Positions 1-64,000 of a stretch of DNA of 64,000 nt are shown in pieces. Numbering within the stretch: the first letter of the stretch is position 1; the number at the start of each line of letters is the position of its first letter. The stretch is from contig JAJRWY010000312.1 in NCBI GenBank assembly GCA_024276575.1, positions 1,161-65,160 on the forward strand. Reading direction: 5' to 3'. Position numbers and translations under genes: made by a program. A model generated the notes under the pieces. The model was given only the letters and a program-made list of their open reading frames with translations. It was not told the DNA's origin and did not search any database. The DNA comes from Candidatus Binatota bacterium (GTDB lineage: Bacteria; Desulfobacterota; Binatia; UBA1149; CAITLU01).

Positions 1-4
1 GCGC

Positions 5-1909
5 GTGATGACGATGTTCGACCAATCTGCAGACGGCGAGATCTACTCGTTCTTTCTGGAGCCGGGGTTGATCGCCGGTGTGCACGGGGAGGCCCGCGAA
101 GAGCGCCGGGAGATGACGCTCGATGAGATCCCTACCGCCTTGGTTCGCGCTGTAGTGGCGGTAGAAGACCGGCGTTTCTTCGATCATGCAGGTGTTGATT
201 TGCGCGGGCTTGGACGCGCGCTACTGGTCAATATCAGCAGCGGCAGTGTGCAGCAGGGCGGTTCGACCTTGACGCAGCAACTGATGAAGAATTTTTTTCT
301 CAGTTCCGAACGCAGCATCAGCCGTAAGCTTCGAGAGGCGGCGATGGCGATGGTGGCCGAGCGGCGTTACTCGAAGTACGAGATTCTCGAAAACTACTTG
401 AACGAGATCTACCTGGGGCAGGATGGCGCCTCGGCCATTCACGGGGTGTGGGAGGCTGCGAAGTTTTATTTCGGGCGCGAACCCGCCGACCTCAGTGTCG
501 CGCAGATGGCGACGATTGCCGGTTTGATTCGCGCGCCCAACTACTACTCTCCCCACCGCCACCCCGACCGCGCCGAGCAGCGTCGCAACGTGGTTCTGGA
601 TCTGATGCACAGGCAGGGAGATATAGACGACGCTACTTATGCGGCGGCACTGGCCGAGAAGATGGATGCCGTAGATCCACCGAAACCCGCTATCGAAGCG
701 CCTTATTTCGTCGATTTCGTGCGCGATGAACTGCTTGATCGCTACCCGCGTGAGGTTCTGACCAGCGAAGGCTATCGGATCTTCACTTCACTCGACGCCG
801 AGTTGCAGACTATTGCTGAGCGTGTAGTTCGCGATAATTTGGAGGAAATAGAACAGGACATAGGCGAAGCCATCGAGCGGGCGGGCGGGCAAGCGCTGCA
901 GGCTGCGCTCATCGCGATCAATCCACGTACCGGAGCGATCCGGGCCATGGTCGGTGGGCGTGACTACGGCGAAAGCCAGTTCAACCGGGCCACCGAGAGC
1001 CGGCGCCAGCCGGGGTCGACCTTCAAGCCCATTGTCATGCTGGCGGCGCTCGGCAGTGAGCATGTCGGCGCCGTGCACATGCTTCCGACCACCAAAGTCC
1101 TGGATGCTAAATTCGAGTGGAAGTACGAAGGCCAGGTGTGGTCGCCCTCGAACTACGAGAACAAGTTTTATGGAGAGGTAACGGTGCGCGAGGTAATCGA
1201 GCACTCTCTCAATTCCGCGACGGCTCGTATTGCCCATAGTGTCGGAATAGTTCCGATCCGTGACCTTGCCGTAAGACTGGGAATGGATCCGCAGATGCAA
1301 GCCTTTCCGGCGATCGTGCTCGGTGGCTGGGAAGTACCTCCTTTCGAGTTGGCCAAAGTGTTTGGTGTGTTTGCCAATGGTGGCATGGCGGCGACGCCGA
1401 TTTCGGTGAAAAAAGTGATCGACCGCAAAGGGGGCCTAGTGGAAGGCCACCGTCTTGAAATGAAGCGTGTGATTCCTGCTGCGGATGCTTATCTGGTCAC
1501 CCATCTGCTTGAAGGAGTAATGGAGCGTGGCACCGGTGCCGGTGCACGGCGAAAGGGCTTCCGGCATCCAGCGGCGGGAAAGACCGGGACCTCCAACGAT
1601 TACAAGGACGCTTGGTTTGCCGGCTACACGCCGGATCTGTTGGCGGTGGTGTGGGTTGGTTTCGACCGCAAGGCGGGAATGGGGCTGGCAGGCTCGGAGG
1701 CCGCACTTCCGATATGGACTGACTTCATGCGCCAAGCTTTGGCGGATGCGCCGCACCGTACATTCGATGTTCCCGAAGGGGTCGTGTTGGTTGATATCGA
1801 CGAGGAGACCGGCGGCCGGGCGGTGCGTGACTGCCACAAGGTAATACGCGAGTCTTTCCTTGCCGGAGAGGAACCGCGGGAGTTGTGCCCGGAACATGCT
1901 TTGTTCTGA
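5..1909 (+). CDS. mrcA: Penicillin-binding protein 1A family; N-terminus probably lies upstream of the window
   Basis: The ORF holds the GT51 glycosyltransferase motifs (EDRRFFDHAGVD, GGSTLTQQL) and then a transpeptidase domain (STFKP, KTGT). No membrane anchor precedes the GT51 domain, so the 5' end is most likely truncated by the window edge. Confidence 0.85.
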   Translation: MMTMFDQSADGEIYSFFLEPGLIAGVHGEAREERREMTLDEIPTALVRAVVAVEDRRFFDHAGVDLRGLGRALLVNISSGSVQQGGSTLTQQLMKNFFLSSERSISRKLREAAMAMVAERRYSKYEILENYLNEIYLGQDGASAIHGVWEAAKFYFGREPADLSVAQMATIAGLIRAPNYYSPHRHPDRAEQRRNVVLDLMHRQGDIDDATYAAALAEKMDAVDPPKPAIEAPYFVDFVRDELLDRYPREVLTSEGYRIFTSLDAELQTIAERVVRDNLEEIEQDIGEAIERAGGQALQAALIAINPRTGAIRAMVGGRDYGESQFNRATESRRQPGSTFKPIVMLAALGSEHVGAVHMLPTTKVLDAKFEWKYEGQVWSPSNYENKFYGEVTVREVIEHSLNSATARIAHSVGIVPIRDLAVRLGMDPQMQAFPAIVLGGWEVPPFELAKVFGVFANGGMAATPISVKKVIDRKGGLVEGHRLEMKRVIPAADAYLVTHLLEGVMERGTGAGARRKGFRHPAAGKTGTSNDYKDAWFAGYTPDLLAVVWVGFDRKAGMGLAGSEAALPIWTDFMRQALADAPHRTFDVPEGVVLVDIDEETGGRAVRDCHKVIRESFLAGEEPRELCPEHALF

Positions 1910-1988
1910 GCCGGTGTGTGCGGGGGCGGCGGACGAGCGCGATTTGATGGTGCTGCCCATTGCCTGGATTTGGTTGCCGGAGGTTTAG

Positions 1989-2711
1989 TTGTTTCGAGTT
2001 TGTGACGATCGAGTGGTTCCGGCAGCGTCGCCTTCAGTACTGGCGCTTTCTTGCGCATCCTTCCGCAGGTTTCTCCGGGTTTCGGTGCATGGCCACTCGG
2101 TAGGGCCGGGGCCGGCCGCGTATCTCGCCTGTGGACTCGGTCCCGGCCTGTGCCTGGGCCTGTGCCTGATTTTCGGCATACTCTCGTGTACACCGCGCCG
2201 CTTGCCTGCACCTGCGCCGGTAGCGTTTCCGGAGCCGGTGTCTTCACCGGAGACCGCAGAAGTCGAGGCACCCGTGGAGCCGGTTTCCATCGAAGCCCTG
2301 CGGCCTGAGCCGGAGCATGTGGAAAACTGGGAAGCTTTTAGCAATTCCGTACGGATGTTGCGTGGGGAAATCCAACGCGGGGGCTACGCGCTGAAGATTC
2401 GCGGTGCCGATGAGGCACCGGTGGGGTTGGCAAGTCTGCGTCTTTGTCTCGATGCTTGGGACTTGATTCAAACGGCGGATAACGAGCGCGCCGTCGACTT
2501 GCTGGAGCGAGCCATCAGCCTGGACGGGCGCAACGGTTTCGCCTACCTTTTCCTGGCCTATGCTTATCACCGAAGCGCCCGTTTCGAGCAGGGTAGGCTG
2601 TTTTTAGGGCAGGCTTGGCGCTACCTGCCTTACGATCCACGTGTTCTCGGTGAGTTCGAAGGGCTGAAGCAGTCGATTGAACTCAACACCGCAAGCTCGG
2701 CGGTCGATTGA
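1989..2711 (+). CDS. Hypothetical protein with a TPR-like C-terminal half; start uncertain
   Basis: A 240-aa ORF whose N-terminus is low-complexity Gly/Pro/Leu and whose C-terminus has helical TPR-like repeats (AYLFLAYAYHRSARFEQGRLFLGQAWRY). The real start may be internal. Confidence 0.35.
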   Translation: MFRVCDDRVVPAASPSVLALSCASFRRFLRVSVHGHSVGPGPAAYLACGLGPGLCLGLCLIFGILSCTPRRLPAPAPVAFPEPVSSPETAEVEAPVEPVSIEALRPEPEHVENWEAFSNSVRMLRGEIQRGGYALKIRGADEAPVGLASLRLCLDAWDLIQTADNERAVDLLERAISLDGRNGFAYLFLAYAYHRSARFEQGRLFLGQAWRYLPYDPRVLGEFEGLKQSIELNTASSAVD

Positions 2712-2756
2712 TGAAAGCGGCACGGTTACGCAGCCAAGGATATCGAGATTTATAAG

Positions 2757-3776
2757 ATGCTGTTGTTGGCGGTGGAAAGCTCCTGCGACGATACTTCTGC
2801 GGCTGTACTCGACGGACGCCGGCTGAAGTCCAATGTGGTTACGTCGCAAGACTCACTGCACGCAGATTATGGCGGTGTGGTTCCCGAGCTTGCGGCCCGC
2901 CGCCATCTCGAGAGCATCGATGCGGTGATAGCTTCGGCGCTGGATAGGGCCGGTGTCGAGTTGTGCGAGATCGAGGCGATTGCGGTCACGCGCGGGCCGG
3001 GTTTGGTCGGATCTTTGCTCGTGGGTATGGCGGCGGCCCAAGGTTTGGGTCTGCGGCTCGGCGTCCCGGTGACCGGGGTTCACCACCTGGAAGGCCATGT
3101 ACTGTCGCCTTTGATGGATTCGGAAATACAGTTGCCGCTACTGGCGATGGTGGTGTCCGGCGGGCATACGGCCGTATATTTGCTTCGTGACATAGGAGAC
3201 TATGCGGAACTTGCCTCGACTCGCGACGATTCGGCGGGGGAAGCGTTTGACAAGGGCGCCAAGATGTTGGGCCTCGGTTACCCGGGCGGCAAGATCGTTG
3301 ATGAAATGGCGGCCCGCGGCGATTCCAGAGCTTTTCGTTTTCCACGCGCCGTGGTCAAAGCCGACCCTTGGGCTTTCAGTTTTTCGGGATTGAAAACGGC
3401 TCTATGGAATCAACTCGGCGAGTTGCACGGGGCTTCCAGGCCGTCGGATTCCCTGCCCTTGGCCGATATATGTGCGTCTTTTCAAGAGGCTATTGTCGAC
3501 GTGCTCGTCGACCGCATCATGAGTTTGGCGCTACGCCTCGAGATTCCGCGCCTAGCCGTTGCCGGCGGGGTTTCCGCCAACAGTAGGTTGCGCGAGCGGA
3601 TGAAGGAGGCCTGCGACGGGGCGGGTTTCGAGTTGGCGTTTCCGAGCATGCCTTTATGTACCGACAACGCGGGGATGATCGGCTATGCGGCGCAACGGCG
3701 TTTGGAATTGGGCTTGCCCGGACAGCCGCTGGCCGCAGTCTCGCGGTTGCCGCTCGGACCCGTCCTGCGGCCGTGA
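2757..3776 (+). CDS. tsaD: tRNA N6-adenosine threonylcarbamoyltransferase
   Basis: Kae1/TsaD family N-terminus (LLLAVESSCDDTSAAVL) with the metal-binding HHLEGH motif; length 339 aa. Confidence 0.9.
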   Translation: MLLLAVESSCDDTSAAVLDGRRLKSNVVTSQDSLHADYGGVVPELAARRHLESIDAVIASALDRAGVELCEIEAIAVTRGPGLVGSLLVGMAAAQGLGLRLGVPVTGVHHLEGHVLSPLMDSEIQLPLLAMVVSGGHTAVYLLRDIGDYAELASTRDDSAGEAFDKGAKMLGLGYPGGKIVDEMAARGDSRAFRFPRAVVKADPWAFSFSGLKTALWNQLGELHGASRPSDSLPLADICASFQEAIVDVLVDRIMSLALRLEIPRLAVAGGVSANSRLRERMKEACDGAGFELAFPSMPLCTDNAGMIGYAAQRRLELGLPGQPLAAVSRLPLGPVLRP

Positions 3777-3840
3777 AGTCAGCGTTTCAACTTGGTATTC
3801 GCGGCTTCTGGGCGGCATCGTCGACCGGGGACGAGGAGCG

Positions 3841-4647
3841 GTGAGCGCACGGACGGTACGTTGGGGCCAGAACTTTCTGGCCGATCGCAGCATCGCCTGT
3901 GATATTGTCGATTGGGCCGCTATCGAGGGGAAGGCGGTAGTGGAGGTCGGGCCCGGTCGCGGTGCTCTGAGCGGCTTGCTCGCCGAGCGGGCACAACGTT
4001 TGATCATGGTCGAGATCGATCCGCGCTTGGCGCAGCGCGGGTGCGATCTTGCGGCCGGCGATCCGCGCATTTCGGTGGTAGAAGCCGACGTGTTGAAGCT
4101 CGACCCATCGCAGCTTTGTAGCGGTCCGTACACGATGGTTTCCAATCTTCCCTACGAAAGCGGCACTGCCATCGTAGATCTGTTTTTGCGCCGCAGCCGG
4201 GGGCTCGAGCGCATGGTGGTGATGCTCCAGCGCGAAGTCGCTGCGCGTCTACAGGCCCCTCCGGGTTCGCGCAGTTACGGCATCCTGTCGGTAATGACTG
4301 CGTTGCGCGCCGATGTCGAAACCGGGATGGACGTGCCGCCGGCGGCATTCAAGCCGGCGCCCAAAGTGTGGTCTCGGGTTTTGCGTATCAGCCCTATAGC
4401 CGCCCCCCGCTATCAGTTGGGAGACGAAGCCTTGTTCTCCGATTTGCTGAAGAGCGCCTTTAGGCATCGGCGCAAGATGCTTCGCAATACGCTACTACCC
4501 CGGATGGCGGCGCTGGTTGGGGAGGAGGCTGCGGTTGGCGTGCTCGAATCCGCCGGGGTCGAAGCCGAGCAACGGCCGGAGCAAGTTTCGGTATCGGCCT
4601 TTGCGTCGATCTCACGGCAAGTCCACGGCTTGCTCGAAGGGGCGTGA
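3841..4647 (+). CDS. rsmA: 16S rRNA (adenine1518/1519-N6)-dimethyltransferase
   Basis: KsgA signature VRWGQNFL and the SAM-binding motif VVEVGPGRGALS. The tool ORF starts at 3685 and would overlap tsaD; the in-frame GTG at 3841 gives a typical 268-aa protein. Confidence 0.85.
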   Translation: MSARTVRWGQNFLADRSIACDIVDWAAIEGKAVVEVGPGRGALSGLLAERAQRLIMVEIDPRLAQRGCDLAAGDPRISVVEADVLKLDPSQLCSGPYTMVSNLPYESGTAIVDLFLRRSRGLERMVVMLQREVAARLQAPPGSRSYGILSVMTALRADVETGMDVPPAAFKPAPKVWSRVLRISPIAAPRYQLGDEALFSDLLKSAFRHRRKMLRNTLLPRMAALVGEEAAVGVLESAGVEAEQRPEQVSVSAFASISRQVHGLLEGA

Positions 4648-4669
4648 GGGGAGGGTGTAGGGAGCGATA

Positions 4670-5491
4670 GTGCCCGAGCTTCCGGAAGTAGAGACTATCG
4701 CGCGTTCGTTGGCGCCGTTGCTGACCGGTCGCCGGGTGCGGAGGCTAACCCTGCGGGCGACACGCTTACGCAAGCCGCTCGATTCGTCTTTGGCCGAAGC
4801 GGTTTACGGCCGTCGTATTGAAGAGGTTGGGAGGCGTGGCAAGTACCTTCTGTTGCATCTCGACGATGGTTTTACATGGATCTGGCATATGGGAATGAGC
4901 GGTTGCTTGGTCCACCAGCGTTTGGGTGAAACTCAGGCTGCACGCAAGCACGACCATGTGATTGCCGAACTCGACGATGGAGGCCGTTTGGTGTTCAACG
5001 ACCCGCGCCGTTTCGGTTTGTCGCTGGTTGATCGCATGGCCACTTGCGGCTTGTTTTCCGCCATGGGTCCGGAACTTCTCGATGTGCAGGCCTTTAATGG
5101 GCCCTACCTAGCGTCCTGGCGCCGCCGCACCGGCCGTAACATCAAGGATGTGCTGATGGATCAACGCGTCGTCGCGGGCTTGGGCAACATTTACGCCAGC
5201 GAGATACTGTTCGTGTGTGGTTTGCGTCCCACACGCCGTCTTGCACGGATGTCGCGGGCGGCCTGCGATGCTGTGGTCGTGGCAGCCAGAGAGATCATCA
5301 GCGAGGCCATAGAGCATCGCGGCACCTCAGTATCGGATTTCCTCGACGGCATCGGCAAGCCCGGAGGCTATCAGTGGCGTCTGCGGGTCTACGGGCGGCG
5401 GGGTCAGGCCTGTCCTCGCTGCGGTAGTGCTATAAAGTCGGTGCTTATATCCCAGCGTTCCAGCTTCTACTGCCCTCGCTGCCAGAAGTAG
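4670..5491 (+). CDS. mutM: Formamidopyrimidine-DNA glycosylase
   Basis: N-terminal MPELPEVE with catalytic Pro2 and Glu3, plus a C-terminal zinc finger (CPRCGS...CPRCQ). Confidence 0.92.
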   Translation: MPELPEVETIARSLAPLLTGRRVRRLTLRATRLRKPLDSSLAEAVYGRRIEEVGRRGKYLLLHLDDGFTWIWHMGMSGCLVHQRLGETQAARKHDHVIAELDDGGRLVFNDPRRFGLSLVDRMATCGLFSAMGPELLDVQAFNGPYLASWRRRTGRNIKDVLMDQRVVAGLGNIYASEILFVCGLRPTRRLARMSRAACDAVVVAAREIISEAIEHRGTSVSDFLDGIGKPGGYQWRLRVYGRRGQACPRCGSAIKSVLISQRSSFYCPRCQK

Positions 5492-5511
5492 CGGCAGCAA
5501 CCGGCTGCAAG

Positions 5512-6345
5512 TTAAGCCCCGCGCACGTCGAGGGCTTCCCGCAATGCGTCTCCCAGTGTGTTGAGAGCCAGCACGGTCAAGCTGATGGCGATTCCGGGAA
5601 AGACGGTCAGGTGCGGGGCAATGAGGAGAAAACTGCGGCCTTCGTTGAGCATGGAGCCCCAGGATGCTTGCGGCGCTTGCACTCCCAGGCCCAGGAAACT
5701 CAACCCAGCCTCTGCGGTTATTGCTCCCGCCAACCCGAAGCTGGCCTGAACCGTCAAAGGTCCGGCTAGCATAGGCATTATGTGGCGGCTGAGTATGCAC
5801 AACGGCGTTACGCCCAGTGATCGGGCCGCTTCGACGTGCTCGCGTTTCTTCAGCGCCAGCACTTCGCCGCGGACCAAGCGAGCGTAGCCCGTCCATCCGA
5901 TCAGACTCAAGGCTAGCACCACGTTGACCAGCGACGGGCCCAGCACTGCGCTCATTGCGATTGCCAGCAGTATCCCGGGGAAGGCCATCAGTATGTCGAT
6001 GAAACGTGAGATCCAGAAATCGACCGCAGCTCCGGCATAGGCTGATATGGCGCCGACGGAAACTCCGATAAGCAATGAAAAACTAATAGTTAGCAGTCCA
6101 ACGTAAAGGGATACACGAGCCCCGTGCAGGAGCCGGCTAAGTTGGTCCCTGCCCAGCTTGTCCTGCCCCAACGGATGCTCGATGGAGGGTGGCGCGAGGT
6201 TCTCCGCGAGTTGTTGGCGGTCGGGCGGGTAGGGCGCGAGCAGGTCCGCACCGATCGCGGCGGTGCATAGTATCGCGATTACTGCCGATCCGAAGGCAAT
6301 GCCACGCCGGCGAGCCCTGCCTTTGTTTTCAGTCGGAGTCGTCAA
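5512..6345 (-). CDS. ABC transporter permease, DppC/OppC family
   Basis: Six predicted TM segments and a peptide/nickel-permease N-terminus; overlaps the upstream permease gene by 17 nt. Confidence 0.8.
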   Translation of the reverse strand: MTTPTENKGRARRRGIAFGSAVIAILCTAAIGADLLAPYPPDRQQLAENLAPPSIEHPLGQDKLGRDQLSRLLHGARVSLYVGLLTISFSLLIGVSVGAISAYAGAAVDFWISRFIDILMAFPGILLAIAMSAVLGPSLVNVVLALSLIGWTGYARLVRGEVLALKKREHVEAARSLGVTPLCILSRHIMPMLAGPLTVQASFGLAGAITAEAGLSFLGLGVQAPQASWGSMLNEGRSFLLIAPHLTVFPGIAISLTVLALNTLGDALREALDVRGA

Positions 6346-7258
6346 GGCGGATTCGCGGGTCGGCCAGCGCGTAGGCCAGGTCAGTGAGCAGGTTTATCAA
6401 TACGTAAGCCATGGCAATTAGCAACACGCAGCCCTGAACCAGGGGGTAGTCGCGTGTTTGAATGGCTTCGAGAGTGAGGCGGCCGATGCCCGGCCATGCG
6501 AAGATAGTTTCGGTGATCACGGCGCCGGCAAGTAGCGAACCGAACTGAAGGCCGAGCAGTGAGATGAGCGGCGTAAGTGCGTTCGGGAAGGCATGGACCA
6601 GGATGATACGCCGCCGGGTCAAGCCCTTGGCCGCTGCGCTACGAACGTATTCTTCCTGCAACGATTCGAGTACCGCGGCGCGGGTCATGCGGGTCAGTAT
6701 CGCCGCCATCGATGCGCCTAAGGTCAGTGCCGGCAGTATCAGGTGCTGTGGGCTACCGTTGCCGGAAACGGGCAGCCACCCCAGTTCGATCGAGAAAGCC
6801 ATTATGAGCATCGGTCCCAGCCAGAAGTTGGGAATCGCTACGCCCAGGAGGCTTATTCCAAGCGTGATTCTGTCGCTGGGCGAATGTGGCCGGGCGGCCG
6901 AAAGTAAGCCGAGCGGTAGCGCGATCAACACTGCGAATGCGCCCGCGGCCAAGCTCAATCGCAGGGTTGCGGGGAAGCGCTCGGCTAGCAGTTCACGCAC
7001 CGGACGTCCGCTGTGCACCGACTCCCCGAGATCTCCGCGTGCAAGGCCGCTGAGGAAAGTCCCGTATTGCACGAGTAGCGGGCGGTCGAGCCCGAGCTTC
7101 TCGCGCAGTTCCTGGCGATCCGCGTTGGCGGCGCTCTCGCCGAGCATGATGTCGACGGGATCGCCGGGAATGAGATGGAGCAGGAGAAACACCACGCTGG
7201 CCACGCCGATTATGGTGGGCACGAAGAATGCAAGACGTTTAGTTAGGTAACTTGACAC
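6329..7258 (-). CDS. ABC transporter permease, DppB/OppB family
   Basis: DppB-like N-terminus LTKRLAFFVPTIIG. The tool start at 7318 adds a Pro-rich 20-aa leader; the GTG at 7258 gives a typical N-terminus. Confidence 0.75.
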   Translation of the reverse strand: MSSYLTKRLAFFVPTIIGVASVVFLLLHLIPGDPVDIMLGESAANADRQELREKLGLDRPLLVQYGTFLSGLARGDLGESVHSGRPVRELLAERFPATLRLSLAAGAFAVLIALPLGLLSAARPHSPSDRITLGISLLGVAIPNFWLGPMLIMAFSIELGWLPVSGNGSPQHLILPALTLGASMAAILTRMTRAAVLESLQEEYVRSAAAKGLTRRRIILVHAFPNALTPLISLLGLQFGSLLAGAVITETIFAWPGIGRLTLEAIQTRDYPLVQGCVLLIAMAYVLINLLTDLAYALADPRIRLDDSD

Positions 7259-7575
7259 TGTCGTTCCCGGCGTTGGCTGAGAGGGTGGCGGTGCCCGGCG
7301 TGTCACTACTCGTTCCATTGCCGGCGCCAGCGCGTGTGACTAGTGATTCCCACGCCGCCGCTTTCGTTTATGATACAGGAATTGCGCCTGGGTGTTCGGG
7401 TGTTGCCGCGCTAGGCCGGGACCGGCCATTGATCGCCGGGCTTGGCGTGCCGGACCTCGCGCCGCGTCCCTGCCGCCGAGCCGGCGGCTGCGTGGCAGAC
7501 CTGGAGACGTCGAGAGGGCGATGCGCGCGGGCCCGCGGTTCTTGAACGCGATTCGCCGGGCGCTCGAAGATAGCT

Positions 7576-8886
7576 GTGGAAGGACTCACTAAGTTTTTGT
7601 TCGAAGATCTGTGGAGCGCCGGCATGACCGGTGCTTCAAGGTTCAGCCGTTGGGCGATACAGGCTCTGCGTGTCGCGGTGTTGACGGTCGAGGGCTTTCT
7701 CGACGATCTTTGTTTGTTGAGAGCCTCCGCGCTTACTTACGCGTCATTGATGGCGCTGGTTCCGGTTTTGGCGATTTCCTTCGCGGTCCTGCGCGGGCTC
7801 GGTTGGCGGGGCGCGCGACTGGAGACGCTGATTCTCGAAAAACTCACCATTCTTTCTCCCGAAGCCATCTCCACAGTGGTCTCCTATATAGACAACACCA
7901 GTCTGACCGGTTTGGGAATATTTGGTGGGATTTTGTTGCTGGCCATCTTCCTTTCGCTGATGAGCAACATCGAGCACTCGTTTAACGCGATCTGGGGAAG
8001 CCCGCCGCCGCGAAGTTGGCTGCGCAAGGCCAGCGACTATCTTGGGCTGAGTGTCGCTGCGCCCCTTCTTCTGGCCTCGGCCACCAGTATCACCGCAGCT
8101 TTGCGGCGGGACGCGTTCGTGCAGAGCCTCGAGGCGACTTGGGGTCTCGGAGGCCTTCTCGAAGCATCGATGGCGATGGCGGCGCATGTATTGGTCTGGT
8201 TACTGTTCGCGTTCCTCTACATGTTCGTGCCTAACACAAAAGTTCGCTTGTTTCCCGCAGTGCTGGGGGCGGTGGTGGCCGGTAGTATTTGGGAACTAAC
8301 GCAGGCGGCCTACATCAATTTCCAGATCGGGGTGGCTAATTACAACGCTATCTACGGTGCGATGGCGCAGTTGCCCGTGCTGATGGCATGGGTCTATGTA
8401 AGCTGGGTTATCGTGTTGTTGGGCGCCGAACTCGTTGCCGCGGTGCAGAACCTGGGTTTCTACAGCCACGAGCGGCGCACGGCGAAGTCCGGCTACGCCT
8501 TGCGCGAGCGTCTGGGCTTGAGCATATGCGCCGAACTGGCCCGTGCCGCCCACGCTTGTTCGCCGACTCCCACGGTCGAAGATCTTGCTCATAAGCTCGA
8601 CGCGCCGGTTAAAAACATTCGCGAAATCGTCAACGATATGATTGCCGGTGGCCTGTTGCACTTCGGGGGTGAGGACGGGGAACTGTGCTTCCTTTCTCTG
8701 GCACCGAGCCGGATCCAGGTATCGAGGGTGCTGGATCTGCTTCGCGGTGCCGATCAGTTGGCGTTGCAAGCGGATGCAGGAGCCGGCACCGCCAAGGTTG
8801 CGGACTTGTGCGAGCAGCTCGACAGCCATCGCATGCAGGCTGTTTCCGGTGCCACCATTGCCGACTTAGCGTCGGAGACGAGCTGA
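7576..8886 (+). CDS. YihY/BrkB family inner-membrane protein with a C-terminal soluble extension
   Basis: YihY-type N-terminus (RASALTYASLMALVPVLAISFAVL) and multiple TM helices, followed by a C-terminal extension of roughly 130 aa. Confidence 0.75.
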   Translation: MEGLTKFLFEDLWSAGMTGASRFSRWAIQALRVAVLTVEGFLDDLCLLRASALTYASLMALVPVLAISFAVLRGLGWRGARLETLILEKLTILSPEAISTVVSYIDNTSLTGLGIFGGILLLAIFLSLMSNIEHSFNAIWGSPPPRSWLRKASDYLGLSVAAPLLLASATSITAALRRDAFVQSLEATWGLGGLLEASMAMAAHVLVWLLFAFLYMFVPNTKVRLFPAVLGAVVAGSIWELTQAAYINFQIGVANYNAIYGAMAQLPVLMAWVYVSWVIVLLGAELVAAVQNLGFYSHERRTAKSGYALRERLGLSICAELARAAHACSPTPTVEDLAHKLDAPVKNIREIVNDMIAGGLLHFGGEDGELCFLSLAPSRIQVSRVLDLLRGADQLALQADAGAGTAKVADLCEQLDSHRMQAVSGATIADLASETS

Positions 8887-10458
8887 AAGAATACCCCATA
8901 GTTGCCCGGAAGGGAGGGGTTCGAAGCCGGTGAGGCGCCGTGAAATGACGGTCACGTTTCGAGGCCACCAAAGCGGAATGTAGGGCAAGCGGCGCGAATT
9001 GCGCCGTTGCAGTCTCGCATAGAGCTTCCGGCGCTTGCCGGGCCGGCTGCGCAGCGCCCGTTCGCTTAGCCGGTCCGTGATAGCGTCGCTGTAGCCCCCC
9101 CTGTTGTTTCCGTCCGGAGGCTGCATTCGCGAGTGGAACACTGTTCTCATCAAGTCGGGATCTTCTATCCCTACCCAAGCTAGTGAGTAGAGATCGAAAT
9201 TCCCGGCTCGGACATCCGCGAAGAAGGTGCCCCATTCGTAGCTCTCGATTTTCAATTCGATACCGACTTCCGACAATTGAGCAGCCAGCACTTCAGCAAT
9301 GCGCCGGCGCAGTTCGATGGTCGTGGTCTTGTAACTTAGCGTCAGCCTCGGGGCCGGTCCTGGTGGGTCTGTGTAGCCGGCGCGCTCGAGCAGGCGGCGT
9401 GCGCGGTCCGGATCGTAGCTGTAGTGTCGCACTTTGTCCGAATAGGCCCAATGGTGCGGAGGCAGCATGGCATCGGCCGTTTGTGCCTGGCCTTTGAGGA
9501 TGTATCTGACGATGGCGTTGCGGTCGATCGCGTAAACCAGGGCGCGGCGCACCGGTAATTTGGCCAGGGCCGGGTGCCGCAGGTTGACTCCGATATACTG
9601 ATAGGCGTTGTAGTCGCCGAGTCGAACTTCGACTCCTTTCTCTTCTCGATCAAGCCAGTCGACGGTGTCCGGATCGATCGCGTTCTGCACGATGTCGACG
9701 CTGCCGTGCCTTAACTCCAACGCACGCATGACCGAGTCGGGAAGGACCTTGAAGATCAGCGTCTCTATCGTAGGATCGCCGGCTGCGGAGCCTTGGACCG
9801 CCTCGAGCCGGAGGCGGTCGCTATCGAAGGAGGCTAGGCGGTAGGGTCCCGAGCCAGTCAGTTCGAGCGCTGCAACCGGCTCAATGCCGAGGCCGTCGGC
9901 CGCTAGGATGCCGATACCGGTGCTGTGCATAAAGGCGGCGTCGGGCTTGCTCAGCCGGAATATGACGGTGGTTGCGCCCTCGGCTTCGACGCTTTGTAAA
10001 GAAGCGAGCGCAGCTCTTTTCGGGGACGATGACCGGTGGTCCAGGATGCTGCGGTAGGTGGCTACGACGTCGCGTGCACGCAACCGCCTACCGTCATGGA
10101 AACGCAGATCGTCGCGCAGTTCGAAGATGTAGGTCTTGCGGTCCGGCTGCCACCATTTCGAGGCGGCGTAGGGCAGTGGTCTTGCGTCGACGCCGCTGCG
10201 TGTCAGGGAAGCGAAAAGCAAGCTCCCTATGCGCGACGAGTAAGCGTCAATGCTGTAGCGTGGGTCAAGCTGGGTGGGAGAGGCCTCTATCGCTATCACC
10301 ACCGCGTCGGGGTCCCGGACTACGCTATCCGCGCACCCCCCCAGCAGCGTGAGCCCCCAGGCTACTACCAGCAACGGGGCGGAAGGAATCAAATAAAATA
10401 AGCAAGCTTTTCTCAAAGGAAATAGAACACAGTGCTTCGCTTTGGTACCATAGTGCAT
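8866..10458 (-). CDS. ABC transporter substrate-binding protein, family 5 (peptide/nickel)
   Basis: Lipoprotein-like signal peptide (LTLLGGCAD) and SBP family 5 architecture; 530 aa. Confidence 0.8.
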   Translation of the reverse strand: MHYGTKAKHCVLFPLRKACLFYLIPSAPLLVVAWGLTLLGGCADSVVRDPDAVVIAIEASPTQLDPRYSIDAYSSRIGSLLFASLTRSGVDARPLPYAASKWWQPDRKTYIFELRDDLRFHDGRRLRARDVVATYRSILDHRSSSPKRAALASLQSVEAEGATTVIFRLSKPDAAFMHSTGIGILAADGLGIEPVAALELTGSGPYRLASFDSDRLRLEAVQGSAAGDPTIETLIFKVLPDSVMRALELRHGSVDIVQNAIDPDTVDWLDREEKGVEVRLGDYNAYQYIGVNLRHPALAKLPVRRALVYAIDRNAIVRYILKGQAQTADAMLPPHHWAYSDKVRHYSYDPDRARRLLERAGYTDPPGPAPRLTLSYKTTTIELRRRIAEVLAAQLSEVGIELKIESYEWGTFFADVRAGNFDLYSLAWVGIEDPDLMRTVFHSRMQPPDGNNRGGYSDAITDRLSERALRSRPGKRRKLYARLQRRNSRRLPYIPLWWPRNVTVISRRLTGFEPLPSGQLWGILSARLRR

Positions 10459-10485
10459 CTACCTGTGCCTGCCGGAGGTTAGCGA

Positions 10486-12465
10486 GTGAAGGGGAGAGGT
10501 TTTGCAGCAAAGGTAACCATGGCTACGCTGATACCGGCGTTGCTCCTGTGTGCGGGTTACGCTTGCGCCACTCAGGAGTTGCCGCGTTTCGAGCAACTTG
10601 CCCCCAACGTTGAGTTCTGGAGCGACGTTTTTACCAAGTACAGTGACGAGAAAATCGTTTTTCACGATCCCTACCGGCTCGAATTAGTCTACTCGATTCT
10701 CGATGTAGGCGACATAATGAACGGCGAAGGAAGCGAGCGGCGGCGTGCTCATGACGTTGCCAAGCGCCGTGTTGCCGAAGAACGTCGTATCAAGGCGATG
10801 CTCCGGCGCTTGGCTGTTTCCCCGCCGCGCAACGCAGAAGAGAAGGAGTTGGTTTCCGCGATCGCAGGAATCTTCCATGAGGCCAAGTTCGCGAAGGTGC
10901 TGGCTGATCGGGTTCGTTCCCAGCGGGGATTGGCGAACAAGTTCTGCCCGGCTATGGAGCGGGCGCACGCGTATATGCCGAAAATGAAGCGCATCCTTGC
11001 CGCCAAGGGAGTTCCCGGCGATCTCGCCGCACTTCCCCTGGTCGAGTCGGCCTATCAGGTCGGGGCGCATTCTAGCGCGGGTGCGGCCGGGATTTGGCAG
11101 TTCACCTATGGGACCGGGCGCCTATTTTTGAAGATCGACGGTTACCGTGACGAGCGGCGCGATCCTCTGAAAGCGACTGAAGCGGCAGCGGCGTTGCTTC
11201 GGCAGAATTTCGATAAGCTCGGGAGTTGGCCGCTAGCCATAACCGCATATAACCACGGGTCTGCAGGTATGGCGCGTGCGGTGCGTACGGTGGGGACCAA
11301 GAACCTCGGCATCATCTCCGAGTCCTACAAGAGCCGCAGCTTCGGGTTCGCGTCCCGTAATTTCTACGCTGAGTTTCTCGCTGCACGTGATGCGGTGGCG
11401 AGGGCGGAAGAGATCTGCGGACCGATTTCCGTGGATGCCTATGCGCCGGACCATTTCGAACTCGACTCGTACGTCTCTCTTGCCGATCTCTCGCGAGCTT
11501 CGGGGATTTCCACCTCGCGGTTGATCGAACTCAACCCAGCGCTGCGGCCGGGCGTGGTTTCCGGAGTTCACCGCGTGCCCAAGGGGTATCGTCTCAACTT
11601 GCCTGCGGGGGCGGGCCGCGAGTTCGGCCGGCGCTATGCGAGTCTGCCGGCCTCGGTGAAGTTCGTTACTCAGCCGGAGACCCGCTATCGTGTGCATCGC
11701 GGCGAGACCTTGAGCCATATAGCGAGGCGCCACGGGACCAGCGTGTCCAGTTTGCTGAGTTTCAACGGTTTGCGCGATCCCCGGCGCTTGAGGGCGGGAC
11801 AGATAATTCGGATCCCGAGCCGGGCTTCGGCTGCTAAGACGGCTGTCGCCAAGGTATCGGTTTCTTCTCGCAGCTCCTCAGCCGCCCCGCCGCCGGCGGT
11901 CAAGGATAGCCACAACTCCTCGGGCGCTGCGTTGGCCTCATTGAGGTTCCCGCCCGGGAAAAACTTTTCCGAGCACCGAGTAGGGCGCGGCCAAACACTT
12001 TCCGAGATCGCCCGCATGTATAAGTCTTCGGTTGCTGAACTCAAGAGGCTCAATGGAATCAGCGATCCCCGCAAGCTTCGGCGCGGAGCGACGCTCAAGG
12101 TGCCGCTACGTGGTGCCGCAGTTCCGGCCGCCACTTCGGCCTTGCTGACCCGCACCCACCGGGTCGGACGGGGGGAGACGCTGTGGAGCATAGCCCGCAA
12201 TTACCGTACCACGGTAGATACGTTACAGCGGCTTAGCGGCATACGGAATCCGTCGAGACTCAAGATCGGGCAAGTCATAACAGTGCCTGATTCTGCCGTG
12301 GCCACGCGCTCAGGCAGCTACCTCACCCATACTGTTCGTAAGGGACAGACGCTATCGCATATCGCCAAGATGTACCGAACTTCGGTGCTGACGCTCAAGC
12401 GGGTGAACCGTATCAGCGACCCTCGAAAGCTGCGTCCGGGACAAACTTTGAAAGTCCCGAACTGA
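10486..12465 (+). CDS. mltD: Membrane-bound lytic murein transglycosylase D-like protein (SLT domain plus four LysM repeats)
   Basis: SLT catalytic motif LPLVESAYQ...GAAGIWQF followed by four LysM repeats (YRVHRGETLSHIARRHGTSV, HRVGRGQTLSEIARMYKSSV, and so on). A lipoprotein-like signal is present; the start may be at M12. Confidence 0.85.
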   Translation: MKGRGFAAKVTMATLIPALLLCAGYACATQELPRFEQLAPNVEFWSDVFTKYSDEKIVFHDPYRLELVYSILDVGDIMNGEGSERRRAHDVAKRRVAEERRIKAMLRRLAVSPPRNAEEKELVSAIAGIFHEAKFAKVLADRVRSQRGLANKFCPAMERAHAYMPKMKRILAAKGVPGDLAALPLVESAYQVGAHSSAGAAGIWQFTYGTGRLFLKIDGYRDERRDPLKATEAAAALLRQNFDKLGSWPLAITAYNHGSAGMARAVRTVGTKNLGIISESYKSRSFGFASRNFYAEFLAARDAVARAEEICGPISVDAYAPDHFELDSYVSLADLSRASGISTSRLIELNPALRPGVVSGVHRVPKGYRLNLPAGAGREFGRRYASLPASVKFVTQPETRYRVHRGETLSHIARRHGTSVSSLLSFNGLRDPRRLRAGQIIRIPSRASAAKTAVAKVSVSSRSSSAAPPPAVKDSHNSSGAALASLRFPPGKNFSEHRVGRGQTLSEIARMYKSSVAELKRLNGISDPRKLRRGATLKVPLRGAAVPAATSALLTRTHRVGRGETLWSIARNYRTTVDTLQRLSGIRNPSRLKIGQVITVPDSAVATRSGSYLTHTVRKGQTLSHIAKMYRTSVLTLKRVNRISDPRKLRPGQTLKVPN

Positions 12466-12577
12466 CTCTGCTATCCGCGGATATTGCCGGCAGCGGACAT
12501 GATTGTCGCTCCGGTGTGAGTTTGCTGAGCATCAGACACAGCTTCGGCGTCGGGTCTTCATGTGCTAGTTTCCTTCC

Positions 12578-13297
12578 GTGGCCTATCTCCCTGTATTTTT
12601 GAATGTTAAGGATCGCCGTTGCTTGGTTGTCGGGGGTGGCCCGGTAGCTGCGGGCAAGACCCGGCTACTGCTGGAGTATGGGGCGAAAACCGTCGTGGTC
12701 GGCAAGCATTTGTGTCCTGCCTTGGTGGAACTCATAGGGCGGTGGGGCCTAGAGTTCAGTGAGCGCGAGTACCGGCCTGATGACCAGCAAGGGGTCATGC
12801 TGGTGTTTGCGTGCACCGATTCTCCGGACGTACAGGCTCAGATATTAAGTGATGCACGACGATTCGGTGTGTTGGCCTGCCGTGTGGACGACGGTTCCGT
12901 TTCCGACTTCTGCAGTGCGGCGCTCATCCAACGAGGAGAGGTCTGCGTGGCGGTATCTACCTCAGGCTCGAGTCCGGCGCTAGCCGCCCGGATAAAGCGA
13001 GAGTTGGAGCCATACATAGGTTCCCACTATGGTGTGGCGGCGACACTCCTCGGGCGTGTTCGCGAGCAGGGCTACCGCGGCGTGGCGGTAAATTCGGACG
13101 CCGGCTTGGGAAGCGGCCCCCCCGTAGACCCGGAAGTTTTTGCGGAATTATTCGGACGCGGTTTTTTGGACTTGTTGGCTCGAGGGCAACTACAACAAGC
13201 AGTCGCTTTGCTCGAGGAGTTGTGCGGGTGGCGGCACGATGCGGGGCCGGTGGAGCCTGTAGGGCCTGAGATACGACGAGGGAAGCGAAAGGATTGA
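12578..13297 (+). CDS. sirC: Precorrin-2 dehydrogenase / sirohydrochlorin ferrochelatase (siroheme synthase N-domain-like)
   Basis: N-terminus LPVFLNVKDRRCLVVGGGPVA matches the CysG N-domain/SirC/Met8 Rossmann fold. Confidence 0.75.
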   Translation: MAYLPVFLNVKDRRCLVVGGGPVAAGKTRLLLEYGAKTVVVGKHLCPALVELIGRWGLEFSEREYRPDDQQGVMLVFACTDSPDVQAQILSDARRFGVLACRVDDGSVSDFCSAALIQRGEVCVAVSTSGSSPALAARIKRELEPYIGSHYGVAATLLGRVREQGYRGVAVNSDAGLGSGPPVDPEVFAELFGRGFLDLLARGQLQQAVALLEELCGWRHDAGPVEPVGPEIRRGKRKD

Positions 13298-13300
13298 GAA

Positions 13301-14131
13301 TTGGAACTGCTGGCTCTCGAGTTTGCTTGCTTTGCTTACCTTACGGCTGCGGCTGCCTACATGACAGGCATAGCCTATCCATCGGATTGGACGCGGCGTT
13401 TGGGGCCCTGGGCGCTGGGAACGGCCTTTGTTCTGCAATCTCTTTCCGTCGTCCTACACGTCATCGATACCGGCGTGATCCCGGTCGAAGGGTTTACTGA
13501 GGGACTCGCATTCTTCGCTTGGCTTCTGGTTGCCACCTACGTCTTCGTACAGCGCAAGCAGGAGGTGTCAGTACTGGCTGCGGCAATAGCACCGATGGCT
13601 TTCCTGTTTACTCTGCTGGCGATCGAGTTTTATTCCGAAAGGACGGTGCTGCCGGAGTCATGGCAGACTCCATGGCTGACGGTGCATGTAACCCTGGCTT
13701 TTCTCGGCAACGCGGTGTTTGGCCTCGCCTTTGTCGTCAGCCTCGTCTACCTGGTCCAGGAACGACTGCTCAAATCTCACCGCAGGGCTTGGATGATCCG
13801 CCGCTTGCCCGCTCTGGAAACTATGGACAGGCTCGGATACCTGTTCTTGTTCTGGGGCTTCCCCCTGCTTTCGCTGGGAATGGTAAGTGGCGGGGTCTGG
13901 GCTTTGAGTATGCTCGGCAAGTTCTGGACCTGGGAACCGCGCGAGATTCTTTCGGTTATCACCTGGGTTCTGTACGCCGGCTTGCTCGAGTTCCGCCTAG
14001 TCGGCGGCCTGCGGGGTAAGCGAGCCGCCTACCTCACTATTTTGGGCTTTATGGTGCTGGTGGTTTCCTACATCGCCGTCACCCTGATTTCCGTGCCCGG
14101 CGCCAGGCACGGCGGTGTATACACTTCTTGA
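13301..14131 (+). CDS. Cytochrome c assembly (CcsA/HemX) family membrane protein
   Basis: Polytopic membrane protein with the Trp-rich CcsA-type motif WTWEPREILSVITWVLYAG; it sits immediately upstream of hemA, as hemX does in hemAXCDBL operons. Confidence 0.7.
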   Translation: MELLALEFACFAYLTAAAAYMTGIAYPSDWTRRLGPWALGTAFVLQSLSVVLHVIDTGVIPVEGFTEGLAFFAWLLVATYVFVQRKQEVSVLAAAIAPMAFLFTLLAIEFYSERTVLPESWQTPWLTVHVTLAFLGNAVFGLAFVVSLVYLVQERLLKSHRRAWMIRRLPALETMDRLGYLFLFWGFPLLSLGMVSGGVWALSMLGKFWTWEPREILSVITWVLYAGLLEFRLVGGLRGKRAAYLTILGFMVLVVSYIAVTLISVPGARHGGVYTS

Positions 14132-14143
14132 GGAAGCCGGGTA

Positions 14144-15418
14144 GTGTCACGCCAACTATCGATACTGGGGCTGAATCACCGCACTGCGCCGGTCGAGCTG
14201 CGCGAGAAGCTGGCCATGACCGAAGGCCGCGGCGAAGGCGTGCTCGCGTCTCTTCTTACTCACGACCACATAGAGGAAGTGGTGTTGCTCTCCACCTGCA
14301 ATCGGGTCGAGATTGTCTACTGCAGCCGCGAAGGTCCGATTGAGACTGAGGAGATGACCGGCTTCCTAGTCGAGGGCACCGGGCTGAGTGTGGATGAATG
14401 CGTGCCTTACCTTTACAGTTTCGAGAACCGGGAAGCGGTCAGGCATCTGTTCCGTGTGGCCTCTAGCCTGGACTCCATGGTTGTGGGCGAGCCGCAGATC
14501 CTCGGCCAAATGAAGGAGCAGTTTGACGCGTCGGTGGACGCGCATAGTGCCGGTCCTGTACTTCACCGTGTCTTTCACAAGAGTTTCTCGGTGGCCAAGC
14601 GGGTGCGTTCGGAAACCGGAATCGCCTCGAGAACGGTTTCGGTCGCCTCCACGGCGGTGGATCTGGCCAGTCATATCTTCGAGAGCCTGGAGGGCCGGAC
14701 CGTGCTGCTGATCGGCGCCGGCGACATGGGGGAGACTGCCGCGCGCCATTTCCAGGGCGCGGGGGTCAAGGACATCATGGTGGCCAACCGCACTTTTGAA
14801 AACGGCGTAGCCCTGGCCAGGGAGTTGGGAGGGACGCCGATTCCGCTCGAGCGCCTGTCCAACTACTTGCCGCTCGCCGACCTAGTGGTGGGTTCAGCCG
14901 GGGGTGGGGAGATGCTCAGCGCCAAGGAGGTCAAGGGCCTCATGCGTGAGCGCAAGGGCCGTGCGGTATTCTTCATAGATGTCGCGGTTCCCCGCAACTT
15001 CGATCCTGCGATAAACAAGATCGACGGCGCTTATCTTTACGACATGGACGACCTCTCGTCGGTGGTAGAGGAGAACCTCGAGGAAAGGCAGCGTGAGGCG
15101 GTAAAAGGCGAGGCCATAGTGGAGGGGGAGGTCGACCATTTCTGGTTGTGGTTCGAGAAACTCGGGGTAATTCCCACGATCGTTGCTTTGCGTGAGTATG
15201 CCGAGGAGATTCGCAATCAAGAACTGGAGCGTACCGTTGCCAAGCTCAACGGCATCAGCGAGGAAGACAGGATACGTATAGACCATATGACTCGTTCTAT
15301 CGTCAATAAACTACTGCATAGGCCGACCAGCGTATTGAAACGTGAAGTTCGCCCGGATGAAGAAACTCGTATGTTGAGCGCGGTTCGCAAGCTTTTTTCC
15401 TTGGAGGACGAACTGTGA
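14144..15418 (+). CDS. hemA: Glutamyl-tRNA reductase
   Basis: Signature LSTCNRVEIVY (catalytic Cys) and the NADPH-binding motif LLIGAGDMGE. Confidence 0.92.
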   Translation: MSRQLSILGLNHRTAPVELREKLAMTEGRGEGVLASLLTHDHIEEVVLLSTCNRVEIVYCSREGPIETEEMTGFLVEGTGLSVDECVPYLYSFENREAVRHLFRVASSLDSMVVGEPQILGQMKEQFDASVDAHSAGPVLHRVFHKSFSVAKRVRSETGIASRTVSVASTAVDLASHIFESLEGRTVLLIGAGDMGETAARHFQGAGVKDIMVANRTFENGVALARELGGTPIPLERLSNYLPLADLVVGSAGGGEMLSAKEVKGLMRERKGRAVFFIDVAVPRNFDPAINKIDGAYLYDMDDLSSVVEENLEERQREAVKGEAIVEGEVDHFWLWFEKLGVIPTIVALREYAEEIRNQELERTVAKLNGISEEDRIRIDHMTRSIVNKLLHRPTSVLKREVRPDEETRMLSAVRKLFSLEDEL

Positions 15419-16359
15419 AGCTTCGTGTGGGTACGCGGAGGAGCCCCCTTGCCTTGGCCCAGGCCGGCCAAGGTATGCGCTCGGTAGTGGACAAGGCCGG
15501 GGGCGGTGAGTGGGAGTTGATTGAGATGGTCACTACCGGTGACCGCGTTCAGGACCGTCCGTTGCGCGACGTCGGAGGTAAGGCCCTGTTCGTGCGTGAG
15601 CTTGACGATGCCCTGCTGCGTGGAGATGTCGATTGCGCCATTCATTCGCTGAAAGATGTCCCCAGCGATTTGCCGGCCGGCATCGTAATTGCCGCAGTGC
15701 TCGAACGTGCCGACGTGCGTGATCTGTTGATCAGCAAACGGGGCCTGGCGCCGGCGGAGCTTGCGCCGGGGGCGCTGGTCGGCACCACTAGTTTGAGGCG
15801 TGCATCGCAACTGCTGGCCGTAAACCCGCAGGTGAAAGTCGAAACCATACGAGGCAATGTAGCCACGCGCTTGGGGCGCTTGATGGATGGGGATTTCGAC
15901 GCGACCTTTTTGGCTGCTGCGGGTATCGCGCGGCTCGGTGCCGACCTCGGAGCGGCAAAAGCCCTAGCATTAGATCCTTGGGAGTTTATTCCTGCTCCCG
16001 GGCAGGGGGCGCTGGCCATTACTGCACGTGAAGACGACCGGAAATGCAGGGATTATCTGGCTATGGCCGAGGATGGGGCGGCGCGTGCGGCGGTTGAGGC
16101 GGAGCGCGCGCTGGCGAGAGTTTTCGGCGGCGGTTGCCATCTGCCCATCGGCGTCTATGCCGAGGCCGGGCCGGGCAGCTTAAGGATGATCGCGGTCGTG
16201 GTTTCATCTGATGGGCGCCGTTTGCTGCGCGACGAGGCTTCAGGCGAGGCTAGTCACGCGGCTGCCGTGGGTGAGGCTTTAGGCCGGCGTATGCTGGAAA
16301 ACGGCGGTGCTGAGATCGTTGCCGAAGCGGAAGCGGCTGCAGCTGGGGGGCTGGTCTGA
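15415..16359 (+). CDS. hemC: Hydroxymethylbilane synthase (porphobilinogen deaminase)
   Basis: N-terminus LRVGTRRSPLALAQA; 314 aa; overlaps the hemA stop by 4 nt. Confidence 0.9.
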   Translation: MKLRVGTRRSPLALAQAGQGMRSVVDKAGGGEWELIEMVTTGDRVQDRPLRDVGGKALFVRELDDALLRGDVDCAIHSLKDVPSDLPAGIVIAAVLERADVRDLLISKRGLAPAELAPGALVGTTSLRRASQLLAVNPQVKVETIRGNVATRLGRLMDGDFDATFLAAAGIARLGADLGAAKALALDPWEFIPAPGQGALAITAREDDRKCRDYLAMAEDGAARAAVEAERALARVFGGGCHLPIGVYAEAGPGSLRMIAVVVSSDGRRLLRDEASGEASHAAAVGEALGRRMLENGGAEIVAEAEAAAAGGLV

Positions 16360-16376
16360 GCGGGCGGGTCTATCTT

Positions 16377-17852
16377 GTGGGTGCGGGGCCCGGAGATCCC
16401 GGCCTGCTGACTCTTCGCGGGAAAGAGGCCCTCGAGCGGGCTGATGTAGTCCTCTATTACGCGCTAGCGAACTCCCGCCTGCTCGATTTTGCCCCCGCCG
16501 GGGCTGAACGCATACTCGTCGGACATCGCCACGGTCAGGAGACGGTCGGGCAGAACAGCATCGAGGAGATGCTGGTGGACTACGCTCGACGCGGTAAGAG
16601 CGTGGTTCGGTTGAAGGGCGGAGACCCCTTTGTATTTGGCCGGGGCGCGGAAGAAGCCCAGGCTTGTGCGATTGCGGGGGTGCCATTTTCGGTGATACCC
16701 GGCGTGAGTTCGGCCTCGGCCGCTCCCGCCTATGCAGGCATAGCCCTGACCCACCGTGACCTGTCTTCTTCGTACACAGTGGTGACCGGCCGTCCGGGAC
16801 GCAACCGGGACGGTGAAGAGGTAGAGGCCGACTGGGAATCTTTGGCGCGAGGTGGCGGTACTTTGGTACTGCTGATGGCGATGACGCGAATCTCAGAGAT
16901 CTCCGCGAAGCTAATCGGTGCCGGTATGTCTGCGGAAACTCCTGCGGCTGCGGGTCGCTGGGGAACTCTGCCCCGGCAAAAGACAGTGACCGGATGTCTC
17001 GGAGATATTGCGAATACGGCCGCCGCGGAGTTGATACGGCCGCCGGTGGTTTTCGTGATAGGAGACGTGGTGCGGCTCGCTGAAAGCATCTACTGGTACG
17101 AGAAACTGCCACTGTTCGGGCGTCGCATCGTGGTCACCCGCGCCCGCCATCAAGCTGCGGAATTTTCGCGTCGTCTGGAGGAATCCGGTGCCTGGGTGCT
17201 CGAGTATCCGACCATAGAGATCCGGCGGCTCGAGATAGCCGATAGCCGTCTGGACGAGGTTGCGGGTGCGGATTGGCTCTTGTTCAGCAGTGTCAACGGG
17301 GTCGAGCATTTCTTCGCGAGTTATCTCGCAGCCGGGCGTGACCTGCGCGAGCTTGCCGGCGTAGGAATTGCCGCTATCGGACCGGCCACCGCCGCGGCGG
17401 TGAAGCGGCGTGGCCTGAAGGTGGACGTGCAGCCTTTAGAGTATCGAGCGGAGGCCTTGCTCGAAGCCTTGGGGGAAGTCCGCGGAATGCGGATGATACT
17501 GGCGCGGGCCAAGGTGGCTCGTGAGGTGCTGCCCGAACAGCTCCGGGCGCGCGGCGCCGAAGTCACGGTGCTTCCGGTCTACCAGACCGTGGTGCCGCCT
17601 GATTCTTCGCAGTTCACGGAGTTCGGCGAAGTCGACATGGTTACTTTTACCAGCGCGAGTACCGTAGGGAACTTCGACCGTATAAACGGAGGACGGGCCG
17701 CCGAACTCCTGGCCGGAGTCAAGGTCGCGGCGATCGGACCGATTACCGCTGCGGCTCTCAGGGACAAGGGTATTGGGGTCGACGCCATGCCGCACGATTA
17801 TACGATTCCCGCGCTAGCCGCCGAGATAGAGCGCTGCTTTGCAAATGGCTAA
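16377..17852 (+). CDS. Uroporphyrinogen-III C-methyltransferase / uroporphyrinogen-III synthase fusion
   Basis: N-terminal SUMT domain ([15 protein letters not shown]...[15 protein letters not shown]) followed by a HemD-like C-terminal half of about 240 aa. Confidence 0.85.
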
Positions 17853-17875
17853 GCGCTAAACTAGCATTTTGCATC

Positions 17876-18844
17876 ATGCCTTTTCCTGAGCAACGGCCTC
17901 GAAGACTACGTCGCAACGAAACCATACGCCGTATGGTTCGCGAAACTTCTGTGGGTAGCGACGATCTCATGCTGCCGCTTTTCGTGGTTCCTGGTAGCAG
18001 CGTGGAAAATGAAGTGGCTTCGATGCCCGGAGTGTTTCAGCAATCGGTCGATAAAGTGGTGGAGACCGCCAGGCGTGCCGCCGGTCTCGGAATTCCCGCG
18101 GTGCTGCTGTTCGGTATTCCTGAGCACAAGGACCCGCGGGGCAGCGAAGCCTGGCGACGGGACGGAGTCGTGCAGAACGCTGTGCGGGCGATCAAGGAGG
18201 CGGTCCCGGAGCTATGTGTAACGACCGATGTCTGTCTTTGCGAGTATACCGACCACGGGCACTGTGGAGTACTATCCGGCGATAGTGTCGACAATGACGA
18301 AACCTGCGAGCTATTGGTTGCCGAAGCGGTTTCTCACGCCGAAGCAGGAGCCGATCTCATCGCGCCTTCGGATATGATGGATGGACGTGTGGACGCGATC
18401 AGGGAAGGACTCGACGACAAAGGTTTCGAGGAGATTCCGATAATGTCTTATGCCGCCAAGTACTGTTCGGGTTTTTATGGACCCTTCCGGGACGCGGCGG
18501 AGTCGGCTCCGCGCTTCGGCGACCGGCGCTCATACCAGATGGACCCGTCCAACTCCGACGAAGCGTTGCTCGAGGTCGAGCTTGATATCGAGGAAGGCGC
18601 CGACATTCTGATGGTGAAACCGGCGATGCCTTACCTCGACATAATCCGCCGGGTCAAGGACGAGTTTCAACGTCCACTGGCCGCCTACCAGGTCAGCGGT
18701 GAGTTCGCGATGATAAAAGCGGCGGCGGCGAGGGGATGGCTTGATGAGCCGCGTGTGGTTGCCGAAAGCCTGACTGCGATAAAGCGTGCGGGGGCGGACA
18801 TCATAATTAGTTATTTCGCGTTGGATTTCGCGAAGGGGGTTTGA
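17876..18844 (+). CDS. hemB: Porphobilinogen synthase (delta-aminolevulinate dehydratase)
   Basis: N-terminus [15 protein letters not shown], Schiff-base lysine context, 322 aa. Confidence 0.92.
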
Positions 18845-18877
18845 ATCGAGCTGTCGCGGAAGTTTCTCGCCTGCGTT

Positions 18878-20302
18878 TTGGCGCTAGTCTGCGTGGGGCA
18901 TCCGGCTCTTGTTCATGCTTCGATTAGCCAAGAGAAGAAGATGGGGGAAGAGTTTCTCGCGCAGGCGCGCCTGCAGATCCCCCTGGTTCATGACTACGAG
19001 GTTTTGAGCTTCGTCCGAGAACTCGGAACCCGCTTGGTCGCCACGTTAAAGGATCAGCCTTTCGACTACGAGTTCTTCGTGGTTCGCTCGGACGATATAA
19101 ATGCCTTTGCGGTGCCGGGAGGAAAGATATTTTTTAATGCGGGGCTTATTGCGAGAGTCGAGAGCGAAGACGAGTTGGCTGGTGTCATGGGCCATGAAAT
19201 CGCCCACTCTCATGCTCACCACATAGTTCGGCAAGAGCAAAAGAGTGCCCCAACCAACTATGCAGCTCTGCTCGGCATGCTGCTCACCGTCATTCACCCG
19301 GCACTTGGTGTCGCCGCCCTGTCGGCGGCCAACGCACAAACGCTGAAATATCAGCGTGATTTCGAACGCGAAGCGGATTTCCTGGGAGTCGGCTATGCGC
19401 GCGCAGCCGGTTTCGAAGAGGAGGCTATAATGCACTTGCTTCGCAAGTTGTTTGCGGAGCAGCAACTCAATCCCACGCTTGTTCCTCCCTATTTGAGTTC
19501 GCACCCCTTGACCGGCGAGCGTTTGAGCAACTTGGAGGCGGTGCTGGGGAATAACGAGTGGACGGGTAAGAAACTCGAGCGAAGTTACCGGCTGAAGCGT
19601 GTGCAGGCCATCGTGCGTGGGTTGTCTCAGCGTCGTGAGCAGGTAGTGCCTGAGTTTGAAAGAATGCTCGAGAGCGCCTCTGCGACCGAACGCCCCCTAG
19701 CGCTGGAACTCATGGGAATAATGATGACCCATGGCGAGGACTATGCGCTTGCACGGCCCTACCTCGAACAGGCGCGAGACGCCGGACGTAACGTGGATAG
19801 AGAACTCGGGAGAGTCTATGCACGGCTGGGAATGTCGGAGAAGGCGCTCGAGTATCTGCAGAGGGCTGCCGAGGCGCACCCGGACGATTGGAACGTTTTG
19901 GCGGACCTTGGACGCACGGAGTACCAACTCAAAGACTACGAGGGTGCGAAAGAACACCTGGAGAAGTCGGTACGTTTGTATCCCTACCTGCCGGAGGTGT
20001 TGCGTACTCTGGGAAGAGGGCTTGGAGCCTCGGATCAGGAAGGCGAGGGCTTCTACCGGTTCGGCCAGGCCTCGGAGTTGGAAGGGCATCTGGCGCAGGC
20101 GCACTATTACTACACGAAGGCGCTGGAAACATTGCCCGAAGATCATCCGTTGCGCAAGGAACTCTCCACGCACATGACGGAAGTAGAGGAAGAGGTGGGG
20201 GAAACGGAACCGGTCCCGCATCCGCGCCGCAGGGGAGACCCACCGCGTGACCCCCGCCGCGGGAGGTTCCGGCCTCAGGAAATAGGGCCGGGTATTCAAT
20301 GA
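18878..20302 (+). CDS. M48-family zinc metalloprotease with C-terminal TPR repeats (BepA/YfgC-like)
   Basis: HEIAHSHAHH (HExxH) in an M48 fold, followed by TPR-like repeats and an Arg/Pro-rich C-terminal tail. Confidence 0.75.
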   Translation: MALVCVGHPALVHASISQEKKMGEEFLAQARLQIPLVHDYEVLSFVRELGTRLVATLKDQPFDYEFFVVRSDDINAFAVPGGKIFFNAGLIARVESEDELAGVMGHEIAHSHAHHIVRQEQKSAPTNYAALLGMLLTVIHPALGVAALSAANAQTLKYQRDFEREADFLGVGYARAAGFEEEAIMHLLRKLFAEQQLNPTLVPPYLSSHPLTGERLSNLEAVLGNNEWTGKKLERSYRLKRVQAIVRGLSQRREQVVPEFERMLESASATERPLALELMGIMMTHGEDYALARPYLEQARDAGRNVDRELGRVYARLGMSEKALEYLQRAAEAHPDDWNVLADLGRTEYQLKDYEGAKEHLEKSVRLYPYLPEVLRTLGRGLGASDQEGEGFYRFGQASELEGHLAQAHYYYTKALETLPEDHPLRKELSTHMTEVEEEVGETEPVPHPRRRGDPPRDPRRGRFRPQEIGPGIQ

Positions 20303-21333
20303 CCTCTTTGTTAAGTGAGCGGGTGGCGCGCATGAAGGGCTACGTTCCGGGAGAGCAGCCCCGCGCAGGCACGCTACTGAAGCTCAACACCAACGAAAAT
20401 CCGTATCCTCCTTCGCCGCGGGTTCTGCGGGCGGTGGGGGAGGCCGCCTCTCGAGACCTACGCTTATACCCCTCGGCGCGCGCCGACGAACTGCGCGAGG
20501 CGGCGGCTCAATGTTACGGATGTAGGCCGGAGCAGGTATTGGCAGCCAATGGATCGGACGAAATTCTGGCGCTGTGCCTGAGAGCCTGTGTCAGTGAAGG
20601 TGACGTGGTGGCCTTCCCGCGGCCCACGTACTCGCTTTACCCGACTTTGGCTGAGGCAGCCGGTGCCAGCATCGTCGAGGTTCCCGCTTTGCCCGGCGAG
20701 ATCCCGGCCGGCCTGCTCGAGGCCGGCGCCGCGGTTACTTTTCTGTGCAGTCCCAACTCTCCGAGCGGTGCGAGCCTGCAACTACAGGAAATATCGCGCT
20801 TCGCCCAGGCGGCGGGTGGCCTCGTGGTGGTCGATGAAGCCTACGTCGATTTTGCTTCGCACAGCGCCTTGGAGATTCTCGACCGGCATTCGAACCTGCT
20901 GGTAAGCAGGTCTTTTTCCAAGTCTTTCTCGATGGCCGGAGTAAGGCTAGGGCTTGGCTTCGCCGCTCCGGATCTGATCGAGGGGCTGAACCGGGTAAAG
21001 GATTCCTACAATGTTTCGCGTTTGGCGGCAGCGGCCGGTGTGGCTGCCCTGGCCGACTATCGCTGGATGCGTGACAGCGCTGCCAAGGTTTGTGCCACCC
21101 GGGATCGTACGATCTCCCGGCTTCGCCAGGCCGGTTGGCAGGCGGCCGACTCCGATGCAAATTTTTTCTGGCTGGACTGCGGCGGGGAAGGGGGGCTGAG
21201 CGTTTACCGGCGCCTGCGTGACGGCGGGGTTTTGGTTCGCTACTTCAACACAGAAGAACTTCGCGGGGGTGTACGTGTTAGCGTCGGTACGGATGAGCAG
21301 ATGGAGCGTTTCTTGGCAGTACTCGGAGTGTGA
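20299..21333 (+). CDS. hisC: Histidinol-phosphate aminotransferase
   Basis: MKGYVPGEQP...LKLNTNENPYPPSP signature and a PLP-lysine context (SKSFSMAGVRLG). Confidence 0.9.
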   Translation: MTSLLSERVARMKGYVPGEQPRAGTLLKLNTNENPYPPSPRVLRAVGEAASRDLRLYPSARADELREAAAQCYGCRPEQVLAANGSDEILALCLRACVSEGDVVAFPRPTYSLYPTLAEAAGASIVEVPALPGEIPAGLLEAGAAVTFLCSPNSPSGASLQLQEISRFAQAAGGLVVVDEAYVDFASHSALEILDRHSNLLVSRSFSKSFSMAGVRLGLGFAAPDLIEGLNRVKDSYNVSRLAAAAGVAALADYRWMRDSAAKVCATRDRTISRLRQAGWQAADSDANFFWLDCGGEGGLSVYRRLRDGGVLVRYFNTEELRGGVRVSVGTDEQMERFLAVLGV

Positions 21334-21479
21334 GCGGCGCGTGCTCTAGCTTGGACCGCTCACAAGACGGCGCGCTGCGGAGTCTGATAAAGGCTGATGC
21401 TATCTCGAACCGTACGCCGCTCGCCGGGTAGAGGCTCACCTTTGGAGTTTCCGTTGCGAGCTTTCACGAACGGTTCAAG

Positions 21480-22952
21480 TCAATCGCTCTGTGTCTTTGC
21501 GGATGCAGCGCCGGAGCTGGGGTCCGTTTTCGCGGCAGTGGCCTGAGGAGCTGCTTCGAGGAAGTCGTCCGGCTTGAAATCCAAGCGAGAGAATAAATGA
21601 CCGCCTCCTGACATGATGGTGGGGCTGCCCGCACGCTTGAAGTAATACACGGGTTGTTCGGCGCCGGGGTCCGGGGAGCCTGCCGATGCGGCGGCGCATA
21701 CATTGCCTTCGCTGTCGGCGACGCTCACCTCGACCAGGGGCCGGTATAGGCCGAAACGTTTCAGGGCCTCCGCTTCGTTGCCCTCGTCGCTCACGATATG
21801 CTCGGCCTGCAAGCGGGCAAGACCGCTACGCACTCGCAGCGGTGCCGCCTGTTTTAGCTTGCGCTGCTGCGGCGGGTCTATGGACCAGTTCCCATCACTG
21901 TCTTCTCGAAGGACGAAGGCGGTAGATGAACTTGGCCGGAAGCGCAACTCTTTTACGGTGTCGAAGTCGCAGCGAAAAACGGATTTGTCTCTCATCTCAT
22001 TGGGGTCTTTGGTGAAGATCCGTACGGAGCTGTTGGCAACCTTTGCGATCTGCCCGTCGCCGAGCCGTCTTAGGTAGTGGCCGCTCGGTTGTTCCTCGGC
22101 GACGTCGCTCATCGCGAAACCACGGCGCTCCCCACCTTTTAACTCCACCGTTACTTCGAGAACGGGTTTATCGAGACCGAGTTCGGCAAGATCAGGTTCG
22201 TAGCCATCGGTGCCGGGATCCACGAAGGCCATAGCGCGCAAGGCGTTGATCGAGGAGACTAGAGATCTAAGTCCCGACGAATCCGCCAGATCTCTGATGG
22301 GCGCCACCATGTTCCAAGTATCCCCATTGCGCTGGAAACGCACCTCGCGATCCTTTCCCCGTAGGTTGAGACTCAGGGCTTTGTCGAAGTCGATATCGAA
22401 AAGACTCTTGTCTCGTAAGTCGAAGAGCGTTTTCTTGACTCCGGAGTGAAACAATAGCGGCGTAACCACCACCTCGTCGCTGTCTTCGAGCCTAGCGAAA
22501 GCCGAGAAGCCTACGGGGGTGGTGCGCCCGACTATAATGGCCGGCAGTTCCTGGCCGTCTTTCAAACCGAACTGTATGCGGGCCTGTGTCCCGTCGCCCT
22601 CGAGCCCGTAGCTCGAAAGCTCCAAAGTCTCGCCAGCGTCCAGGCGTCGCTGAAGTTCGAGGTCAGCGGCAGCTTTGACCAAGTTGTTTACGGTTCGCTG
22701 TTCAGCGGGGTATTCCAGCGGAGCTTCGATCTGCCATTTTCCAGCCTTTCGCCTTATCAAAATCGGCTCAGCGTCCGGATACGAAAGACGTATAGTATCG
22801 ACGTCCTCAGCCGCGAAATTCAGCAATTTGTCCGGCGCCGCTTCTGCCTCCATCTTCGGCCGTTCGACGAAATAAATATATGCGCCGAAGATCAAAGACA
22901 GGGCGGTGGCCAGAATCGCCTTCCACGGTTTCACAACGAGGAGCGCCTCCAC
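21480..22952 (-). CDS. DUF4340-domain membrane-anchored protein, fourth gene of the GldG module
   Basis: N-terminal TM anchor and typical placement directly downstream of gldG-like genes. Confidence 0.6.
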   Translation of the reverse strand: MEALLVVKPWKAILATALSLIFGAYIYFVERPKMEAEAAPDKLLNFAAEDVDTIRLSYPDAEPILIRRKAGKWQIEAPLEYPAEQRTVNNLVKAAADLELQRRLDAGETLELSSYGLEGDGTQARIQFGLKDGQELPAIIVGRTTPVGFSAFARLEDSDEVVVTPLLFHSGVKKTLFDLRDKSLFDIDFDKALSLNLRGKDREVRFQRNGDTWNMVAPIRDLADSSGLRSLVSSINALRAMAFVDPGTDGYEPDLAELGLDKPVLEVTVELKGGERRGFAMSDVAEEQPSGHYLRRLGDGQIAKVANSSVRIFTKDPNEMRDKSVFRCDFDTVKELRFRPSSSTAFVLREDSDGNWSIDPPQQRKLKQAAPLRVRSGLARLQAEHIVSDEGNEAEALKRFGLYRPLVEVSVADSEGNVCAAASAGSPDPGAEQPVYYFKRAGSPTIMSGGGHLFSRLDFKPDDFLEAAPQATAAKTDPSSGAASAKTQSD

Positions 22953-24505
22953 CAGACCGCAATGCCGGCCAACAGTATCAGTTCAGGTAAGACCAGCACC
23001 GACAAGTAAAAGACAGTGCGTGCTTGATCAGGTTCGAGATAGGCTCGCGACGCCCGGATTGCGCGCGGACCTATTGATATCAGTTGATCCTCACCCGCAA
23101 GCCAAGCCACTACGCTCAAGGCGAGGTCTCCGTTGAAAAGCTGCCTGATATAACGGTTGCTGACGAAACTCGCATCGCCGAAAACCGCGAAACGCATCTC
23201 ACTGTCTTGCTCTTGGCCGAAAGTTCCCGGGGGGGCGCTACCCGCCGCCGCTAACGGTACGGGGCCTTTCTTGTCGTTCTCGTCAAGTTCCGCTTCACCG
23301 GCCTCGAAGACGCGCGCGACATCGGTCTCGGCCCAACTCGATTCGGCGGTGAAAGCCAGCGGTTTCAACGTGATGCCAGGTCTCGGATCGGAAGCCATCG
23401 ATATCGACCGTGCTACCGAGAATAGTGTGCGGTTCTTGATCGGCGACACCGCCGGATGGTCCGTGTAGTGGCTGACCACCGGATCGGTGCCGAGCGTCAT
23501 ACCTTCGAACAGACGCATTTGGCGGTCGAGAATGAGATCGTCGCCAGGGAAAATCCCAAAGGCTCCAAGAACTCCGTTGAGTTCGGCACTCTTTTGCGGT
23601 TCCAGCAGGAACAACACATGCCCGCCTTCTTCCATGTAGCTGCCGATCATCTTCAACTCAGCGGGAAAGTACTCACGGTCGGCCGCACTGACTATCAGCA
23701 AGTCTGCATCGTCCGGGATCGCGCCCGCCTCGGCGGGAAATACAGAGGCTACCTCATAGTTCTGTCCGCGCAGATCAGTCGCAAACAGTCCAAGGCCCGC
23801 AGGGCTTTCGCTGTCGTCGATAGCGCCTTCTCCGTGGCCTTCAACGAAATAGATCTTCTTTTGTGTGTCCGCGGTTACGCGGTTGATACCGTTGGTTATC
23901 GATTCCTCGTCGATCTTCCTTACTACCGTAGACCGCTCGCCCTTCTTGATCTTTAGCGTTGGAACTTGAGTGACCATCTCTCGTTGGGCTAGTTCGGGGT
24001 TTACCTGAGGGTCGATGATCCGGAATTTTAGACGGTCGCTGTGGTAGTCATAGATGTCGATTACTTCACGCAAGAACTGCTCGTCGCGTGGGTCTACGAA
24101 GGCCAGGATTTCCACGTCGCCATCCAGTCGCGACAGCACCTCCCGGGATTGCTGCGAAAGGCTGTTGACTGCCGAGGCCGTCATGTCGAAGCGCTTGTGG
24201 TAGCGTACTCCCATGAAATTGGCCATTGCTATTATCGCGACAAAAGCCAGTGAGTATATCGCTGCGTTCACTCCGTAGCGCGTTGAGCGTGCTTTGGCGA
24301 AAGCAGTGATCGATCCGCTGCCAGCCCAAAAGTACCAAATCAATGCCGCGACGCCGGCGATCAGATGGGCGCCGGCGTACCAGCCGATACTTAAATATCC
24401 GGCGCGTGGATCGTAGGTCATCCAATGTTCGAGCAGTGCGAAGACGATGAAGACCAGCCCGACGATGCCCAGTATTGGAGTGCGCCTGCCCATGCTTACT
24501 TCCAC
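22931..24505 (-). CDS. GldG-like ABC transporter auxiliary component
   Basis: N- and C-terminal TM anchors flanking a large periplasmic domain; 524 aa; gene-order context. Confidence 0.7.
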   Translation of the reverse strand: MEVSMGRRTPILGIVGLVFIVFALLEHWMTYDPRAGYLSIGWYAGAHLIAGVAALIWYFWAGSGSITAFAKARSTRYGVNAAIYSLAFVAIIAMANFMGVRYHKRFDMTASAVNSLSQQSREVLSRLDGDVEILAFVDPRDEQFLREVIDIYDYHSDRLKFRIIDPQVNPELAQREMVTQVPTLKIKKGERSTVVRKIDEESITNGINRVTADTQKKIYFVEGHGEGAIDDSESPAGLGLFATDLRGQNYEVASVFPAEAGAIPDDADLLIVSAADREYFPAELKMIGSYMEEGGHVLFLLEPQKSAELNGVLGAFGIFPGDDLILDRQMRLFEGMTLGTDPVVSHYTDHPAVSPIKNRTLFSVARSISMASDPRPGITLKPLAFTAESSWAETDVARVFEAGEAELDENDKKGPVPLAAAGSAPPGTFGQEQDSEMRFAVFGDASFVSNRYIRQLFNGDLALSVVAWLAGEDQLISIGPRAIRASRAYLEPDQARTVFYLSVLVLPELILLAGIAVWWRRSSL

Positions 24506-25266
24506 CGTGCGGCTTCAACCGCCCTATGAGTCAGAAAAAGGAACAACGATGTGAGGCTCGCGAAGTACAGCAGGTCTGCTGTGTCGATCACTCCTTTGAC
24601 CATGTTGCGGAAATGTTCGGTTACCGACAGGTAGTTGAGAACGGCCTTCATCGTTTCTCCCGCACCTTCAGCCGGCCAGTTGATGACGAACAGCAGCAGT
24701 AGAATTACCAGCGAGGTGATGGTCGCGATTATCTGGTTAGAAGTCAGCGCCGAGGTAAAGTTGCCAACCGCGACGAAAGACAACGCCATCAAGTAAAGCC
24801 CCAGGTATCCGCTGAAGATGAGCCCCATCTCCGGGTTCCCGTAAACACTGACTACTGCGGGGAAGACCAGGGTGATAGCCAACATCAACGTCACCAGTGC
24901 GGCGCCGGCCAAGAACTTTCCGCCCACGATCTCGGCTACGGAAAGCGGGGAGGTAAACAGCAATTCGTAAGTGCCGGAACTGCGCTCTTCGGCGAAACTG
25001 CGCATGGTTATCATCGGACTTACGATCAGCAACACCGTCGACATGTTCTGCAACAGAGGCCCAATTACGGCATCGTTCAAATTCAACCAGGTGGTGTCCA
25101 TGCCTTGTAGCATAGAGTATTGGGCCACCAGCCGGTTGAATTGCCCGAGTAGGTTGAAGAAGAACCACCCCGACAGCAGCAGGAAGCCGGTAAGCACCAC
25201 GTAAGCGATCGGTGAAACGAAAACCGAACGGAGATCCCGCCAAGCTATGGTCAGCAGGTTACGCAT
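24496..25266 (-). CDS. ABC-2 family permease (GldF-like)
   Basis: Six TM segments and N-terminus MRNLLTIAWRDLRSVF. The start at 25266 avoids a 62-nt overlap with the ATPase gene; the tool start is 25320. Confidence 0.7.
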   Translation of the reverse strand: MRNLLTIAWRDLRSVFVSPIAYVVLTGFLLLSGWFFFNLLGQFNRLVAQYSMLQGMDTTWLNLNDAVIGPLLQNMSTVLLIVSPMITMRSFAEERSSGTYELLFTSPLSVAEIVGGKFLAGAALVTLMLAITLVFPAVVSVYGNPEMGLIFSGYLGLYLMALSFVAVGNFTSALTSNQIIATITSLVILLLLFVINWPAEGAGETMKAVLNYLSVTEHFRNMVKGVIDTADLLYFASLTSLFLFLTHRAVEAARWK

Positions 25267-26086
25267 CTGCGCTACCTCGCTCATCTCTAGCCCTGTCCAC
25301 GGCCTTCCCTTCTCCGGCATTCCCCGCCGCGGTAGCGGAAGTCCTCCCGGATCCTCCAGTGACGCCTCTGCTTTGCGCGCTGTCGCGGCCGACGTGGCGC
25401 AGGTATTCCTGCTCGAGGCTGCCGTGGCTGGTCAAATCGGCGATGTCGGTCTCCAGCGCGACGCGGCCTTCGTTGATTATGACCACTCGCTGACAGATCT
25501 GAGCGACCTCGGGAAGTATGTGCGTTGACAGGATGACTGTACGCTCGGCGGTCAAGCCTTTGATCAACTCGCGTATTTCTATGATTTGAGCAGGATCCAG
25601 CCCGATGGTCGGTTCATCGAGAATCAGTACCGCAGGCTCATGGATCAGCGCTTGCGCGAGGCCTACACGTTGCCGGTAGCCCTTGGAGAGATGCCCGCAC
25701 AACCGGCCGGCTACTGCTTCGAGTCCACATTCCGAAACTACCCGCTCCGTGGCTTGGCGAATCTGCTTGCGGGCGACGCCTTTGAGCTTGGCGACATGTT
25801 GCAAGTAACGGTCCACCTTCATTTCCAGGTATAGGGGCGGAGTTTCCGGTAGATAGCCGATGCGGCGGCGTACCTCGAAGGAATCGTCGAAGACGTCGAA
25901 GCCGTCGACGGTTACCGTACCTTCCGTAGCCGGCATGAAGCCGGTGATGATGCGCATGGTGGTGGTGTTTCCGGCCCCGTTGGGCCCGAGAAAGCCGGTT
26001 GCCTGCCCGGTTTTCGCCTGGAAACTGACGCCGGATACAGCGGTGACCGATCCGTAACTCTTACTCAGGTTCTTTACGTCTATCAT
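25259..26086 (-). CDS. ABC transporter ATP-binding protein (GldA-like)
   Basis: MIDVKNLSKSYG, Walker A GPNGAGNTT, signature LSKGYRQRV and Walker B ILDEPT. The tool ORF extends to 26368, but that 5' extension is low-complexity and overlaps polA. Confidence 0.88.
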   Translation of the reverse strand: MIDVKNLSKSYGSVTAVSGVSFQAKTGQATGFLGPNGAGNTTTMRIITGFMPATEGTVTVDGFDVFDDSFEVRRRIGYLPETPPLYLEMKVDRYLQHVAKLKGVARKQIRQATERVVSECGLEAVAGRLCGHLSKGYRQRVGLAQALIHEPAVLILDEPTIGLDPAQIIEIRELIKGLTAERTVILSTHILPEVAQICQRVVIINEGRVALETDIADLTSHGSLEQEYLRHVGRDSAQSRGVTGGSGRTSATAAGNAGEGKAVDRARDERGSADA

Positions 26087-26357
26087 TTCTTGCGCGAAGG
26101 TGGCGTCGCGTCTTGATGCAACCGTCTTAGCACAAGCAAGGTGGCTGTCAAGAAAACGCGGCGACGGCGAATATAGCGACGGCGAACGCAGGGCAGGCGA
26201 ACGAAGGGGAAGTAAACTCAGCGGCGGTAAGTGGAGTCGCAGAAAGCGCAACGCCGGCACCGAACCCGGCCTCGGCACAATCGAATCCGCTTTTGATCCT
26301 CGCGGGTGCCACGCAGCCCCGGTTGCAATTGGCAATATACTGCCCGAGTGTGGCAAG

Positions 26358-29174
26358 GTGAGCGGCAACCCCGGCAGCCCGGTTTACCTGATCGACGTCA
26401 GTTTTTTCGTTTTTCGGGCCTACCACGCGTTGCCTCCGTTGAACACCTCATCGGGGCAGGCTACCAATGCGGTTCACGGGGTCGCGACCATGCTCGAGCG
26501 GCTGCTGCGCTCGGAAAGGCCCATCTATGTCGGAGCCTGCTTCGATTCTTCCGGCGACACCTTCCGCCATGAAATCTACCCCGACTACAAAGCCAACCGC
26601 GACGAACCCGATGAAGATTTGAAGCTTCAGTTCCCGTTGGTACGGCGCCTGATTCGCGCGATGAACATAACGTGTTTCGAGCACGCGGGCGCTGAAGCCG
26701 ACGATATTCTCGCGACTCTGGCGCTGCGTTGCTCGCGGGCCGGGCATAGTGTGGTGATCGTCACCGGGGACAAGGATCTCATGCAGTGTGTCAGTGACCG
26801 GGTCTCTCTGTCGGATCCGGTCAAGGGGCGGCGGGTCGGCAAGCCTCAGGTTCTGGAGAAGTTCGGTGTGGCTCCGGAGAGTGTTCCCGATGTGCTCGGT
26901 TTGATGGGGGATTCTTCCGACAATATTCCGGGTATCAAGGGTATAGGGCCAAAGAGTGCGGCGGTATTGATGGCCCATTTCGGATCTTTGGAGCAAATGT
27001 ACGAAAGGCTCGATGAGATTGAGTCGCTTTCTCTTCGCGGCGCCAAGGCGGTGCGCAAGAAGATCGAAGAAGGCCGGGCCATGGCCTTGCTGTGCCGCCG
27101 TCTGGCGACCGTCGACTACGAAATACCGGTGGATGCGGAACTCGAAGATCTACGCCTCTGTAAGCTCTCGAGCCCTGAACTCGAGGCTTTGGCTGAAGAA
27201 CTGGAGATGAGAAAGCTGCCGGTTCGCATGCGGGAGTTGGCGAGCAACCTAGGGCTCGAGATCGACAGTGGTGGTGTGGACCGTGAAGGCCATGGCGAGG
27301 CGGCGATCGAGAAGGATGGTGAAGTGCCGGGCAGATCCGCGAGTCCGGACGCAAAGATGCCTAAGCGGTCCGGGAACGGAGCTGAGGATCTCGGATTCGC
27401 GAATTCAGGGTCCGGTGAGGCTACGGGGTCAGGGATAGAGACCGGGGCTACCAGGGACCTTTTTACGACAGTTACAGATGCCGCGCAGCTGCGGAGCTGG
27501 GGAGATTGGCGGGCCATGGCCGGCGCCAGGGTCTACGTTGTTTTGATCACCGGCGGAGATTCCGCTCCCGGCCCGGCCGTACTGGCTGTCGGCCGTCCGG
27601 CGGGTGGGGAAGGGGAGTTCTTCGAGTCGGCCCTCCTGGTTGGCGAGGCGGTCCTGACACAGTGCCTGTCCGCCTACGCGGAAGCGGAAACAGATTTGGT
27701 TGGAGTGGATATCAAGGGCCTGTGCCGTGATTTCTCGGCGCGGCCGGGAAGCGACGGCCTCGATCTGGGAGTCGCTTCGTATCTGATCGACGCTTCAGCC
27801 GGGGATCACGGCCGCGAAGACATGGCCCGCCGCTTGCTCGGCGAAGAAGCTGTCGCGCTCGAAGCACGGCCTGATGCGGTCGAAGCCGCGCTTGCACAAT
27901 TACGTAGGCTCGAGTCGCGCGTGCTCGAATTGCTGAAGGAGCGTGAACAGACAAAGCTCTACCGAGAGCTTGAACACCCACTGCTTTCCTTGCTCGCCGC
28001 CATGGAAGCGCGTGGCATAATGCTCGACGTTGAGGCTCTGCACGCGATGTCGCGGGATCTGGAAGCAAGCATGGCCGAGTTGGTGGGCCGGGTCTATGAA
28101 GCCGCGGGTTGTGAATTCAACATTCTTTCGCCGCTGCAGTTGCGAGAGATCCTGTTCACGCGTCTCGGGCTGCCGAGCAAGGGGATCAAGAAGACCAAGA
28201 GCGGCCCCTCGACCGACAGCGATTCGCTGGCGGCACTGGCCGGCAAGCACCCTCTGCCCGATCTTGTCCTCGAGTACCGCGGTATGGCCAAGCTGAAGTC
28301 GACTTATGTGGACGCGTTGCCGCGCTTGGTCGACGAGCACGGGCGGATTCATACGAGACTCAACCAGACCGTGACTGCCACCGGCCGGCTCAGTTCCAAG
28401 GATCCTAACTTGCAGAACATTCCGGTGAGAACCGAGGAGGGTTCGCGTATAAGGGCGGCCTTCATCGCGCCGCCGGGAAGGCGCTTGGTGTCGGCGGATT
28501 ACAACCAGATAGAATTGAGGGTATTGGCCGAGTTGTCGCGCGACGAGAATCTGATCGCCGCTTTCGAGCAGGGGCTGGATATCCATACTGCGACTGCGGC
28601 CGAGTTGCTCGAGTTGCCGGCTGCGGAGGTGACGCCGGCGATGCGTCGTGAAGCCAAGGTGGTAAATTACGGGATCGTCTATGGTATGGGGCCGTCGCGC
28701 CTGTCACGAGAGCTTGGGATCAGCCGTGCGGCCGCTGCCGACTACATAGAGCGCTACTTCGAACGCTACGCCGGGGTTGCCCGCTACTACGAGCAAATGC
28801 TCGAGAGGGCGCGTGAACAGGGCTACGTATCTACGCTGTTTGGGCGCCGCCGCTATTTGCACGACATAAACAGTTCCCACGGAGGCCTTCGGCAAGCTGC
28901 GGAGAGAGTCGCGACCAACACCACCATTCAGGGTAGTGCCGCCGATTTGATCAAGCGCGCCATGGTCGATCTCGAGGCAGCCCTTGAAGCCAGTGGCGCA
29001 CCCGGCGCGGATCTCATTCTACAAATTCATTACGAGCTGTTACTCGAATGCGACGTGGGGGATGTCGATGCGGTTTCGGCCCTGCTGGTCGAGGTCATGG
29101 AGGGAGTTGCGGACCTCGTTGTTCCCGTTGCGGTCGAGGTGGGTAGCGGAAGCAATTGGGCCGAGGCCCACTGA
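26358..29174 (+). CDS. polA: DNA polymerase I
   Basis: 5'-3' exonuclease start (VYLIDVSFFVFRAYHA), a 3'-5' exonuclease/linker region and polymerase motifs (RRxAKxxNYGxxYG, QIHDELL-like QIHYELLLE). The GTG at 26358 is preferred over the tool start at 26100. Confidence 0.9.
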   Translation: MSGNPGSPVYLIDVSFFVFRAYHALPPLNTSSGQATNAVHGVATMLERLLRSERPIYVGACFDSSGDTFRHEIYPDYKANRDEPDEDLKLQFPLVRRLIRAMNITCFEHAGAEADDILATLALRCSRAGHSVVIVTGDKDLMQCVSDRVSLSDPVKGRRVGKPQVLEKFGVAPESVPDVLGLMGDSSDNIPGIKGIGPKSAAVLMAHFGSLEQMYERLDEIESLSLRGAKAVRKKIEEGRAMALLCRRLATVDYEIPVDAELEDLRLCKLSSPELEALAEELEMRKLPVRMRELASNLGLEIDSGGVDREGHGEAAIEKDGEVPGRSASPDAKMPKRSGNGAEDLGFANSGSGEATGSGIETGATRDLFTTVTDAAQLRSWGDWRAMAGARVYVVLITGGDSAPGPAVLAVGRPAGGEGEFFESALLVGEAVLTQCLSAYAEAETDLVGVDIKGLCRDFSARPGSDGLDLGVASYLIDASAGDHGREDMARRLLGEEAVALEARPDAVEAALAQLRRLESRVLELLKEREQTKLYRELEHPLLSLLAAMEARGIMLDVEALHAMSRDLEASMAELVGRVYEAAGCEFNILSPLQLREILFTRLGLPSKGIKKTKSGPSTDSDSLAALAGKHPLPDLVLEYRGMAKLKSTYVDALPRLVDEHGRIHTRLNQTVTATGRLSSKDPNLQNIPVRTEEGSRIRAAFIAPPGRRLVSADYNQIELRVLAELSRDENLIAAFEQGLDIHTATAAELLELPAAEVTPAMRREAKVVNYGIVYGMGPSRLSRELGISRAAAADYIERYFERYAGVARYYEQMLERAREQGYVSTLFGRRRYLHDINSSHGGLRQAAERVATNTTIQGSAADLIKRAMVDLEAALEASGAPGADLILQIHYELLLECDVGDVDAVSALLVEVMEGVADLVVPVAVEVGSGSNWAEAH

Positions 29175-29375
29175 GCAACCCGTTAGTCGTAGTCTCGCGG
29201 TGCTTTGCTGCACTTTCTGACCCTTGGGCGCTTCGTTGGCACCGTCTACGGGTCCGGCTTTGGGATCCGCTGCTGTTTTTTACCAAAGTTATTGGATTGC
29301 ATGGAGTTTCTTCGGCTTTGATGTGAATATGGCGTGATTGGTGGCGTCTACCGCTACTGATATGGAGCTGCATAC

Positions 29376-29945
29376 GTGGAATCAGATGATGGGGAACTCG
29401 TCGGCCGCGCCAAGAACGGTGACCGGCAGGCCATGCAGCAGCTCATGGAGCGCTACCAAGGGCGTCTCACAGGTGTTGCCGTTGGTATGCTCAAGAATCC
29501 CGACGATGCCAGTGAGGTCGTTCAAGAGACCTTCATTCGTGTCTTTCGCAACCTCGCCGGTTTCAAAGGCGACTCTTCATTCTACACGTGGGTGTACAGG
29601 ATAGCCGTGAACTTGGCGATTGATTTCAAGCGCCGCCAAGCTAAGCGGCCGTTAGTTGAGTTCGATGAGAGTCTCCCCCCCAGCGAAGAGCCCATTGGTT
29701 CCGGGGCCCACGATCTCGGCGAAGATCCTTTCAAGCGTGTCAGGAATAGAGAGTTGGGCCGCAAGATTTTTCAGGCGATGGACGATTTGACCCCTGATCA
29801 CCGGGCGGTCATACTTTTGCGGGAGATCGACGGACTCTCTTACGAGGAAATCAGCAAGGTTCTCGACTGTTCGATGGGAACCGTGATGAGCCGCCTTCAT
29901 TACGCGCGCAAGAAGCTGCAGACGCGCTTGACGGAGTTATTGTGA
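29376..29945 (+). CDS. ECF-subfamily RNA polymerase sigma factor
   Basis: Sigma-70 region 2 (FYTWVYRIAVNLAIDFKRR) and region 4 (SYEEISKVLDCSMGTVMSRLHYARKKL). Confidence 0.88.
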   Translation: MESDDGELVGRAKNGDRQAMQQLMERYQGRLTGVAVGMLKNPDDASEVVQETFIRVFRNLAGFKGDSSFYTWVYRIAVNLAIDFKRRQAKRPLVEFDESLPPSEEPIGSGAHDLGEDPFKRVRNRELGRKIFQAMDDLTPDHRAVILLREIDGLSYEEISKVLDCSMGTVMSRLHYARKKLQTRLTELL

Positions 29946-30829
29946 AGGCTGTTATGAGTGAGTGCGACAAAGCTTCTGCCAACGTGATGAACTGCGCTGA
30001 GTTCAAGAAGAACTTCGATCTTTATGTAGACGATGAACTTGTCGTGACCGTTCGTGATGCGGCTGCCATGCACATTGCCTCGTGCCCGGCGTGTGAAGAG
30101 GCAGTGACCCGCTTCCAACAAAACCGCTGCATGTTGACGACGGCCGTAGCTGAACTAGCTGCGGCCGTTGACGTTTCCGGAATGTGGGAGAGAGTCGAGG
30201 CGGCTCTGGGAACGCCCGTGGCCGTAGCTGTGGAGCCGGTGCCGTCGCGGCCGCCGGCTTTCGCGAATCCGGCAGCGGGCGATATGGCGGATGCCGCGTC
30301 AAGCTCTTTGGGTAGGCGCTTGGCCGCCGCTTTCGGTTTGCGGCCGCTTGGTTATGTGTGGCGTCTGGGAACTGCTGCGAGTTTGTCGGCGGTGGCTGCG
30401 GCGATGTTGTTTTTGTTGTTTGCTGCGCCTGGTGTGGAAGTGGCCGACAACTCCGCTTCCCGATTGCAGGGTAGTTGGGGGGCACTGAGCCGCCTAGCCG
30501 CCAACTCAGATTTGCCCGTTAGCGGATCATCAAGATTTTCCTCGAGGTTTTCCCATGGCACCGGTTCGCACGTTAAGCGGGTCGCGTCCCGGCGAGTGAA
30601 GGCTGGCGGCTTTAGTGATTTTGGAGTGCCGGTTTCTTTGTCGTTGCCGTCTAAATTCTCGACGGCACTTGGTGCGCAAGCCGTGAGCCAGGCCGTTCGC
30701 GTGGATGCCATTGAGGCGGGTCCGGGCAGTTCGGTTTCCACATGGGAACTTCCGCGCAGCGGCGGCCGCGTGATATGGGTTTCCTCTACTGCCCGCACGG
30801 CGGCGTCCGCCGAAGCATTCGGTCGATGA
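29942..30829 (+). CDS. Zinc-binding anti-sigma factor (ZAS motif) with a TM segment and Ala/Ser-rich C-terminal region
   Basis: HIASCPACEE (HxxxCxxC) is present near the N-terminus. The gene overlaps the sigma-factor gene by 4 nt, and a central hydrophobic TM helix is present. Confidence 0.7.
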   Translation: MKAVMSECDKASANVMNCAEFKKNFDLYVDDELVVTVRDAAAMHIASCPACEEAVTRFQQNRCMLTTAVAELAAAVDVSGMWERVEAALGTPVAVAVEPVPSRPPAFANPAAGDMADAASSSLGRRLAAAFGLRPLGYVWRLGTAASLSAVAAAMLFLLFAAPGVEVADNSASRLQGSWGALSRLAANSDLPVSGSSRFSSRFSHGTGSHVKRVASRRVKAGGFSDFGVPVSLSLPSKFSTALGAQAVSQAVRVDAIEAGPGSSVSTWELPRSGGRVIWVSSTARTAASAEAFGR

Positions 30830-31392
30830 ACAAGCCTTTGCTCCGTGCCGTGGCTTCGGCGTTGCTGGCCTGTCTGGCTTCGTACCCGGCCAGTGTCACG
30901 GCAGAGGAGCGTGCTTCGGTTGCACAAAGTGCACAAAGAGTCGCACTTCGGGTGTCGATGGTAATGGCTTCCAACGAGTCGAGGTATTTCGACCCCCGGC
31001 TCAAAGATCTCCGTGCCCAGTTAAAGCCGCTTCCTTTCAAGAATTACCGCCTTTTGGGTGTTGAAACCCGAGACCTCAGTACCTGGGCCCAGTGCGGTTT
31101 CCGCATCCCCGGCGGCCGTTACTTGCACGTCACGACCCAGGAGCGAACCGCGGACCACATCAAGATGAGGGTACTGTTGAATGAACACAACCGCCCTTTG
31201 CTAAATGCCGATGTCAAGCTCGACCACGACTCTGTCATAGTGCTGGGCGGGCCGCAGGAAGAAGAGGGCACGTTGATCATAACCATACGTGCGGTTTCCG
31301 GCTTGATGGAGCACGCACAGCCGGCGGCGGTGCATGCCGGCGGCGATTTACTGGATAGCGTAGATTCAGCGCCAGACGAGGGGAGTGAGTAG
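30826..31392 (+). CDS. Hypothetical secreted protein
   Basis: Signal peptide MNKPLLRAVASALLACLASYPASVTA; the gene overlaps the anti-sigma stop (ATGA). Confidence 0.5.
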   Translation: MNKPLLRAVASALLACLASYPASVTAEERASVAQSAQRVALRVSMVMASNESRYFDPRLKDLRAQLKPLPFKNYRLLGVETRDLSTWAQCGFRIPGGRYLHVTTQERTADHIKMRVLLNEHNRPLLNADVKLDHDSVIVLGGPQEEEGTLIITIRAVSGLMEHAQPAAVHAGGDLLDSVDSAPDEGSE

Positions 31393-31397
31393 CGGCG

Positions 31398-31703
31398 ATG
31401 TGGCCTTTCGACAATAGCTTCTATGAGGAAATATCGGCTCGGTTCGAAACTCTGCTCAAGGACGGTGAGGACGCCGGAAATACCAATGATCTGTCGGCTT
31501 TGCTTGCTCCGGTGGATCCTTTCAACCGTTCACCCTTGTTTACACCGGTCGTGAAAGCTCTGGGCGTCGCTGCGTTGGTAGCAATGACCGGGCTTGCCGC
31601 AGCCGGTTTAGTCGTGGCCTTCGTTGCTTTCCTCGGTCTTTACTTCTTGCTTACCGAAGTATTCGGTTACGAGCTTTCTCTGGCACCGCTGCAACCGATG
31701 TAG
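31398..31703 (+). CDS. Small hypothetical membrane protein
   Basis: 101-aa ORF with a C-terminal hydrophobic helix, positioned 5 nt after the preceding gene. Confidence 0.4.
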   Translation: MWPFDNSFYEEISARFETLLKDGEDAGNTNDLSALLAPVDPFNRSPLFTPVVKALGVAALVAMTGLAAAGLVVAFVAFLGLYFLLTEVFGYELSLAPLQPM

Positions 31704-32332
31704 ATTGCGTCTTGCCGTACGGCGAGACCGAGTATTAGAGCACAGGCGACGGCTGCCGCATCGCATGCCGCCACCGCGTGCCGCCACTGGCGCAGGTGCT
31801 TGTCGTAGCCACCGGCCTGCCGGCTGCGGTCTGAATAACGCGCGGGGAAATCGAGACCGGATGGTCCGTGATCTTGCGTTCGACGGTGGCTTGGCAAGGC
31901 GCCGTAGTTACGACAATCGCTAAACAGATCAGGAAGCGGTGCCTGTGGATGCACTCCGCAAACGAAACCGCAACCACCGCCATCCGGCTCAAAAGTGTAC
32001 CATACAATCGGTACCGAAGTTTTGCGGGCATGTTCGATTTGGTTCAGATCCGAATGCTCGACTCCCGCTACTATGTAGCAGGCGATAGAAGTGGATGTTT
32101 GTGTAGCTTTGCGACCTCGTCCCCGGAGGCTTTCAATGCCTGGACCATCGCTGCGCGAGGATACGCTGACCCCCGCTGCTCTCAAGTAAAGGGATGCTTG
32201 TTCCACGCCGCGAGGGTGCCCGAGCAGTACCACTGTCGCCGCCAGTAACTTTCCCTGGCCTTCCGCACCGATGCCGGGGATGATGATCTGTCGCGCATAG
32301 CGTTCAATGCTCTCATCATCGAGAGTAGCCAT
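31667..32332 (-). CDS. Divergent E1-like (ThiF/MoeB N-terminal motif) protein with a degenerate nucleotide-binding loop; possibly a pseudogene
   Basis: N-terminus ERYARQIIIPGIGAEGQGKLLAATVVLLG matches the E1 first helix and beta-1, but GxGxxG is replaced by GHPRGV. The remainder resembles no known family. Confidence 0.35.
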   Translation of the reverse strand: MATLDDESIERYARQIIIPGIGAEGQGKLLAATVVLLGHPRGVEQASLYLRAAGVSVSSRSDGPGIESLRGRGRKATQTSTSIACYIVAGVEHSDLNQIEHARKTSVPIVWYTFEPDGGGCGFVCGVHPQAPLPDLFSDCRNYGALPSHRRTQDHGPSGLDFPARYSDRSRQAGGYDKHLRQWRHAVAACDAAAVACALILGLAVRQDAIYIGCSGARESS

Positions 32333-32359
32333 ATCGCTAGCGAGGTCGTAGAGCAGATC

Positions 32360-32599
32360 TCATTCTATGACGTTCTTCTCTATCGGCTCGACAGTGACGC
32401 CTTGCTCGGCGATCCATCGTACGGCCCGGTCAATCTCGTCTTGCTCACCTTCGAGTTCGAGAGCCATGATGCCCACATGCTCAGAAATCGAAGCACCGCG
32501 TATATTGGTGACCACGCGGAACTTGTGTCCGACGTGGTAAACGATCGGCTCCTTTATCTTCTCTTGGCTGTAGGTCAGGTAGAAACGTTGAAGTGTCAT
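32360..32599 (-). CDS. NIL-domain protein
   Basis: The 79-aa ORF matches the NIL domain pattern seen at the MetN C-terminus (VVTNIRGASISEHVGIMALELEG...VEPI); it overlaps the cysM-like stop by 4 nt. Confidence 0.6.
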   Translation of the reverse strand: MTLQRFYLTYSQEKIKEPIVYHVGHKFRVVTNIRGASISEHVGIMALELEGEQDEIDRAVRWIAEQGVTVEPIEKNVIE

Positions 32600-33579
32600 T
32601 GGTTCTCCTCCGCGGCGGCGAGTTCATGGCGGTCGCGCCAGCCGGTCCACAGATTCGTAGATAAGTAGCGGTCGCCAAAATCGGGTAGCACTACCACCAC
32701 GCACCCGGATTGCAACTCCGCAGCCACTTCCAGTGCTGCGACTACCGCGGCACCGGAGGACTGTCCGACCAGCAGACCTTCTTTGGCGGCCAACTCGTAA
32801 ACCATCTCGTAAGCGGCATCGGTAGCCACACCCACCTTGCGGTCGAAGCCGGATTCGTCGTAAATACCCGGCACGATCGAGCTGCCCATGTGCTTCAAGC
32901 CTTCTATCCCGTGGAAGGCGTCGTCGGGCTCCACGGCTATTATTTCGACCTCAGGCTTGCGCGATCTCAAGTAGCGGCCGCAGCCCATTACGGTTCCGCT
33001 GGTACCGATCGTGGCGAGAAAGTGAGAGACGCGGCCGGCAGTTTGCTCCCAGATCTCGGGTCCTGTGGTCAGGAAGTGGGCCTCCGGATTGGCCGGGTTG
33101 TAGTACTGGTCGGGTTTGAAGTACGCGTCGGGATCGGCGTCGAACATCTTTTTGGCCAAGACGATGGAGCCGTCGGACCCTTCCATCGGATCGGACTCGA
33201 CTATTTCGGCGCCGTAAGCCGCAATCACCCGCAATCGTTCGCGTGAGGCGTTGGCGGGTATCACTAATTTTACCGGATATCCCAGCGCAGCGCCGATCAT
33301 CGCCAGCGCGATGCCGGTGTTGCCGGAAGTAGAATCGAGAATGGTTTTGCCGGGGCGTAAGTGTCCGTCTTCCAATCCACGACGCACCATGTTCCAGGCC
33401 GGGCGGTCTTTGACCGAACCGCCGGGGTTGAAGCCCTCGACTTTGGCGTACACTTCTACACCGCCGGCCAAGTGCGGGGTTACACCTCGCAGTTGGAGCA
33501 ACGGTGTGTCGCCGATCAAGTCGAGTATGCCTGTGGCCTCCGCCTCATTAAGGGTCGGCTGTTGGCGAGTCCGGTGCAC
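32596..33579 (-). CDS. Cysteine synthase family PLP enzyme (CysM/CysK-like)
   Basis: PLP-lysine motif GGSVKDRPAWNMV, IGDTPLLQL substrate-loop region and GTGGT motif. The start is uncertain: GTG at 33579, or TTG at about 33519. Confidence 0.85.
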   Translation of the reverse strand: MHRTRQQPTLNEAEATGILDLIGDTPLLQLRGVTPHLAGGVEVYAKVEGFNPGGSVKDRPAWNMVRRGLEDGHLRPGKTILDSTSGNTGIALAMIGAALGYPVKLVIPANASRERLRVIAAYGAEIVESDPMEGSDGSIVLAKKMFDADPDAYFKPDQYYNPANPEAHFLTTGPEIWEQTAGRVSHFLATIGTSGTVMGCGRYLRSRKPEVEIIAVEPDDAFHGIEGLKHMGSSIVPGIYDESGFDRKVGVATDAAYEMVYELAAKEGLLVGQSSGAAVVAALEVAAELQSGCVVVVLPDFGDRYLSTNLWTGWRDRHELAAAEENQ

Positions 33580-33854
33580 GCGCCGCCGGCGATAGCGGGA
33601 ACGATGGAGATTTCGTCGCCGTCTTTGACGGCGGACTCCAGGTCATCAAGAAAGCGAATGTCATCGCCGTTCACGTAAACATTTACGAAACGCCGTACTG
33701 AACCGTCGCGTTCGCAGATGCGCTCCTTGAGGCCTGGATGGGCTGCCTCGACGCTGTCGAGAACCGCGGCCACGGTCGAGCCTTCTGCGTCGACGGCTTC
33801 GTTGCCGCCTGTAAACTTTCTCAGGGGTGTGGGGATTCTTACCCGGACTGCCAT
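33516..33854 (-). CDS. MoaD/ThiS/CysO-family sulfur-carrier protein with a 21-residue extension after the Gly-Gly
   Basis: Beta-grasp carrier sequence MAVRVRIPTPLRKF...GDEISIVPAIAGG, then ACTGLANSRPLMRRRPQAYST before the stop. A strong RBS (AGGAGG) lies 7 nt upstream of the ATG. The tool ORF has a spurious 77-aa leader. Confidence 0.75.
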   Translation of the reverse strand: MAVRVRIPTPLRKFTGGNEAVDAEGSTVAAVLDSVEAAHPGLKERICERDGSVRRFVNVYVNGDDIRFLDDLESAVKDGDEISIVPAIAGGACTGLANSRPLMRRRPQAYST

Positions 33855-33891
33855 GTTGTAGTTCCTCCTAAGTCGAATTCCGCCGATCCTA

Positions 33892-35184
33892 TCACGAACC
33901 GGTGGCCGGAGAAGCAATCGTGGAAGCCTGATCGCCGCCGGCTGTCTTGCCGGCTTCAAGACGCTCGTAAAGACGGTCGAATTCGTCGAGACGTGCTGCG
34001 ATATCGTGGGTGACCGGAACCGAATCACGAACCGCCTCGAGGGTCTTGTAGCCGTTGCCGGTAATAGAGATGACGATCGACTCATCTCGGGGTATGCGGC
34101 CTTGCTCTATGAGTTTCTTGGTAACCGCCACCGTGGTGCCCCCGGCCGGCTCGGTAAACACACCTTCCGTACGCGCCAGTAGTTTGATTGCTTCCACTAT
34201 TTCTTCGTCGCTAGCTGATTCACCCCATCCTCCGGAATCCCTGACCGCTCCGAGAACGTAATAGCCGTCGGCCGGGTTGCCGATCGCGATCGACTTGGCG
34301 ATGGTATGAGGCTTTACCGGTTCGATAAGGTCGGTTCCCCGGTGAAGGGCGTTGACGACCGGAGCGCAACCGGCGGCTTGCGCGGAGTATATCTTGAATC
34401 CGCTCTGCTCGACCAAGCCTACCCGCTGCAGCTCTTCAAAGGACTTGGCGACTTTGGGCAAGATGGTGCCGCCGGCGGTAGGAACGACGATGTGTTGGGG
34501 GAGCTTCCAGCCGAGTTGTTCGGCCACTTCGAATCCGTAAGTTTTGGCTCCTTCGGTGTAAAAAGGCCGCAGGTTGATGTTTGCGAAAGCCCAGCCGTAC
34601 TTGTCCGCGATCTCGGTGCACAGGCGGTTAACGTCGTCATAATTGCCGGAGATCGCGACCGGGACCGGGTTGTATATGGCCGATCCCACCACCTTGCCTT
34701 GTTCGAGGTTGTCGGGGATGAAGATGAAGCACCGCAGGCCGGCGCGTGCTGCATGGGCGGAAACGGAATTGGCTAGGTTGCCGGTAGAGGCGCATGCGAC
34801 GGTTTCGAAGCCGAACTCGACCGCTTTGGTCAGCGCGACCGAGACTACGCGGTCCTTGTAGGAGAAGGTCGGGTGGTTGACCGAATCGTCTTTTACGTAG
34901 AGTTCCGAGACGCCGAGCACTTCTGCCAAGCGATCGGCTTTGAGCAAGGGAGTAAAACCTGAATACAGGCCGATACGCGGCTCGGACTCCACCGGAAGCA
35001 ACTCGCGATATCTCCACAGGTTGGGTGGCCTCGCTTCAATGGTCTTGCGATCGACCGCAGCCGATATCTTGTCATAGTCGTATTCTACTTCGAGGGGGCC
35101 AAAGCAGTATTCACAGACGTGGTAGGGCTTGAGTTCGTAAGCCTCGCCACATTCACGGCACTTGAGGCCTTTTACAAAAGACAT
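33892..35184 (-). CDS. Threonine synthase family PLP enzyme with an N-terminal zinc ribbon
   Basis: CRECGE...CEYCFG zinc ribbon, PLP-lysine motif FSYKDR, RBS AAGGAGA; 431 aa counted from MSFVKGLKC. Confidence 0.85.
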   Translation of the reverse strand: MSFVKGLKCRECGEAYELKPYHVCEYCFGPLEVEYDYDKISAAVDRKTIEARPPNLWRYRELLPVESEPRIGLYSGFTPLLKADRLAEVLGVSELYVKDDSVNHPTFSYKDRVVSVALTKAVEFGFETVACASTGNLANSVSAHAARAGLRCFIFIPDNLEQGKVVGSAIYNPVPVAISGNYDDVNRLCTEIADKYGWAFANINLRPFYTEGAKTYGFEVAEQLGWKLPQHIVVPTAGGTILPKVAKSFEELQRVGLVEQSGFKIYSAQAAGCAPVVNALHRGTDLIEPVKPHTIAKSIAIGNPADGYYVLGAVRDSGGWGESASDEEIVEAIKLLARTEGVFTEPAGGTTVAVTKKLIEQGRIPRDESIVISITGNGYKTLEAVRDSVPVTHDIAARLDEFDRLYERLEAGKTAGGDQASTIASPATGS

Positions 35185-35198
35185 GGTAGTTATCTCCT

Positions 35199-35957
35199 TC
35201 AGCGGTCGATGCCGGGCGCTGCAGCGGCGGGCTCGTAACCGCGGGGTCGTGAACGGGTTTCCCCCGAGCGGGAGCATCGCGGGCAAGCGGGATCCCTGGG
35301 GAAATATACATGGCGCCAACGGCACCCTGACAATTCATAGATATTCATGCGGCCGGGACACAGGCTTTTGTCTCCACCAAGGTAACGAAGCGCGTCTTGC
35401 GCTTGTGCGGTTCCCACCAAGCCGGCCACTGGTGCGAGAATGCCCATAGCTGAACAGCCGCCGTCGGCTTCCTGCGGGTGGTCGTCGGGGAAAGCGCATG
35501 CGAGGCAGGCCGACACGCCCGGCACCACGGTCATCCATTGGCCGGTGGTTCTGATCACACCGCCGTAACAGAAAGCGGTGCCGGTCGAGACTGCAACGGC
35601 GTTTATCATGAATTTCGTGGCCGGGTCGTCACAAGCGTCGATCACGAAATCATGAGAGGAAACGAGGCTCTCGGCGTTGCCGGTGTTCAACGTATCTTCG
35701 ATGGGACGAATTTCAGTGGTAACAGGGCCGCCGGCGGATGCGGCTAGAGCCTTACGCGCGGCCTCGGCCTTGGGTGCTCCGACGTCGCTGTCGCCGAACA
35801 AGACCTGCCGCTGCAGGTTCGAAAGCTCGATGCGGTCGGGGTCGATAATCGTGAGTTTGGCAACTCCGGCGCCCACGAGCATGCGCGCGGCAGCGCAACC
35901 GAGGGCGCCGACGCCCACCAACAGAACCGAATCTTTTGTTTGCTGCTGCAAGTACAA
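35199..35957 (-). CDS. ThiF/MoeB-family E1-like adenylyltransferase; start codon uncertain and canonical N-terminal helix absent
   Basis: LLVGVGALGCAAARMLVGAGV...ELSNLQRQ and C-terminal CxxC pairs (CLAC, CPRC). The reading frame runs directly out of the riboswitch terminator U-tract. Confidence 0.8.
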   Translation of the reverse strand: MYLQQQTKDSVLLVGVGALGCAAARMLVGAGVAKLTIIDPDRIELSNLQRQVLFGDSDVGAPKAEAARKALAASAGGPVTTEIRPIEDTLNTGNAESLVSSHDFVIDACDDPATKFMINAVAVSTGTAFCYGGVIRTTGQWMTVVPGVSACLACAFPDDHPQEADGGCSAMGILAPVAGLVGTAQAQDALRYLGGDKSLCPGRMNIYELSGCRWRHVYFPRDPACPRCSRSGETRSRPRGYEPAAAAPGIDR

Positions 35958-35990
35958 AAAAACCTCTTCCAGGCGGGATAAGGAAGAGGT
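35954..35990 (-). terminator. Intrinsic terminator forming the riboswitch expression platform
   Basis: On the minus strand the sequence reads CCUCUUCC-UUAUCCCGCCU-GGAAGAGG-UUUUUUU: a perfect 8-bp stem followed by a U7 tract. The 5' arm can pair with the upstream AUAAGGAGAGG as an antiterminator. Confidence 0.7.
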
Positions 35991-36007
35991 ACTGGGTCGC
36001 GGCGACA

Positions 36008-36165
36008 GGCCTCTCCTTATCTTTCACCCTCTTTGCATTTGCGTGAACTCGATTACGCGCTCACCGCAACGCTAAGGTGCGGGACTTAGCACCTGCCGCC
36101 CGCTTGCGCAGGCCGGTTGCTGTGGCTTCACAGGGCCCATTCCCTCCGCCACTCTGAATAAGGAA
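36008..36165 (-). promoter_or_regulatory. SAM-I (S-box) riboswitch aptamer
   Basis: The minus-strand RNA reads UCCUUAUUCAGAGUGGCGGAGGGAAUGGGCCCUGUGAAGCCACAGCAACC...GGUGCUAAGUCCCGCACC...AUAAGGA. This matches the SAM-I consensus CUUAUCAAGAG-GGCGGAGGGA-UGGCCC-AUGAA-CC-GCAACC / GGUGCUAA-UCC-GCA, including the kink-turn and the J3/4 pseudoknot region. Confidence 0.8.
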
Positions 36166-36170
36166 CGGAA

Positions 36171-36200
36171 AGGGTAGCGGCACTAGGCCTCACTGTCAAA
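36171..36200 (-). promoter_or_regulatory. Putative sigma-70-type promoter driving the riboswitch
   Basis: On the minus strand, TTGACA is followed by 17 nt and then TACCCT, placed immediately 5' of the aptamer P1 helix. Confidence 0.45.
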
Positions 36201-36332
36201 AGCTTTCGCTGCGGTGCAGCATGAACGGCGCAAGTCTGGCGGCGGACGCGGGTTCCATCTGACGATGTTTCTACATACTGTTGCCGTGCGTGGGTGTGAA
36301 TCGTCGGCAGTCCCGGTGTAGTAGAGCCGGAT

Positions 36333-37067
36333 ATGTCGCGTCGTGTAGAGTTACAGGGGCTTCGCAATTTTCGAGATCTGGGTGGGTTTAACACCCACGA
36401 CGGGCGCCGTACGGCTACCGGGCGCTTGTTTCGCTCCGACGGCTTGCACCGTGTCAGCGCCGCCGACCTTCGCTTACTCGAAGCGATGTCGATACGCAGG
36501 GTCTACGACCTGCGTAGCCAGATCGAGTTGGATAATGACGGAGTCGGGCCGTTTGCAGGGGCCGCCGGACGGCACCGGCATATGCCTCTTATCAAGGTCA
36601 GTTTGAACCCTTACGATCCCGATCTCGATTGGAAAACGATGGACTTGCGCAACCGCTACTACGAAATGCTGTGCGAAGGCGCTGCAACTATAGCCGCCAT
36701 ACTCGGTGAACTGTCGGTGGCCGGTTGCGAGCCTGCGGTTTTTCACTGCAGTGGGGGCAAGGATCGCACGGGAGTGCTCGCTGCGGTTATTCTGCGGAGT
36801 TTAGGGGTAGCCGATGATGATATCGTAGCCGACTATGCTCTGTCGGAACGCTATCTCTCGCCGGTGGTCGAGCGCTACCGGGAGGCTATGGAGGCCGGAG
36901 GTATAGACGAAGAGACGGTTTCGTATCTTATCTCGAGTCCGCCCGAGCGAATGATTCATACCCTGAACAAGATGGACGAGTGTTGGGGCGGGATCCGCGG
37001 TTACTTGGATGCGATTGGGGTGAGCGAACGACAGGTCCGCGGTCTCGAGCGCAATCTGTTGATATGA
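36333..37067 (+). CDS. Protein-tyrosine phosphatase family protein (Y_phosphatase3-like)
   Basis: CX5R catalytic loop HCSGGKDRTG and an N-terminal LRNFRDLGG motif. Confidence 0.75.
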   Translation: MSRRVELQGLRNFRDLGGFNTHDGRRTATGRLFRSDGLHRVSAADLRLLEAMSIRRVYDLRSQIELDNDGVGPFAGAAGRHRHMPLIKVSLNPYDPDLDWKTMDLRNRYYEMLCEGAATIAAILGELSVAGCEPAVFHCSGGKDRTGVLAAVILRSLGVADDDIVADYALSERYLSPVVERYREAMEAGGIDEETVSYLISSPPERMIHTLNKMDECWGGIRGYLDAIGVSERQVRGLERNLLI

Positions 37068-37245
37068 TGTTGATCTGAACCGGCTCGAACTGCCGGTCGC
37101 GGGGACTCTGGCCCGGCTCCAGAAGGGCGGGGAGTCGTTGCAACCGCCCCCCTTCTGCACTGTCCATGTCGACTCGACTCAGCCAGCGCCTCCCGGCACT
37201 TTCGACGGGGCCTCGGGCCTTCAGTGACTGGCTGCGCCGCAGGGG

Positions 37246-37947
37246 CTATAGCGATCCGCTTGGTCCCGAGTCCTCTTGCACCGCAAGAGGACTCGCACTC
37301 CCGCGCAATTCAGCGAGCTTGCGCTGTGCCTCGAGCGCGCTCTCGCTGTCCGGGTAGGTGTCGAGAACATACGAGTAGCGCGCCATCGCCGCTTCCTTGC
37401 GGTCGTGTTCCAGATAATAGTCGCCGACGTAGAGCTCATGCCTAGCGAGATGCTCGATGCTCTGCCGTAGCCGGAAGCTGGCTAGTGTAGAGTAGATGGA
37501 ATCGGGATACCTTTGCAGCAGGCGCTCGAACTGTCGTTTGGCCTGGGCAGAAGCCGAAGTGTCACGGTCTCCGTCAAGCGCCCGGTCGAGGTGGCACATT
37601 CCCACAGTGTATTCCACGAAAGGAAGGCGGTCGCTGACCGGGTAGAGCCTCTCGAAGTCGTTGAAAGCCGCGATGGCCTTCTCGTATTGGGCGGTTAGGT
37701 AGTAAGCCTGCGCGATCTTGATGCTGGCGCTCTCAGCGTATTCAGAGAAGGGGAACTGCTCGAGCAACTCTTCATAGTTACCGATGGCTTGAATGTAATT
37801 GCGGTGTTCGAAATAACGCGAAGCTTCGTCTTCCAGCTCGTCCTCGGTGAGTGGGGCGGGCGCCCCGCAAGCCGAGATCAGTATAAGGGTGGAGACTATG
37901 AGCAGGGCGCTTCGGTAGCGCCGCAATATGTGCTTAGGGCCGTTCAT
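37246..37947 (-). CDS. bamD: Outer membrane protein assembly factor BamD
   Basis: Lipoprotein signal (LILISACG) followed by TPR repeats typical of BamD/YfiO (YFEHRNYIQAIGNYEELLEQFPFSEYAESASIKIAQAYY). The tool ORF carries a 72-aa spurious leader. Confidence 0.8.
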   Translation of the reverse strand: MNGPKHILRRYRSALLIVSTLILISACGAPAPLTEDELEDEASRYFEHRNYIQAIGNYEELLEQFPFSEYAESASIKIAQAYYLTAQYEKAIAAFNDFERLYPVSDRLPFVEYTVGMCHLDRALDGDRDTSASAQAKRQFERLLQRYPDSIYSTLASFRLRQSIEHLARHELYVGDYYLEHDRKEAAMARYSYVLDTYPDSESALEAQRKLAELRGSASPLAVQEDSGPSGSL

Positions 37948-37983
37948 ACTTGTGTAAAGCTTAGCGATGTTACGCTGCCCGGT

Positions 37984-38015
37984 CCACAGCAACCGTGGGC
38001 ACAGCAACCGTGGGC
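37984..38015. repeat. Tandem direct repeat (about 15 bp, two copies) in the bamD/arsA-like divergent intergenic region
   Basis: cacagcaaccgtgggca occurs twice in tandem; a second motif, ggcaagcctgca, also occurs twice near 38125-38165. Confidence 0.5.
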
Positions 38016-38229
38016 AAGAGTCCGCGGGCTGGTGTCCGGCGCTTCTTCGAGACGGTGTCTCCGGCAGGATCGGTGGCGGCCTGTTCGGCAGTGTATCGTT
38101 GCATGGTCCACAAGACAGCAAGGGGACGCCGGCAAGCCTGCAACCGGCAAGGCAAGCCTGCACACAGTGCGCTGGCCTGCATCCCGGTTGACCCGCGAAT
38201 GGGCAAGAAGTAAGGCCGGGAGTGTTTTG

Positions 38230-39198
38230 ATGAGCAAACGGCTGCAGTTCGTCGTCGGTAAGGGGGGAGTGGGCAAATCTACAGTGGCGGCCGCACTTGC
38301 CGTCGCTGCCGCCGGCCCTAACGAGCGGGTCTTACTACTGGAGTTGGGCGCGCCTGGAGGAGCCGCGCGATTGTTGTCTCCGGGTAAGCCCGGCCGGGGC
38401 CCGGTCGAAGTCCTCGACGGGCTCTATCTGGACTGCGTGGAAGGCGATGCTGCGCTGGCGGAGTACCTGGAGTTGGTCGTTCCCATACGCCGTCTTCTGC
38501 GTTTGGTTTTCGAGAGTAATCTTTACCGTAGTTTCGTCGCGGCAGCGCCAGGTCTCAAAGAGCTGATGACGATGGGAAAGATCTGGTTCGAAGCCGAGAG
38601 ACGCGATGCCGCCGGCAAGCCGCTATGGGATTGTATAGTGGTCGATGCCGGGGCATCCGGGCACAGTCTGAAGTACTTACAGATGCCGGCTACTGCCGCG
38701 GCGACCTTCAAATCGGGTTTGGTACATCGAGAGTCTCAACGCGTGGAAGCGCTACTCGAGGATCCATCGCTCTCGGTGGTGCACGTGGTCGCGTCTCCCG
38801 AAGACATGCCGCTGTTTGAAGCTGCCGAGATCGTCGAGAAACTCAACGGCCCTTTGTCGATGCCGTTCGGAAAGTTGTTCGTCAACCGTTGCCGGGAGCG
38901 ACCGCCTGAAGGCGCCGGTACGGCTGTCGACAGCTTGCGGCGGTTTACCCCACTTCCCGAGCAGCGGGCCTTGCGTGACGCTGTCGTCGATGCCGCGGCA
39001 TCCTGCCTGGGCTGGTACCGGGTGCAAGAGCGCGGTATCGCGGCGGTCGAGGACCGCCTAGGTCTGCGGGTCTGCAGGCTTCCCTTGCAGCAGAGCGAAG
39101 AATTCGGCTTAGCCGAGTTACGCCTGCTGGCTTCACTGGTCAAGGACGCGGTGCAGGACCCCGGGGGCACTAGCGACTCCCGCGACGAGGTTTCATGA
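38230..39198 (+). CDS. ArsA/GET3-family P-loop ATPase (single-domain)
   Basis: Deviant Walker A VVGKGGVGKSTVAAALA and ArsA-like architecture. The tool ORF begins at 37789, but that leader overlaps bamD on the opposite strand. Confidence 0.75.
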   Translation: MSKRLQFVVGKGGVGKSTVAAALAVAAAGPNERVLLLELGAPGGAARLLSPGKPGRGPVEVLDGLYLDCVEGDAALAEYLELVVPIRRLLRLVFESNLYRSFVAAAPGLKELMTMGKIWFEAERRDAAGKPLWDCIVVDAGASGHSLKYLQMPATAAATFKSGLVHRESQRVEALLEDPSLSVVHVVASPEDMPLFEAAEIVEKLNGPLSMPFGKLFVNRCRERPPEGAGTAVDSLRRFTPLPEQRALRDAVVDAAASCLGWYRVQERGIAAVEDRLGLRVCRLPLQQSEEFGLAELRLLASLVKDAVQDPGGTSDSRDEVS

Positions 39199-39299
39199 AT
39201 AATGCGGGATAAGGAACATCCCCGCGATGCTATGACCGAGCATGACATTGTCGGGGCGGTAGAAGAACCGGCTGCAGGTGTATTGGAGGACTCTAGCGA

Positions 39300-40436
39300 G
39301 TGAGCTTGGCGCAACTACTTGATGGCCACCGGGTGGTTGTTTGTGTGGGAACCGGCGGCGTGGGCAAGACCACAGTTTCGGCGTCGCTCGCACTGCACGC
39401 AGCGATGCAAGGCCGCCGCGCGATGGTTCTGACCATCGATCCAGCCCAGCGCCTGGCACAATCGCTGGGTTTGGACACCCTGCGGTCGGGCGGAGAAGTG
39501 ATCCCCGAACGGCTCGTGCACGAAGCTGGACTCGAACTGCCGGGCGAGCTGAGCGCGGGAATGCTGGACCAGAAAAGCGCCTGGGATGATTTCATAGGAC
39601 GTCATGCTCCCAACTCCGAGATTCGCAATGCCATTTTGGACAACGACTTCTATTTGCACTTGTCGCAATCGTTTGCGGGATCGGTGGAATACATGGCTAT
39701 CGAGGAGCTTTGCCGGGTCGAGGAGTCGAACGATTATGATCTCATCGTGCTCGACACCCCCCCTACGGGCCATGCCCTGGACTTCCTAGAAGCTCCGGCG
39801 CGGCTCGAGGCTTTTCTGGACCGCAATGTGGTCAGTTGGTTGGTCAAGCCCTATGTGTCCGTGGGCTGGTCTGCGTGGAAAGGCGGGAGCAGGACAGTGC
39901 AGTTTCTATTGCAAAAGATAGAAGATGCTACGGGGCTACAGACCCTTTCCGACGTATCCAAATTTTTCATTGCCATGGAAGAGTTGTTCGACGGCATCGC
40001 CGATCGAAGCCGCAAGGTGAGGGCCCTGTTGCGAGGAGATTCTACCGCCTTCGTGCTCGTCGCCGCTTGCGAGGAGCAGGTCCTCGGGGAAGCGGAGGAT
40101 CTGACCGCTAAGATGGAGAAGCTCGGAGTCAGCTTGAAAGCGGTAGTTATGAACCGCGTGCATCTGTCGCCGGCCGTAGACGCCGAGGTCTCAGCCGATG
40201 CTGTGTCTGATTTGCTGGAGCGGGCATCTGTGGCCGGAGCGGACCCCGCGTTAGCCGGTTGGTTGCGGCAAACTTTCTCGAACGCATACCGTACGGCGCT
40301 TGCCGAAGCAGTCAGACGCGAGGCTTTCGAAGCTGAATTGCCTAGCGGTGTCGTCAGCGCAGCGATTCCCGAAATGCCGCACGACGTGCATGATCTTCGA
40401 GCTCTTGCTGTGATCGCCTCTTATTTGTCGGCGTGA
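39300..40436 (+). CDS. ArsA/GET3-family P-loop ATPase (single-domain), second copy
   Basis: VCVGTGGVGKTTVSASLA P-loop and VLDTPPTGHALDFL (ArsA/GET3 switch region); 378 aa. Confidence 0.75.
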   Translation: MSLAQLLDGHRVVVCVGTGGVGKTTVSASLALHAAMQGRRAMVLTIDPAQRLAQSLGLDTLRSGGEVIPERLVHEAGLELPGELSAGMLDQKSAWDDFIGRHAPNSEIRNAILDNDFYLHLSQSFAGSVEYMAIEELCRVEESNDYDLIVLDTPPTGHALDFLEAPARLEAFLDRNVVSWLVKPYVSVGWSAWKGGSRTVQFLLQKIEDATGLQTLSDVSKFFIAMEELFDGIADRSRKVRALLRGDSTAFVLVAACEEQVLGEAEDLTAKMEKLGVSLKAVVMNRVHLSPAVDAEVSADAVSDLLERASVAGADPALAGWLRQTFSNAYRTALAEAVRREAFEAELPSGVVSAAIPEMPHDVHDLRALAVIASYLSA

Positions 40437-41641
40437 GTTCCGGATTCTTCCGCCGCTGCGAGATCGACGCCGAGGGATGCCGAAAGAGCCTTGCGGTAGC
40501 ATTGCTCGGCCAGCCGGTCTTGGGAACGCAAACGGTGCAGTTCTCCCTCCAGAGCAAGCTTCAAGGGCGGGTTGAACCCCGGGTCGACTTCGCTTAGGAG
40601 CCGCTCGGCATCTTCCAATCGTCCGTCTTTCAAAGCGTAACCAGCGATGTGGAGTTTGAGGGCTTGGTCTTCGGGGCGGGAGGCTAGAAGCTTGCGATGA
40701 ACTTTCAACAAGCGGCTACGCCGGCCGCTGTCCGCGAGCTGTTGCTCCAACTCTTCGAGTATTCCCAGATGTGCGACCGTTTTTAGGCCTTTCTCCAGGA
40801 CCCGCAATGCGGCACGCCGCGCGCCTCGTTCAGACAGCAGCTTGGCACGAAGGATGATCGCCGGGGCGAAGCCGGGAGCAGATGATATTATGGATTTCAG
40901 CGCGGCTTCCCGCCGCTCGCTTTCCATGTGTTTGGCTACAGAGAACCGGTAGCGTATCAGCCTGTGTTTTTCGTCTTCGTCGTCCGGCTTTAGAGCGGTC
41001 AGACGGTACTGGATCTCCTCGAGTCGTTGCCAGGATCCCGCCGCTTCGAGGACGTCACGCAGTAAAGTTATCAAGGCCGCACTGGCGGGGTAGGTGGCCA
41101 GCGCCCGTTCCAGAGCCACTGCGGCAGCCGCGTAATCGCCTAGGGCATAGCAGACTTCGCCGATAGCGTGCAGCAGAAGGGGATCGTTGCCGAAGTCATC
41201 GATGCCGTTCTCCAACACCTTGCGGGCCTCTTTCAGCGCGCCCTCGCGGCGGTAGCTCTCCGCGTATTCGAGCAGGTCGAGAAGCGTCGACTCGCTTCTC
41301 TTGGTGGCACGGGTGAGCAGAGTGCGTGCACGCAGGTGCTGGCCGGCCAGAGCGAGAGATCGCGATTCGGTCTTCAAGCGGCAGTTTCGCTCGGCGTGGC
41401 GGCGCTCACGATTCATCGACCAGCGCCGTAGCGCCCAGCGGCCTTCTCTGAGCAGGAGCAGCAAGAATACCAGTGCAGCGCCGAGCATGGTGCTGGCTAT
41501 GATGATGGCCCCGAGAGAGAGTTCGTAACGGAAGGCCGGCGGCAGCTTGACTACCGAGGGTTGCGGGTTGAGGTAGACCAAGCTCGCGACGGCGGCGATC
41601 AGGGCGACGATCAGTAGGAAGGTGGCTGTGCGGCGGATCAT
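40421..41641 (-). CDS. TPR-repeat inner-membrane protein with two N-terminal TM helices (HemY-N / LapB-like)
   Basis: Two N-terminal hydrophobic helices followed by multiple TPR-like repeats; 406 aa. Confidence 0.5.
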   Translation of the reverse strand: MIRRTATFLLIVALIAAVASLVYLNPQPSVVKLPPAFRYELSLGAIIIASTMLGAALVFLLLLLREGRWALRRWSMNRERRHAERNCRLKTESRSLALAGQHLRARTLLTRATKRSESTLLDLLEYAESYRREGALKEARKVLENGIDDFGNDPLLLHAIGEVCYALGDYAAAAVALERALATYPASAALITLLRDVLEAAGSWQRLEEIQYRLTALKPDDEDEKHRLIRYRFSVAKHMESERREAALKSIISSAPGFAPAIILRAKLLSERGARRAALRVLEKGLKTVAHLGILEELEQQLADSGRRSRLLKVHRKLLASRPEDQALKLHIAGYALKDGRLEDAERLLSEVDPGFNPPLKLALEGELHRLRSQDRLAEQCYRKALSASLGVDLAAAEESGTHADK

Positions 41642-42030
41642 TGTGAGCCTGAAGCAGTCTTCTTAGCCGACCCGTCCTCGTAGTTCCAACGCGGCGACTG
41701 TCCCCATAGCCTTTCGAGGTCGTAAAGAGCGCGGAACTGTTGTTGAAAGACGTGAACTACGATGTCGCCGTAGTCGAGAAGGGCCCAAAGCCCGTTTTCC
41801 AAGCCTTCTGTGGACAGGGGCCGCTTGGCCGAGCGGTCGCGCATGCCTTCTTCTATGCGGGCACAGATCGCGTCAACTTGAATGTGGGAGCGTCCGGTGC
41901 AGATGATGAAATAATCTGCTACCGAGGATCGCTCTGCTATATCTATTATGGTGATGTCCTGGGCTTTGCGCTCAGCGGCAAGATCGGCAATAGCGAGCGC
42001 TTGCTGCCGGGTCGATAAAGTTTCGCTCAA
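41638..42030 (-). CDS. rsfS: Ribosomal silencing factor RsfS (Iojap)
   Basis: DITIIDIAERSSVADYFIICTGRSHIQVDAICARIE matches the RsfS family; 130 aa. Confidence 0.88.
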   Translation of the reverse strand: MSETLSTRQQALAIADLAAERKAQDITIIDIAERSSVADYFIICTGRSHIQVDAICARIEEGMRDRSAKRPLSTEGLENGLWALLDYGDIVVHVFQQQFRALYDLERLWGQSPRWNYEDGSAKKTASGSQ

Positions 42031-42036
42031 GTTTCG

Positions 42037-42741
42037 TCAACTCCGTTTGACTGCTCGGTACAGTCCATGTTCGAGGATGTAGCGGGCTACCGCAGGCCCG
42101 CACAGATCGGCAATTTCCCCGTCTTGACGGGCCCTTCGCCTGATTTCAGTCGAAGATATATCGAGGGCTGTGATTTGCTGGCCGATCACTCTGTGGCCGC
42201 TGCTGTGCAGGTAGCAGCCGGCTTCAGAATCATAACAAGCGTCGGACAGGGCGGCAATTGCAGGGAAAGGGGGCAGCTTAGCCTTTCCCCGGGGTTGGCT
42301 GCTGCCGCGGCCACCGGCGCGATCCAACTCGTGTCCGGGCCTGCCGGTTACTAACAAATGGCATAGCTCGAGGATCTCGCCCGCGCGGTACCAGGTGTCC
42401 AATTCGACGAAAGCATCCACGCCCAGAATCAAATACAACTCGCAGCCGGGGTAGCGCGTTCTCAGTGTCTTCAGCGTGTCGTATGTGTAGGAAAGGCCGG
42501 GCCGTCCGGCCTCCAAAGCGCTCGGCTCGAGGCGGGGGTCTTCGGCGGTCGCAAGACGTAACATTTCCATGCGGCATTGAACCGGGGCGGGTGTTTGGCC
42601 GGGTTTGTGGGGCGGGCGGGCCGAGAGCACCAACAATACTTTAGATAAATCGAAGTTGTGCGCACTGTCGCGGGCGCACGCGATGTGCCCGCGATGTACG
42701 GGATCGAAGGTGCCGCCGAGAATCCCCAGCTGCATCACCAC
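42037..42741 (-). CDS. nadD: Nicotinate-nucleotide adenylyltransferase
   Basis: GILGGTFDPVHRGH (HxGH) and an SSTEIRRR motif. Confidence 0.88.
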   Translation of the reverse strand: MVMQLGILGGTFDPVHRGHIACARDSAHNFDLSKVLLVLSARPPHKPGQTPAPVQCRMEMLRLATAEDPRLEPSALEAGRPGLSYTYDTLKTLRTRYPGCELYLILGVDAFVELDTWYRAGEILELCHLLVTGRPGHELDRAGGRGSSQPRGKAKLPPFPAIAALSDACYDSEAGCYLHSSGHRVIGQQITALDISSTEIRRRARQDGEIADLCGPAVARYILEHGLYRAVKRS

Positions 42742-43998
42742 TTAACGCAACTGCCCCTGGCCGCGAACCACGTACTTGTAAGTGGTCAACTCTCGAAGCC
42801 CCATCGGTCCGCGGGCATGCAGGCGGTTGGTCGAAATACCGACTTCGGCTCCGAAACCGAACGCGAAGCCGTCGGTGAAACGAGTGGAGGCATTCACGTA
42901 TACGACGGCGGAGTCTACCCGGTCGAGGAACTTATCCGCCGCCACTTCGTCTACGGTGACGATGCTGTCGGAATGGCCGGACCCGTAGTGATTGACGAAA
43001 TCGATGGCTTCGTCGAGCGAGGAGACGACCTTGACTGCGACTATGAGGTCCAAATATTCACGCGACCAATCGTCTTCGACGGCTTGACGGGCACCGGGCA
43101 GTAGGGTGCAGGTTTTATCGTCGCCGCGTATCTCTACCCCGGCCTCTTCGAAGCGCGGCCCGATTGTGGCAAAGAATTCCTCGGCTACGCTTTCGTGGAC
43201 CAGCAGATTTTCCATCGCGTTGCACACGCCGGGCCGCTGGACCTTGGCGTTGAAGGCGATATCGGCAGCCATGGCCAAGTCGGCGGCGCTATCAACGTAG
43301 ACGTGGCAGACCCCTTCATAGTGCTTGATGACAGGAATGTTGGAATGTTGCGCCACCGCACGGACCAAACCGGGGCCTCCGCGGGGAATTATCACATCAA
43401 TGAATTCTTCCGCTTCGAGCATCGCCTGGGTGTCACTTCTTTCGGTGCTGCGTATCAGCTGAACGGCATCTTCAGGCACTCCGGCCGAGCAAAGTTCTTC
43501 AGCCAAGAGATCGGCGATGATGCTGTTCGAGGCGATAGCCTCTTTGCCGCCCTTCAGCACCACCGCGTTTCCGGATTTTACGCATAGGGCTGCGACGTCG
43601 GCGGTCACGTTGGGACGCGATTCGTAGATGACGCCGATTACTCCGATCGGGATGCGGCGTTGCTCTATGTCCAGCCCTGAAGGTGCCTGCCAGCTCCGTA
43701 TGGGCTCGAGCAGAGGATCGGGAAGTTCGGCCACCGCTTCCAGGCCTGCCGCCATCGACTCTATTCTTTCGCGACTGAGCAGCAGGCGATCCAGAAGTGC
43801 GGCGGAAAGGCCGCCGGCGCGCCCCGCTCCCAGGTCTTTGCGATTGCGTTCTTCGATCAAGGCCGCATCCCGGCGCAACCGTGTAGCGGCAGCCTGCAAG
43901 GCGGCACTACGCGTATTATCGTCGATCTGTGATAGCCGCTGCGCCGCGTGACGTGCGCGACGGCATAGATCGAGCACCGTCCCGTTGTTGTCGTTCAC
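42742..43998 (-). CDS. proA: Gamma-glutamyl phosphate reductase
   Basis: ALDH-fold ProA motifs and the catalytic cysteine context (VCNAMENLLVH); 418 aa; overlaps proB by 4 nt. Confidence 0.9.
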   Translation of the reverse strand: MNDNNGTVLDLCRRARHAAQRLSQIDDNTRSAALQAAATRLRRDAALIEERNRKDLGAGRAGGLSAALLDRLLLSRERIESMAAGLEAVAELPDPLLEPIRSWQAPSGLDIEQRRIPIGVIGVIYESRPNVTADVAALCVKSGNAVVLKGGKEAIASNSIIADLLAEELCSAGVPEDAVQLIRSTERSDTQAMLEAEEFIDVIIPRGGPGLVRAVAQHSNIPVIKHYEGVCHVYVDSAADLAMAADIAFNAKVQRPGVCNAMENLLVHESVAEEFFATIGPRFEEAGVEIRGDDKTCTLLPGARQAVEDDWSREYLDLIVAVKVVSSLDEAIDFVNHYGSGHSDSIVTVDEVAADKFLDRVDSAVVYVNASTRFTDGFAFGFGAEVGISTNRLHARGPMGLRELTTYKYVVRGQGQLR

Positions 43999-45170
43999 TT
44001 TCGGCCTCCTCGTTCACTGTTTCCTCCGCTTTGCTCCTCGACGTCGCGAAGCAGAACTAGGTCGTCTCGATGTATCAGTTCATCGCAAATGTAGTAACCC
44101 AACTCGCTCTCGATCGCGGAACTGGATTTGCCCAGTAGCGCCCGGCAGTCGCCGGCGTCATAGGAGACCAGTCCGCGGGCCACTTCGACGCCGTCTGCGG
44201 ATTCGCAGGCAACGCAAGCACCGGCACGGAAGTCACCGTGGGCTGCGGTCACACCTGCGGGCAACAAGCTTGCCCCACGTTCGCAGATTGCCTTGACCGC
44301 GCCCTCATCGAGCAGCAGGCGCCCCTGGACGGGTACTCCGTAGGCGATCCAGTACTTACGATTGGAGATCGGAGAATCCGACGGTAGGAACAGGGTGCCT
44401 ACCGAATCGTCCGCGCTCAAGATGCGCCCGAGAGTGCCCGCTTCGAGACCGTTGGCTACTACGACCGGTATGCCGCGATGGCCGGCGCTTCGCGCTGCGA
44501 GTAGCTTGCTTCGCATCCCGCCGCTTCCCAACCGGCCGGACTGTCCGCCCCCTGCGAGGTCGAGGCCTGGTCCTTTGATCACCTCGACGAGCTTGGAGCC
44601 TTGGGTCTGAGGGTCGCCCGAGTAGACCCCGTCGACGTCCGTGAGCATGATCAGTAAATCGGCCTCGGCGAGTCCGGCAACCAGCGCCGACAGGCGGTCG
44701 TTATCGCCGAACTTCAACTCGTCGATGGCTACCGAATCGTTTTCATTGACGATCGGGACGATGCGGTTCTCGAGTAGGTGGTTGAGCGTTCGTTTGGCGT
44801 TGATGTACTGGCTGCGATCGCGCAGGCCGGTCGCGGTCAGTAGCACCTGCCCAACGTGCTTGCCATGGTCGGCGAAAAATTCCTCGTACAGCGACATCAG
44901 GCCTATTTGGCCGATCGCCGCCGCCGCTTGCTGTTCGGGGATTCTAGTGGGCATGCGTTTCAAGCCCAGGCGCGCCAGCCCGGCTGCCCGCGCCCCGGAA
45001 GTGACGACGACGATCTCGTATCCGTCCTCGTGCAGCCTCGAGATCTCCGCGACGATGCGGCCTACGCGTTCGCGGTGCACTCCCGACTCGGTAGCAACGA
45101 TGCTGCTGCCCAGCTTGACGACCAAGCGTCGTGCCTGCCGGAACAGGCTGTGCTTATATTGCCTGTGCAT
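43995..45170 (-). CDS. proB: Glutamate 5-kinase with a C-terminal PUA domain
   Basis: Amino-acid kinase N-terminus (RLVVKLGSSIV), 391 aa. Confidence 0.9.
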   Translation of the reverse strand: MHRQYKHSLFRQARRLVVKLGSSIVATESGVHRERVGRIVAEISRLHEDGYEIVVVTSGARAAGLARLGLKRMPTRIPEQQAAAAIGQIGLMSLYEEFFADHGKHVGQVLLTATGLRDRSQYINAKRTLNHLLENRIVPIVNENDSVAIDELKFGDNDRLSALVAGLAEADLLIMLTDVDGVYSGDPQTQGSKLVEVIKGPGLDLAGGGQSGRLGSGGMRSKLLAARSAGHRGIPVVVANGLEAGTLGRILSADDSVGTLFLPSDSPISNRKYWIAYGVPVQGRLLLDEGAVKAICERGASLLPAGVTAAHGDFRAGACVACESADGVEVARGLVSYDAGDCRALLGKSSSAIESELGYYICDELIHRDDLVLLRDVEEQSGGNSERGGRK

Positions 45171-45284
45171 CTCTCGTCTCTCGTCGATTCCTGCCGTCCC
45201 TACGGTTCCTGCAAATTCTATTGCCGCTGCGATCCGAGCCCCCCGGCTCCGTTACCGCTGCTATGGCGCCGGCGTGTTTTTACA

Positions 45285-46334
45285 TCAGTCGGTAGCGGCA
45301 GAACCCGGGTCAACCTCAGCCTGCCTCGCTCGCAGTTCCACAACTTTACGGCCGAGCATGGAGATAATTTCCCGGCAGCCTTCGCCGGTGGCCGATGACA
45401 GCGCGAGGAGTTCGAGTCCACGCTGTTCGAAGTATCGTTTCAGTTCGGGAAACATCGCCGCCGATTCCGGCAGGTCTAGCTTCGACATCGCGACCACCTG
45501 CGGACGTCGCACTATCTGTGGCGAGTAAGACTCCAATTCCGCGTTCACCGCGTCGAAATCCCTCATTACCTGCTCGGGGCCCTTCATGCTGGCATCGAGC
45601 AGGTGCAGTAGCATGGCACTGCGGCTTACATGCTTGAGAAACTGCAACCCCAATCCGTGGCCTTCGTGGGCGCCCTCTATCAAGCCGGGGAGGTCGGCGA
45701 TTACGAAACTTCCTCCATCCTCGTTCCACTTTACCACGCCGAGCGTGGGGGCGAGCGATGTGAATGGATACGCGCCGATCTTGGGCTTGGCTGCACTTAC
45801 GCGTGCCACCAAGCTCGATTTCCCGGCGTTCGGCAAGCCTATCACTCCGACATCCGCCAGTAGCCTGAGTTCCAGACGCAAGTTACGTTTCTCGCCAGGC
45901 GTGCCAGGGTCGGCCCGGCGCGGAGCCTGATTGACCGAGGTGGCGAATCGAGCGTTGCCACGGCCGCCGCGGCCACCGTACACCAGTACCGCCTCCTGCC
46001 CAGGACGCGTCAAGTCGGCTATGGTTTCGCCACTGCTCTCGTCGATGATCAAAGTTCCGACCGGAACCGTCAGGACCGTGTCCCGTGCGGCCGCGCCGTG
46101 CCGGCTCTTGCCGCTACCGTTTTCTCCGCGGTCGGCCTTGATCAAGTCTTTGTAGCGGTAGTCGAGCAGGGTGCTCATGCCGGCATCGGCGATGGCGATG
46201 ATGGAGCCCCCGTCGCCCCCGTCGCCCCCGGCAGGGCCACCCTTGGGCCGGTACTTCTCCCGCAGAAAAGCGCTACAGCCGTCGCCCCCGTCGCCTGCCC
46301 AAACCCGAAGCCGGGCTTCGTCGACGAATGTCAT
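45285..46334 (-). CDS. obg: GTPase Obg
   Basis: Obg fold N-terminus (FVDEARLRVWAGDGGDGCSAF, glycine-rich repeats) and G-domain motifs GLPNAGKSS and DLPGLIEGA. Confidence 0.92.
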   Translation of the reverse strand: MTFVDEARLRVWAGDGGDGCSAFLREKYRPKGGPAGGDGGDGGSIIAIADAGMSTLLDYRYKDLIKADRGENGSGKSRHGAAARDTVLTVPVGTLIIDESSGETIADLTRPGQEAVLVYGGRGGRGNARFATSVNQAPRRADPGTPGEKRNLRLELRLLADVGVIGLPNAGKSSLVARVSAAKPKIGAYPFTSLAPTLGVVKWNEDGGSFVIADLPGLIEGAHEGHGLGLQFLKHVSRSAMLLHLLDASMKGPEQVMRDFDAVNAELESYSPQIVRRPQVVAMSKLDLPESAAMFPELKRYFEQRGLELLALSSATGEGCREIISMLGRKVVELRARQAEVDPGSAATD

Positions 46335-46358
46335 GGATTCCGCCTGTCGCGAGCGCGA

Positions 46359-46613
46359 TCAGGCCGGGTAGACGCTGACTTTCTTCCGGCTACGCCCGTA
46401 GCGCTCATAGCTGATGACGCCGTCAGTGGTGGCAAACAAAGTGTAGTCACGGCCCATGCCCACGCCGTTGCCTGGATGGATGCGCGTGCCGAGCTGGCGT
46501 ACGATGATATTGCCGGCTACCACCGACTCTCCCCCGAACTTCTTCACGCCGCGTCGCTGGCCGCGGGTATCGCGACCGTTGCGGCTGCTGCCTTGACCTT
46601 TTTTATGTGCCAT
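46359..46613 (-). CDS. rpmA: 50S ribosomal protein L27
   Basis: [29 protein letters not shown]. Confidence 0.95.
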
Positions 46614-46668
46614 TTCGCTATTCCGCGGTATCGGGACAAGCCCGTAGTTGACGTCTGCAGCGACGCTG

Positions 46669-46980
46669 TTAGTTGACGGCGGTTATCTCCACCGTGGTTT
46701 CCCACTGCCGGTGCCCTTGGCGCCGGCGGTAGTTCTTGCGGCGTTTTTTCTTGTAAACCAGGATCCTATGGCCACGGCCTTGGTGCAGGATCACCGCTTT
46801 GACCGAGGCGCCGGGAACCAATGGTGTCCCTACTTCCACGCCGTCACCGCCACCGCGAAGGAGTACTTCCTCGAACTCCACCGCGTCGCCGGGGGCGCCG
46901 TCGCACTTCTCGATCGTAAGCCGGGTGCCTGGAGCCACCCGGTACTGTTTTCCACCGGTCTTTATTACTGCATAGCTCAT
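46669..46980 (-). CDS. rplU: 50S ribosomal protein L21
   Basis: [15 protein letters not shown]. Confidence 0.95.
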
Positions 46981-47078
46981 CGCCGTTTCCTCGAAAGCTA
47001 GCCAAATTGGCGTGGTTACCGTGTGATGTCAATCCCCGTGCCTAGAGTCTGGAGGCCCTCGATAACGAAGGCCTGGGT

Positions 47079-47849
47079 TTGCCAAGGCCGGCTGTTGCGG
47101 GTTTGGAAGGAACTATGAGCATGGGAGCCGCTAGATTGCGAGAAACGGTTGTGAAAGAGGTTCCATCCTATATTTTCGCGAAGGAGCCGGTCGAGGGACG
47201 GGTCAAAACCCGCTTGTGTCCACCGCTAAGCCCACAGCAAGCCGCACGCTGCCACCTTGCCTTCGTCTCGGATATCGTTACGCGTACGGCGAAGCTCGAT
47301 GGTGCGGCCGTCCACCTTGCCTGTTCTCCCGATGGGGCAAGCCCGGTGTTGGCTCGGCTGGCCGGAGAGGCGGGCGTTGAACTGGTGGCCCAAGGCGAGG
47401 GTGATCTTGGTGAGCGCATGGGCCGGGCGCTGCAGCGGTCGGTGGGAGATTCCGGCGCTGGGTTGATCCTGGGCGCCGATGTGCCCGATCTTCCATTGGG
47501 TGTTCTGGAGCGCGCTCTGTGGCAGGTCAGCACAGGCGGTAGCGACGTAGTGTTGGGGCCGGCTGAAGACGGAGGATACTACTTGATCGGCGCCCGTTGC
47601 GAGGTGCCGGGGCTTTTCGATATCGAAGCTGAATGGGGTGGCAGCGGCGTTCTCGAGGCGACCGTGCGTAGGATCGAAAATGCGGGGGCTTCTTTTGCAT
47701 TGCTCCCGCGCTGGTGCGACGTAGACTCATACGGGGATCTAGTGCGCTTGGCCGGGCGTTTGCGTGGCACTGCGCCGGGTGCGCAAACGGACAGCCGGGC
47801 TACGCGCAAGCTGCTTGGGGAATTGGTTGCCGAAGGAGTCTCGCTCTGA
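47079..47849 (+). CDS. DUF2064 family protein (MobA-like nucleotidyltransferase fold)
   Basis: FAKEPVEGRVKTRLCPPL motif typical of DUF2064/TIGR04282. Confidence 0.6.
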   Translation: MPRPAVAGLEGTMSMGAARLRETVVKEVPSYIFAKEPVEGRVKTRLCPPLSPQQAARCHLAFVSDIVTRTAKLDGAAVHLACSPDGASPVLARLAGEAGVELVAQGEGDLGERMGRALQRSVGDSGAGLILGADVPDLPLGVLERALWQVSTGGSDVVLGPAEDGGYYLIGARCEVPGLFDIEAEWGGSGVLEATVRRIENAGASFALLPRWCDVDSYGDLVRLAGRLRGTAPGAQTDSRATRKLLGELVAEGVSL

Positions 47850-48904
47850 GGCGTATCGCAGTCTTTCGCTGGGACATCGACAAGACCTACCTCGATTCGG
47901 ACTTCGAGTCGTTGCGCGCACTGATGCGTGTGCCATTTGAAAAAGGCCGCGATAAAGTGGCGCTGCCGGGTGTGGTGGAACTGATAAAGGGATTGCGCAC
48001 GACTGCCTCGAAGCAGGGGCGCGACAGCCGTCTCTTCTTCATCACCGCGTCACCTCCGCAGATCGGGACAGCCATTCGCGACAAGCTCGAGCTTGATGGT
48101 ATCGACTACGATGGTATCGGCTTCAAAAACCAGTTCCGCCATTTGATGCGCGGAGACTTCGGAGCCTTACGCGAGCAACTTGGCTATAAGCTCAGTGAAC
48201 TGCTCGGCGGCCTCGCGCAGATCCCTCCGGGATCCCGGGAATACCTGTTCGGTGATGACTGGGAGTCGGATCCTTTCGTGTATTCGCTCTATGCCGACAT
48301 CGTGGACGGCCGCGTCGGCGCGGGCCGGGTCCTGAGTTTGCTCGAGAAAGCGGGTGTGGAGGATCTTTACGTATCCAAGGTCGAGAGGTTCCTGGCGCTT
48401 CGTGAGGATCGCGGACATCGCGTTGGCGGGATCTATATTTTGCGCCAGCGCATGCGCCGGGCCGAGGAACTCGAGTGTTTCGGCCGCCGCTTGTCTTGGT
48501 TCGATGACTATTTCGAAGCGGCGCTCTTGCTCCATTGTGAACGGCTGCTGTCGTCCGAGGCGGTTTGTGAGATTGCCGCCGCCACGCGGTTCGGGCCTGC
48601 GCACTTGAGCGCTTGCTTAGAGGGGGTGGCTTCGGGCGGAAATCGCCGCAGTTTCAAGGTACCGGCGTCGTTGCGACGACAGCTATTTGGCGCCGGCTTG
48701 CTGGAACCCAGCTCCGGGGCCGGGCCGGTCGCTGCCTTCTTCGCCCCGGCGCTGCAGTCATGTAGACGGGCGCTGAACGCCTTGCGAGCAGCCGGTGCAG
48801 TGCCCGCCTACGAGCGTTTGCTCCCGACTTGGTCGAAGCGTGCCAAACGTGGTGCCGAGTCGGAGCTGGGAGAGAAGCATGAAAGTCGAGAAGCCGCAGA
48901 ATGA
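47714..48904 (+). CDS. HAD-like hydrolase-fold hypothetical protein; start uncertain
   Basis: Motif I-like WDIDKTY (DxDxT) near the N-terminus. The only canonical in-frame start upstream of this motif is the GTG at 47714, which overlaps the previous gene by 136 nt. Confidence 0.4.
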   Translation: MRRRLIRGSSALGRAFAWHCAGCANGQPGYAQAAWGIGCRRSLALRRIAVFRWDIDKTYLDSDFESLRALMRVPFEKGRDKVALPGVVELIKGLRTTASKQGRDSRLFFITASPPQIGTAIRDKLELDGIDYDGIGFKNQFRHLMRGDFGALREQLGYKLSELLGGLAQIPPGSREYLFGDDWESDPFVYSLYADIVDGRVGAGRVLSLLEKAGVEDLYVSKVERFLALREDRGHRVGGIYILRQRMRRAEELECFGRRLSWFDDYFEAALLLHCERLLSSEAVCEIAAATRFGPAHLSACLEGVASGGNRRSFKVPASLRRQLFGAGLLEPSSGAGPVAAFFAPALQSCRRALNALRAAGAVPAYERLLPTWSKRAKRGAESELGEKHESREAAE

Positions 48905-49223
48905 TCCCGCGTTGTTGGTGCTGAGTACCACAGCCGACGAGGAGTCGGCACGGAAACTGTCGTCTGCGTTGGTCGAGGAAGGGCTGGCCGCATGCGTTAC
49001 CCGAGTTGCCGCAGCGTCCGTGTATCGTTGGGAAGGCAAGGTCGAGAGCGGGCCCGAATGTCTACTGCTCATAAAGACACTTGCGAGCAATTGGGAGCGG
49101 CTTGTCGAACGCCTAAAACAGTTGCACGCTTACGAAACCCCGGAGTTGATATCTTTCGAAGCGGCGAAAGTCGAGAGCGCTTATTTTTCTTGGCTGCTCA
49201 GTAGTTGCAGATCTTCTTCGTGA
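48879..49223 (+). CDS. cutA: Divalent-cation tolerance protein CutA
   Basis: CutA1 fold (LLVLSTTADEESARKLSSALVEEGLAACV...YRWEGKVE...YETPELI); 114 aa from MKVEK. Confidence 0.8.
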   Translation: MKVEKPQNDPALLVLSTTADEESARKLSSALVEEGLAACVTRVAAASVYRWEGKVESGPECLLLIKTLASNWERLVERLKQLHAYETPELISFEAAKVESAYFSWLLSSCRSSS

Positions 49224-50008
49224 TCTGCGGTGCCGGCGAGCGCCGATCCCGCGGGTTCTTGTCCCGGGATGAAGCTTTCGCGGACGATCAAAGTGTCGAA
49301 ACCGCGTGATTGTAATTGAGCAGACGCGGCGCGGGCTGCAGCCTTGTTTGCAAAAAGTCCCAAGCGCACCCGGTAGAAACGTGAGAGCAAGTCCGGGTCT
49401 TTTATGTAGAAAGCCGCATCGCCCGCGGTGTCCAGGCCGATTCCATCGATGAATGTTCGCGCGCGTCCGGGAAACTTGAAGGCGCCGATCTGCACCGAGA
49501 AAGCCTGCTCCGGCCAACTCGTAAGGCGTTCGTCGAGTACCTCGAGTTCGACTTCAGCGACTCCCTTTTCGAGTATCCCGAGCCGGATGGCGGCGGCACG
49601 CGAGATGTCAAGTATGCGTTCCCGTACGTAGGGCCCGCGGTCGTTCACGCGAACATCCACGCTGCGCCCGCTTGCTAGGTCCCGCACTCTTATCTTGGTG
49701 TCGAAGGGCAGTGTCCTGTGAGCTGCGGTCATAGCCTCGCGGTCGAAATATTCACCGTTGGCGGTCCGCCGCCCATGAAAGGCATCGCCGTACCAAGAGC
49801 ACAGCCCTTTCTGGGTGAGCGCGGGACGCGGCGGTGGGGGAGTTTGCTCGGCGGCGGCTTTCACGGGGAGGGTGGCTTGGGGAGCCGGCGTGGCCCGCAG
49901 CGGCTCTGCTGCCGGCGGTTTGCCCGCCGAGCAGGCGCTCAGGGTCAAAGCTGCCAGCGCTGCCGCGGTAGCGTTAGGAATGCGCTGCCATGATTCTACC
50001 GACAACAT
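49181..50008 (-). CDS. rlpA: Septal ring lytic transglycosylase RlpA family lipoprotein (DPBB plus SPOR domains)
   Basis: Lipoprotein signal LTLSACS, DPBB motif GLCSWYGDAFHGRRTANGEYF and a C-terminal SPOR-like FSVQIGAF...LQSRGFD region. The tool ORF adds a 51-aa leader. Confidence 0.8.
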   Translation of the reverse strand: MLSVESWQRIPNATAAALAALTLSACSAGKPPAAEPLRATPAPQATLPVKAAAEQTPPPPRPALTQKGLCSWYGDAFHGRRTANGEYFDREAMTAAHRTLPFDTKIRVRDLASGRSVDVRVNDRGPYVRERILDISRAAAIRLGILEKGVAEVELEVLDERLTSWPEQAFSVQIGAFKFPGRARTFIDGIGLDTAGDAAFYIKDPDLLSRFYRVRLGLFANKAAARAASAQLQSRGFDTLIVRESFIPGQEPAGSALAGTADHEEDLQLLSSQEK

Positions 50009-50182
50009 CGCGGTGCGAGTGTGGCTGAAATCTGCGAGATCACGCAAACGCACCCTGTGTAGCTTTCTTTCGCATAGGCACGCGATTGCCCGACCGCAGT
50101 GGCGGGCTAGCCCACGTTTACTAGCGGCGGCTGCTATGCTATCGATGCGAACAAGAGGCAAAAGGAGCAGGCGAGTAAGTAA

Positions 50183-50932
50183 ATGTCAGGTCACTCTAAG
50201 TGGAGTTCCATCAAGCACAAGAAGGCGGCCAACGATGCCAAGCGTGGCAAGCTGTTCACCAAGCTGATCAAGGAACTTACCATCGCGGCGCGATTGGGCG
50301 GTAGTGATGCCGACGCGAACCCCAGGCTGAGAACGGCGATCAATAACGCCCGTGCTCAGAGCATGCCCAACGACAACATCGAGCATGCGATCAAGAAGGG
50401 CGCCGGGGAACTCGAAGGCGCCGACTATGTGGAGGTTACCTACGAAGGTTACGGCGCCGGGGGGATGGCGGTGATGCTCGAGGCCTTGACCGACAACAAG
50501 AATCGCACAGTGGCCGACATCAGGCACCTTTTCAGCAAGCACGGCGGTAATCTAGGGGAGAATAATTGCGTGAGTTGGATGTTCGACCGGGTCGGCCAGA
50601 TTCGCGTTGCTGCCGAGGGAGTGGAGGAAGAGGATGTCTTTGAGATGGCGGTGGAAGCCGGGGCCGACGATGTAGCCGGCGAAGACGATTCCTTCGTGGT
50701 GACTACCGCCGTGGACCAACTTGAAAACGTGCGCTCGGCTCTAGAAGCGGGCGGACTTCGAATCGAGGCCGCCGAGATCGCGTTGGTTCCGCAAAACTTC
50801 GTCAAGCTGTCGGGGGGGGATGCAGCGAGAGCGCTGAAGCTCATCGACGCCCTGGAAGACAACGACGACGTCCAAAGAGTCTCGGCCAATTTCGAAATCG
50901 ACGACGAGGAACTCAAACGGCTTTCCGCTTGA
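50183..50932 (+). CDS. yebC: YebC/PmpR family DNA-binding transcriptional regulator
   Basis: MSGHSKWSSIKHKKAANDAKRGKLFTKL. Confidence 0.92.
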   Translation: MSGHSKWSSIKHKKAANDAKRGKLFTKLIKELTIAARLGGSDADANPRLRTAINNARAQSMPNDNIEHAIKKGAGELEGADYVEVTYEGYGAGGMAVMLEALTDNKNRTVADIRHLFSKHGGNLGENNCVSWMFDRVGQIRVAAEGVEEEDVFEMAVEAGADDVAGEDDSFVVTTAVDQLENVRSALEAGGLRIEAAEIALVPQNFVKLSGGDAARALKLIDALEDNDDVQRVSANFEIDDEELKRLSA

Positions 50933-51080
50933 GCCAGGAATCCTTTGACCAGATTGTCTCAGGCGCCTGCTTGGGGCCGGAGCCGGGCGCGAATCGTTTC
51001 GGTGGGCCGGCCGCTTGTTGGGCGGCCTTCTCGTTTGCGCGGAGTCGGCACGCTGCCGGCCCTCGTTGCCGGATTTCGCC

Positions 51081-51626
51081 ATGCGCATAATGGGCATTGA
51101 TCCGGGTACCATTATTACCGGCTGGGGAGTAGTCGAGGCCCAAGGCTCGCGTCTGACCTGCGTGTCTTCGGGCGTGCTGCGCGCCGGCCATGGTGAGATC
51201 GGTGACCGCCTAGCGCAAATCTATGCAGGGCTGGCTACTTTGATCGCCGAGTACCGGCCCGATGGTGTCGCTTTGGAACGGAACTTTCTGGCCAGGAACG
51301 TGCAGTCTGCTTTTCGTTTGGGTGAGGCCAGGGGGGTGGCGATGGCGGCGGTAGCCGCTGCGGGTTTGCCGCTGAACGAGTATGCCCCGATGAGTGTCAA
51401 GAAAACCGTAGTCGGCTATGGGCGTGCCGACAAATCTCAAGTGCAGGCCGGCGTGGCGAGATTGCTGGCACTCGACAGCTTGCCGCTCGAAGATGAGGCC
51501 GATGCGCTCGGCGTAGCACTTTGTTACGTTCTTAGCGGTGGTTTCGAGAGCAAGGTGCAGCAGGCGCTGGCTGCCGCGCCGGCGCCGCGGCGAAGACCCG
51601 TACGACGTAGACGGGGCGGGGGTTGA
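51081..51626 (+). CDS. ruvC: Crossover junction endodeoxyribonuclease RuvC
   Basis: MRIMGIDPGTIITGWGVV; acidic catalytic residues. Confidence 0.9.
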   Translation: MRIMGIDPGTIITGWGVVEAQGSRLTCVSSGVLRAGHGEIGDRLAQIYAGLATLIAEYRPDGVALERNFLARNVQSAFRLGEARGVAMAAVAAAGLPLNEYAPMSVKKTVVGYGRADKSQVQAGVARLLALDSLPLEDEADALGVALCYVLSGGFESKVQQALAAAPAPRRRPVRRRRGGG

Positions 51627-51632
51627 TTCAAG

Positions 51633-52208
51633 ATGATCGCGCGTCTCCGTGGAGAACTGGAGGAGAAGTGCCCTAACGAGGTGCTCATCGACGTTGCCGG
51701 CGTTGGTTATGGTGCTGCGATCTCCCTGAATACTTTCAACAAGCTTCCCGAGTGCGGAGAGGAAGTCTCTTTGTACGTGGTGACGAACTTGCGCGAAAAC
51801 GCGCTGGAATTGTTTGCTTTTGCCGATGGTGCAGAGCGGAGCCTATTTAATGTGTTACGTACAGTATCCGGGATAGGACCTCGATTGGCAATGGCTATTC
51901 TGTCCGGCATCGACAGTGATGAGTTTCCGCGGGTGGTCGCCGAGCGCGACCTTGCGCGCCTGGTGTCAATCTCTGGAGTCGGCCGCAAGACCGCCGAACG
52001 CATCCTCGTAGAGCTTACCGACAAGATGCCGGAGCCGGGTCCGGTCAAAAGCGAGAGCGGCCCGTCGGCCGATGCCGTCGCGGCGCTGTGCTCCTTGGGC
52101 TACAAGAGAGGGGAAGCGCTCAGAGCGGTAAGCGCGGTTCGCGCCGACGGTGGCGACGGCGGCGGGGTCGAGGAGTTGATACGCGGCGCCTTGGCTAGAC
52201 TGTCGTGA
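51633..52208 (+). CDS. ruvA: Holliday junction branch-migration protein RuvA
   Basis: MIARLRGEL...IDVAGVGY and helix-hairpin-helix motifs (ISGVGRKTAERIL). Confidence 0.92.
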   Translation: MIARLRGELEEKCPNEVLIDVAGVGYGAAISLNTFNKLPECGEEVSLYVVTNLRENALELFAFADGAERSLFNVLRTVSGIGPRLAMAILSGIDSDEFPRVVAERDLARLVSISGVGRKTAERILVELTDKMPEPGPVKSESGPSADAVAALCSLGYKRGEALRAVSAVRADGGDGGGVEELIRGALARLS

Positions 52209-52231
52209 GCACACTGCGTGGTTGTTGAAAG

Positions 52232-53266
52232 ATGCGAAGCAACGAGAATAGAGATGCTCTGAGCGAAGCTTCCGAAACGGATCCGGATTTTTCGCAAGAA
52301 CCGAGCCTTCGGCCGCAAACACTCGACAGTTACATCGGGCAGCGCCGCATCTGCGAGAATCTCGATATCGCGATACGGGCAGCTTCGCGGCGCAACGAGC
52401 CTCTCGACCACCTACTGCTCATCGGGCCGCCTGGTCTCGGCAAGACTTCGCTTGCCCACATCGTCGCGCGTGAGATGGGCGGCCGTGTGCATCAGAGTAG
52501 TGGCCCGGTAATCGAGAAAGCCGGTGATCTGGCGGCCATACTGACCTCGCTGGAGCGCGGCGATGTATTGTTCATCGACGAAATCCACCGCCTTGGTAAA
52601 GCCATAGAAGAGATACTTTACCCGGCGATGGAGGATTTTCGCATCGATTTGGTGATCGGAGAGGGGCCTTCGGCACGCTCGGTGTCCTTGAACTTGGCTA
52701 GGTTCACGCTGGCCGGTGCCACCACGCGCTCCGGTTTGCTCAGTGCTCCCTTGCGCTCGCGCTTCGGCAATACCTTCCGGCTCGATTTCTATGATGAGAA
52801 GGAACTCGCGGCTATCATCACACGCTCGGCGGCTTTGATGGAGGTAGAGATCGAGCAGGACGCCGCCCGCGAAGTGGCCTCGCGTTCGCGCGGCACGCCA
52901 CGCATCGCCAATCGCCTGTTGCGGCGCTTGCGCGACTTTGCGGAAGTTCGCGCCGCCGGGCGTATCGACCTCGAGGTAGCCCGGCAAGCGTTGGAAACCT
53001 TGGGGGTCGACGAAGCGGGCTTCGATACCATGGACCGTCGTTTGCTGTCGGTCATTGCAGAGAATTTCGAGGGTGGCCCGGTCGGGCTCGACACGCTTGC
53101 CGCTGCCGTAGGTGAAGATGCCAGCACCATCGAGGAAGTATACGAGCCCTATCTCATTCGCTGCGGGTATTTGCAGAAGACGCCGCGTGGCAGGGTCGCC
53201 ACGGCGCGCGCTTATGACCATCTGAAGCTCAACTCTCCCGTGCCACAGGAGAGTCTGTTCGAATAG
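52232..53266 (+). CDS. ruvB: Holliday junction branch-migration ATPase RuvB
   Basis: Walker [18 protein letters not shown], sensor motifs. Confidence 0.95.
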
Positions 53267-53278
53267 CATGCGCGGCGG

Positions 53279-55516
53279 TTGTTTATGAGCGGCGCACCTA
53301 GGCCGGACATCTCCATTTCGCGCGAGGAAAGGGCGCGCCGACGCCGTGAGGTTGCGGTGATTCTCGCGGCCGGTCTTGCGGTGGTGTTCTTTGCCGTGTG
53401 GGAAATCGGCCGGCCGGCTGGGCGTGGAGCCACCGGTAACGTTGTCTCCTTCCTACTGGTAAACCTCAACATAGTTCTGCTTCTAGTCGTGGCGTTCCTG
53501 GTTTTGCGAAACATCGTGAAGCTGGTGATTGACCGGCGCCGGCGTGTCCCGGGTAGCCATCTTCGCGGGCGGCTGGTCTTTGCTTTCGTTACCATTGCGC
53601 TATTCCCGGCGGGTTTGATGCTCGTCATTTCGTATCAATTCGTGACCAGCAACATCGATGATTGGCTCGACAGCGAGGTCGAGCAGTCGCTCGAAGGTGC
53701 CTGGGAACTGGCCCATACCTACTATCGGGATTCTGCGGATGCGGCGCTTGCGCATGCGCGGGCCCTGGCTGCGGAGGCTGTGGAGAAGCGGCTGCTGCAG
53801 CCGTCTTCACGGACGAAATTGCGAGAGTTGGTTCTCGAACACCAGCGCGCTTACAAGCTGGGAACCATCCAGATAGTCAACTCCTCAGGCGAACAGGTAC
53901 TGGCTTTGTTCAACGAATCCACTCCTACCGGGATGCCGCTATATCCGGACGCTGAATTGATGTCAGAGAACCTCGAAGGGCGTGAGGCTACCAAAGTAGA
54001 GGCTTACGGCGAAAGTGACGTGATCAGCGGTGCGGTGCCGATACTCGACAGTAAAGGAAAAGTGCTGGGTGCGGTGGTGGTTGATTATTTCGTTGAGCGC
54101 AGTATCCGGCGCTGGAGTGAAGACATACTGAAATCCTTCAGCGAGTTCCGCCAGCTAAAGCTCAGCAAACAGCCTTTCAAGAATCTCTACGCGATTACTC
54201 TTGCTCTGGCCGCGGTCGCGGTAGTGTTCTCGGCTACATGGCTGGGTATTTATATGGCCCGGGGGGTTACCGACCCCATTGGGCGGTTGGCGGAAGCTAC
54301 TGAACGGGTTGCCGGCGGTGACTGGGAGGTTCGGCTCGAAGAAGCAGGCGGTGACGAAGTCGGCATGCTGGTCAGTGCTTTCAACACCATGACTTCACAG
54401 CTCAAGGCAACCCACGATGATCTCGATGAGAGGCGCCGTTACATCGAGAATGTGCTCGGACATATCGAAGCGGGTGTCGTGTCCATCGATGAAGAGGGGC
54501 GCATCGGTACCGTGAACTCAGCCGCAGTGTCGTTGTTGGGCCTCGACGCTGAAGGGCTTGCGGGGCTAGCTGCGGTAGAGACGTTTCAGGAGGCCGGTTA
54601 CTCGGAAATGGCGTCGCTGTTGAAAGATTTGAGTGCCGGAGTCGTAGCTTCCGGCACCCGTATCAACGTCAAGCGGGAACAGGAAGGGCGGACGCTACTG
54701 GTTACTGCGACTGAGTTGAAGCGCGTGAGTGGTGAGCGGGCGGGCTTCGTTCTTTTTGTCGAAAACGTATCACAGATAGTCGAAGTTCAGAGGATGGAGG
54801 CCTGGCGCGAGGTTGCTAGGCGTATCGCCCATGAGATCAAGAATCCACTGACTCCCATCCAACTGTCGGCGCAAAGGCTGGGCAGGCGCTTGCGTTCACG
54901 GCTCGGCGGGGAAGACGCCGAGCTACTGGAGCGCAGCGTGGAAACGATCGTCTCTCAAGTAGACACATTGAAGCAGTTGGTCAACGAGTTCTCGCGCTTT
55001 GCGCAAAAGTCGGAAGGAGACAAGCGCCTACACGATTTGAACCAGTTGGTCGAGGAGACGATCCCTTTGTACAGCGAGTCGCGCCCTGACATCAAAGTGG
55101 AATTCTCCCGTGCCGAAGAGCTTCCGGCACTGATGTTGGACCGGCAGTCGGTAAAGCGCGTTCTGATCAATCTGCTCGATAATGCGGTGGCGGCTCTTTC
55201 GGCGGACGAGGCCGTGCGTGAAAGCGGCGTCGAGCCGCAAATAGAACTTCGGACCTCTTTTGATGAAAGAACCTCGCGCGTGGTTCTCGAAGTCGCGGAC
55301 AACGGCCCAGGAATCGCTGCCAAGGACAAACCGCGGGTATTCGAGCCGTACTTCTCGACCAAGGACGATGGGACCGGCCTCGGCCTGGCTATTGTTGCTT
55401 CGGTGGCTGCCGACCACCAAGCCTTCGTTCGAGTCAGGGACAACCATCCGCGAGGCAGCCGTTTCGTGATAGAATTTCCCATCGTGCCCAAGGAGAGAGA
55501 GGTCCGAGATGCCTGA
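53279..55516 (+). CDS. NtrY-like sensor histidine kinase (2 TM, HAMP, PAS, HisKA, HATPase)
   Basis: Two N-terminal TM helices, HAMP and PAS regions, H-box HEIKNPLTPIQLSAQRL, N-box LLDNAVAAL, G1 DNGPGI and G2 GTGLGLAIV. Confidence 0.85.
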   Translation: MFMSGAPRPDISISREERARRRREVAVILAAGLAVVFFAVWEIGRPAGRGATGNVVSFLLVNLNIVLLLVVAFLVLRNIVKLVIDRRRRVPGSHLRGRLVFAFVTIALFPAGLMLVISYQFVTSNIDDWLDSEVEQSLEGAWELAHTYYRDSADAALAHARALAAEAVEKRLLQPSSRTKLRELVLEHQRAYKLGTIQIVNSSGEQVLALFNESTPTGMPLYPDAELMSENLEGREATKVEAYGESDVISGAVPILDSKGKVLGAVVVDYFVERSIRRWSEDILKSFSEFRQLKLSKQPFKNLYAITLALAAVAVVFSATWLGIYMARGVTDPIGRLAEATERVAGGDWEVRLEEAGGDEVGMLVSAFNTMTSQLKATHDDLDERRRYIENVLGHIEAGVVSIDEEGRIGTVNSAAVSLLGLDAEGLAGLAAVETFQEAGYSEMASLLKDLSAGVVASGTRINVKREQEGRTLLVTATELKRVSGERAGFVLFVENVSQIVEVQRMEAWREVARRIAHEIKNPLTPIQLSAQRLGRRLRSRLGGEDAELLERSVETIVSQVDTLKQLVNEFSRFAQKSEGDKRLHDLNQLVEETIPLYSESRPDIKVEFSRAEELPALMLDRQSVKRVLINLLDNAVAALSADEAVRESGVEPQIELRTSFDERTSRVVLEVADNGPGIAAKDKPRVFEPYFSTKDDGTGLGLAIVASVAADHQAFVRVRDNHPRGSRFVIEFPIVPKEREVRDA

Positions 55517-56780
55517 GACGATTTTGCTTGTAGATGACGATGCCAAGGTTCGCGAATCGATACGTGGCGTTCTCGGAGATGAAGGCTATGAGGTCGTAAC
55601 TGCATCCAACGGCGTTCAGGCCATGGATGCGGTTGCGGTGCATAACCCCGATCTCATCTTGCTTGATTTGTGGATGCCGGAGATGGATGGCATCGAGTTC
55701 TTACAGCAGGCTGGGTCCGGGGACTCGGCGATTCCGGTGATCGTGATCTCGGGCCACGGCAACGTGGAAACGGCGGTCCGCGCGACCAAGCTTGGAGCCG
55801 TGGATTTCGTCGAGAAGCCGTTTTCCATCGACGGGCTTCTAGCGGCGGTAAACGGAGCCTTGAATCGTTTCTCCCCCGACGAAGGTGCCGCTAGCGTCGT
55901 GGCCGGGCAATTGCCTTCGGCCGGTGGCGCGACGGCTGGTGTCAGCCAGCGCACGTTGGCGCAAAGCGTGGTCGGTGGCGGACTCGGCTTACATAGCGGG
56001 GTGAGGACCGGATTGATCTTGCAGCCGATGCCGCCGGGGAGCGGGATAAGTTTTGCGAGTATAGCGGGCGAGGGCAAAGTGCTCGCACATGTGGACAACG
56101 TGGATTCCACCGGCTACGCGACCACACTGTTCGACAAGGGGACGGTTGCGCGAACGGTAGAACATCTCATGGCGACCCTGCACGCTTATGGGATCACCAA
56201 TCTGCTGGTGAAGATAGAAGGCGAAGTGCCGATTCTAGACGGCTCAGCGGCCGAACTCTGCCAGTTGATAGACTCGGTTGGTGTAGAAGACCAGCCCTCG
56301 GCCATCGCTCCCATAGTGATCGAGGAGGAAGTGCGCATAGACGCCGGTCCGGACGAATTCATCGTGATTCGTCCTCATGACGGTTTCGAAGTAACCTACG
56401 AACTTTCTTATCCGCCGCCGGTGGGGGAACAGAGTTACACATTTTGCTTCGAAGGAGCCGGGTCGTTTCGTTCGCAGATCGCTCCGGCGCGTACCTTCGG
56501 CTTTGTCGAGGAGATCCGCGCGTTGGAAGGAGCGGGGCTAGGCCAGGGAGGACAGCTGAGCAACTTTATACTGATCGGCGAGGGCAGGATCGTCAACACC
56601 GAATTACGCTTCCCCGAGGAACTCGCGCGCCACAAGATCCTTGATATCATGGGAGATTTCTATCTCCTCGGGGCACCGATACGAGGCTCGCTGCACGCGC
56701 GAAAAACCGGGCATTCGCAGAACATCGCGTTGATGCGATTGCTAAGCGAGGGCAGAGGGAGAAGCGCGTCGAGTCGTTGA
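55509..56780 (+). CDS. lpxC: Response-regulator receiver domain fused to UDP-3-O-acyl-N-acetylglucosamine deacetylase
   Basis: Receiver residues 1-120 carry all phospho-acceptor positions (LLVDDD, LLDLWMP, VISGHG, FVEKP). Residues ~135-423 are a complete LpxC with RTL...GLGLHSG, EHLMATLHAYGI, HKILDIMGDFYLLG and KTGHSQN zinc and catalytic motifs. It is a single uninterrupted ORF that overlaps the kinase stop by 8 nt. Confidence 0.8.
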   Translation: MPETILLVDDDAKVRESIRGVLGDEGYEVVTASNGVQAMDAVAVHNPDLILLDLWMPEMDGIEFLQQAGSGDSAIPVIVISGHGNVETAVRATKLGAVDFVEKPFSIDGLLAAVNGALNRFSPDEGAASVVAGQLPSAGGATAGVSQRTLAQSVVGGGLGLHSGVRTGLILQPMPPGSGISFASIAGEGKVLAHVDNVDSTGYATTLFDKGTVARTVEHLMATLHAYGITNLLVKIEGEVPILDGSAAELCQLIDSVGVEDQPSAIAPIVIEEEVRIDAGPDEFIVIRPHDGFEVTYELSYPPPVGEQSYTFCFEGAGSFRSQIAPARTFGFVEEIRALEGAGLGQGGQLSNFILIGEGRIVNTELRFPEELARHKILDIMGDFYLLGAPIRGSLHARKTGHSQNIALMRLLSEGRGRSASSR

Positions 56781-56838
56781 GTCTCGCCGGCGAGACTCAA
56801 CGTAGCCGCCCGTCGTGCGGCAAGCCTTAGCTGCATGT

Positions 56839-57639
56839 TTACTTGAGCCCTAGCAGGCGGGGTCTACCGAGGGGGCCGCTTAGACGGTAGCTGCGCCAGC
56901 CCTCTGTGTTCTCGGTGGCTTTGGGAAGCAGGCCGAGCAGGACCCGCGCTTTGGCCGAAGAGTCAGCGGCTCGCACCTTGAAATACAGATCTGTTTGGTA
57001 GCTACCGTCGTCCCTGCGCGAGATGTGGCCGCGGGTCAGATGCCATTGCAGGCCGGCGGCCCTAGCCTCTGCGGATTCGATCTCGAGCTTGCCGTTGCTC
57101 AACCGACCCTTGGCTGAAACCGCATCGAACTCCCATTCGCCGATGGCCATGCCCGCCTTGCTGATGCCGCGCCCGTCCGCGTTGGCGAGCGGCAGGTGCC
57201 CGCTCACGCTGCCATCATTTGCTTCGAGCTCCATACTGCCGTTTCCGTCCGTTACGTCGATTCGTGCGTTGAAGTCGCCGCTTAGAGAAAGAAACCCCAA
57301 GCGAACGCACTTGGCGGGGTCGCCGTCAAGCAAGCGCAGTTGGAAATCGTCGGGGCCCGTAAAGTTACCCTCGATCGACCCTCCGCAGTAATCGGTGTGG
57401 AAACCTCCGAACAGTCCCAGGTATGCCGACTGAAGGTTCAATTCATAACCGTCTTTGGCAAGCCGTAGCCCACCTACTCTATAACCGAAGGGAAACGCCG
57501 GCCGTGCCGAAAGCAGCGATACTTGAACACCGCGTGGTGAAAGGCCCGCACGCAGTACGCTGGCGAGAAGACGCTCGTGCGGAAAGGTGACGGCTGCGAA
57601 AAGCGCCAGCAGGGCCGCGAACACCAGCAAGCGTTTCAT
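56839..57639 (-). CDS. gspN: Type II secretion system protein N (GspN-like)
   Basis: Signal peptide and predicted periplasmic protein of 266 aa, sitting immediately downstream of gspM in the cluster. Confidence 0.5.
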   Translation of the reverse strand: MKRLLVFAALLALFAAVTFPHERLLASVLRAGLSPRGVQVSLLSARPAFPFGYRVGGLRLAKDGYELNLQSAYLGLFGGFHTDYCGGSIEGNFTGPDDFQLRLLDGDPAKCVRLGFLSLSGDFNARIDVTDGNGSMELEANDGSVSGHLPLANADGRGISKAGMAIGEWEFDAVSAKGRLSNGKLEIESAEARAAGLQWHLTRGHISRRDDGSYQTDLYFKVRAADSSAKARVLLGLLPKATENTEGWRSYRLSGPLGRPRLLGLK

Positions 57640-58193
57640 GTCTTGGACAGCGTTGCGGCCAGCAGTACCAGGTCGAAGCGATCGCGGTCGTCGTAGCGCT
57701 TCTTCATGTCGAGCCTTCGAACGTCGATCGGCCTTTCCGCGTTCTCGATGCGCTTGAGCAGTGCCACGATCTCGGCCAATGACACTTGAGACAGCTTGAT
57801 CTCGACGGTGCTCTCCAAAGTTCCATCCTCGAGTTCCCGGCGGCTAGGATTCATCGACGCTACGCTTTCGGCGCTGACGGCCGCCGCAGTGGCTTTGTCC
57901 ATGAAAGAGAATAGTGAGAAATTCTTCGCGTCTTTCTCCGCTCCGGGCTTGCGCGCGGTGGCACCGGATTGTGCGACTCTGATCTGGCCGGCGAGTATCT
58001 TCATCTCGGCTAGGTCTCTGCGTAAAGAGGCAATCTCGGCCTCTATGCGGCGGCGTCCGGCAGTCAGGGGTTGTATGACCAGCGAGTAGGCTACGACCGC
58101 GGCGACGATAGTGCCGAGTATTGCCAACAAGCGCTGTTCCCGGGGACTGAGACGGGCAAGAATCGCGCCCAGCTTGCGCAGAAGTTCGTTCAT
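57636..58193 (-). CDS. gspM: Type II secretion system protein M
   Basis: Bitopic 185-aa protein (N-terminal TM after a short cytoplasmic segment), 4-nt overlaps with both neighbouring genes, cluster position. Confidence 0.6.
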   Translation of the reverse strand: MNELLRKLGAILARLSPREQRLLAILGTIVAAVVAYSLVIQPLTAGRRRIEAEIASLRRDLAEMKILAGQIRVAQSGATARKPGAEKDAKNFSLFSFMDKATAAAVSAESVASMNPSRRELEDGTLESTVEIKLSQVSLAEIVALLKRIENAERPIDVRRLDMKKRYDDRDRFDLVLLAATLSKT

Positions 58194-59653
58194 CCCTTAG
58201 CGCCTCCACGGAGCGAAGCGGAGCCCAAGGGCTCGAGCAGAAGTTGGAATGCGACGCCGTTGCCGCCGGCTGCCGCGTGTACGTCTTTGACCTCCACTTC
58301 TCCGAAGTGGCCGCTGTCGATCAGCGCTTGTTGCAACAGAGTGACGGCTTCGAAGGAGGCCCCGTTTCCGTTGAGCCTTACATTGTTGCCGCTCACGTAG
58401 AATCCGTCGAACTCGACATCCACATCCTTTGGAACGGCTTGAGACATGAGTGCCAGCACCGTTAGGGGTGTTACTGAAGCGCCGCCCGGGGTTGCCCTTG
58501 CGCCGTTGAGTTCGCGCAGCCGCATCTCCATTTTCAGCCGTGCGCCCTTGCCCTGGCGCATTCCGGGCATTGCCTTGGCGAACACGGCCTCGCTTTGTTT
58601 GCGCAGTTCGGCTCTTTCGGAAGCAAGCCGTACATAGCTGACAGTCGAGGCGAGCAGGGCCAGGCCTAGCGCAGTACCCGCCCAGGGCAATAAAGGCCTG
58701 AGTTCGCTCGATAACTCCGACCAGCGGCCGAAGGTTCCCGAACGCCGTGGCGAAAAATCAAGTAGCGGGGAAGCGATGCCGCCGGTGGCGGCGAACAGTA
58801 GCCCGACCGCCGGCGCACAAGTTCTCCAACGAGCGTCGTCCACACCTTCTAGCGGGCAGCGCTCCGGCAGTTGTTCGATGCTGAAGTGATCGCCGTCACG
58901 ATTCAGATTCTGCGCGATGGCTGCCGCACGCGGCCCTCCCAGCACTATACGCCGGGGGCAGGTCTTCATGCTACGCAGCGCGTACAGCACGTTCCTCGAA
59001 AGTAGAGCGTCGTCACAGGCGCCTATAACGCGCAGGTCCAGCAGTGCTTCCCCACCGAGAACTCCGATGGTAGCGCCGTCGACGGATGCGTCGACAATGG
59101 CTACAGTGCCTTTGTCTTCGTAACTGATTGAGCGGCGATAAATCTCCAAGGTTGCACAAGGAGCCCAGACTATGCGGTCCGCGGACAGCCCCCACTCGGA
59201 AAGACGATTCCCGAGCTTCTCGATGGCCGAGTTCGCGGCCATGGCCGCCAGTACCGGACCTCTGCGGCGGGAGTCGGTAAAGTCGTAGGCGGTAGTGGCT
59301 TCATCGAGCGAAAGCGGGACATGCTCCTCGAGCGCCGGTCCGACGGCTTGTCCCAGCCTCCTGCGGTCGCGGAAGGGGAGGTCGAGGAAGCGGTACAGCG
59401 CTGTTTCAGCCGGCAAGGTGGCGATGACACGGTCCCACGAGTCTTTGCAGAACTCTGGTATCGCCGCGTTGCCGTCGAACTCGGCGTCGCTCAGGGAAAG
59501 CAGCTTGAACGAGCCGATGGTGGCTTCGGCTCTGGCTGCGCACAGCCTCCGGCTGCTCAGGTGTAGGGCAAGTATCTTGGTGCTCACTCCGCTTGCGTTC
59601 CTATGGAGCCGGCTTTCCGCCGGAGCCGAAAAGGCGCGGCCCGAGATCGGCAA
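58190..59653 (-). CDS. gspL: Type II secretion system protein L
   Basis: Cytoplasmic domain, central TM and periplasmic domain; the N-terminus ILALHLSS resembles GspL. The start probably lies downstream of the tool start, which overlaps gspK by 53 nt. Confidence 0.6.
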   Translation of the reverse strand: MPISGRAFSAPAESRLHRNASGVSTKILALHLSSRRLCAARAEATIGSFKLLSLSDAEFDGNAAIPEFCKDSWDRVIATLPAETALYRFLDLPFRDRRRLGQAVGPALEEHVPLSLDEATTAYDFTDSRRRGPVLAAMAANSAIEKLGNRLSEWGLSADRIVWAPCATLEIYRRSISYEDKGTVAIVDASVDGATIGVLGGEALLDLRVIGACDDALLSRNVLYALRSMKTCPRRIVLGGPRAAAIAQNLNRDGDHFSIEQLPERCPLEGVDDARWRTCAPAVGLLFAATGGIASPLLDFSPRRSGTFGRWSELSSELRPLLPWAGTALGLALLASTVSYVRLASERAELRKQSEAVFAKAMPGMRQGKGARLKMEMRLRELNGARATPGGASVTPLTVLALMSQAVPKDVDVEFDGFYVSGNNVRLNGNGASFEAVTLLQQALIDSGHFGEVEVKDVHAAAGGNGVAFQLLLEPLGSASLRGGAKG

Positions 59654-60650
59654 ACCGTGCCGGTGCCGAATCGTCGATGTCGGCTATGTTGGGCCCCCGC
59701 CTCGGCAGAAAATAGACTACATGTATTTCGTCCAAATCGCGATAAAGCACGGCCTCCACCGATTGGAATACGCCGTCAACTTCGCCGCTAGACAGCACTC
59801 GGAAGTAACTACTGCTGTATCGAAACATCTTGTCCAGCTTGCTCTTGCTGCGGAATGCGGTCTTCCAACCCTCGAGTTCGAGCAGCATCTGCGAGTTTCG
59901 TATCGGTGTTTGCTCGCGGTAGGCCAGGAGAGTGCCGACCAGCACACCGTCACGCAAGGCCGGGTCCAAGGCTTCGAGCACTGCGGCCGGCGCCGTATTG
60001 GGATTGATCTTGTCCTGGGTTTCCGGAAGCACCGTACACAGTGGGCGCAGGGCACTCAGGCGGTGAGTGTCGAATCCGCGGATGAGGGCGAGTTCGGCGA
60101 AGCTGCGCAAGGCGGAGTTTCTCGGTGGGTAAGGCACGCCGATACTTTGATAGTAGTCGCGCTCGGCGCCCACAGGATCGCTGCTTACCGCGTTGTTGCG
60201 GTCGAGCCAATCCGCCAACGCAGCGGCAAGCTCAGGTTCGAATTCGAGCTGGGCCAGAATCTCCATGAAACGCCGGCCGTTCGTCGAATGGACACCCGAA
60301 CCCAGTAGATTCAGGTTGAAGCGTGCGTTTTCGTCACTGATACGCAGGAAGATGGTGCCGTCCTCGCTCTGTATGGGAGGTAGCGGAGCGGCCCACAGTT
60401 CACTCAGTGCATCCACCGTCGACATGCGAGCGTCGAGCCTCAGTATCTCCGAGGCCAGTTCGATTCCCGATTCGGCCAGTAGCGCGGCACGCCTTGCCTT
60501 GAGCCAGTGGGCGGTGCGACGGTAGTCGACCTGGGCATCGTAGGTGAACTCGATCACCAGCAAGGTCAGTAGCGACATTGCCACCAATGTCATCAGCAGT
60601 GCGATCCCACGCTGGCTCCTGTTCGCGGCCGCCCCGCAGCAGCGTGTCAT
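59601..60650 (-). CDS. gspK: Type II secretion system minor pseudopilin K
   Basis: N-terminus RGIALLMTLVAMSLLTLLVIEF (prepilin-like hydrophobic segment without the conserved Glu5) and a large periplasmic domain. Confidence 0.7.
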   Translation of the reverse strand: MTRCCGAAANRSQRGIALLMTLVAMSLLTLLVIEFTYDAQVDYRRTAHWLKARRAALLAESGIELASEILRLDARMSTVDALSELWAAPLPPIQSEDGTIFLRISDENARFNLNLLGSGVHSTNGRRFMEILAQLEFEPELAAALADWLDRNNAVSSDPVGAERDYYQSIGVPYPPRNSALRSFAELALIRGFDTHRLSALRPLCTVLPETQDKINPNTAPAAVLEALDPALRDGVLVGTLLAYREQTPIRNSQMLLELEGWKTAFRSKSKLDKMFRYSSSYFRVLSSGEVDGVFQSVEAVLYRDLDEIHVVYFLPRRGPNIADIDDSAPARFADLGPRLFGSGGKPAP

Positions 60651-61357
60651 CGCGTTCCCGTTTCCGCAGCCAGCGGCAGCAGTACCGCAGAGGTCAACTC
60701 TACTGCGGGACCTTCTTCCGCCGTTACCGCAACGGTAGTTTCGACCAGGGCCGGTGCAATATCTTTGTCGGCTCCGGGGCCTACCGAATCCCACTGCTCG
60801 AGCCACCGCTTGCGGTTGTAGAAACGAAGACTGAGTTCCGTTACCGAATCATCGAGCAACACACCCGGTGTCTCCTCAAAATCCACTTCTTCCCGCAACG
60901 GAGGCCGGATTTCGTAGCGCCATAGTTGGGTCCGGTCTTGAATTCTATAGACGACGCGGACCTGGTCGCCCCTGGCCGGACCGGCCCAGGACGCCTCGAT
61001 AGGAGCTTCGGGCGAAGGCACACCGCGTGCCGAGAGGCAGGTAAAATCCAGTACAGTGGCGCTATCGGAAGATAGTTCGAAGCGGTCCGGACCTGGGTAG
61101 AAGAATCGTTTGAGATCCCTGTTGTAATCCTGGGTCATGAAAGAAGCCCGCAGGTCTCTTTCGATGATGTCGATCAACGTACGTGCCCTCGAGTAGGCTT
61201 CGCTACGTTGGCCGACGTATCTGCGCGTGGAAACCGTGCGTGTGAAGGTGCCGTAGAGTCCGGCCGCGAGTAGTGCGAAGATCGCCATGGCTACGGTGAG
61301 TTCGAGCAAGGTCATGCCCCGTTGCCGCTGCTCGGCGCTGTAGGCTACGGCAGCCAT
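60647..61357 (-). CDS. gspJ: Type II secretion system minor pseudopilin J
   Basis: Prepilin-type N-terminus RQRGMTLLELTVAMAIFALL. Confidence 0.7.
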   Translation of the reverse strand: MAAVAYSAEQRQRGMTLLELTVAMAIFALLAAGLYGTFTRTVSTRRYVGQRSEAYSRARTLIDIIERDLRASFMTQDYNRDLKRFFYPGPDRFELSSDSATVLDFTCLSARGVPSPEAPIEASWAGPARGDQVRVVYRIQDRTQLWRYEIRPPLREEVDFEETPGVLLDDSVTELSLRFYNRKRWLEQWDSVGPGADKDIAPALVETTVAVTAEEGPAVELTSAVLLPLAAETGTR

Positions 61358-61767
61358 CAATAGGACTGTTGCCTCATCACAACGGCCATGGTCGCCAGCA
61401 CTTGCGGGTCGCCGCTTCTCGATACACTTACCCGCACGCGCCGTAGCGTTTCGATGGCAGTGGGCATGACTTCGCGTGTCCATACGAAATCTTCACTGCC
61501 GGCTCCTCCGTAGCGAAGGTCCGAGGTCCCGAAGAGATCCTTGTCGCTGCTGAAGCGCCCGTGTTCAATACCGAGTTCCGGATACTCGTCTACTCGCGTC
61601 ATTGTGATCAAATGAGAGGCCAGCAAGCCGGCGCGGGTCAAGTCCAGTGTTTCGGCACTGAGCCTTATGTTGCGAGCGTGCAAGCCCAGCAGGCTTACGA
61701 TTGCGATTCCCAACAGCGCGGTTGCGATCAGAACCTCGAGCAGCGTAAACCCACGGCGATCAGCCAT
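61357..61767 (-). CDS. gspI: Type II secretion system minor pseudopilin I
   Basis: Prepilin-type N-terminus RRGFTLLEVLIATALLGIAIVSL; 136 aa. Confidence 0.75.
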   Translation of the reverse strand: MADRRGFTLLEVLIATALLGIAIVSLLGLHARNIRLSAETLDLTRAGLLASHLITMTRVDEYPELGIEHGRFSSDKDLFGTSDLRYGGAGSEDFVWTREVMPTAIETLRRVRVSVSRSGDPQVLATMAVVMRQQSY

Positions 61768-62344
61768 TGCCGTTCTCCAGGCCGGAGACTGTCACTTTCC
61801 CGTTCATCATGTTTATCGCGATGTGTTTGCGTTCACCGTTATCGGCCACCACGTCGAAGCTCCACTCGCCGAAGCCGCCTTCGGGTAGGAAGTAGAGATC
61901 GGCCAAGCCGCTATAGCTCGTCCCTTCCGCACCGGCGAAAGAGTCGAATTCGACCCCCGCCGGGAACTGCAGCGGTTCTGAGTATGGGTCCCATACTTGA
62001 CGAAATCCAGGATCCTCGCCGACGCTGGAGTCGCTATCTGCCGGCTCGGCGGAAGCCGTCCGGTCCTGTTGCCCGGTTTGCTCGAAAGGAAGGAATACAC
62101 TTACCGTATAGAAGTCGCGATCGAGATCCGCCCGCAGCCTATAGACCCGGCCGCGAAGCGCCGCCTCGTCGTAGAGATAAGAGATCTGTGCAGCTAGGCG
62201 CCGGGTGGTGGACTTGAGCCGCGAAGAACCGAGTTCCGGAAAACGCGGCGCGACCACCGACAAAAGAATGCCGATTATCACGATGACTAGGGTCACCTCT
62301 ATCAGGGTAAACCCCGCTCGTGGGTTACGGTTACATGCGGCCAT
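61760..62344 (-). CDS. gspH: Type II secretion system minor pseudopilin H
   Basis: Prepilin-type N-terminus AGFTLIEVTLVIVIIGILLSV. Confidence 0.7.
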   Translation of the reverse strand: MAACNRNPRAGFTLIEVTLVIVIIGILLSVVAPRFPELGSSRLKSTTRRLAAQISYLYDEAALRGRVYRLRADLDRDFYTVSVFLPFEQTGQQDRTASAEPADSDSSVGEDPGFRQVWDPYSEPLQFPAGVEFDSFAGAEGTSYSGLADLYFLPEGGFGEWSFDVVADNGERKHIAINMMNGKVTVSGLENGNG

Positions 62345-62403
62345 ACCGGCTTTTTTCGATTCGTGATTGAGCGGCCGCGGGCCTGGCACTGAACTATCCT
62401 TGG

Positions 62404-62859
62404 CTAGAAATCTCGCGAGTCGATATCCGCGTCGAAATCTTCGCCCCCTTCTTCGCCGTCGGCACCGAGACTTCTGAGGACGTAAGTCTTTCCGTCACTT
62501 GCGAACAAGAATTCACCACCCCAGGGGTCGATGGGCACCCGCTCCATATAGCCGCCTTTGCGCCAGTTACGCGGCAGTGGCGCGATTTCCGGTTCGGTCA
62601 CCAAGGCTTCGAGCCCCTGGGCCGTGGTCGGGTATATGCCCGAGTCCAGCTTGTACATTTGCAGGCCTTCTTCCAGCGCGCGTATGTCGGCTTGCGCCTT
62701 TACCACCCTGGCTTCATCGGTCCGGCTTATGAAGCGAGGCGCAGCCAGAGATATAAGGAGTCCGAGAATCAGTACGACCACCAGGATCTCAATGAGCGTG
62801 AAGCCCGCTTCGCCTGTACGGCGGCCAGACCCGAACGGTAGCAACGTCTTTTTGTCCAT
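62404..62859 (-). CDS. gspG: Type II secretion system major pseudopilin G
   Basis: GFTLIEILVVVLILGLLISLAAPRF and a conserved GspG body (KAQADIRALEEGLQMYKLDSGIYPTTAQGLEAL); start at MDKK. Confidence 0.85.
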   Translation of the reverse strand: MDKKTLLPFGSGRRTGEAGFTLIEILVVVLILGLLISLAAPRFISRTDEARVVKAQADIRALEEGLQMYKLDSGIYPTTAQGLEALVTEPEIAPLPRNWRKGGYMERVPIDPWGGEFLFASDGKTYVLRSLGADGEEGGEDFDADIDSRDF

Positions 62860-62918
62860 GCGGCAAAAACCCCGGCGACAGGAAAATCTTGTGTAGCAAA
62901 AAAACACGATGGTAAATC

Positions 62919-63971
62919 CTAACGAACCAATTGGTTCATCTCAAAAACCGGAAGCATGATGGCGAGCAACACAAACAGAACCACTCCAGCCATCAGCACT
63001 ATCATCGCCGGTTCGGCCAGCCTTGCAAGTGTGTCGATCTGCTCCCCGACTTCTTCGTCGAGAGCTTCGGCCGCTTTGGCGAGCATTCCTTCGAGGTCGC
63101 CGCTACGCTCTCCGACCGCCAGCATGTCCACTATCATAGGGTGAAAAAGTGGGTTGCCTTCGAGGTGCTCAGCCAGTGACTCTCCTTCGGATACTGCCGT
63201 TTCTGCGCGTGCGAGCGCGTCATTGACCAGTAGGCTGCCCGAAGCGCTGCGGCTTATGCGTAAGGCGTCTACCAGGGTGAGGCCGCCCGAGACCATAGTG
63301 GATAAGGTTTGCGCGAATCGCGCTACCGCAAGGTCGCGGAACAGGCCACCCGCAACCGGTGTGGCCAGCAACAGGCTTTCGAAGCGGCGGCGCCCTTCGT
63401 CTCTGGACACCGCGACTCGAATTCCCGCCAGCAACGCCAGCAAGCCCAGGAACATGACCGCTCCGTAGTTGCCCACCGCCGAGCCTGCGGCCATCAACAT
63501 GCGCGTGGGTAGCGGCAACTGCTGGTTGGCTTCGGCAAAAACGCGGGTTACCTGTGGAACCACATAGGCGAGCAAAAACAGAACGATGCCACCGCCGACC
63601 AGGGACATGATGGCGGGGTATGTCATTGCCGCCCGTGCGCGCGACTGGAGCCGGGCGCTGGCTTCTGCGTGGTCGGCGATGCGTTCACACACGGAATCGA
63701 GAGCGCCGCTGGCCTCGCCGGCCTCGACCATTGCCACGTAGATTGCCGGGAACACTGACGGATGTCGCGCGAGCCCCGCGGCGAAGCTTTCACCTTCCAG
63801 TAGCCGTACGCGGATGTTGTCGAGTGCGGCTCCCAGGCGCGCTTCCACTCCGCGTTTGCGGATCGAAGCCACAGCCTCGACCAATGGTACACCGGCACGT
63901 AGCAGCGTCGCCAACTGCCGCATTGCCCGCGAGAGAACGCGTGGGGAGATGCGCCTCGAGAACAACGTCAA
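62919..63971 (-). CDS. gspF: Type II secretion system inner-membrane platform protein F; N-terminus beyond the window end
   Basis: GspF/PilC family repeats (LATLLRAGVPLVEAV, TLSTMVSGGLTLVDAL). About 60 N-terminal residues are missing, so the gene probably continues past position 64000. Confidence 0.8.
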   Translation of the reverse strand: MTLFSRRISPRVLSRAMRQLATLLRAGVPLVEAVASIRKRGVEARLGAALDNIRVRLLEGESFAAGLARHPSVFPAIYVAMVEAGEASGALDSVCERIADHAEASARLQSRARAAMTYPAIMSLVGGGIVLFLLAYVVPQVTRVFAEANQQLPLPTRMLMAAGSAVGNYGAVMFLGLLALLAGIRVAVSRDEGRRRFESLLLATPVAGGLFRDLAVARFAQTLSTMVSGGLTLVDALRISRSASGSLLVNDALARAETAVSEGESLAEHLEGNPLFHPMIVDMLAVGERSGDLEGMLAKAAEALDEEVGEQIDTLARLAEPAMIVLMAGVVLFVLLAIMLPVFEMNQLVR

Positions 63972-64000
63972 TGGGTGGTTGAAGAGCGATCGATCGCTCT

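What the first reader, a model, noticed from the sequence alone, without database searches (positions are those of the whole stretch)
31667..36200. Putative SAM-regulated, protein-thiocarboxylate-dependent homocysteine/methionine pathway with an unusual enzyme set
One riboswitch-controlled transcription unit encodes an E1-like ThiF/MoeB adenylyltransferase, a ThrC-family PLP enzyme with an N-terminal zinc ribbon, a MoaD/CysO-type sulfur-carrier protein, a CysM-like PLP enzyme and a NIL-domain protein (the domain found at the methionine-responsive C-terminus of MetN); a degenerate E1-like ORF follows these. Known carrier-protein routes are CysO-CysM-Mec in Mycobacterium (cysteine from O-phosphoserine) and HcyS-HcyF-HcyD-MetY in Wolinella (homocysteine). 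Here the nucleophile acceptor would be a ThrC-like and/or CysM-like enzyme, and control is by SAM rather than by cysteine or threonine. That points to homocysteine synthesis from O-phosphohomoserine, with O-phosphoserine as an alternative, using a carrier thiocarboxylate. I cannot identify this five-gene combination, with the NIL-domain gene included, as a described system.
Basis: partly seen in the sequence, partly recalled or inferred. Interest (0 to 1): 0.85.

Follow-up and report, generated by a model that had tools for sequence, protein, structure and literature searches.

The report
SAM-controlled carrier-protein homocysteine/cysteine operon
This is a SAM-riboswitch-controlled operon for making homocysteine (and probably cysteine) with sulfur delivered on a small ubiquitin-like carrier protein; the core was described in Streptomyces in 2024. 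The version here adds a NIL-domain protein and what looks like a two-part activating enzyme, neither of which I found described.

Summary
On the minus strand a SAM-I riboswitch (36164-36014, 75.8 bits) with an intrinsic terminator precedes six genes: a ThiF/MoeB E1, a zinc-ribbon ThrC-like enzyme, a ThiS/MoaD carrier, a CysM-like enzyme, a 79-aa NIL protein and a diverged E1-like ORF.

Riboswitch plus ThrC-like plus carrier is the MetM/MetO route from O-phosphohomoserine to homocysteine (Hasebe 2024; listed in GapMind 2026). An actinomycete riboswitch-metM-metO locus is 52% and 49% identical to the window's pair.

The window comes from a Candidatus Binatia genome, and the six-gene order recurs in about 60 related loci. 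Three findings go beyond the published core:
- The NIL domain belongs to the carrier system. In other lineages it is fused to the carrier's C-terminus or to the JAMM hydrolase.
- The first E1 lacks the N-terminal arginine-finger helix. The "degenerate" ORF keeps only that helix and is conserved, so a heteromeric E1 is plausible.
- No JAMM/Mec peptidase lies in the window or near any Binatia operon, although the carrier carries a C-terminal tail.

Verdict: a new variant of a known kind, of moderate interest.

The parts
36014..36164 (-). SAM-I (S-box) riboswitch aptamer
   Evidence: Rfam RF00162, 75.8 bits, E=5.5e-16, model positions 1-108 of 108. My own covariance model gives 95.7 bits here and finds the same element upstream of 66 of 82 related operons.
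35956..36021 (-). Expression platform. The terminator hairpin CCUCUUCC...GGAAGAGG (35989-35963) is followed by U7 (35962-35956). The 3' strand of P1, GAUAAGGAGAGG (36021-36010), can instead pair with the 5' arm of the terminator to form an antiterminator.
   Evidence: Sequence read. Folding gives -14.2 kcal/mol for the terminator (z=-3.6, 0 of 200 shuffles fold as well). The antiterminator is the minimum-free-energy fold once the P1 3' strand is included.
35199..35957 (-). E1-1: catalytic ThiF/MoeB-type adenylyltransferase, without the N-terminal arginine-finger helix and without a rhodanese domain. The exact start is uncertain because the first in-frame TTG overlaps the terminator U-run.
   Evidence: Pfam ThiF 1.9e-60, covering profile positions 20-237 of 238. 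Residue 5 aligns to MoeB residue 27 and ThiF residue 24. The equivalents of MoeB R73, K86 and D130 and both CxxC pairs are present. Only 57 nt separate the aptamer from the ORF.
33892..35184 (-). MetM-like enzyme: a ThrC-family PLP enzyme with an N-terminal four-cysteine zinc ribbon, proposed to be a carrier-thiocarboxylate-dependent homocysteine synthase acting on O-phosphohomoserine
   Evidence: PALP 5.5e-64; NF006050 312 bits. 52% identical to the riboswitch-linked Nonomuraea metM-like gene but at most 39% identical to annotated thrC genes on plasmid records. 70-87% identical across Binatia.
33516..33854 (-). MetO/CysO-like sulfur-carrier protein (ThiS/MoaD fold). It ends in ...IVPAIAGG followed by a 21-residue tail that overlaps the CysM start.
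   Evidence: Pfam ThiS 7e-19; NCBIfam SAMP1 and MoaD. 49% identical to the Nonomuraea MetO. Relatives have tails of 0 residues (15 loci), 1 residue (48 loci) or 2-41 residues (13 loci) after GG.
32596..33579 (-). CysM-like fold-type-II PLP enzyme (beta-replacement), proposed to be a carrier-dependent cysteine synthase
   Evidence: PALP 1.3e-69. TIGR01138 cysM scores 361 bits, below its cutoff of 394. 38% identical to M. tuberculosis CysM. A conserved Lys sits at the position of Mtb Arg220, and there is a C-terminal tail as in Mtb CysM. In non-Binatia relatives the gene sits between the carrier and a JAMM gene.
32360..32599 (-). Free-standing NIL-domain protein (79 aa, no cysteine)
   Evidence: PF09383 6e-15; matches the MetN C-terminal domain. 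Present in 61 of 69 loci that have enough downstream sequence. Homologues are fused to ThiS or to Prok-JAB in other lineages.
31667..32332 (-). E1-2 (ORF6): diverged E1 paralogue that keeps the N-terminal RYxRQ arginine-finger helix but has lost the nucleotide-binding loop and the catalytic motifs
   Evidence: Residues 1-58 align to MoeB 1-58, ThiF and Uba4 and to intact Binatia E1s (hhalign probability 99.1%). About 20 homologues share invariant R11, Y12, R14, Q15. AlphaFold2 model: pLDDT 77.7, pTM 0.74; its best solved-structure matches are ThiF, PaaA and MoeB.

Best explanation
This is a SAM-repressed operon of a Candidatus Binatia bacterium. It incorporates sulfur into homocysteine, and probably cysteine, through a protein thiocarboxylate.

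1. Regulation (shown by sequence and folding). With SAM bound, P1 of the SAM-I aptamer forms and the downstream hairpin plus U7 terminates transcription. Without SAM, the P1 3' strand pairs with the terminator's 5' arm and all six genes are transcribed.

2. Carrier maturation (inferred). The MetO-like carrier must be trimmed to expose Gly-Gly. The peptidase is not encoded here.

3. Carrier activation (inferred). E1-1 adenylates the terminal glycine. Sulfide or a persulfide from an unlinked donor then converts the adenylate to MetO-COSH.

4. Homocysteine formation (inferred from the published MetM/MetO pathway and the CysO and HcyS precedents). The ThrC-like MetM eliminates phosphate from O-phospho-L-homoserine. 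MetO-COS- adds at C-gamma to give a MetO-homocysteine adduct, which a Mec-type hydrolase resolves.

5. Cysteine formation (inferred). The CysM-like enzyme does the equivalent beta-replacement on O-phosphoserine or O-acetylserine with the same carrier.

6. NIL (inferred from gene fusions and the MetN precedent). The NIL protein is a stoichiometric partner of the carrier/hydrolase module. It most likely binds methionine or homocysteine and gives post-translational feedback.

7. E1-2 (inferred from complementary loss). E1-2 pairs with E1-1 as an inactive subunit and supplies in trans the arginine-finger helix that E1-1 has lost.
For: Riboswitch and platform. The riboswitch is conserved in 66 of 82 related loci and in 7 of 8 loci checked with Rfam.

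MetM/MetO identity:
- A Nonomuraea locus carries SAM riboswitch, zinc-ribbon ThrC-like gene and 91-aa carrier ending in GG. It is 52% and 49% identical to the window's pair.
- Annotated thrC genes on plasmid records are at most 39% identical.
- The published pathway and its frequent misannotation as threonine synthase are summarised.

Operon conservation: the order E1, MetM, MetO, CysM, NIL, E1-2 recurs in most of 82 loci. Of 69 loci with enough downstream sequence, 60 have MetO, CysM and NIL.

CysM as a carrier-dependent enzyme:
- It forms a distinct clade, 50-80% identical across phyla. It is about 40% identical both to the CysK-like paralogues encoded in the same clusters and to Mtb CysM.
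- A basic residue occupies the position of Mtb Arg220.
- In L027, L048, L085 and L086 the CysM gene neighbours both the carrier gene and a Prok-JAB gene, in the manner of mec-cysO-cysM.

NIL as part of the system:
- ThiS-NIL fusions occur in at least 6 representatives at 50% clustering, with an intact ...AIAGG followed by a K/R-rich linker.
- L089 encodes MetM, a ThiS-NIL fusion, a Rhodanese-ThiF E1 and a JAB.
- JAB-NIL fusions occur in L027 and L085.
- The minimal Planctomycetota cluster L079 is MetM, MetO, NIL.
- The NIL domain is reported to bind methionine and regulate activity (PMC12068725).

E1 pair:
- E1-1 begins at MoeB residue 27 and E1-2 covers MoeB residues 1-58.
- Of the loci whose E1-1 lacks RYxRQ, 52 have a downstream ORF with RYxRQ (one more has an E1-like ORF without a clear motif) and 5 have none. 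Of 11 loci with a full-length E1-1, 10 have no second E1.
- The E1-2 N-terminus is 51% pairwise identical, against 23% for the rest of the protein.
- The ThiF Arg11 and MoeB Arg14 fingers act from the neighbouring subunit, and yeast Tcd1-Tcd2 is a heterodimer precedent (PMC13139853).
Against: - No biochemistry exists for any Binatia protein.
- I could not obtain the S. albulus MetM sequence or the Hasebe paper. Membership therefore rests on context and on an uncharacterised actinomycete orthologue.
- The ThrC-like protein also passes NCBI's threonine-synthase models. I could not check whether the genome has a separate thrC.
- No JAMM/Mec, rhodanese, TusA or cysteine desulfurase lies in the 64-kb window. 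No JAMM lies within about 8 kb of any Binatia operon. Two required steps therefore have no assigned gene.
- The residue at the Mtb Arg220 position is Lys rather than Arg, and the cysM equivalog cutoff is missed, so the CysM substrate is open.
- The arginine finger is reported as non-essential in MoeB and ThiF, so E1-1 may work alone.
- The loci with a full-length E1 and no second E1 form a single clade. The co-variation therefore reflects few independent events.
- Only residues 1-58 of E1-2 are detectably homologous to E1s by sequence.
Confidence: 0.8

Rival explanations
1. Only the MetM branch uses the carrier. The CysM-like enzyme is an ordinary sulfide- or thiosulfate-dependent cysteine synthase, co-regulated so that cysteine supply matches methionine demand. 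S-box control of sulfur-assimilation genes in Firmicutes would be a parallel (from my own knowledge).
For: The best solved matches are E. coli and Salmonella CysM at 240-242 bits, above Mtb CysM at 199 bits. The PLP lysine and the TSGNTG loop are standard. Some Binatia operons (L026, L030, L043, L062) lack CysM and NIL but keep E1, MetM, MetO and E1-2, so CysM is separable from the carrier module.
Against: Clusters such as L027, L085 and L086 already encode a separate CysK-like enzyme next to an Rrf2 regulator, and place the CysM-like gene between the carrier and the JAMM gene, in the mec-cysO-cysM pattern. The operon clade is distinct from those CysK paralogues and shares the short loop and C-terminal tail of Mtb CysM.
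Confidence: 0.3
2. The last ORF (E1-2) is a non-functional relic of a duplicated E1 gene. E1-1 works as a homodimer without an arginine finger.
For: There is no Pfam hit. Only 58 residues align to E1s. The window copy carries a 33-residue insertion relative to its relatives and lacks a Shine-Dalgarno sequence. The finger is reported as dispensable in MoeB and ThiF, and TcdA lacks it.
Against: An ORF with the conserved RYxRQ...GQ segment persists downstream of the operon in 52 loci, across lineages whose MetM proteins are only about 70% identical. It even persists when IS elements have displaced it by 1-5 kb. Columns are invariant across 21 homologues. The AlphaFold2 fold is confident and E1-like. 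Such ORFs are absent exactly from the clade whose E1-1 is full length.
Confidence: 0.3
3. The ThrC-like enzyme is the cell's threonine synthase, or a bifunctional one, and the operon is not primarily a homocysteine route.
For: TIGR00260 thrC scores 282 bits (cutoff 167) and NF006050 scores 312 bits (cutoff 303). A cyanobacterial homologue was reported with threonine-related activities and no clear MetM function in vivo (PMC12172450).
Against: Control is by SAM in 66 of 82 loci. The enzyme is invariably adjacent to a Gly-Gly carrier. It is orthologous to the actinomycete riboswitch-metM-metO module. GapMind notes that MetM is often misannotated as threonine synthase.
Confidence: 0.08
4. The cluster makes a sulfur-containing secondary metabolite or cofactor, as carrier/JAMM systems do for thioquinolobactin, chuangxinmycin or 2-thiosugars, rather than primary amino acids.
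For: ThiS-like carriers, E1s and JAMM enzymes are recurrent in such pathways (for example PMC5925218, listed).
Against: There are no tailoring, export or scaffold genes. The neighbours are housekeeping genes in conserved synteny. The cluster is single-copy and conserved across a whole class. Control by SAM-I is typical of methionine genes.
Confidence: 0.03

Closest known systems
MetM/MetO thiocarboxylate pathway of Streptomyces albulus (Hasebe et al. 2024, AEM 90:e01247-24; steps MetO, MetM, Mec, MoeZ as listed in GapMind 2026)
   Same: A SAM riboswitch precedes a ThrC-homologous enzyme and an adjacent ~90-aa Gly-Gly carrier. O-phosphohomoserine is the proposed substrate. An actinomycete locus with exactly this layout is 52% and 49% identical to the window's pair.
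   Different: Here the E1 is encoded in the operon, lacks a rhodanese domain and appears split into a catalytic and a degenerate subunit. A CysM-like enzyme and a NIL protein are co-transcribed. No Mec/JAMM gene is nearby. The host phylum is Binatota.
CysO-CysM-Mec (with MoeZ) cysteine pathway of Mycobacterium tuberculosis
   Same: The carrier thiocarboxylate acts as nucleophile for a CysM-type PLP enzyme. In non-Binatia relatives the carrier, CysM and JAMM genes are adjacent. The CysM-like protein has a C-terminal tail and a basic residue at the Arg220 position.
   Different: Only 38% identity to Mtb CysM, with Lys instead of Arg220. The carrier is shared with a homocysteine-forming enzyme. 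Control is by SAM. There is no Mec gene in the Binatia operon.
HcyS-HcyF-HcyD-MetY homocysteine pathway of Wolinella succinogenes (recalled from my own knowledge)
   Same: Homocysteine is made from a protein thiocarboxylate, with an E1 and a carrier that has residues after Gly-Gly needing a JAMM peptidase.
   Different: The acceptor enzyme there is MetY (fold type I, using O-acetylhomoserine). Here it is a ThrC-like fold-type-II enzyme presumed to use O-phosphohomoserine.
NIL/ferredoxin plus DUF39 (L-aspartate-semialdehyde sulfurtransferase) homocysteine route of methanogens and Desulfovibrio, and the NIL (C2) domain of MetN
   Same: A NIL domain is attached to a homocysteine- or methionine-related machine. 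NIL is reported to bind methionine and regulate activity.
   Different: There NIL is fused to a ferredoxin or to an ABC ATPase. Here it is free-standing, or in relatives fused to the sulfur carrier or the JAMM hydrolase. The chemistry is also different: a PLP enzyme with a thiocarboxylate.
Heterodimeric E1-type enzymes with one inactive subunit: SAE1-UBA2, NAE1(APPBP1)-UBA3, yeast Tcd1-Tcd2
   Same: One subunit retains the adenylation site. The other is degenerate and supplies the N-terminal arginine finger in trans. SAE1 and APPBP1 chains appear among the structural matches of the ORF6 model.
   Different: Those enzymes are eukaryotic. No heteromeric sulfur-carrier E1 appeared among the bacterial E1 structures and papers I retrieved. 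The interaction here is inferred only from complementary sequence loss.

Membership tests
SAM-I riboswitch (Rfam RF00162) | Covariance-model score above the gathering threshold over the full four-way-junction aptamer | tested here: met
   75.8 bits against 44.4, model positions 1-108 of 108.
SAM-I riboswitch (Rfam RF00162) | An expression platform that couples P1 formation to termination | tested here: met
   A terminator hairpin plus U7, and a mutually exclusive antiterminator with the P1 3' strand. Ligand binding was not tested.
MetM (thiocarboxylate-dependent homocysteine synthase) | ThrC-homologous fold-type-II PLP enzyme | tested here: met
   PALP 5.5e-64; best solved matches are threonine synthases at 1e-55.
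MetM (thiocarboxylate-dependent homocysteine synthase) | Encoded next to a MetO-type Gly-Gly carrier and behind a SAM riboswitch | tested here: met
MetM (thiocarboxylate-dependent homocysteine synthase) | Sequence closer to characterised MetM than to bona fide ThrC | tested here: inconclusive
   52% identity to a riboswitch-linked actinomycete metM-like gene against at most 39% to annotated thrC genes. The S. albulus MetM sequence itself was not available.
MetM (thiocarboxylate-dependent homocysteine synthase) | Converts O-phosphohomoserine plus MetO-COSH to homocysteine | not testable with these tools
   Needs enzyme assays.
MetO/CysO sulfur-carrier protein | ThiS/MoaD beta-grasp fold with a C-terminal Gly-Gly | tested here: met
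   Pfam ThiS 7e-19. ...(I/V)(I/V)PAIAGG ends the domain in 76 of the 79 related carrier genes tabulated. In the window the Gly-Gly is followed by 21 residues.
M. tuberculosis-type CysM (O-phosphoserine, carrier-dependent) | Passes the cysM equivalog model | tested here: not met
   TIGR01138 scores 361.5 bits, below its cutoff of 394.2; NF008735 scores 310.8, below 413.
M. tuberculosis-type CysM (O-phosphoserine, carrier-dependent) | Arg220 for the phosphate of O-phosphoserine (role recalled from the literature, not verified here) | tested here: inconclusive
   A conserved Lys occupies that column in the whole operon clade; the CysK-like paralogues have Gln or Glu.
M. tuberculosis-type CysM (O-phosphoserine, carrier-dependent) | Genomic linkage to a carrier and a Mec-type JAMM hydrolase | tested here: inconclusive
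   Linked to the carrier everywhere. Linked to JAMM only in non-Binatia relatives.
ThiF/MoeB E1 adenylyltransferase (E1-1) | GxGxxG loop, the equivalents of MoeB R73, K86 and D130, and two CxxC zinc motifs | tested here: met
   Alignment to 1jw9_B.
ThiF/MoeB E1 adenylyltransferase (E1-1) | N-terminal RYxRQ helix carrying the arginine finger (MoeB Arg14, ThiF Arg11) | tested here: not met
   The protein starts at MoeB position 27 and Pfam profile position 20. There is no coding room upstream.
ThiF/MoeB E1 adenylyltransferase (E1-2 / ORF6) | Nucleotide-binding loop and catalytic motifs | tested here: not met
   GHPRGV replaces GxGxxG, and there are no SNLxRQ, PK or DxxDN motifs. No Pfam hit; hhalign aligns only columns 1-58.
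ThiF/MoeB E1 adenylyltransferase (E1-2 / ORF6) | E1 N-terminal helix and overall Rossmann-like fold | tested here: met
   RYARQ...GQ is invariant. The model's best structural matches are ThiF, PaaA and MoeB, with TM about 0.5.
NIL domain (PF09383) | Pfam model above the gathering score | tested here: met
   55.3 bits against 24.
Complete carrier cycle (Mec/HcyD-type JAMM hydrolase) | A JAMM/MPN+ peptidase to trim the carrier and release the amino acid | tested here: not met
   None found in the 64-kb window or within about 8 kb of any Binatia operon. One may lie elsewhere in the genome.

The most novel reading that the evidence does not exclude
In this lineage the sulfur-carrier machinery shows two features usually regarded as eukaryotic ubiquitin-system traits.

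(a) The E1 is an obligate heteromer. It combines a catalytic subunit that has lost its arginine-finger helix with a pseudo-enzyme subunit retained essentially to supply that helix in trans.

(b) The NIL domain is a dedicated, stoichiometric partner of the carrier. In many lineages it is made as a carrier-NIL precursor that a JAMM peptidase must cleave after Gly-Gly, as with ubiquitin fusion precursors. It couples carrier availability or adduct hydrolysis to the methionine/homocysteine level.
Probability: 0.3. Interest if true: 0.7.

Novelty: new variant of a known kind. Interest (0 to 1): 0.5.

Why it matters
- Distribution. The recently discovered MetM/MetO route is probably the main methionine entry point for a whole, uncultured, globally common class (Binatia) and occurs in several other phyla. 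These genes are uniformly annotated as "threonine synthase" and "cysteine synthase", so metabolic reconstructions will wrongly call these organisms methionine auxotrophs, or will credit them with a second threonine synthase they do not have.
- NIL domain. The repeated fusions with the carrier and with the JAMM hydrolase give this domain a concrete, testable partner. Its role in homocysteine synthesis has been open since the DUF39/NIL-ferredoxin work.
- E1 pair. The complementary E1 pair is a natural experiment on whether the E1 arginine finger matters. It would also be a bacterial parallel to the origin of heterodimeric eukaryotic E1s.

Tried and rejected
- Exact-sequence look-ups of the window's ThrC-like and NIL proteins, and of the 100%-identical cluster entry P0001, found no contig on record. 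The organism was identified from relatives instead.
- The Hasebe 2024 paper (PMC11497804) is not held. I relied on three papers that summarise it.
- A motif scan for HxHx(6-14)SxxD over all window ORFs of at least 90 aa gave one hit (8299-8865, minus strand). That ORF has no Pfam match at E<=1e-8 and was rejected.
- I considered that the E1-1 N-terminus might be encoded upstream or in another frame. This was rejected: only 57 nt lie between the aptamer and the ORF, and they form the terminator.
- I considered E1-2 to be a pseudogene. This is kept only as a minority rival because of its conservation.
- I considered counting the co-variation between E1-1 truncation and E1-2 presence as many independent events. 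This was rejected because the loci with a full-length E1 form one clade in a MetM tree.
- A profile-profile comparison intended to show full-length homology of E1-2 to E1s aligned only 57 columns.
- I did not attempt a fused-chain structure prediction of E1-1 with E1-2. The tool returns no contacts and accepts only native sequences.
- A literature search for NIL together with thiocarboxylate, CysO, JAMM or MoaD listed no paper that mentions the NIL domain.

Full report
WHAT IS THERE. All features lie on the minus strand between 36164 and 31667. Rfam finds a single family in the whole 64-kb window: a full-length SAM-I riboswitch at 36164-36014 (75.8 bits against a gathering score of 44.4, E=5.5e-16). 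Directly downstream lies a 9-bp hairpin followed by seven U residues (35989-35956; -14.2 kcal/mol, z=-3.6). The 3' strand of P1 (GAUAAGGAGAGG) can alternatively pair with the 5' arm of that hairpin. This is the classic S-box OFF switch.

Six ORFs follow:
- E1-1 (35957-35199): Pfam ThiF 1.9e-60.
- A ThrC-like PLP enzyme (35184-33892): 430 aa with a four-cysteine N-terminal ribbon that solved threonine synthases lack.
- A ThiS/MoaD carrier (33854-33516).
- A CysM-like PLP enzyme (33579-32596).
- A 79-aa NIL protein (32599-32360).
- A 221-aa ORF (32332-31667) with no Pfam hit, whose first ~56 residues match the N-terminus of MoeB/MoeZ/ThiF.

The neighbours are unrelated: PolA, an anti-sigma-like protein and two unknown ORFs on one side; a tyrosine phosphatase, BamD, ArsA-like ATPases, LapB and NadD on the other. 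The rest of the window holds housekeeping genes. It contains no thrC, metY/metB, cysK, JAMM, rhodanese or desulfurase.

WHERE IT COMES FROM AND HOW CONSERVED IT IS. The ThrC-like protein has thousands of homologues, the best 120 of them 76-100% identical, and the few that carry a source name come from Candidatus Binatia, "Deltaproteobacteria" and similar MAGs. A scan of one genome per species returned 80 loci. Nearly all are Binatia, plus Latescibacterota, Limnocylindria and a Tepidisphaeraceae genome.

A tblastn map shows the order E1, ThrC-like, carrier, CysM-like, NIL, second E1 in most of them. Of 69 loci with at least 2.5 kb downstream of the ThrC-like gene:
- 60 have carrier, CysM and NIL.
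- 3 lack only NIL.
- 1 (Planctomycetota) has carrier and NIL without CysM.
- 5 have only the carrier.

Rfam confirmed the riboswitch in 7 of 8 diverse loci. A covariance model built from those hits found it immediately upstream of the operon in 66 of 82 loci.

WHAT THE CORE IS. The pair of ThrC-like enzyme and Gly-Gly carrier behind a SAM riboswitch is the MetM/MetO system reported in 2024 for Streptomyces albulus. MetM is a ThrC homologue that converts O-phospho-L-homoserine to homocysteine using MetO thiocarboxylate. Mec matures MetO and MoeZ loads sulfur. I could not read that paper, but three held papers summarise it, including the upstream SAM riboswitch and the frequent misannotation as threonine synthase.

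As a direct comparison, a record of the actinomycete Nonomuraea gerenzanensis carries exactly that layout: a SAM-I riboswitch (68.7 bits), a zinc-ribbon ThrC-like gene and a 91-aa carrier ending in Gly-Gly. These are 52% and 49% identical to the window's proteins. Annotated thrC genes in the same search are at most 39% identical.

THE CysM-LIKE ENZYME. By family chemistry a CysK/CysM-fold enzyme performs beta-replacement, so it cannot be the homocysteine synthase. The question is whether it uses the carrier.
- It misses the cysM equivalog cutoff (361 against 394 bits). It scores slightly better against E. coli CysM than against M. tuberculosis CysM.
- I aligned it with the Mtb CysM sequence, which I recalled from memory and then verified as 100% identical to PDB 3dwg_A. 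The operon-type proteins form their own clade, 50-80% identical across phyla. They are about 40% identical both to Mtb CysM and to the CysK-like paralogues found in the same clusters.
- They carry a conserved Lys where Mtb has Arg220 (the paralogues have Gln or Glu). They share the short loop and C-terminal tail of Mtb CysM.
- In non-Binatia relatives the gene neighbours both the carrier gene and a Prok-JAB gene, as in the mycobacterial mec-cysO-cysM cluster, while a separate CysK-like gene sits beside an Rrf2 regulator.

I therefore favour a carrier-dependent cysteine synthase that shares MetO with MetM. A sulfide-dependent enzyme remains a serious rival.

THE NIL PROTEIN. An exhaustive phmmer search found 611 representatives at E<=0.001. 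Many are free-standing ~80-aa proteins, but several architectures recur:
- ThiS-NIL fusions, in which the carrier domain ends in ...PAIAGG, a 5-25-residue K/R-rich linker follows, and then comes NIL.
- Prok-JAB-NIL fusions.
- Tandem NIL-NIL proteins.

The contexts confirm the link. L089 encodes MetM (58% identical), a ThiS-NIL fusion, a Rhodanese-ThiF E1 and a JAB. L088 encodes TusA, a ThiS-NIL fusion and a ThiF. L027 and L085 encode MetM, carrier, CysM and a JAB-NIL fusion. L086 has the same genes with JAB and NIL separate.

A carrier-NIL fusion cannot be adenylated until it is cleaved after Gly-Gly, so NIL is co-produced with the carrier and released from it. NIL has no cysteine, so it is not a persulfide carrier. 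NIL domains are reported to bind methionine and regulate activity, and a NIL/ferredoxin protein is required in the unrelated DUF39 homocysteine route. My best guess is a methionine- or homocysteine-binding regulatory or adaptor subunit of the carrier/hydrolase module. This is inference. I found no paper connecting NIL with thiocarboxylate systems.

THE TWO E1 GENES. E1-1 aligns to E. coli MoeB from residue 27 and to ThiF from residue 24. It keeps the equivalents of MoeB R73, K86 and D130 and both CxxC pairs. It lacks the N-terminal RYxRQ helix, and the 57 nt upstream are the terminator. It also has no rhodanese domain.

The last ORF is the mirror image. Residues 1-58 align to MoeB 1-58, ThiF and Uba4 and to intact Binatia E1s (hhalign probability 99.1%). 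The GxGxxG loop has become GHPRGV, and the remaining motifs are gone. It is nevertheless a real family:
- About 20 homologues of 150-190 aa share invariant R11, Y12, R14, Q15, G25, Q26 and W111, and a nearly invariant ACDAAA motif.
- The AlphaFold2 model is fairly confident (pLDDT 77.7, pTM 0.74).
- The model's best solved matches are ThiF, PaaA, MoeB and Uba4. The inactive eukaryotic subunits SAE1 and APPBP1 appear lower in the list.

Across loci the pattern is as follows:
- When E1-1 lacks RYxRQ, 52 loci have a downstream ORF with RYxRQ, one more has an E1-like ORF without a clear motif, and 5 have none. Two of those 5 have little sequence to search.
- When E1-1 is full length, 10 loci have no second E1. 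One (L004) has two intact E1s.

The N-terminal 56 residues of the second E1 are 51% pairwise identical, against 23% for the rest of the protein. The arginine finger of ThiF and MoeB acts on the neighbouring subunit, and yeast Tcd1-Tcd2 is a ThiF-family heterodimer in which the inactive partner supplies it. A heteromeric E1 produced by duplication and complementary degeneration is the simplest reading.

There are caveats. The full-length, single-E1 loci form one clade, so there are few independent events. The finger is reported as non-essential in MoeB and ThiF. No interaction has been shown.

GAPS. The carrier ends in Gly-Gly plus 21 residues in the window. Relatives have 0 residues (15 loci), 1 residue (48 loci) or 2-41 residues (13 loci) after Gly-Gly. 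From the DNA, the window's tail looks like loss of an overlapping GTGA start/stop by one substitution (TGA to TGC); this is my inference. Trimming the tail and releasing homocysteine or cysteine from the carrier both need a hydrolase. No JAMM gene lies in the window or within about 8 kb of any Binatia operon. The sulfur donor is also unassigned.

VERDICT. What remains new, as far as I could search, is the Binatia-type operon: a shared carrier for a MetM and a CysM-type enzyme, a NIL protein that fusions tie to the carrier and its hydrolase, and a complementary E1 pair. I rate it a new variant of a known kind, with interest 0.5.

Noticed in passing
window 55509-56780 (+): One ORF combines a response-regulator receiver domain (residues 5-115) with a complete LpxC deacetylase domain (147-412). 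It lies directly after a HAMP histidine kinase gene (53279-55516). This suggests phosphorylation control of the committed step of lipid A synthesis.
   Followed up: no
L027 6316-7101; L085 8001-8762; L089 1253-1768; L088 361-888: NIL domains are fused to a Prok-JAB peptidase (L027, L085) or to the C-terminus of the ThiS-type carrier after an intact Gly-Gly (L088, L089), inside MetM clusters of non-Binatia metagenomic lineages.
   Followed up: yes
window 33516-33581 (-): The carrier ORF reads 21 codons past Gly-Gly into the CysM gene. Most relatives stop at GG or one residue later, and in the one boundary read at the DNA level (L001) the CysM start codon overlaps the carrier's stop by 4 nt. A single TGA-to-TGC change, or an assembly error, would explain the difference.
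   Followed up: partly
L068 10961-11503; L060 10910-11923; also L061, L063, L065, L074: In several Binataceae loci the second E1 gene lies 0.7-4.5 kb downstream of NIL and is still intact. In L068 an IS1595-type transposase zinc-ribbon ORF sits in the gap. The 337-aa ORF in the L060 gap has no Pfam match.
   Followed up: partly
L026, L030, L043, L062: A sub-clade of Binatia has a shorter operon (E1-1, MetM, MetO, E1-2) without CysM and NIL. My model detected no SAM riboswitch there.
   Followed up: no
L004 11555-15975: In the one Binatia locus with two intact E1 genes, the operon continues into a radical-SAM gene, a Na+/sulfate symporter, a Usp gene and an ATP sulfurylase. This ties the cluster to sulfate assimilation.
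   Followed up: no
window 12578-18844 (+): A run of tetrapyrrole genes: a siroheme-synthase-like NAD-binding protein, a cytochrome c assembly protein, HemA, HemC, a uroporphyrinogen methyltransferase/HemD fusion and HemB. Siroheme is the cofactor of sulfite reductase, but no link to the operon was examined.
   Followed up: no

What the first reader, a model, noticed from the sequence alone, without database searches (positions are those of the whole stretch)
33516..33580. Sulfur-carrier gene encodes 21 residues past its Gly-Gly, overlapping the CysM-like start in another frame
The MoaD/CysO-like ORF reads ...SIVPAIAGG and then continues ACTGLANSRPLMRRRPQAYST before the stop. There is no in-frame stop after GG, so the activatable C-terminus is masked unless it is proteolytically removed. 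Known carriers with tails (one extra residue in Wolinella HcyS, two in Pseudomonas QbsE) need a JAMM-family protease, and I see no HxHx7Sx2D JAMM gene in or beside this operon. The tail-coding DNA also overlaps the first ~20 codons of the CysM-like gene (GTG start), unless that gene starts at a TTG that forms a TTGA start/stop overlap with the carrier gene's stop codon.
Basis: seen in the sequence. Interest (0 to 1): 0.6.

Follow-up and report, generated by a model that had tools for sequence, protein, structure and literature searches.

The report
Sulfur-carrier gene that lost its stop codon
A small sulfur-carrier protein used to make methionine and cysteine is encoded with 21 extra residues after its reactive Gly-Gly end, most likely because its stop codon mutated; relatives commonly carry such tails, so this is a long but ordinary variant.

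Summary
The minus-strand ThiS/MoaD carrier (33516-33854) reads ...SIVPAIAGG, then 21 more codons, then TGA. Those codons overlap the first 21 codons of the CysM-like gene, which starts at GTG 33579, in another frame.

It is not an oddity of kind. Of the 120 closest homologues, 97 carry one residue after GG, 17 carry 2-38, and only 2 end at GG. Across 80 species representatives, 47 have tails, and 28 of those have no JAMM gene within 10 kb. Some carriers are fused to a NIL domain or to a second carrier.

The closest relative (92% identical) reads GCG-TGA where the window reads GCG-TGC. The tail is therefore best explained as a one-base stop loss. Its length is what out-of-frame read-through gives by chance (P(>=21 codons) = 0.36).

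A fully syntenic relative has a 12-residue tail in two independent assemblies. The literature already describes a 10-residue tail (CxnE) removed by a JAMM protease.

The operon sits behind a SAM riboswitch and looks like a CysO/MetO thiocarboxylate pathway.

No JAMM gene lies in the 64-kb window. Binataceae genomes encode one at an unlinked locus. Whether this genome has one could not be tested.

The parts
36014..36164 (-). SAM riboswitch aptamer (RF00162), the leader of the operon
   Evidence: 75.8 bits against a gathering score of 44.4, E 5.5e-16, full model 1-108. The same element precedes the operon in L002, L091, L004, L047 and L024.
35956..35989 (-). Hairpin CCTCTTCC(35989-35982)/GGAAGAGG(35970-35963) followed by a run of seven T. 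It is the likely expression platform, acting as a terminator and/or by sequestering the Shine-Dalgarno-like GGAAGAGG.
   Evidence: Read directly. Its function is inferred, not tested.
35199..35957 (-). ThiF/MoeB-type E1 adenylyltransferase. It has the GxGxxG motif but lacks the N-terminal RYxRQ helix and has no rhodanese domain.
   Evidence: Pfam ThiF E 1.9e-60, residues 8-226 matching profile positions 20-237. NCBIfam ThiF/MoeB hits are below the equivalog cut-offs. Motif check.
33892..35187 (-). Threonine-synthase-like PLP enzyme, probably a MetM-type homocysteine synthase
   Evidence: Pfam PALP E 7.5e-64. NCBIfam PRK08197 scores 312 against a cut-off of 303. It lies directly upstream of the carrier, behind a SAM riboswitch, as reported for metM/metO. 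The start at ATG 35187 (MSFVKGLKCREC...) is chosen from the ORF.
33582..33854 (-). Carrier proper: a ThiS/MoaD beta-grasp domain of 91 aa ending in Gly90-Gly91 (codons 33587-33582)
   Evidence: It is 70-92% identical to hundreds of homologues, and the last eight residues SIVPAIAGG are nearly invariant.
33516..33581 (-). 21-codon tail ACTGLANSRPLMRRRPQAYST plus the TGA stop. This is read-through into the 5' end of the CysM-like gene, in the +1 frame relative to it.
   Evidence: The nearest relative L001 has GCG-TGA where the window has GCG-TGC. No homologue has a similar tail.
32596..33579 (-). CysM-like cysteine synthase (327 aa from GTG 33579)
   Evidence: Pfam PALP E 1.3e-69. TIGR01138 cysM scores 361.5, below its cut-off of 394. 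The GTG start is supported by the N-terminal length in related loci.
32360..32599 (-). Stand-alone NIL-domain protein (79 aa). Its start overlaps the CysM stop by 4 nt.
   Evidence: Pfam NIL E 6e-15. It holds the same position in related operons. It is fused directly after the carrier's GG in L030 and L034.
31667..32332 (-). Degenerate E1-like protein ('dE1', 221 aa). It has the RYARQ N-terminal helix but no GxGxxG nucleotide loop.
   Evidence: No Pfam hit. Weak NCBIfam MoeB/MoeZ hits cover residues 2-57 only. It is 37% identical to the 161-aa gene at the same position in L002. Alignment and motif pattern.

Best explanation
This is a CysO/MetO-type sulfur-carrier gene whose TGA stop, which lay one codon after Gly-Gly inside a GTGA start/stop overlap with the next gene, changed to TGC. 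Translation therefore runs 20 further codons, out of frame, through the 5' end of the CysM-like gene until the next stop.

The 112-aa product is a precursor. The carrier family routinely carries residues after GG, so the cell must already have an activity that cuts after GG. That activity is most likely a Mec/HcyD-type JAMM metalloprotease, the enzyme class known to hydrolyse the carrier-Cys amide made by CysM and to trim HcyS. In this lineage it would be encoded away from the operon. It would remove the 21 residues as it removes the usual one.

The exposed Gly91 is then adenylated by the operon's E1 and converted to a thiocarboxylate. The thiocarboxylate feeds the ThrC-like (MetM-type) enzyme and the CysM-like enzyme to make homocysteine and cysteine, and a SAM riboswitch controls the whole operon.

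Shown here: the sequence, the family-wide tails, the stop-codon difference from the nearest relative, the operon content, the riboswitch, and the absence of a JAMM gene from the window.

Inferred: that the tail is translated and cleaved, which protease does it, and the enzymology of each step.
For: - Stop loss: L001 (carrier 92% identical) reads GGA GGC GCG TGA with a GTGA overlap. The window reads GGC GGC GCG TGC ACC.
- The tail is unconstrained. No homologue shares it. Its length is what read-through gives by chance.
- Tails are normal in the family. Among the 120 closest homologues, 97 have 1 residue (a variable one), 17 have 2-38, and 4 are tandem carrier-carrier proteins. Among 80 GTDB species loci the counts are 33 with no tail, 36 with 1-2, 8 with 4-24 and 3 NIL fusions.
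- A long tail is real in a syntenic relative. L091 (an NCBI MAG) and L092 (an independent Logan assembly) carry an identical 12-aa tail, and L091 has no JAMM gene within 10 kb.
- JAMM genes accompany the family in 25 of 80 loci, including loci with 24-aa and 80-aa extensions (L077, L034).
- Binataceae MAGs, from the class that holds the window's closest species-level relatives, encode Prok-JAB proteins of this family at a conserved unlinked locus.
- Published precedent: the CxnE decapeptide and CxnF (PMC5925218); Mec needed for MetO maturation (bioRxiv 10.1101/2024.10.14.618325); MoaX cleavage necessary for activity (PMC4326299).
- Pathway assignment: the closest solved structures are CysO-type carriers. 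The SAM riboswitch is conserved across operon types.
- All other operon genes are intact.
Against: - No JAMM gene or other obvious candidate protease lies in the 64-kb window. The rest of the genome could not be examined.
- The Binataceae JAMM loci come from other genomes, and I could not link one to a genome that has this operon type.
- The critical base is supported by a single public contig, so a base-call error is not excluded.
- Nothing shows that a Mec-type enzyme accepts a 21-residue tail on this carrier. The longest published case I could read is 10 residues, and there the cleavage was proposed rather than shown in that paper.
- The role of Mec in releasing the CysM product comes from my knowledge of the M. 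tuberculosis system (Burns et al. 2005), not from a tool result.
Confidence: 0.6

Rival explanations
1. The tail is a base-call or assembly error. The real sequence is GCG-TGA, as in the nearest relative, and the carrier ends GGA like most of its family.
For: One base separates the two readings. The sequence exists in only one public contig. No second assembly of this lineage was found. One other long-tailed homologue, P0073 (38 aa), comes from a contig with 1.27x coverage.
Against: Consensus substitution errors are uncommon in a roughly 70-kb contig; this rests on general knowledge, since coverage is unknown here. Long tails are real elsewhere: the 12-aa tail of L091 is identical in an independent assembly. 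Tails of 4-24 residues occur in 8 of 80 species representatives. The surrounding genes show no frame disruptions.
Confidence: 0.12
2. The tail is real and removed, but not by a JAMM protease. Operons of this type (ThiF-ThrC-carrier-CysM-NIL-dE1) would use another GG-specific peptidase or an activity of the operon's own proteins.
For: None of the 15 such loci L002-L016, nor L091, nor the window, has a JAMM gene within about 10 kb, although most of their carriers have tails. These operons instead always carry dE1 and usually NIL, both of unknown role.
Against: dE1 and a JAMM gene co-occur in L066, L068, L070, L076 and L082, so dE1 does not replace the JAMM protease. dE1 aligns as a degenerate ThiF with poor conservation outside the N-terminal helix, and I saw no conserved hydrolase-like residues. 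Binataceae genomes do encode JAMM proteins of this family at unlinked loci.
Confidence: 0.15
3. The stop loss inactivates the carrier. The tail is never removed, and this copy is non-functional or on its way to being lost.
For: GG is masked as encoded, and no protease gene is at hand.
Against: The carrier domain is fully conserved at all 38 positions that are invariant across the family alignment. The five other operon genes and the riboswitch are intact. Tails are tolerated throughout the family.
Confidence: 0.06
4. The tail is functional: a regulatory propeptide, or a device that couples carrier and CysM translation through the 64-nt overlap and the TTGA at its end.
For: Start/stop overlaps between the carrier gene and the CysM-like gene are common in related loci, so coupling does matter at this junction.
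Against: The tail sequence is unique to this contig and absent from the 92%-identical relative. Its sequence is dictated by the CysM-like gene's own poorly conserved N-terminal codons. The TTG start that the TTGA overlap would serve gives a CysM truncated to 1 residue before IGxTPL.
Confidence: 0.04

Closest known systems
Mycobacterium tuberculosis CysO-CysM-Mec thiocarboxylate cysteine pathway (PDB 3dwg/3dwm)
   Same: The carrier matches CysO at E 1e-22 over its full length, with the terminal GG aligned to G90-G91. A CysM-type PLP enzyme is encoded immediately downstream. An E1 of the MoeB/ThiF family activates the carrier.
   Different: CysO ends at GG, whereas this carrier has 21 more residues. 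From my knowledge of that system, mec (a JAMM gene) lies next to cysO in M. tuberculosis; none lies within this 64-kb window. From the same knowledge, the mycobacterial E1 (MoeZ) carries a rhodanese domain and is unlinked. Here the E1 is in the operon, lacks a rhodanese domain and is accompanied by a degenerate paralogue.
Streptomyces albulus MetM/MetO homocysteine pathway (Hasebe et al. 2024, AEM; known to me only through citing papers)
   Same: A threonine-synthase-like enzyme is encoded next to a ThiS/MoaD carrier behind a SAM riboswitch. Mec is reported as required for MetO maturation, which makes MetO a precursor-type carrier too.
   Different: Here one carrier is flanked by both a MetM-like and a CysM-like enzyme, plus NIL and two E1-like genes, all in a single riboswitch-controlled operon. 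I could not compare tail lengths or sequences because the primary paper is not held.
Precursor-type sulfur carriers trimmed by JAMM proteases: HcyS/HcyD (Wolinella), QbsE/QbsD (Pseudomonas), CxnE/CxnF (Actinoplanes)
   Same: Residues follow the GG and must be removed before adenylation. CxnE has a 10-residue tail, and its best database match in that paper is a Dadabacteria MoaD protein. A Dadabacteria MoaD/ThiS protein, P0055, is also among this carrier's close homologues (PMC5925218).
   Different: In those systems the JAMM gene sits in the same cluster; here it does not. The tail here is longer (21 residues) and lies inside the next gene in another frame.
MoaX of M. tuberculosis (a MoaD-MoaE fusion) and eukaryotic ubiquitin precursors
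   Same: A beta-grasp carrier or modifier is made with a C-terminal extension or fusion that has to be cut away. For MoaX, cleavage is necessary for activity (PMC4326299, title). The family studied here likewise has carrier-NIL and carrier-carrier fusions.
   Different: Those extensions are conserved, functional partners or repeats. The window's tail is a unique, apparently accidental read-through.

Membership tests
ThiS/MoaD beta-grasp sulfur carriers (Pfam PF02597) | Sequence match to the family profile over the whole domain | tested here: met
   PF02597 E 7.2e-19, 68.5 bits against a cut-off of 22.5, residues 5-91 matching profile positions 1-76 of 76. PDB hits to CysO, MoaD and SAMP1.
ThiS/MoaD beta-grasp sulfur carriers (Pfam PF02597) | Gly-Gly is the C-terminus of the encoded protein | tested here: not met
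   GG is at residues 90-91 and 21 residues follow. The same holds for 118 of the 120 closest homologues, so the feature fails for the subfamily as encoded and can be met only after processing.
CysO/MetO thiocarboxylate amino-acid biosynthesis system | Carrier gene adjacent to a CysM-type and/or ThrC-like (MetM-type) PLP enzyme | tested here: met
   The ThrC-like gene lies 37 nt upstream and the CysM-like gene overlaps downstream. The arrangement is conserved in L002-L022 and L091.
CysO/MetO thiocarboxylate amino-acid biosynthesis system | Cognate MoeB/ThiF/MoeZ-type E1 adenylyltransferase | tested here: met
   ThiF domain E 1.9e-60 in the first gene of the operon. Neither E1-like protein has a rhodanese domain.
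CysO/MetO thiocarboxylate amino-acid biosynthesis system | Mec-type JAMM hydrolase (carrier-Cys hydrolase and maturation protease) | tested here: inconclusive
   Absent from the 64-kb window. The rest of the genome is not available. It is present in the operon in 25 of 80 related species loci and at unlinked loci in Binataceae MAGs.
CysO/MetO thiocarboxylate amino-acid biosynthesis system | Regulation by methionine/SAM status, as reported for metM | tested here: met
   SAM riboswitch RF00162, 75.8 bits, directly upstream of the operon. It is conserved in five related loci of three operon types. The S. albulus metM riboswitch is reported in PMC12172450.
CysO/MetO thiocarboxylate amino-acid biosynthesis system | Formation of a carrier thiocarboxylate and its use by the PLP enzymes | not testable with these tools
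   This needs biochemistry: mass spectrometry of the carrier, or an assay with O-phosphoserine or O-phosphohomoserine.
Precursor-type carriers trimmed by a cluster-encoded JAMM protease (HcyS/QbsE/CxnE type) | Extra residues after GG | tested here: met
   21 residues.
Precursor-type carriers trimmed by a cluster-encoded JAMM protease (HcyS/QbsE/CxnE type) | JAMM gene (ExnHxHx7Sx2D) in the same gene cluster | tested here: not met
   None in the window, nor in the syntenic loci L002, L003 and L091.
SAMP/Urm1-type ubiquitin-like protein modifiers (NCBIfam NF041918 SAMP1) | Score above the curated equivalog cut-off | tested here: met
   69.4 bits against a cut-off of 60. This explains the 'ubiquitin-like small modifier protein 1' names given to homologues. 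The model evidently does not separate bacterial CysO-type carriers.
SAMP/Urm1-type ubiquitin-like protein modifiers (NCBIfam NF041918 SAMP1) | Covalent conjugation to lysines of target proteins | not testable with these tools
   No computational test exists. The operon context (PLP sulfhydrylases, SAM riboswitch) points to sulfur transfer rather than protein modification.

The most novel reading that the evidence does not exclude
Operons of the window's type (ThiF-ThrC-carrier-CysM-NIL-dE1, found in Binatia-like lineages) would mature their tailed carriers, and release the CysM product, without any JAMM protease. They would use an undescribed GG-specific peptidase or an activity of the operon's own uncharacterised proteins. 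The 21-residue tail would then be a natural substrate of that unknown activity.
Probability: 0.1. Interest if true: 0.6.

Novelty: new member of a known kind. Interest (0 to 1): 0.25.

Why it matters
The tail itself matters little. It is an extreme but unremarkable length variant in a family where residues after Gly-Gly are the rule and where a trimming protease is already known.

It is useful in three ways.
- It warns annotators that 'GG at the C-terminus' is not a property of these genes as encoded.
- Stop-codon position drifts freely in this family, from 0 to 38 residues (the longest, P0073, comes from a 1.27x-coverage contig and may be an error), plus whole-domain fusions. This is evidence that post-GG cleavage tolerates very different lengths.
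- It points to an open question for a large uncultured group: where the processing and release protease is encoded when it is not in the operon.

The surrounding operon is of more interest than the tail. One SAM-riboswitch unit combines MetM-like and CysM-like enzymes, a NIL protein and what looks like a split E1.

Tried and rejected
- Independent copies of the junction. An exact-pattern scan of metagenome contigs with N at the critical base found nothing. A CysM-based scan of the same collection found relatives of at most 67% identity. Position look-ups for the window's NIL and carrier proteins found no record. The window's genome is not among the GTDB species representatives; the best carrier match is 77%. 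I therefore could not confirm or refute the TGC base.
- Primary papers. Hasebe et al. 2024 (PMC11497804) and Krishnamoorthy & Begley 2011 (PMC3089676) are not held. What I say about them comes from citing papers or from my own knowledge, and is marked as such.
- dE1 as the missing protease. Rejected: it aligns as a degenerate ThiF, co-occurs with JAMM genes in five loci, and shows no conserved hydrolase-like residues.
- TTG at 33519-33517 as the CysM start. Rejected on N-terminal length.
- Third-codon-position GC in the 64-nt overlap, counted by hand. It is about 71% in the carrier frame and 73% in the CysM frame, so it does not discriminate.
- Other peptidases in the window. The only one found is an M48/TPR protein at 18878-20302. 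I take it to be a BepA-like envelope protease, unrelated to this system.
- Linking a JAMM gene to a genome with this operon type. The assembly accessions of the Binataceae JAMM loci do not match any of my loci (against 9, 14, 49). Protein accessions are not recorded for these MAG proteins, so that route was dropped.
Full report
**1. What is in the sequence**

The finding lies in a six-gene operon on the minus strand. In order, the genes are:
- a ThiF/MoeB-type E1 (35199-35957);
- a threonine-synthase-like PLP enzyme (33892-35187);
- a ThiS/MoaD carrier (33516-33854);
- a CysM-like PLP enzyme (32596-33579);
- a 79-aa NIL-domain protein (32360-32599);
- a 221-aa degenerate E1-like protein (31667-32332).

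The carrier reads MAVRVRIPTPLRK...SIVPAIAGG, continues ACTGLANSRPLMRRRPQAYST and ends at TGA. The Pfam ThiS profile ends exactly at the GG. The C-terminal GG of the two closest solved carriers, 4n6e_B (E 6e-26) and M. tuberculosis CysO 3dwg_C (E 1e-22), aligns to G90-G91.

The CysM-like ORF begins at GTG 33579, inside the first two tail codons. The two genes therefore overlap by 64 nt in different frames.

**2. Tails are the rule in this family**

A search of about 5.8 billion proteins returned thousands of homologues that are 70-92% identical over the 91-residue domain. The 120 best break down as follows:

| Residues after GG | Number of 120 |
|---|---|
| 0 (ends at GG) | 2 |
| 1 (variable: R, A, L, F, H, K, C, V, S, N, D, T, Y, I) | 97 |
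| 2-38, unrelated in sequence | 17 |
| tandem carrier-GG-carrier-GG (182-188 aa) | 4 |

A scan of one genome per GTDB species gave 80 loci from Binatia, 'Deltaproteobacteria', Myxococcota, Zetaproteobacteria, Thermodesulfobacteriota, Verrucomicrobiota and other groups. Their tails were:

| Residues after GG | Loci of 80 | Of these, with a JAMM gene in the locus |
|---|---|---|
| 0 | 33 | 6 |
| 1-2 | 36 | 15 |
| 4-24 | 8 | 3 |
| about 80 (NIL domain fused after GG; truncated to 46 aa in L031) | 3 | 1 |

The window's 21 residues are at the long end of a continuum. They are not a different kind of thing.

**3. Where this tail came from**

The nearest relative is P0001/L001, whose carrier is 92% identical. 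It reads ...GGA GGC GCG TGA, with its CysM-like gene starting at the GTG of a GTGA overlap. The window reads ...GGC GGC GCG TGC ACC. One transversion in the third base of the stop codon accounts for the tail.

In the CysM frame, that change would alter only codon 2. The following codons differ between the two sequences in any case, because the CysM N-terminus is poorly conserved.

No homologue has a similar tail. Reading this window's genes in the +1 frame gives a mean of 20 codons to the next stop, and at least 21 codons in 36% of cases. The length therefore needs no explanation beyond chance.

**4. Are long tails real?**

The window's 112-aa product is in the public collection exactly as I read it, but from a single 69,691-bp NCBI contig. 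I found no second assembly of this lineage, so a base error cannot be excluded.

Long tails are nevertheless genuine in the family. L091 (GCA_016218925.1) is syntenic with the window, from PolA and the ECF sigma factor on one side to the tyrosine phosphatase, YfiO and ArsA genes on the other. It carries a 12-residue tail, APMSVASPLAAA. An independent Logan assembly, L092, has the identical sequence.

**5. The CysM start**

In related operons of the same type, 9 to 37 residues (mostly 19-32) precede the conserved IGxTPL motif. The window's GTG gives 21 residues. The TTG that would form a TTGA overlap with the carrier's stop gives 1. The GTG start, and with it the 64-nt overlap, is the supported reading.

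**6. The protease question**

The window has no JAMM gene. Three checks agree:
- There is no HxHx6-9SxxD motif in an open frame.
- There is no hit to an HMM built from 22 JAMM proteins found in related loci.
- There is no Pfam JAB hit among 49 of the larger ORFs.

Across the 80 species loci, 25 have a JAMM gene (ECCG...HSHPx7SxxD) inside the operon. These include loci with 24-residue and 80-residue extensions. Still, 28 of the 47 tailed loci have no JAMM gene within 10 kb. None of the 15 loci L002-L016 that share the window's operon type has one.

A profile search with these JAMM proteins found 'Candidatus Binataceae' proteins. In four assemblies they lie at a conserved locus with no carrier gene, overlapping an ApbA/PanE-like reductase gene by 4 nt. 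So genomes of the Binatia class do encode this protease family away from the operon. I could not show this for a genome that has the window's operon.

From established knowledge of the M. tuberculosis pathway (Burns et al. 2005, my recollection), Mec is needed in every turnover to hydrolyse the CysO-Cys amide. From my recollection of Krishnamoorthy & Begley 2011, HcyD both trims HcyS and releases homocysteine. A GG-X peptide bond is the same kind of bond as that amide. This would explain why stop-codon position is free to drift.

Published precedent for longer tails and for maturation by Mec:
- The CxnE decapeptide SEAARAEESR, proposed to be cleaved by CxnF (PMC5925218).
- MetO maturation requiring Mec (bioRxiv 10.1101/2024.10.14.618325).
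- Cleavage of the MoaX fusion being necessary for activity (PMC4326299, title).

**7. What the operon does**

A SAM riboswitch (RF00162, 75.8 bits, E 5.5e-16) lies at 36014-36164, directly upstream of the first gene. A hairpin CCTCTTCC/GGAAGAGG with a T run follows it and reaches the start codon.

The same riboswitch precedes the operon in L002, L091, L004, L047 and L024, which represent three different operon layouts. S. albulus metM, a threonine-synthase homologue that makes homocysteine from O-phosphohomoserine and MetO thiocarboxylate, is also reported to have a SAM riboswitch (PMC12172450).

I read the operon as a thiocarboxylate pathway in which one carrier serves both a MetM-type and a CysM-type enzyme. 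This is inference from homology and context.

**8. Verdict**

It is a new member of a known kind: a precursor-type sulfur carrier. Its tail is unusually long and probably accidental. Interest is low (0.25).

The open point is where operons of this type encode their processing and release protease. The reading in which they use no JAMM protease at all is not excluded; I put it at about 10%.

Noticed in passing
window 35956-36164 (-): A SAM riboswitch (RF00162, 75.8 bits) with a downstream hairpin and T run controls the whole carrier operon. The same element precedes related operons in Binatia-like, Zetaproteobacteria and Verrucomicrobia loci.
   Followed up: yes
window 35199-35957 (-) and 31667-32332 (-); L002-L022, L033, L036, L037, L066-L076: Apparent split E1. 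Where the degenerate E1-like gene (dE1) is detected, the ThiF next to ThrC has GxGxxG but no N-terminal RYxRQ helix, and dE1 has no GxGxxG. Of the 24 loci with both genes, dE1 carries an RYxRQ-type motif in 22 (not in L006 or L082). In all 18 loci whose operon ThiF has an N-terminal RYxRQ, that ThiF also has GxGxxG, and no separate dE1 is detected. In nine further loci the ThiF lacks RYxRQ but no dE1 was detected either (L007, L017, L028, L039, L042, L050, L056, L078, L081). From my recollection of E1 structures, this resembles the active/inactive adenylation-domain pairs of eukaryotic E1 enzymes. I did not test it structurally.
   Followed up: partly
L030 8068-8679, L034 9884-10513, L031 462-908: The carrier is fused directly after GG to an 80-aa NIL domain (truncated in L031). 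This links the stand-alone NIL protein of the window's operon to the carrier, and it implies either cleavage after an internal GG or a carrier that is never activated.
   Followed up: partly
proteins P0002, P0004, P0017, P0018: Tandem carrier-GG-carrier-GG proteins of 182-188 aa, arranged like a di-ubiquitin precursor. All come from short contigs.
   Followed up: no
L084 6949-8498, L085, L087, L089, L090: In Binataceae MAGs a Prok-JAB (Mec-like) gene overlaps the end of an ApbA/PanE-like reductase gene by 4 nt at a conserved locus with no carrier gene. The chuangxinmycin cluster likewise pairs a dehydropantoate-reductase homologue (CxnC) with a carrier and a JAMM protease (PMC5925218).
   Followed up: partly
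L002 11994-14684 and L003 7389-10079, compared with window 31400-31700: The relatives L002 and L003 have a radical SAM gene and a Na+/sulfate-symporter-family gene directly after dE1. The window and L091 lack both.
   Followed up: no
window 55509-56780 (+): A response-regulator receiver domain fused to the N-terminus of an LpxC deacetylase domain, directly after a histidine kinase gene.
   Followed up: no
protein P0089: Its 16-residue tail, APSTTGCVQAIAGGTR, contains a second AIAGG motif. This suggests a short duplication of the carrier's C-terminal coding segment.
   Followed up: no

What the first reader, a model, noticed from the sequence alone, without database searches (positions are those of the whole stretch)
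35950..36200. SAM-I riboswitch with promoter and intrinsic terminator controlling a sulfur-carrier operon
The minus-strand transcript contains almost every conserved element of the SAM-I aptamer (CUUAUUCAGAGUGGCGGAGGGAAUGGGCCCUGUGAAGCC...GCAACC...GGUGCUAAGUCCCGCACC). It is followed by a sequence (AUAAGGAGAGG) that can pair either with the P1 5' strand or with the 5' arm of a perfect 8-bp stem plus U7 terminator, which is the classic antiterminator/terminator switch. A TTGACA-N17-TACCCT promoter lies directly upstream. SAM-I elements regulate methionine, cysteine and SAM genes, so this assigns the downstream ThiF/ThrC/MoaD/CysM/NIL operon to sulfur amino-acid metabolism rather than to threonine or molybdopterin synthesis.
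Basis: partly seen in the sequence, partly recalled or inferred. Interest (0 to 1): 0.8.

Follow-up and report, generated by a model that had tools for sequence, protein, structure and literature searches.

The report
Ordinary SAM-I riboswitch before sulfur-carrier operon
This is a genuine but typical SAM-sensing RNA switch that probably shuts off, by early transcription termination, an operon making homocysteine and cysteine through a protein sulfur carrier; the same riboswitch-pathway link was already reported in Streptomyces.

Summary
Rfam RF00162 (SAM-I) matches window 36164..36014 (minus strand) over the full model at 75.8 bits, against a gathering score of 44.4. The same aptamer lies upstream of the same operon in 65 of 80 related genomes, mostly Candidatus Binatia MAGs. 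All four helices covary: 96% of cells are paired, against 36-46% for slid controls.

The expression platform is as described. The P1 3' strand pairs either with the P1 5' strand or with the terminator 5' arm. The terminator is a 9-bp stem followed by U7. A TTGACA-N17-TACCCT promoter sits 6 nt upstream of P1, and the -35 box is conserved in 62 of 64 loci.

The operon encodes a ThiF-like E1, a ThrC-like (MetM-type) enzyme, a CysO-like carrier, CysM, a NIL protein and a small ThiF-like ORF. This matches the MetM/MetO thiocarboxylate route to homocysteine, which is reported to sit behind a SAM riboswitch in Streptomyces albulus. The finding is therefore a new member of a known kind and of low interest.

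The most novel side observation concerns the E1. The first-gene ThiF lacks its N-terminal Arg-finger segment. A degenerate mini-ThiF at the operon end retains that segment. This suggests a split, heterodimeric E1.

The parts
36194..36199 (-). -35 box TTGACA
   Evidence: this is the only TTGACA-N17-TANNNT in the window, against 0.12 expected. TTGAC occurs within 70 nt upstream of the aptamer in 62 of 64 related loci, against a 4% background.
36171..36176 (-). -10 box TACCCT (3 of 6 matches to TATAAT, with A2 and T6 kept). It lies 6 nt before P1, so the inferred transcription start is at about 36166-36164.
   Evidence: In one search, close relatives (L004, L005, L006, L008, L036) have a TAnnnT box 6-7 nt before P1.
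36014..36164 (-). SAM-I aptamer: the P1-P4 four-way junction.
   Evidence: RF00162, 75.8 bits, E 5.5e-16, full model; 102 bits with my own model; covariation in all helices.
36031..36072 (-). 42-nt insertion that lengthens the distal part of P4 (coordinates approximate).
   Evidence: the alignment shows a 42-nt insert in the P4 loop; the P1-forced fold makes it an extended hairpin. L003 has a similarly long P4.
36010..36021 (-). Switching segment GAUAAGGAGAGG: it serves as the 3' strand of P1 or as the 5' strand of the antiterminator.
35977..35989 (-). CCUCUUCCUUAUC: it serves as the 3' strand of the antiterminator, or as the terminator 5' arm plus part of the loop.
   Evidence: In one search the same motif (CCTCTTCCTTATC or a covarying variant) appears in most relatives.
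35956..35990 (-). Intrinsic terminator: ACCUCUUCC, an 11-nt loop, GGAAGAGGU, then U7 (35962-35956).
   Evidence: the hairpin alone folds at -14.2 kcal/mol; 54 of 66 aptamers in relatives are followed by a hairpin plus a U-run.
35963..35970 (-). GGAAGAGG: both the terminator 3' arm and the only Shine-Dalgarno-like sequence before the first gene.
   Evidence: (sequence). The SD role is inferred.
35199..35957 (-). ThiF/MoeB-family E1-like adenylyltransferase, 252 aa. Its TTG start is formed by the end of the U-tract. It lacks the N-terminal RYxRQ segment.
   Evidence: Pfam ThiF 1.9e-60, profile positions 20-237; in the near relatives checked (L002-L006, L036) the frame is open from the U-tract TTG, and no RYxRQ motif is present.
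33892..35187 (-). ThrC-family PLP enzyme with an N-terminal Cys-rich ribbon; a MetM-type candidate homocysteine synthase.
Evidence: PALP; NF006050 at 312.6 bits. P0001 is 100% identical.
33516..33857 (-). ThiS/MoaD-family sulfur carrier of CysO/MetO type. The GG motif is followed by an unusual 21-aa tail.
   Evidence: ThiS 7.4e-19; best PDB matches are CysO chains 4n6e_B (6e-26) and 3dwg_C (1e-22); relatives end in GG or GG plus one residue.
32596..33579 (-). CysM-type cysteine synthase.
   Evidence: TIGR01138 at 361.5 bits, below its curated cutoff of 394.2..
32360..32599 (-). Stand-alone NIL-domain protein, 79 aa.
   Evidence: PF09383, 6e-15.
31667..32332 (-). ORF6: a degenerate mini ThiF-like protein. 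It keeps the N-terminal IERYARQI (Arg-finger) segment but has no intact GxGxxG motif.
   Evidence: the N-terminal 55-70 aa match MoeB, ThiF and Uba4. R11, Y12, R14 and Q15 are invariant in the family; the AF2 model has pLDDT 77.7 and its best fold match is E. coli ThiF.

Best explanation
This is a SAM-I (S-box) riboswitch acting as a transcriptional OFF switch for a six-gene sulfur-carrier operon.

Transcription starts about 6 nt after a TTGACA-N17-TACCCT promoter, essentially at the first base of P1.

When SAM is abundant, it is inferred to bind the four-way-junction aptamer and lock P1 (UCCUUAU:AUAAGGA). CCUCUUCC is then free to pair with GGAAGAGG. That hairpin followed by U7 terminates transcription just before the first gene. 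In any read-through transcript the same hairpin also buries the Shine-Dalgarno-like GGAAGAGG. The first gene's TTG start codon overlaps the end of the U-tract.

When SAM is scarce, the P1 3' strand GAUAAGGAGAGG instead pairs with CCUCUUCCUUAUC, giving a 12-bp antiterminator with one bulge. The terminator cannot form and the operon is expressed.

The operon is inferred to work as follows:
- An E1-like ThiF adenylates a CysO/MetO-type carrier.
- The carrier thiocarboxylate feeds a ThrC-like MetM-type enzyme (O-phosphohomoserine to homocysteine) and CysM (to cysteine).

SAM therefore feedback-represses sulfur assimilation into methionine and cysteine.

Shown here: aptamer family membership, covariation, the alternative pairings, conservation of synteny, and the protein families. 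Inferred: SAM binding, termination in vivo, and the enzyme activities.
For: - Full-length RF00162 hit at 75.8 bits. The same family scores 70.9-87.4 bits in 10 of 11 related loci tested.
- My own covariance model finds the aptamer on the operon strand upstream of the MetM homologue in 65 of 80 loci.
- In the 66-sequence alignment, 96.2% of cells are paired, against 36-46% when partners are slid. 18 of 33 pairs show compensatory changes. P1, P2, P3 and P4 each have pairs changed on both sides.
- The P1-forced fold (-83.4 kcal/mol) keeps the terminator. The antiterminator-forced fold (-85.5) abolishes it. The platform alone prefers the antiterminator (-22.5 to -24.9) over the terminator hairpin (-14.2).
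- A hairpin plus U-run follows 54 of 66 aptamers, and the arm sequences covary.
- The promoter pattern is unique in the window, and the -35 box is conserved in 62 of 64 loci against a 4% background.
- Protein families are given. The carrier is most similar to CysO.
- The operon order is conserved across the loci.
- Literature: the MetM/MetO/Mec/MoeZ thiocarboxylate route from O-phosphohomoserine (GapMind 2026 preprint), and the statement that S. albulus metM has an upstream SAM riboswitch (PMC12172450).
Against: - Nothing here is experimental.
- The -10 box is weak (TACCCT).
- The unconstrained minimum-free-energy fold of the whole leader does not reproduce the aptamer. This is usual for ligand- and tertiary-structure-stabilised aptamers.
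- 11 related loci checked have the same operon but no Rfam-detectable riboswitch, so the control is not universal.
- The operon has no rhodanese/sulfurtransferase domain and no JAMM (Mec-type) hydrolase, both of which the published pathway needs. They would have to be encoded elsewhere.
- I could not read the primary paper (Hasebe et al. 2024). I also could not compare the ThrC-like protein directly with S. albulus MetM.
Confidence: 0.85

Rival explanations
1. The same SAM-I aptamer acts mainly on translation. The hairpin's role would be to hide the Shine-Dalgarno-like GGAAGAGG and the adjacent TTG start, with the U-run incidental.
For: The terminator 3' arm is the only SD-like sequence, and it ends 5 nt before the TTG start. 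That start overlaps the U-tract. In the near relatives checked (L002-L006, L036) the frame is open from this TTG. [quoted passage not shown]
Against: In most relatives the hairpin plus U-run is kept (54 of 66), while the first gene starts tens of nucleotides further downstream (for example L009-L012 and the Binataceae loci). There the hairpin cannot be an SD sequestrator. A 9-bp GC-rich stem followed by U7 is a canonical intrinsic terminator. The two modes can coexist in this window.
Confidence: 0.1
2. The aptamer is a decayed or non-functional relic, or it responds to a ligand other than SAM.
For: The unusually long P4 carries a 42-nt insert. There are no experimental data.
Against: All conserved core positions match the Rfam consensus, and 53 positions are invariant across 11 relatives. 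There is strong covariation and a conserved platform and promoter. The downstream genes match SAM's known regulon. P4 length varies among the relatives (aptamer lengths 104-151 nt).
Confidence: 0.03

Closest known systems
SAM-I / S-box riboswitch (Rfam RF00162), e.g. Bacillus subtilis yitJ and metI leaders
   Same: It has the same four-way junction P1-P4 and the same conserved core. It uses the same terminator/antiterminator logic, in which the P1 3' strand is shared with the antiterminator. It controls methionine and cysteine genes.
   Different: The host is an uncultured Binatia-like Gram-negative lineage. P4 carries a 42-nt insert. The transcript appears to start directly at P1. The terminator 3' arm doubles as the SD-like sequence, and the U-tract overlaps the TTG start codon.
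Streptomyces albulus metM-metO locus (Hasebe et al. 2024, Appl Environ Microbiol 90:e01247-24; known to me only through PMC12172450 and the GapMind 2026 preprint)
   Same: A ThrC-homologous enzyme sits next to a ThiS/MoaD-type sulfur carrier, downstream of a SAM riboswitch. The pathway is assigned to homocysteine synthesis from O-phosphohomoserine.
   Different: Here the operon also carries its own E1 (ThiF-like, without the rhodanese domain of MoeZ), CysM, a NIL protein and a mini-ThiF. No Mec-type hydrolase is in the operon. Sequence similarity to S. albulus MetM and MetO was not tested.
Mycobacterium tuberculosis CysO-CysM-Mec-MoeZ cysteine pathway
   Same: The carrier matches M. tuberculosis CysO (3dwg_C, E 1e-22), and a CysM homologue is adjacent.
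   Different: To my knowledge the mycobacterial locus is not described as riboswitch-controlled (not checked here). Here CysM shares the carrier operon with a MetM-type enzyme. The CysM is at least as similar to enterobacterial CysM as to the O-phosphoserine-specific mycobacterial enzyme.
Heterodimeric ThiF-family/E1 enzymes (yeast Tcd1-Tcd2; eukaryotic SAE1-SAE2, APPBP1-UBA3)
   Same: One subunit holds the active ATP site and the partner supplies the N-terminal Arg finger in trans. PMC13139853 describes this for Tcd1-Tcd2 and gives ThiF Arg11 and MoeB Arg14 as the equivalent fingers. The window's ThiF lacks that segment and ORF6 keeps it.
   Different: Complex formation was not tested here. 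ORF6 is only about 160 aa in most relatives. According to PMC13139853, the Arg finger is catalytically non-essential in MoeB and ThiF.

Membership tests
SAM-I riboswitch (RF00162) | Covariance-model score above Rfam's gathering threshold over the full model | tested here: met
   75.8 bits against 44.4, model positions 1-108 of 108, E 5.5e-16. It is the best family within clan CL00012.
SAM-I riboswitch (RF00162) | Four helices P1-P4 around a junction, supported by compensatory changes | tested here: met
   96.2% of cells are paired, against 36-46% for slid controls. Pairs changed on both sides: 4 in P1, 3 in P2, 1 in the proximal part of P3 and 6 in its distal part, and 4 in P4. The alignment was fitted to the model, which favours the structure; the slid controls argue against an artefact.
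SAM-I riboswitch (RF00162) | Pseudoknot between the P2 loop and J3/4, and the kink-turn in P2 | tested here: inconclusive
   The nucleotides involved match the Rfam consensus. They are invariant in relatives (G21-G23, and T81, C82, C83). There is therefore no covariation to count.
SAM-I riboswitch (RF00162) | Binds S-adenosylmethionine | not testable with these tools
   This needs in-line probing, ITC or equilibrium dialysis.
SAM-I riboswitch (RF00162) | Expression platform with mutually exclusive P1/terminator and antiterminator pairings | tested here: met
   (constrained folds); 54 of 66 relatives have a hairpin plus U-run; 36 of 66 have an exact 6-mer complement to the P1 3' strand downstream.
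SAM-I riboswitch (RF00162) | Lies in the 5' leader of methionine, cysteine or SAM genes | tested here: met
MetM/MetO thiocarboxylate homocysteine pathway | ThrC-homologous PLP enzyme encoded next to a ThiS/MoaD-type carrier with a C-terminal GG | tested here: met
   The window's carrier has a GG motif followed by a 21-aa tail. Relatives end in GG or GG plus one residue.
MetM/MetO thiocarboxylate homocysteine pathway | Sequence orthology to S. albulus MetM and MetO | not tested
   The reference sequences and the primary paper were not available.
MetM/MetO thiocarboxylate homocysteine pathway | Carrier-activating enzyme with sulfurtransferase (MoeZ) and a Mec-type JAMM hydrolase | tested here: inconclusive
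   An E1-like ThiF is present, but no rhodanese domain and no JAMM domain were hit in any operon protein. The rest of the genome was not examined.
MetM/MetO thiocarboxylate homocysteine pathway | Converts O-phosphohomoserine plus carrier thiocarboxylate to homocysteine | not testable with these tools
   This needs an enzyme assay or genetic complementation.
CysO/CysM protein-thiocarboxylate cysteine pathway | CysO-like carrier adjacent to a CysM homologue | tested here: met
   (3dwg_C 1e-22; 4n6e_B 6e-26).

The most novel reading that the evidence does not exclude
The operon may encode a split, heterodimeric E1-like carrier-activating enzyme.

- The first-gene ThiF keeps the ATP site (GxGxxG, SNLQRQ, DACDD, Zn cysteines) but has lost the N-terminal RYxRQ Arg-finger segment.
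- The last gene (ORF6) belongs to a Pfam-less family of about 160 aa with a ThiF-like fold. It has lost the nucleotide-binding motifs but keeps an invariant ERYARQI N-terminus, which it could donate in trans.

This would be a bacterial counterpart of the eukaryotic active/inactive E1 pairs (SAE1-SAE2, APPBP1-UBA3, Tcd1-Tcd2), arising inside a sulfur-carrier pathway.

Support comes from the distribution of ORF6. It follows the operon in 40 of 51 loci with an N-truncated ThiF and in 0 of 9 loci with a full-length ThiF.
Probability: 0.3. Interest if true: 0.55.

Novelty: new member of a known kind. Interest (0 to 1): 0.25.

Why it matters
The riboswitch itself adds little, because any Rfam-based annotation would call it.

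Its main use is as functional evidence. Across about 65 Binatia-type and related genomes, a SAM sensor sits in front of genes routinely annotated as "threonine synthase", "MoaD" and "ThiF". This supports re-annotating them as a MetM/MetO-type (plus CysO/CysM-type) thiocarboxylate route to homocysteine and cysteine. It also extends that recently described route from Streptomyces to a large uncultured lineage.

The side observation of a possible split E1 would, if real, give a simple bacterial model for how asymmetric E1 heterodimers arise.

Tried and rejected
- The consensus promoter and terminator scans missed both elements because of their thresholds. I replaced them with pattern statistics and folding.
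- Exact look-ups of the window's NIL protein and of P0001 found no contig on record. The cluster look-up gave no name. The organism is therefore only inferred, from relatives at 70-87% identity that are named Candidatus Binatia or Deltaproteobacteria MAGs.
- The primary MetM/MetO paper is not held.
- Literature searches for earlier reports of an S-box before thrC-like or carrier genes gave nothing useful.
- An Rfam scan of 11 loci that have the operon but lack the aptamer found no alternative riboswitch class.
- MAFFT misaligned P4, so I built a model with hand-added P4 pairs.
- The 2.7-kb gap between MetM and the carrier in L016-type loci is an opposite-strand 851-aa ORF, not a missing Mec or rhodanese gene.
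- I considered that the ThiF N-terminus might be hidden upstream. It is not: the frame has a TGA at 36026-36024 and no start codon before the TTG at 35957 (read).
- I did not attempt a complex prediction for ThiF plus ORF6. The structure tool takes single window proteins only.

Full report
**Observation**

A scan of the whole window against Rfam 15 gives one hit. It is RF00162 (SAM riboswitch, S-box leader) at 36164..36014(-), 75.8 bits against a gathering score of 44.4, E 5.5e-16, covering model positions 1-108 of 108. The only departure from the consensus is a 42-nt insertion in the distal part of P4. In the P1-constrained fold this insertion simply lengthens the P4 hairpin. Aptamer length varies among relatives from 104 to 151 nt, and L003 has a similarly long P4.

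**Relatives and covariation**

The ThrC-like protein downstream is 100% identical to one database protein from a 69.7-kb NCBI contig. It is 70-87% identical to many proteins from MAGs named Candidatus Binatia, Deltaproteobacteria or Myxococcales.

A scan of one genome per species returned 80 loci. Rfam finds RF00162 (70.9-87.4 bits) in 10 of the first 11 loci tested. In each it lies on the operon strand, 0.8-1 kb upstream of the ThrC homologue. A covariance model built from these hits, with P4 pairs added by hand, finds the aptamer in 65 of 80 loci.

On the resulting 66-sequence alignment:
- 96.2% of cells are standard pairs, against 36-46% when the 3' partners are slid by 1-3 columns.
- 18 of 33 pairs have compensatory changes.
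- Every helix (P1, P2, P3, P4) has pairs changed on both sides.

The alignment is fitted to the model, which favours the structure. The contrast with the slid controls is nevertheless large. The pseudoknot and kink-turn nucleotides are invariant, so they are consistent with the family but untestable by covariation.

**Expression platform**

GAUAAGGAGAGG (36021-36010) is the 3' strand of P1. It is also complementary, with one bulge, to CCUCUUCCUUAUC (35989-35977). The first eight bases of that segment pair with GGAAGAGG (35970-35963), and U7 follows at 35962-35956.

Folding gives these energies:
- With P1 forced, the leader adopts P2-P4 plus the terminator (-83.4 kcal/mol).
- With the antiterminator forced, the terminator is lost (-85.5 kcal/mol).
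- The platform without the P1 5' strand prefers the antiterminator (-22.5 to -24.9), against -14.2 for the terminator hairpin alone.

This is the classic S-box OFF logic. In relatives, 54 of 66 aptamers are followed by a hairpin plus U-run, and the arm sequences covary (for example CCCTCGTCC/GGAAGAGGG and CCCCTTTCC/GGAAGGGG). 36 of 66 have an exact 6-mer complement to the P1 3' strand downstream.

In the window and in its near relatives that I checked (L002-L006, L036), the reading frame of the first gene is open from the TTG formed by the last two U's of the U-tract plus G. The terminator 3' arm is the only SD-like sequence. The hairpin can therefore also occlude translation initiation in read-through transcripts. 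In more distant relatives the gene starts well downstream of the U-run, so termination is the conserved mode.

**Promoter**

TTGACA-N17-TACCCT (36199-36171) is the only TTGACA-N17-TANNNT in 64 kb, where 0.12 are expected. TTGAC lies within 70 nt upstream of the aptamer in 62 of 64 loci, against a 4% background. In close relatives a TAnnnT box sits 6-7 nt before P1. The transcript therefore probably begins at P1 (inference).

**Operon**

On the minus strand, the downstream genes are:
- a ThiF-family E1 (35957-35199)
- a ThrC-family PLP enzyme with an N-terminal Cys-rich ribbon (35187-33892)
- a ThiS/MoaD carrier (33857-33516)
- CysM (33579-32596)
- a NIL protein (32599-32360)
- a 221-aa ORF (32332-31667)

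Convergent genes follow these. The order is conserved across the loci. The carrier's best solved-structure matches are CysO proteins: 4n6e_B at 6e-26 and M. tuberculosis CysO 3dwg_C at 1e-22.

The GapMind 2026 preprint describes the S. albulus pathway as MetO (carrier), Mec, MoeZ and MetM. MetM is a threonine-synthase homologue, often misannotated, that makes homocysteine from O-phosphohomoserine. PMC12172450 states that S. albulus metM has an upstream SAM riboswitch.

What differs here is that the operon carries its own E1 plus CysM, NIL and ORF6. It contains no rhodanese or JAMM domain.

**Side observations**

1. The first-gene ThiF matches Pfam ThiF only from profile position 20. It has 14 residues before the GxGxxG strand and no RYxRQ motif. 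An in-frame TGA at 36026 excludes a longer ORF.
   - ORF6 begins MATLDDESIERYARQIIIPG. This aligns with the N-termini of Uba4, ThiF and MoeB.
   - Its family is about 160 aa, Pfam-less and annotated as hypothetical. R11, Y12, R14 and Q15 are invariant, but the Gly-rich loop is degenerate.
   - An AF2 model (pLDDT 77.7) matches E. coli ThiF best.
   - Across loci, ORF6 follows the operon in 40 of 51 cases where ThiF is N-truncated and in 0 of 9 where ThiF is full-length with ERYSRQI (Fisher p = 1e-5). This test is not corrected for phylogeny, and the full-length class may be a single clade.
   - PMC13139853 documents that ThiF Arg11 and MoeB Arg14 act in trans. It also shows that yeast Tcd1 donates such a finger to Tcd2, but that the finger is non-essential in MoeB and ThiF.
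   - A split heterodimeric E1 is therefore a reasonable but untested idea.
2. The carrier ends in GG or GG plus one residue in relatives, but in GG plus 21 residues here, overlapping cysM. A lost stop codon or a sequencing error is possible.
3. Eleven loci checked have the operon but no Rfam-detectable riboswitch.
4. In Latescibacterota and Tepidisphaeraceae loci, the aptamer directly precedes the MetM homologue with no ThiF between them.

**Verdict**

It is a standard SAM-I transcriptional OFF switch in a context already linked to SAM riboswitches. I rate it a new member of a known kind, with low interest (0.25). The more novel lead is the possible split E1 (probability about 0.3).

Noticed in passing
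window 35957-35199 (-) and 32332-31667 (-); loci L002-L080: The first-gene ThiF lacks the N-terminal RYxRQ Arg-finger segment. A Pfam-less mini ThiF-like ORF of about 160-220 aa at the operon end keeps an invariant ERYARQI N-terminus but has a degenerate nucleotide-binding loop. ORF6 is present in 40 of 51 loci with a truncated ThiF and in 0 of 9 loci with a full-length ThiF. This suggests a split heterodimeric E1.
   Followed up: partly
window 33581-33516 (-): The CysO/MoaD-like carrier continues 21 residues past its GG motif (ACTGLANSRPLMRRRPQAYST) and overlaps the cysM start. Relatives stop at GG or at GG plus one residue (often R, L or A). This may be a lost stop codon (gcg tgc) or an assembly error. 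GG plus one residue in relatives implies a processing protease that the operon does not encode.
   Followed up: partly
window 35970-35955 (-): The terminator 3' arm GGAAGAGG doubles as the only Shine-Dalgarno-like sequence. The TTG start codon of the first gene is formed by the end of the U7 tract. The frame is open from this TTG in the near relatives checked (L002-L006, L036).
   Followed up: partly
L014, L017, L021, L022, L026, L027, L031, L039, L040, L059 (upstream of position 6001): These loci have the same ThiF-MetM-carrier operon, but no SAM-I aptamer and no other Rfam family hit upstream. Their regulation is unknown.
   Followed up: partly
L045, L050 (Latescibacterota), L074, L077 (Tepidisphaeraceae), about 5750-5950: The SAM-I aptamer sits directly before the MetM homologue with no ThiF gene between them. 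The gene order also differs (CysM comes before the carrier in L045 and L050).
   Followed up: no
L034 about 180-330; L037 about 1850-2030; L044 about 1900-2160: An extra 150-300 nt lies between the terminator and the ThiF start. The L034 and L037 stretches share similar sequence (e.g. CTCGCTCGACGTAC in L037, CTCGCTACGACGTAC in L034). This may be a small inserted repeat element.
   Followed up: no
window 32599-32360 (-): A stand-alone 79-aa NIL-domain protein is conserved in nearly all loci, directly after CysM. Its role in a carrier-dependent pathway is unknown. From memory, NIL domains occur in MetN and in NIL-ferredoxin proteins linked to homocysteine synthesis in anaerobes.
   Followed up: no
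window 36333-37067 (+): A divergently transcribed tyrosine-phosphatase-family gene (PF13350, 5.6e-58) shares the 376-nt intergenic region with the riboswitch promoter.
   Followed up: no
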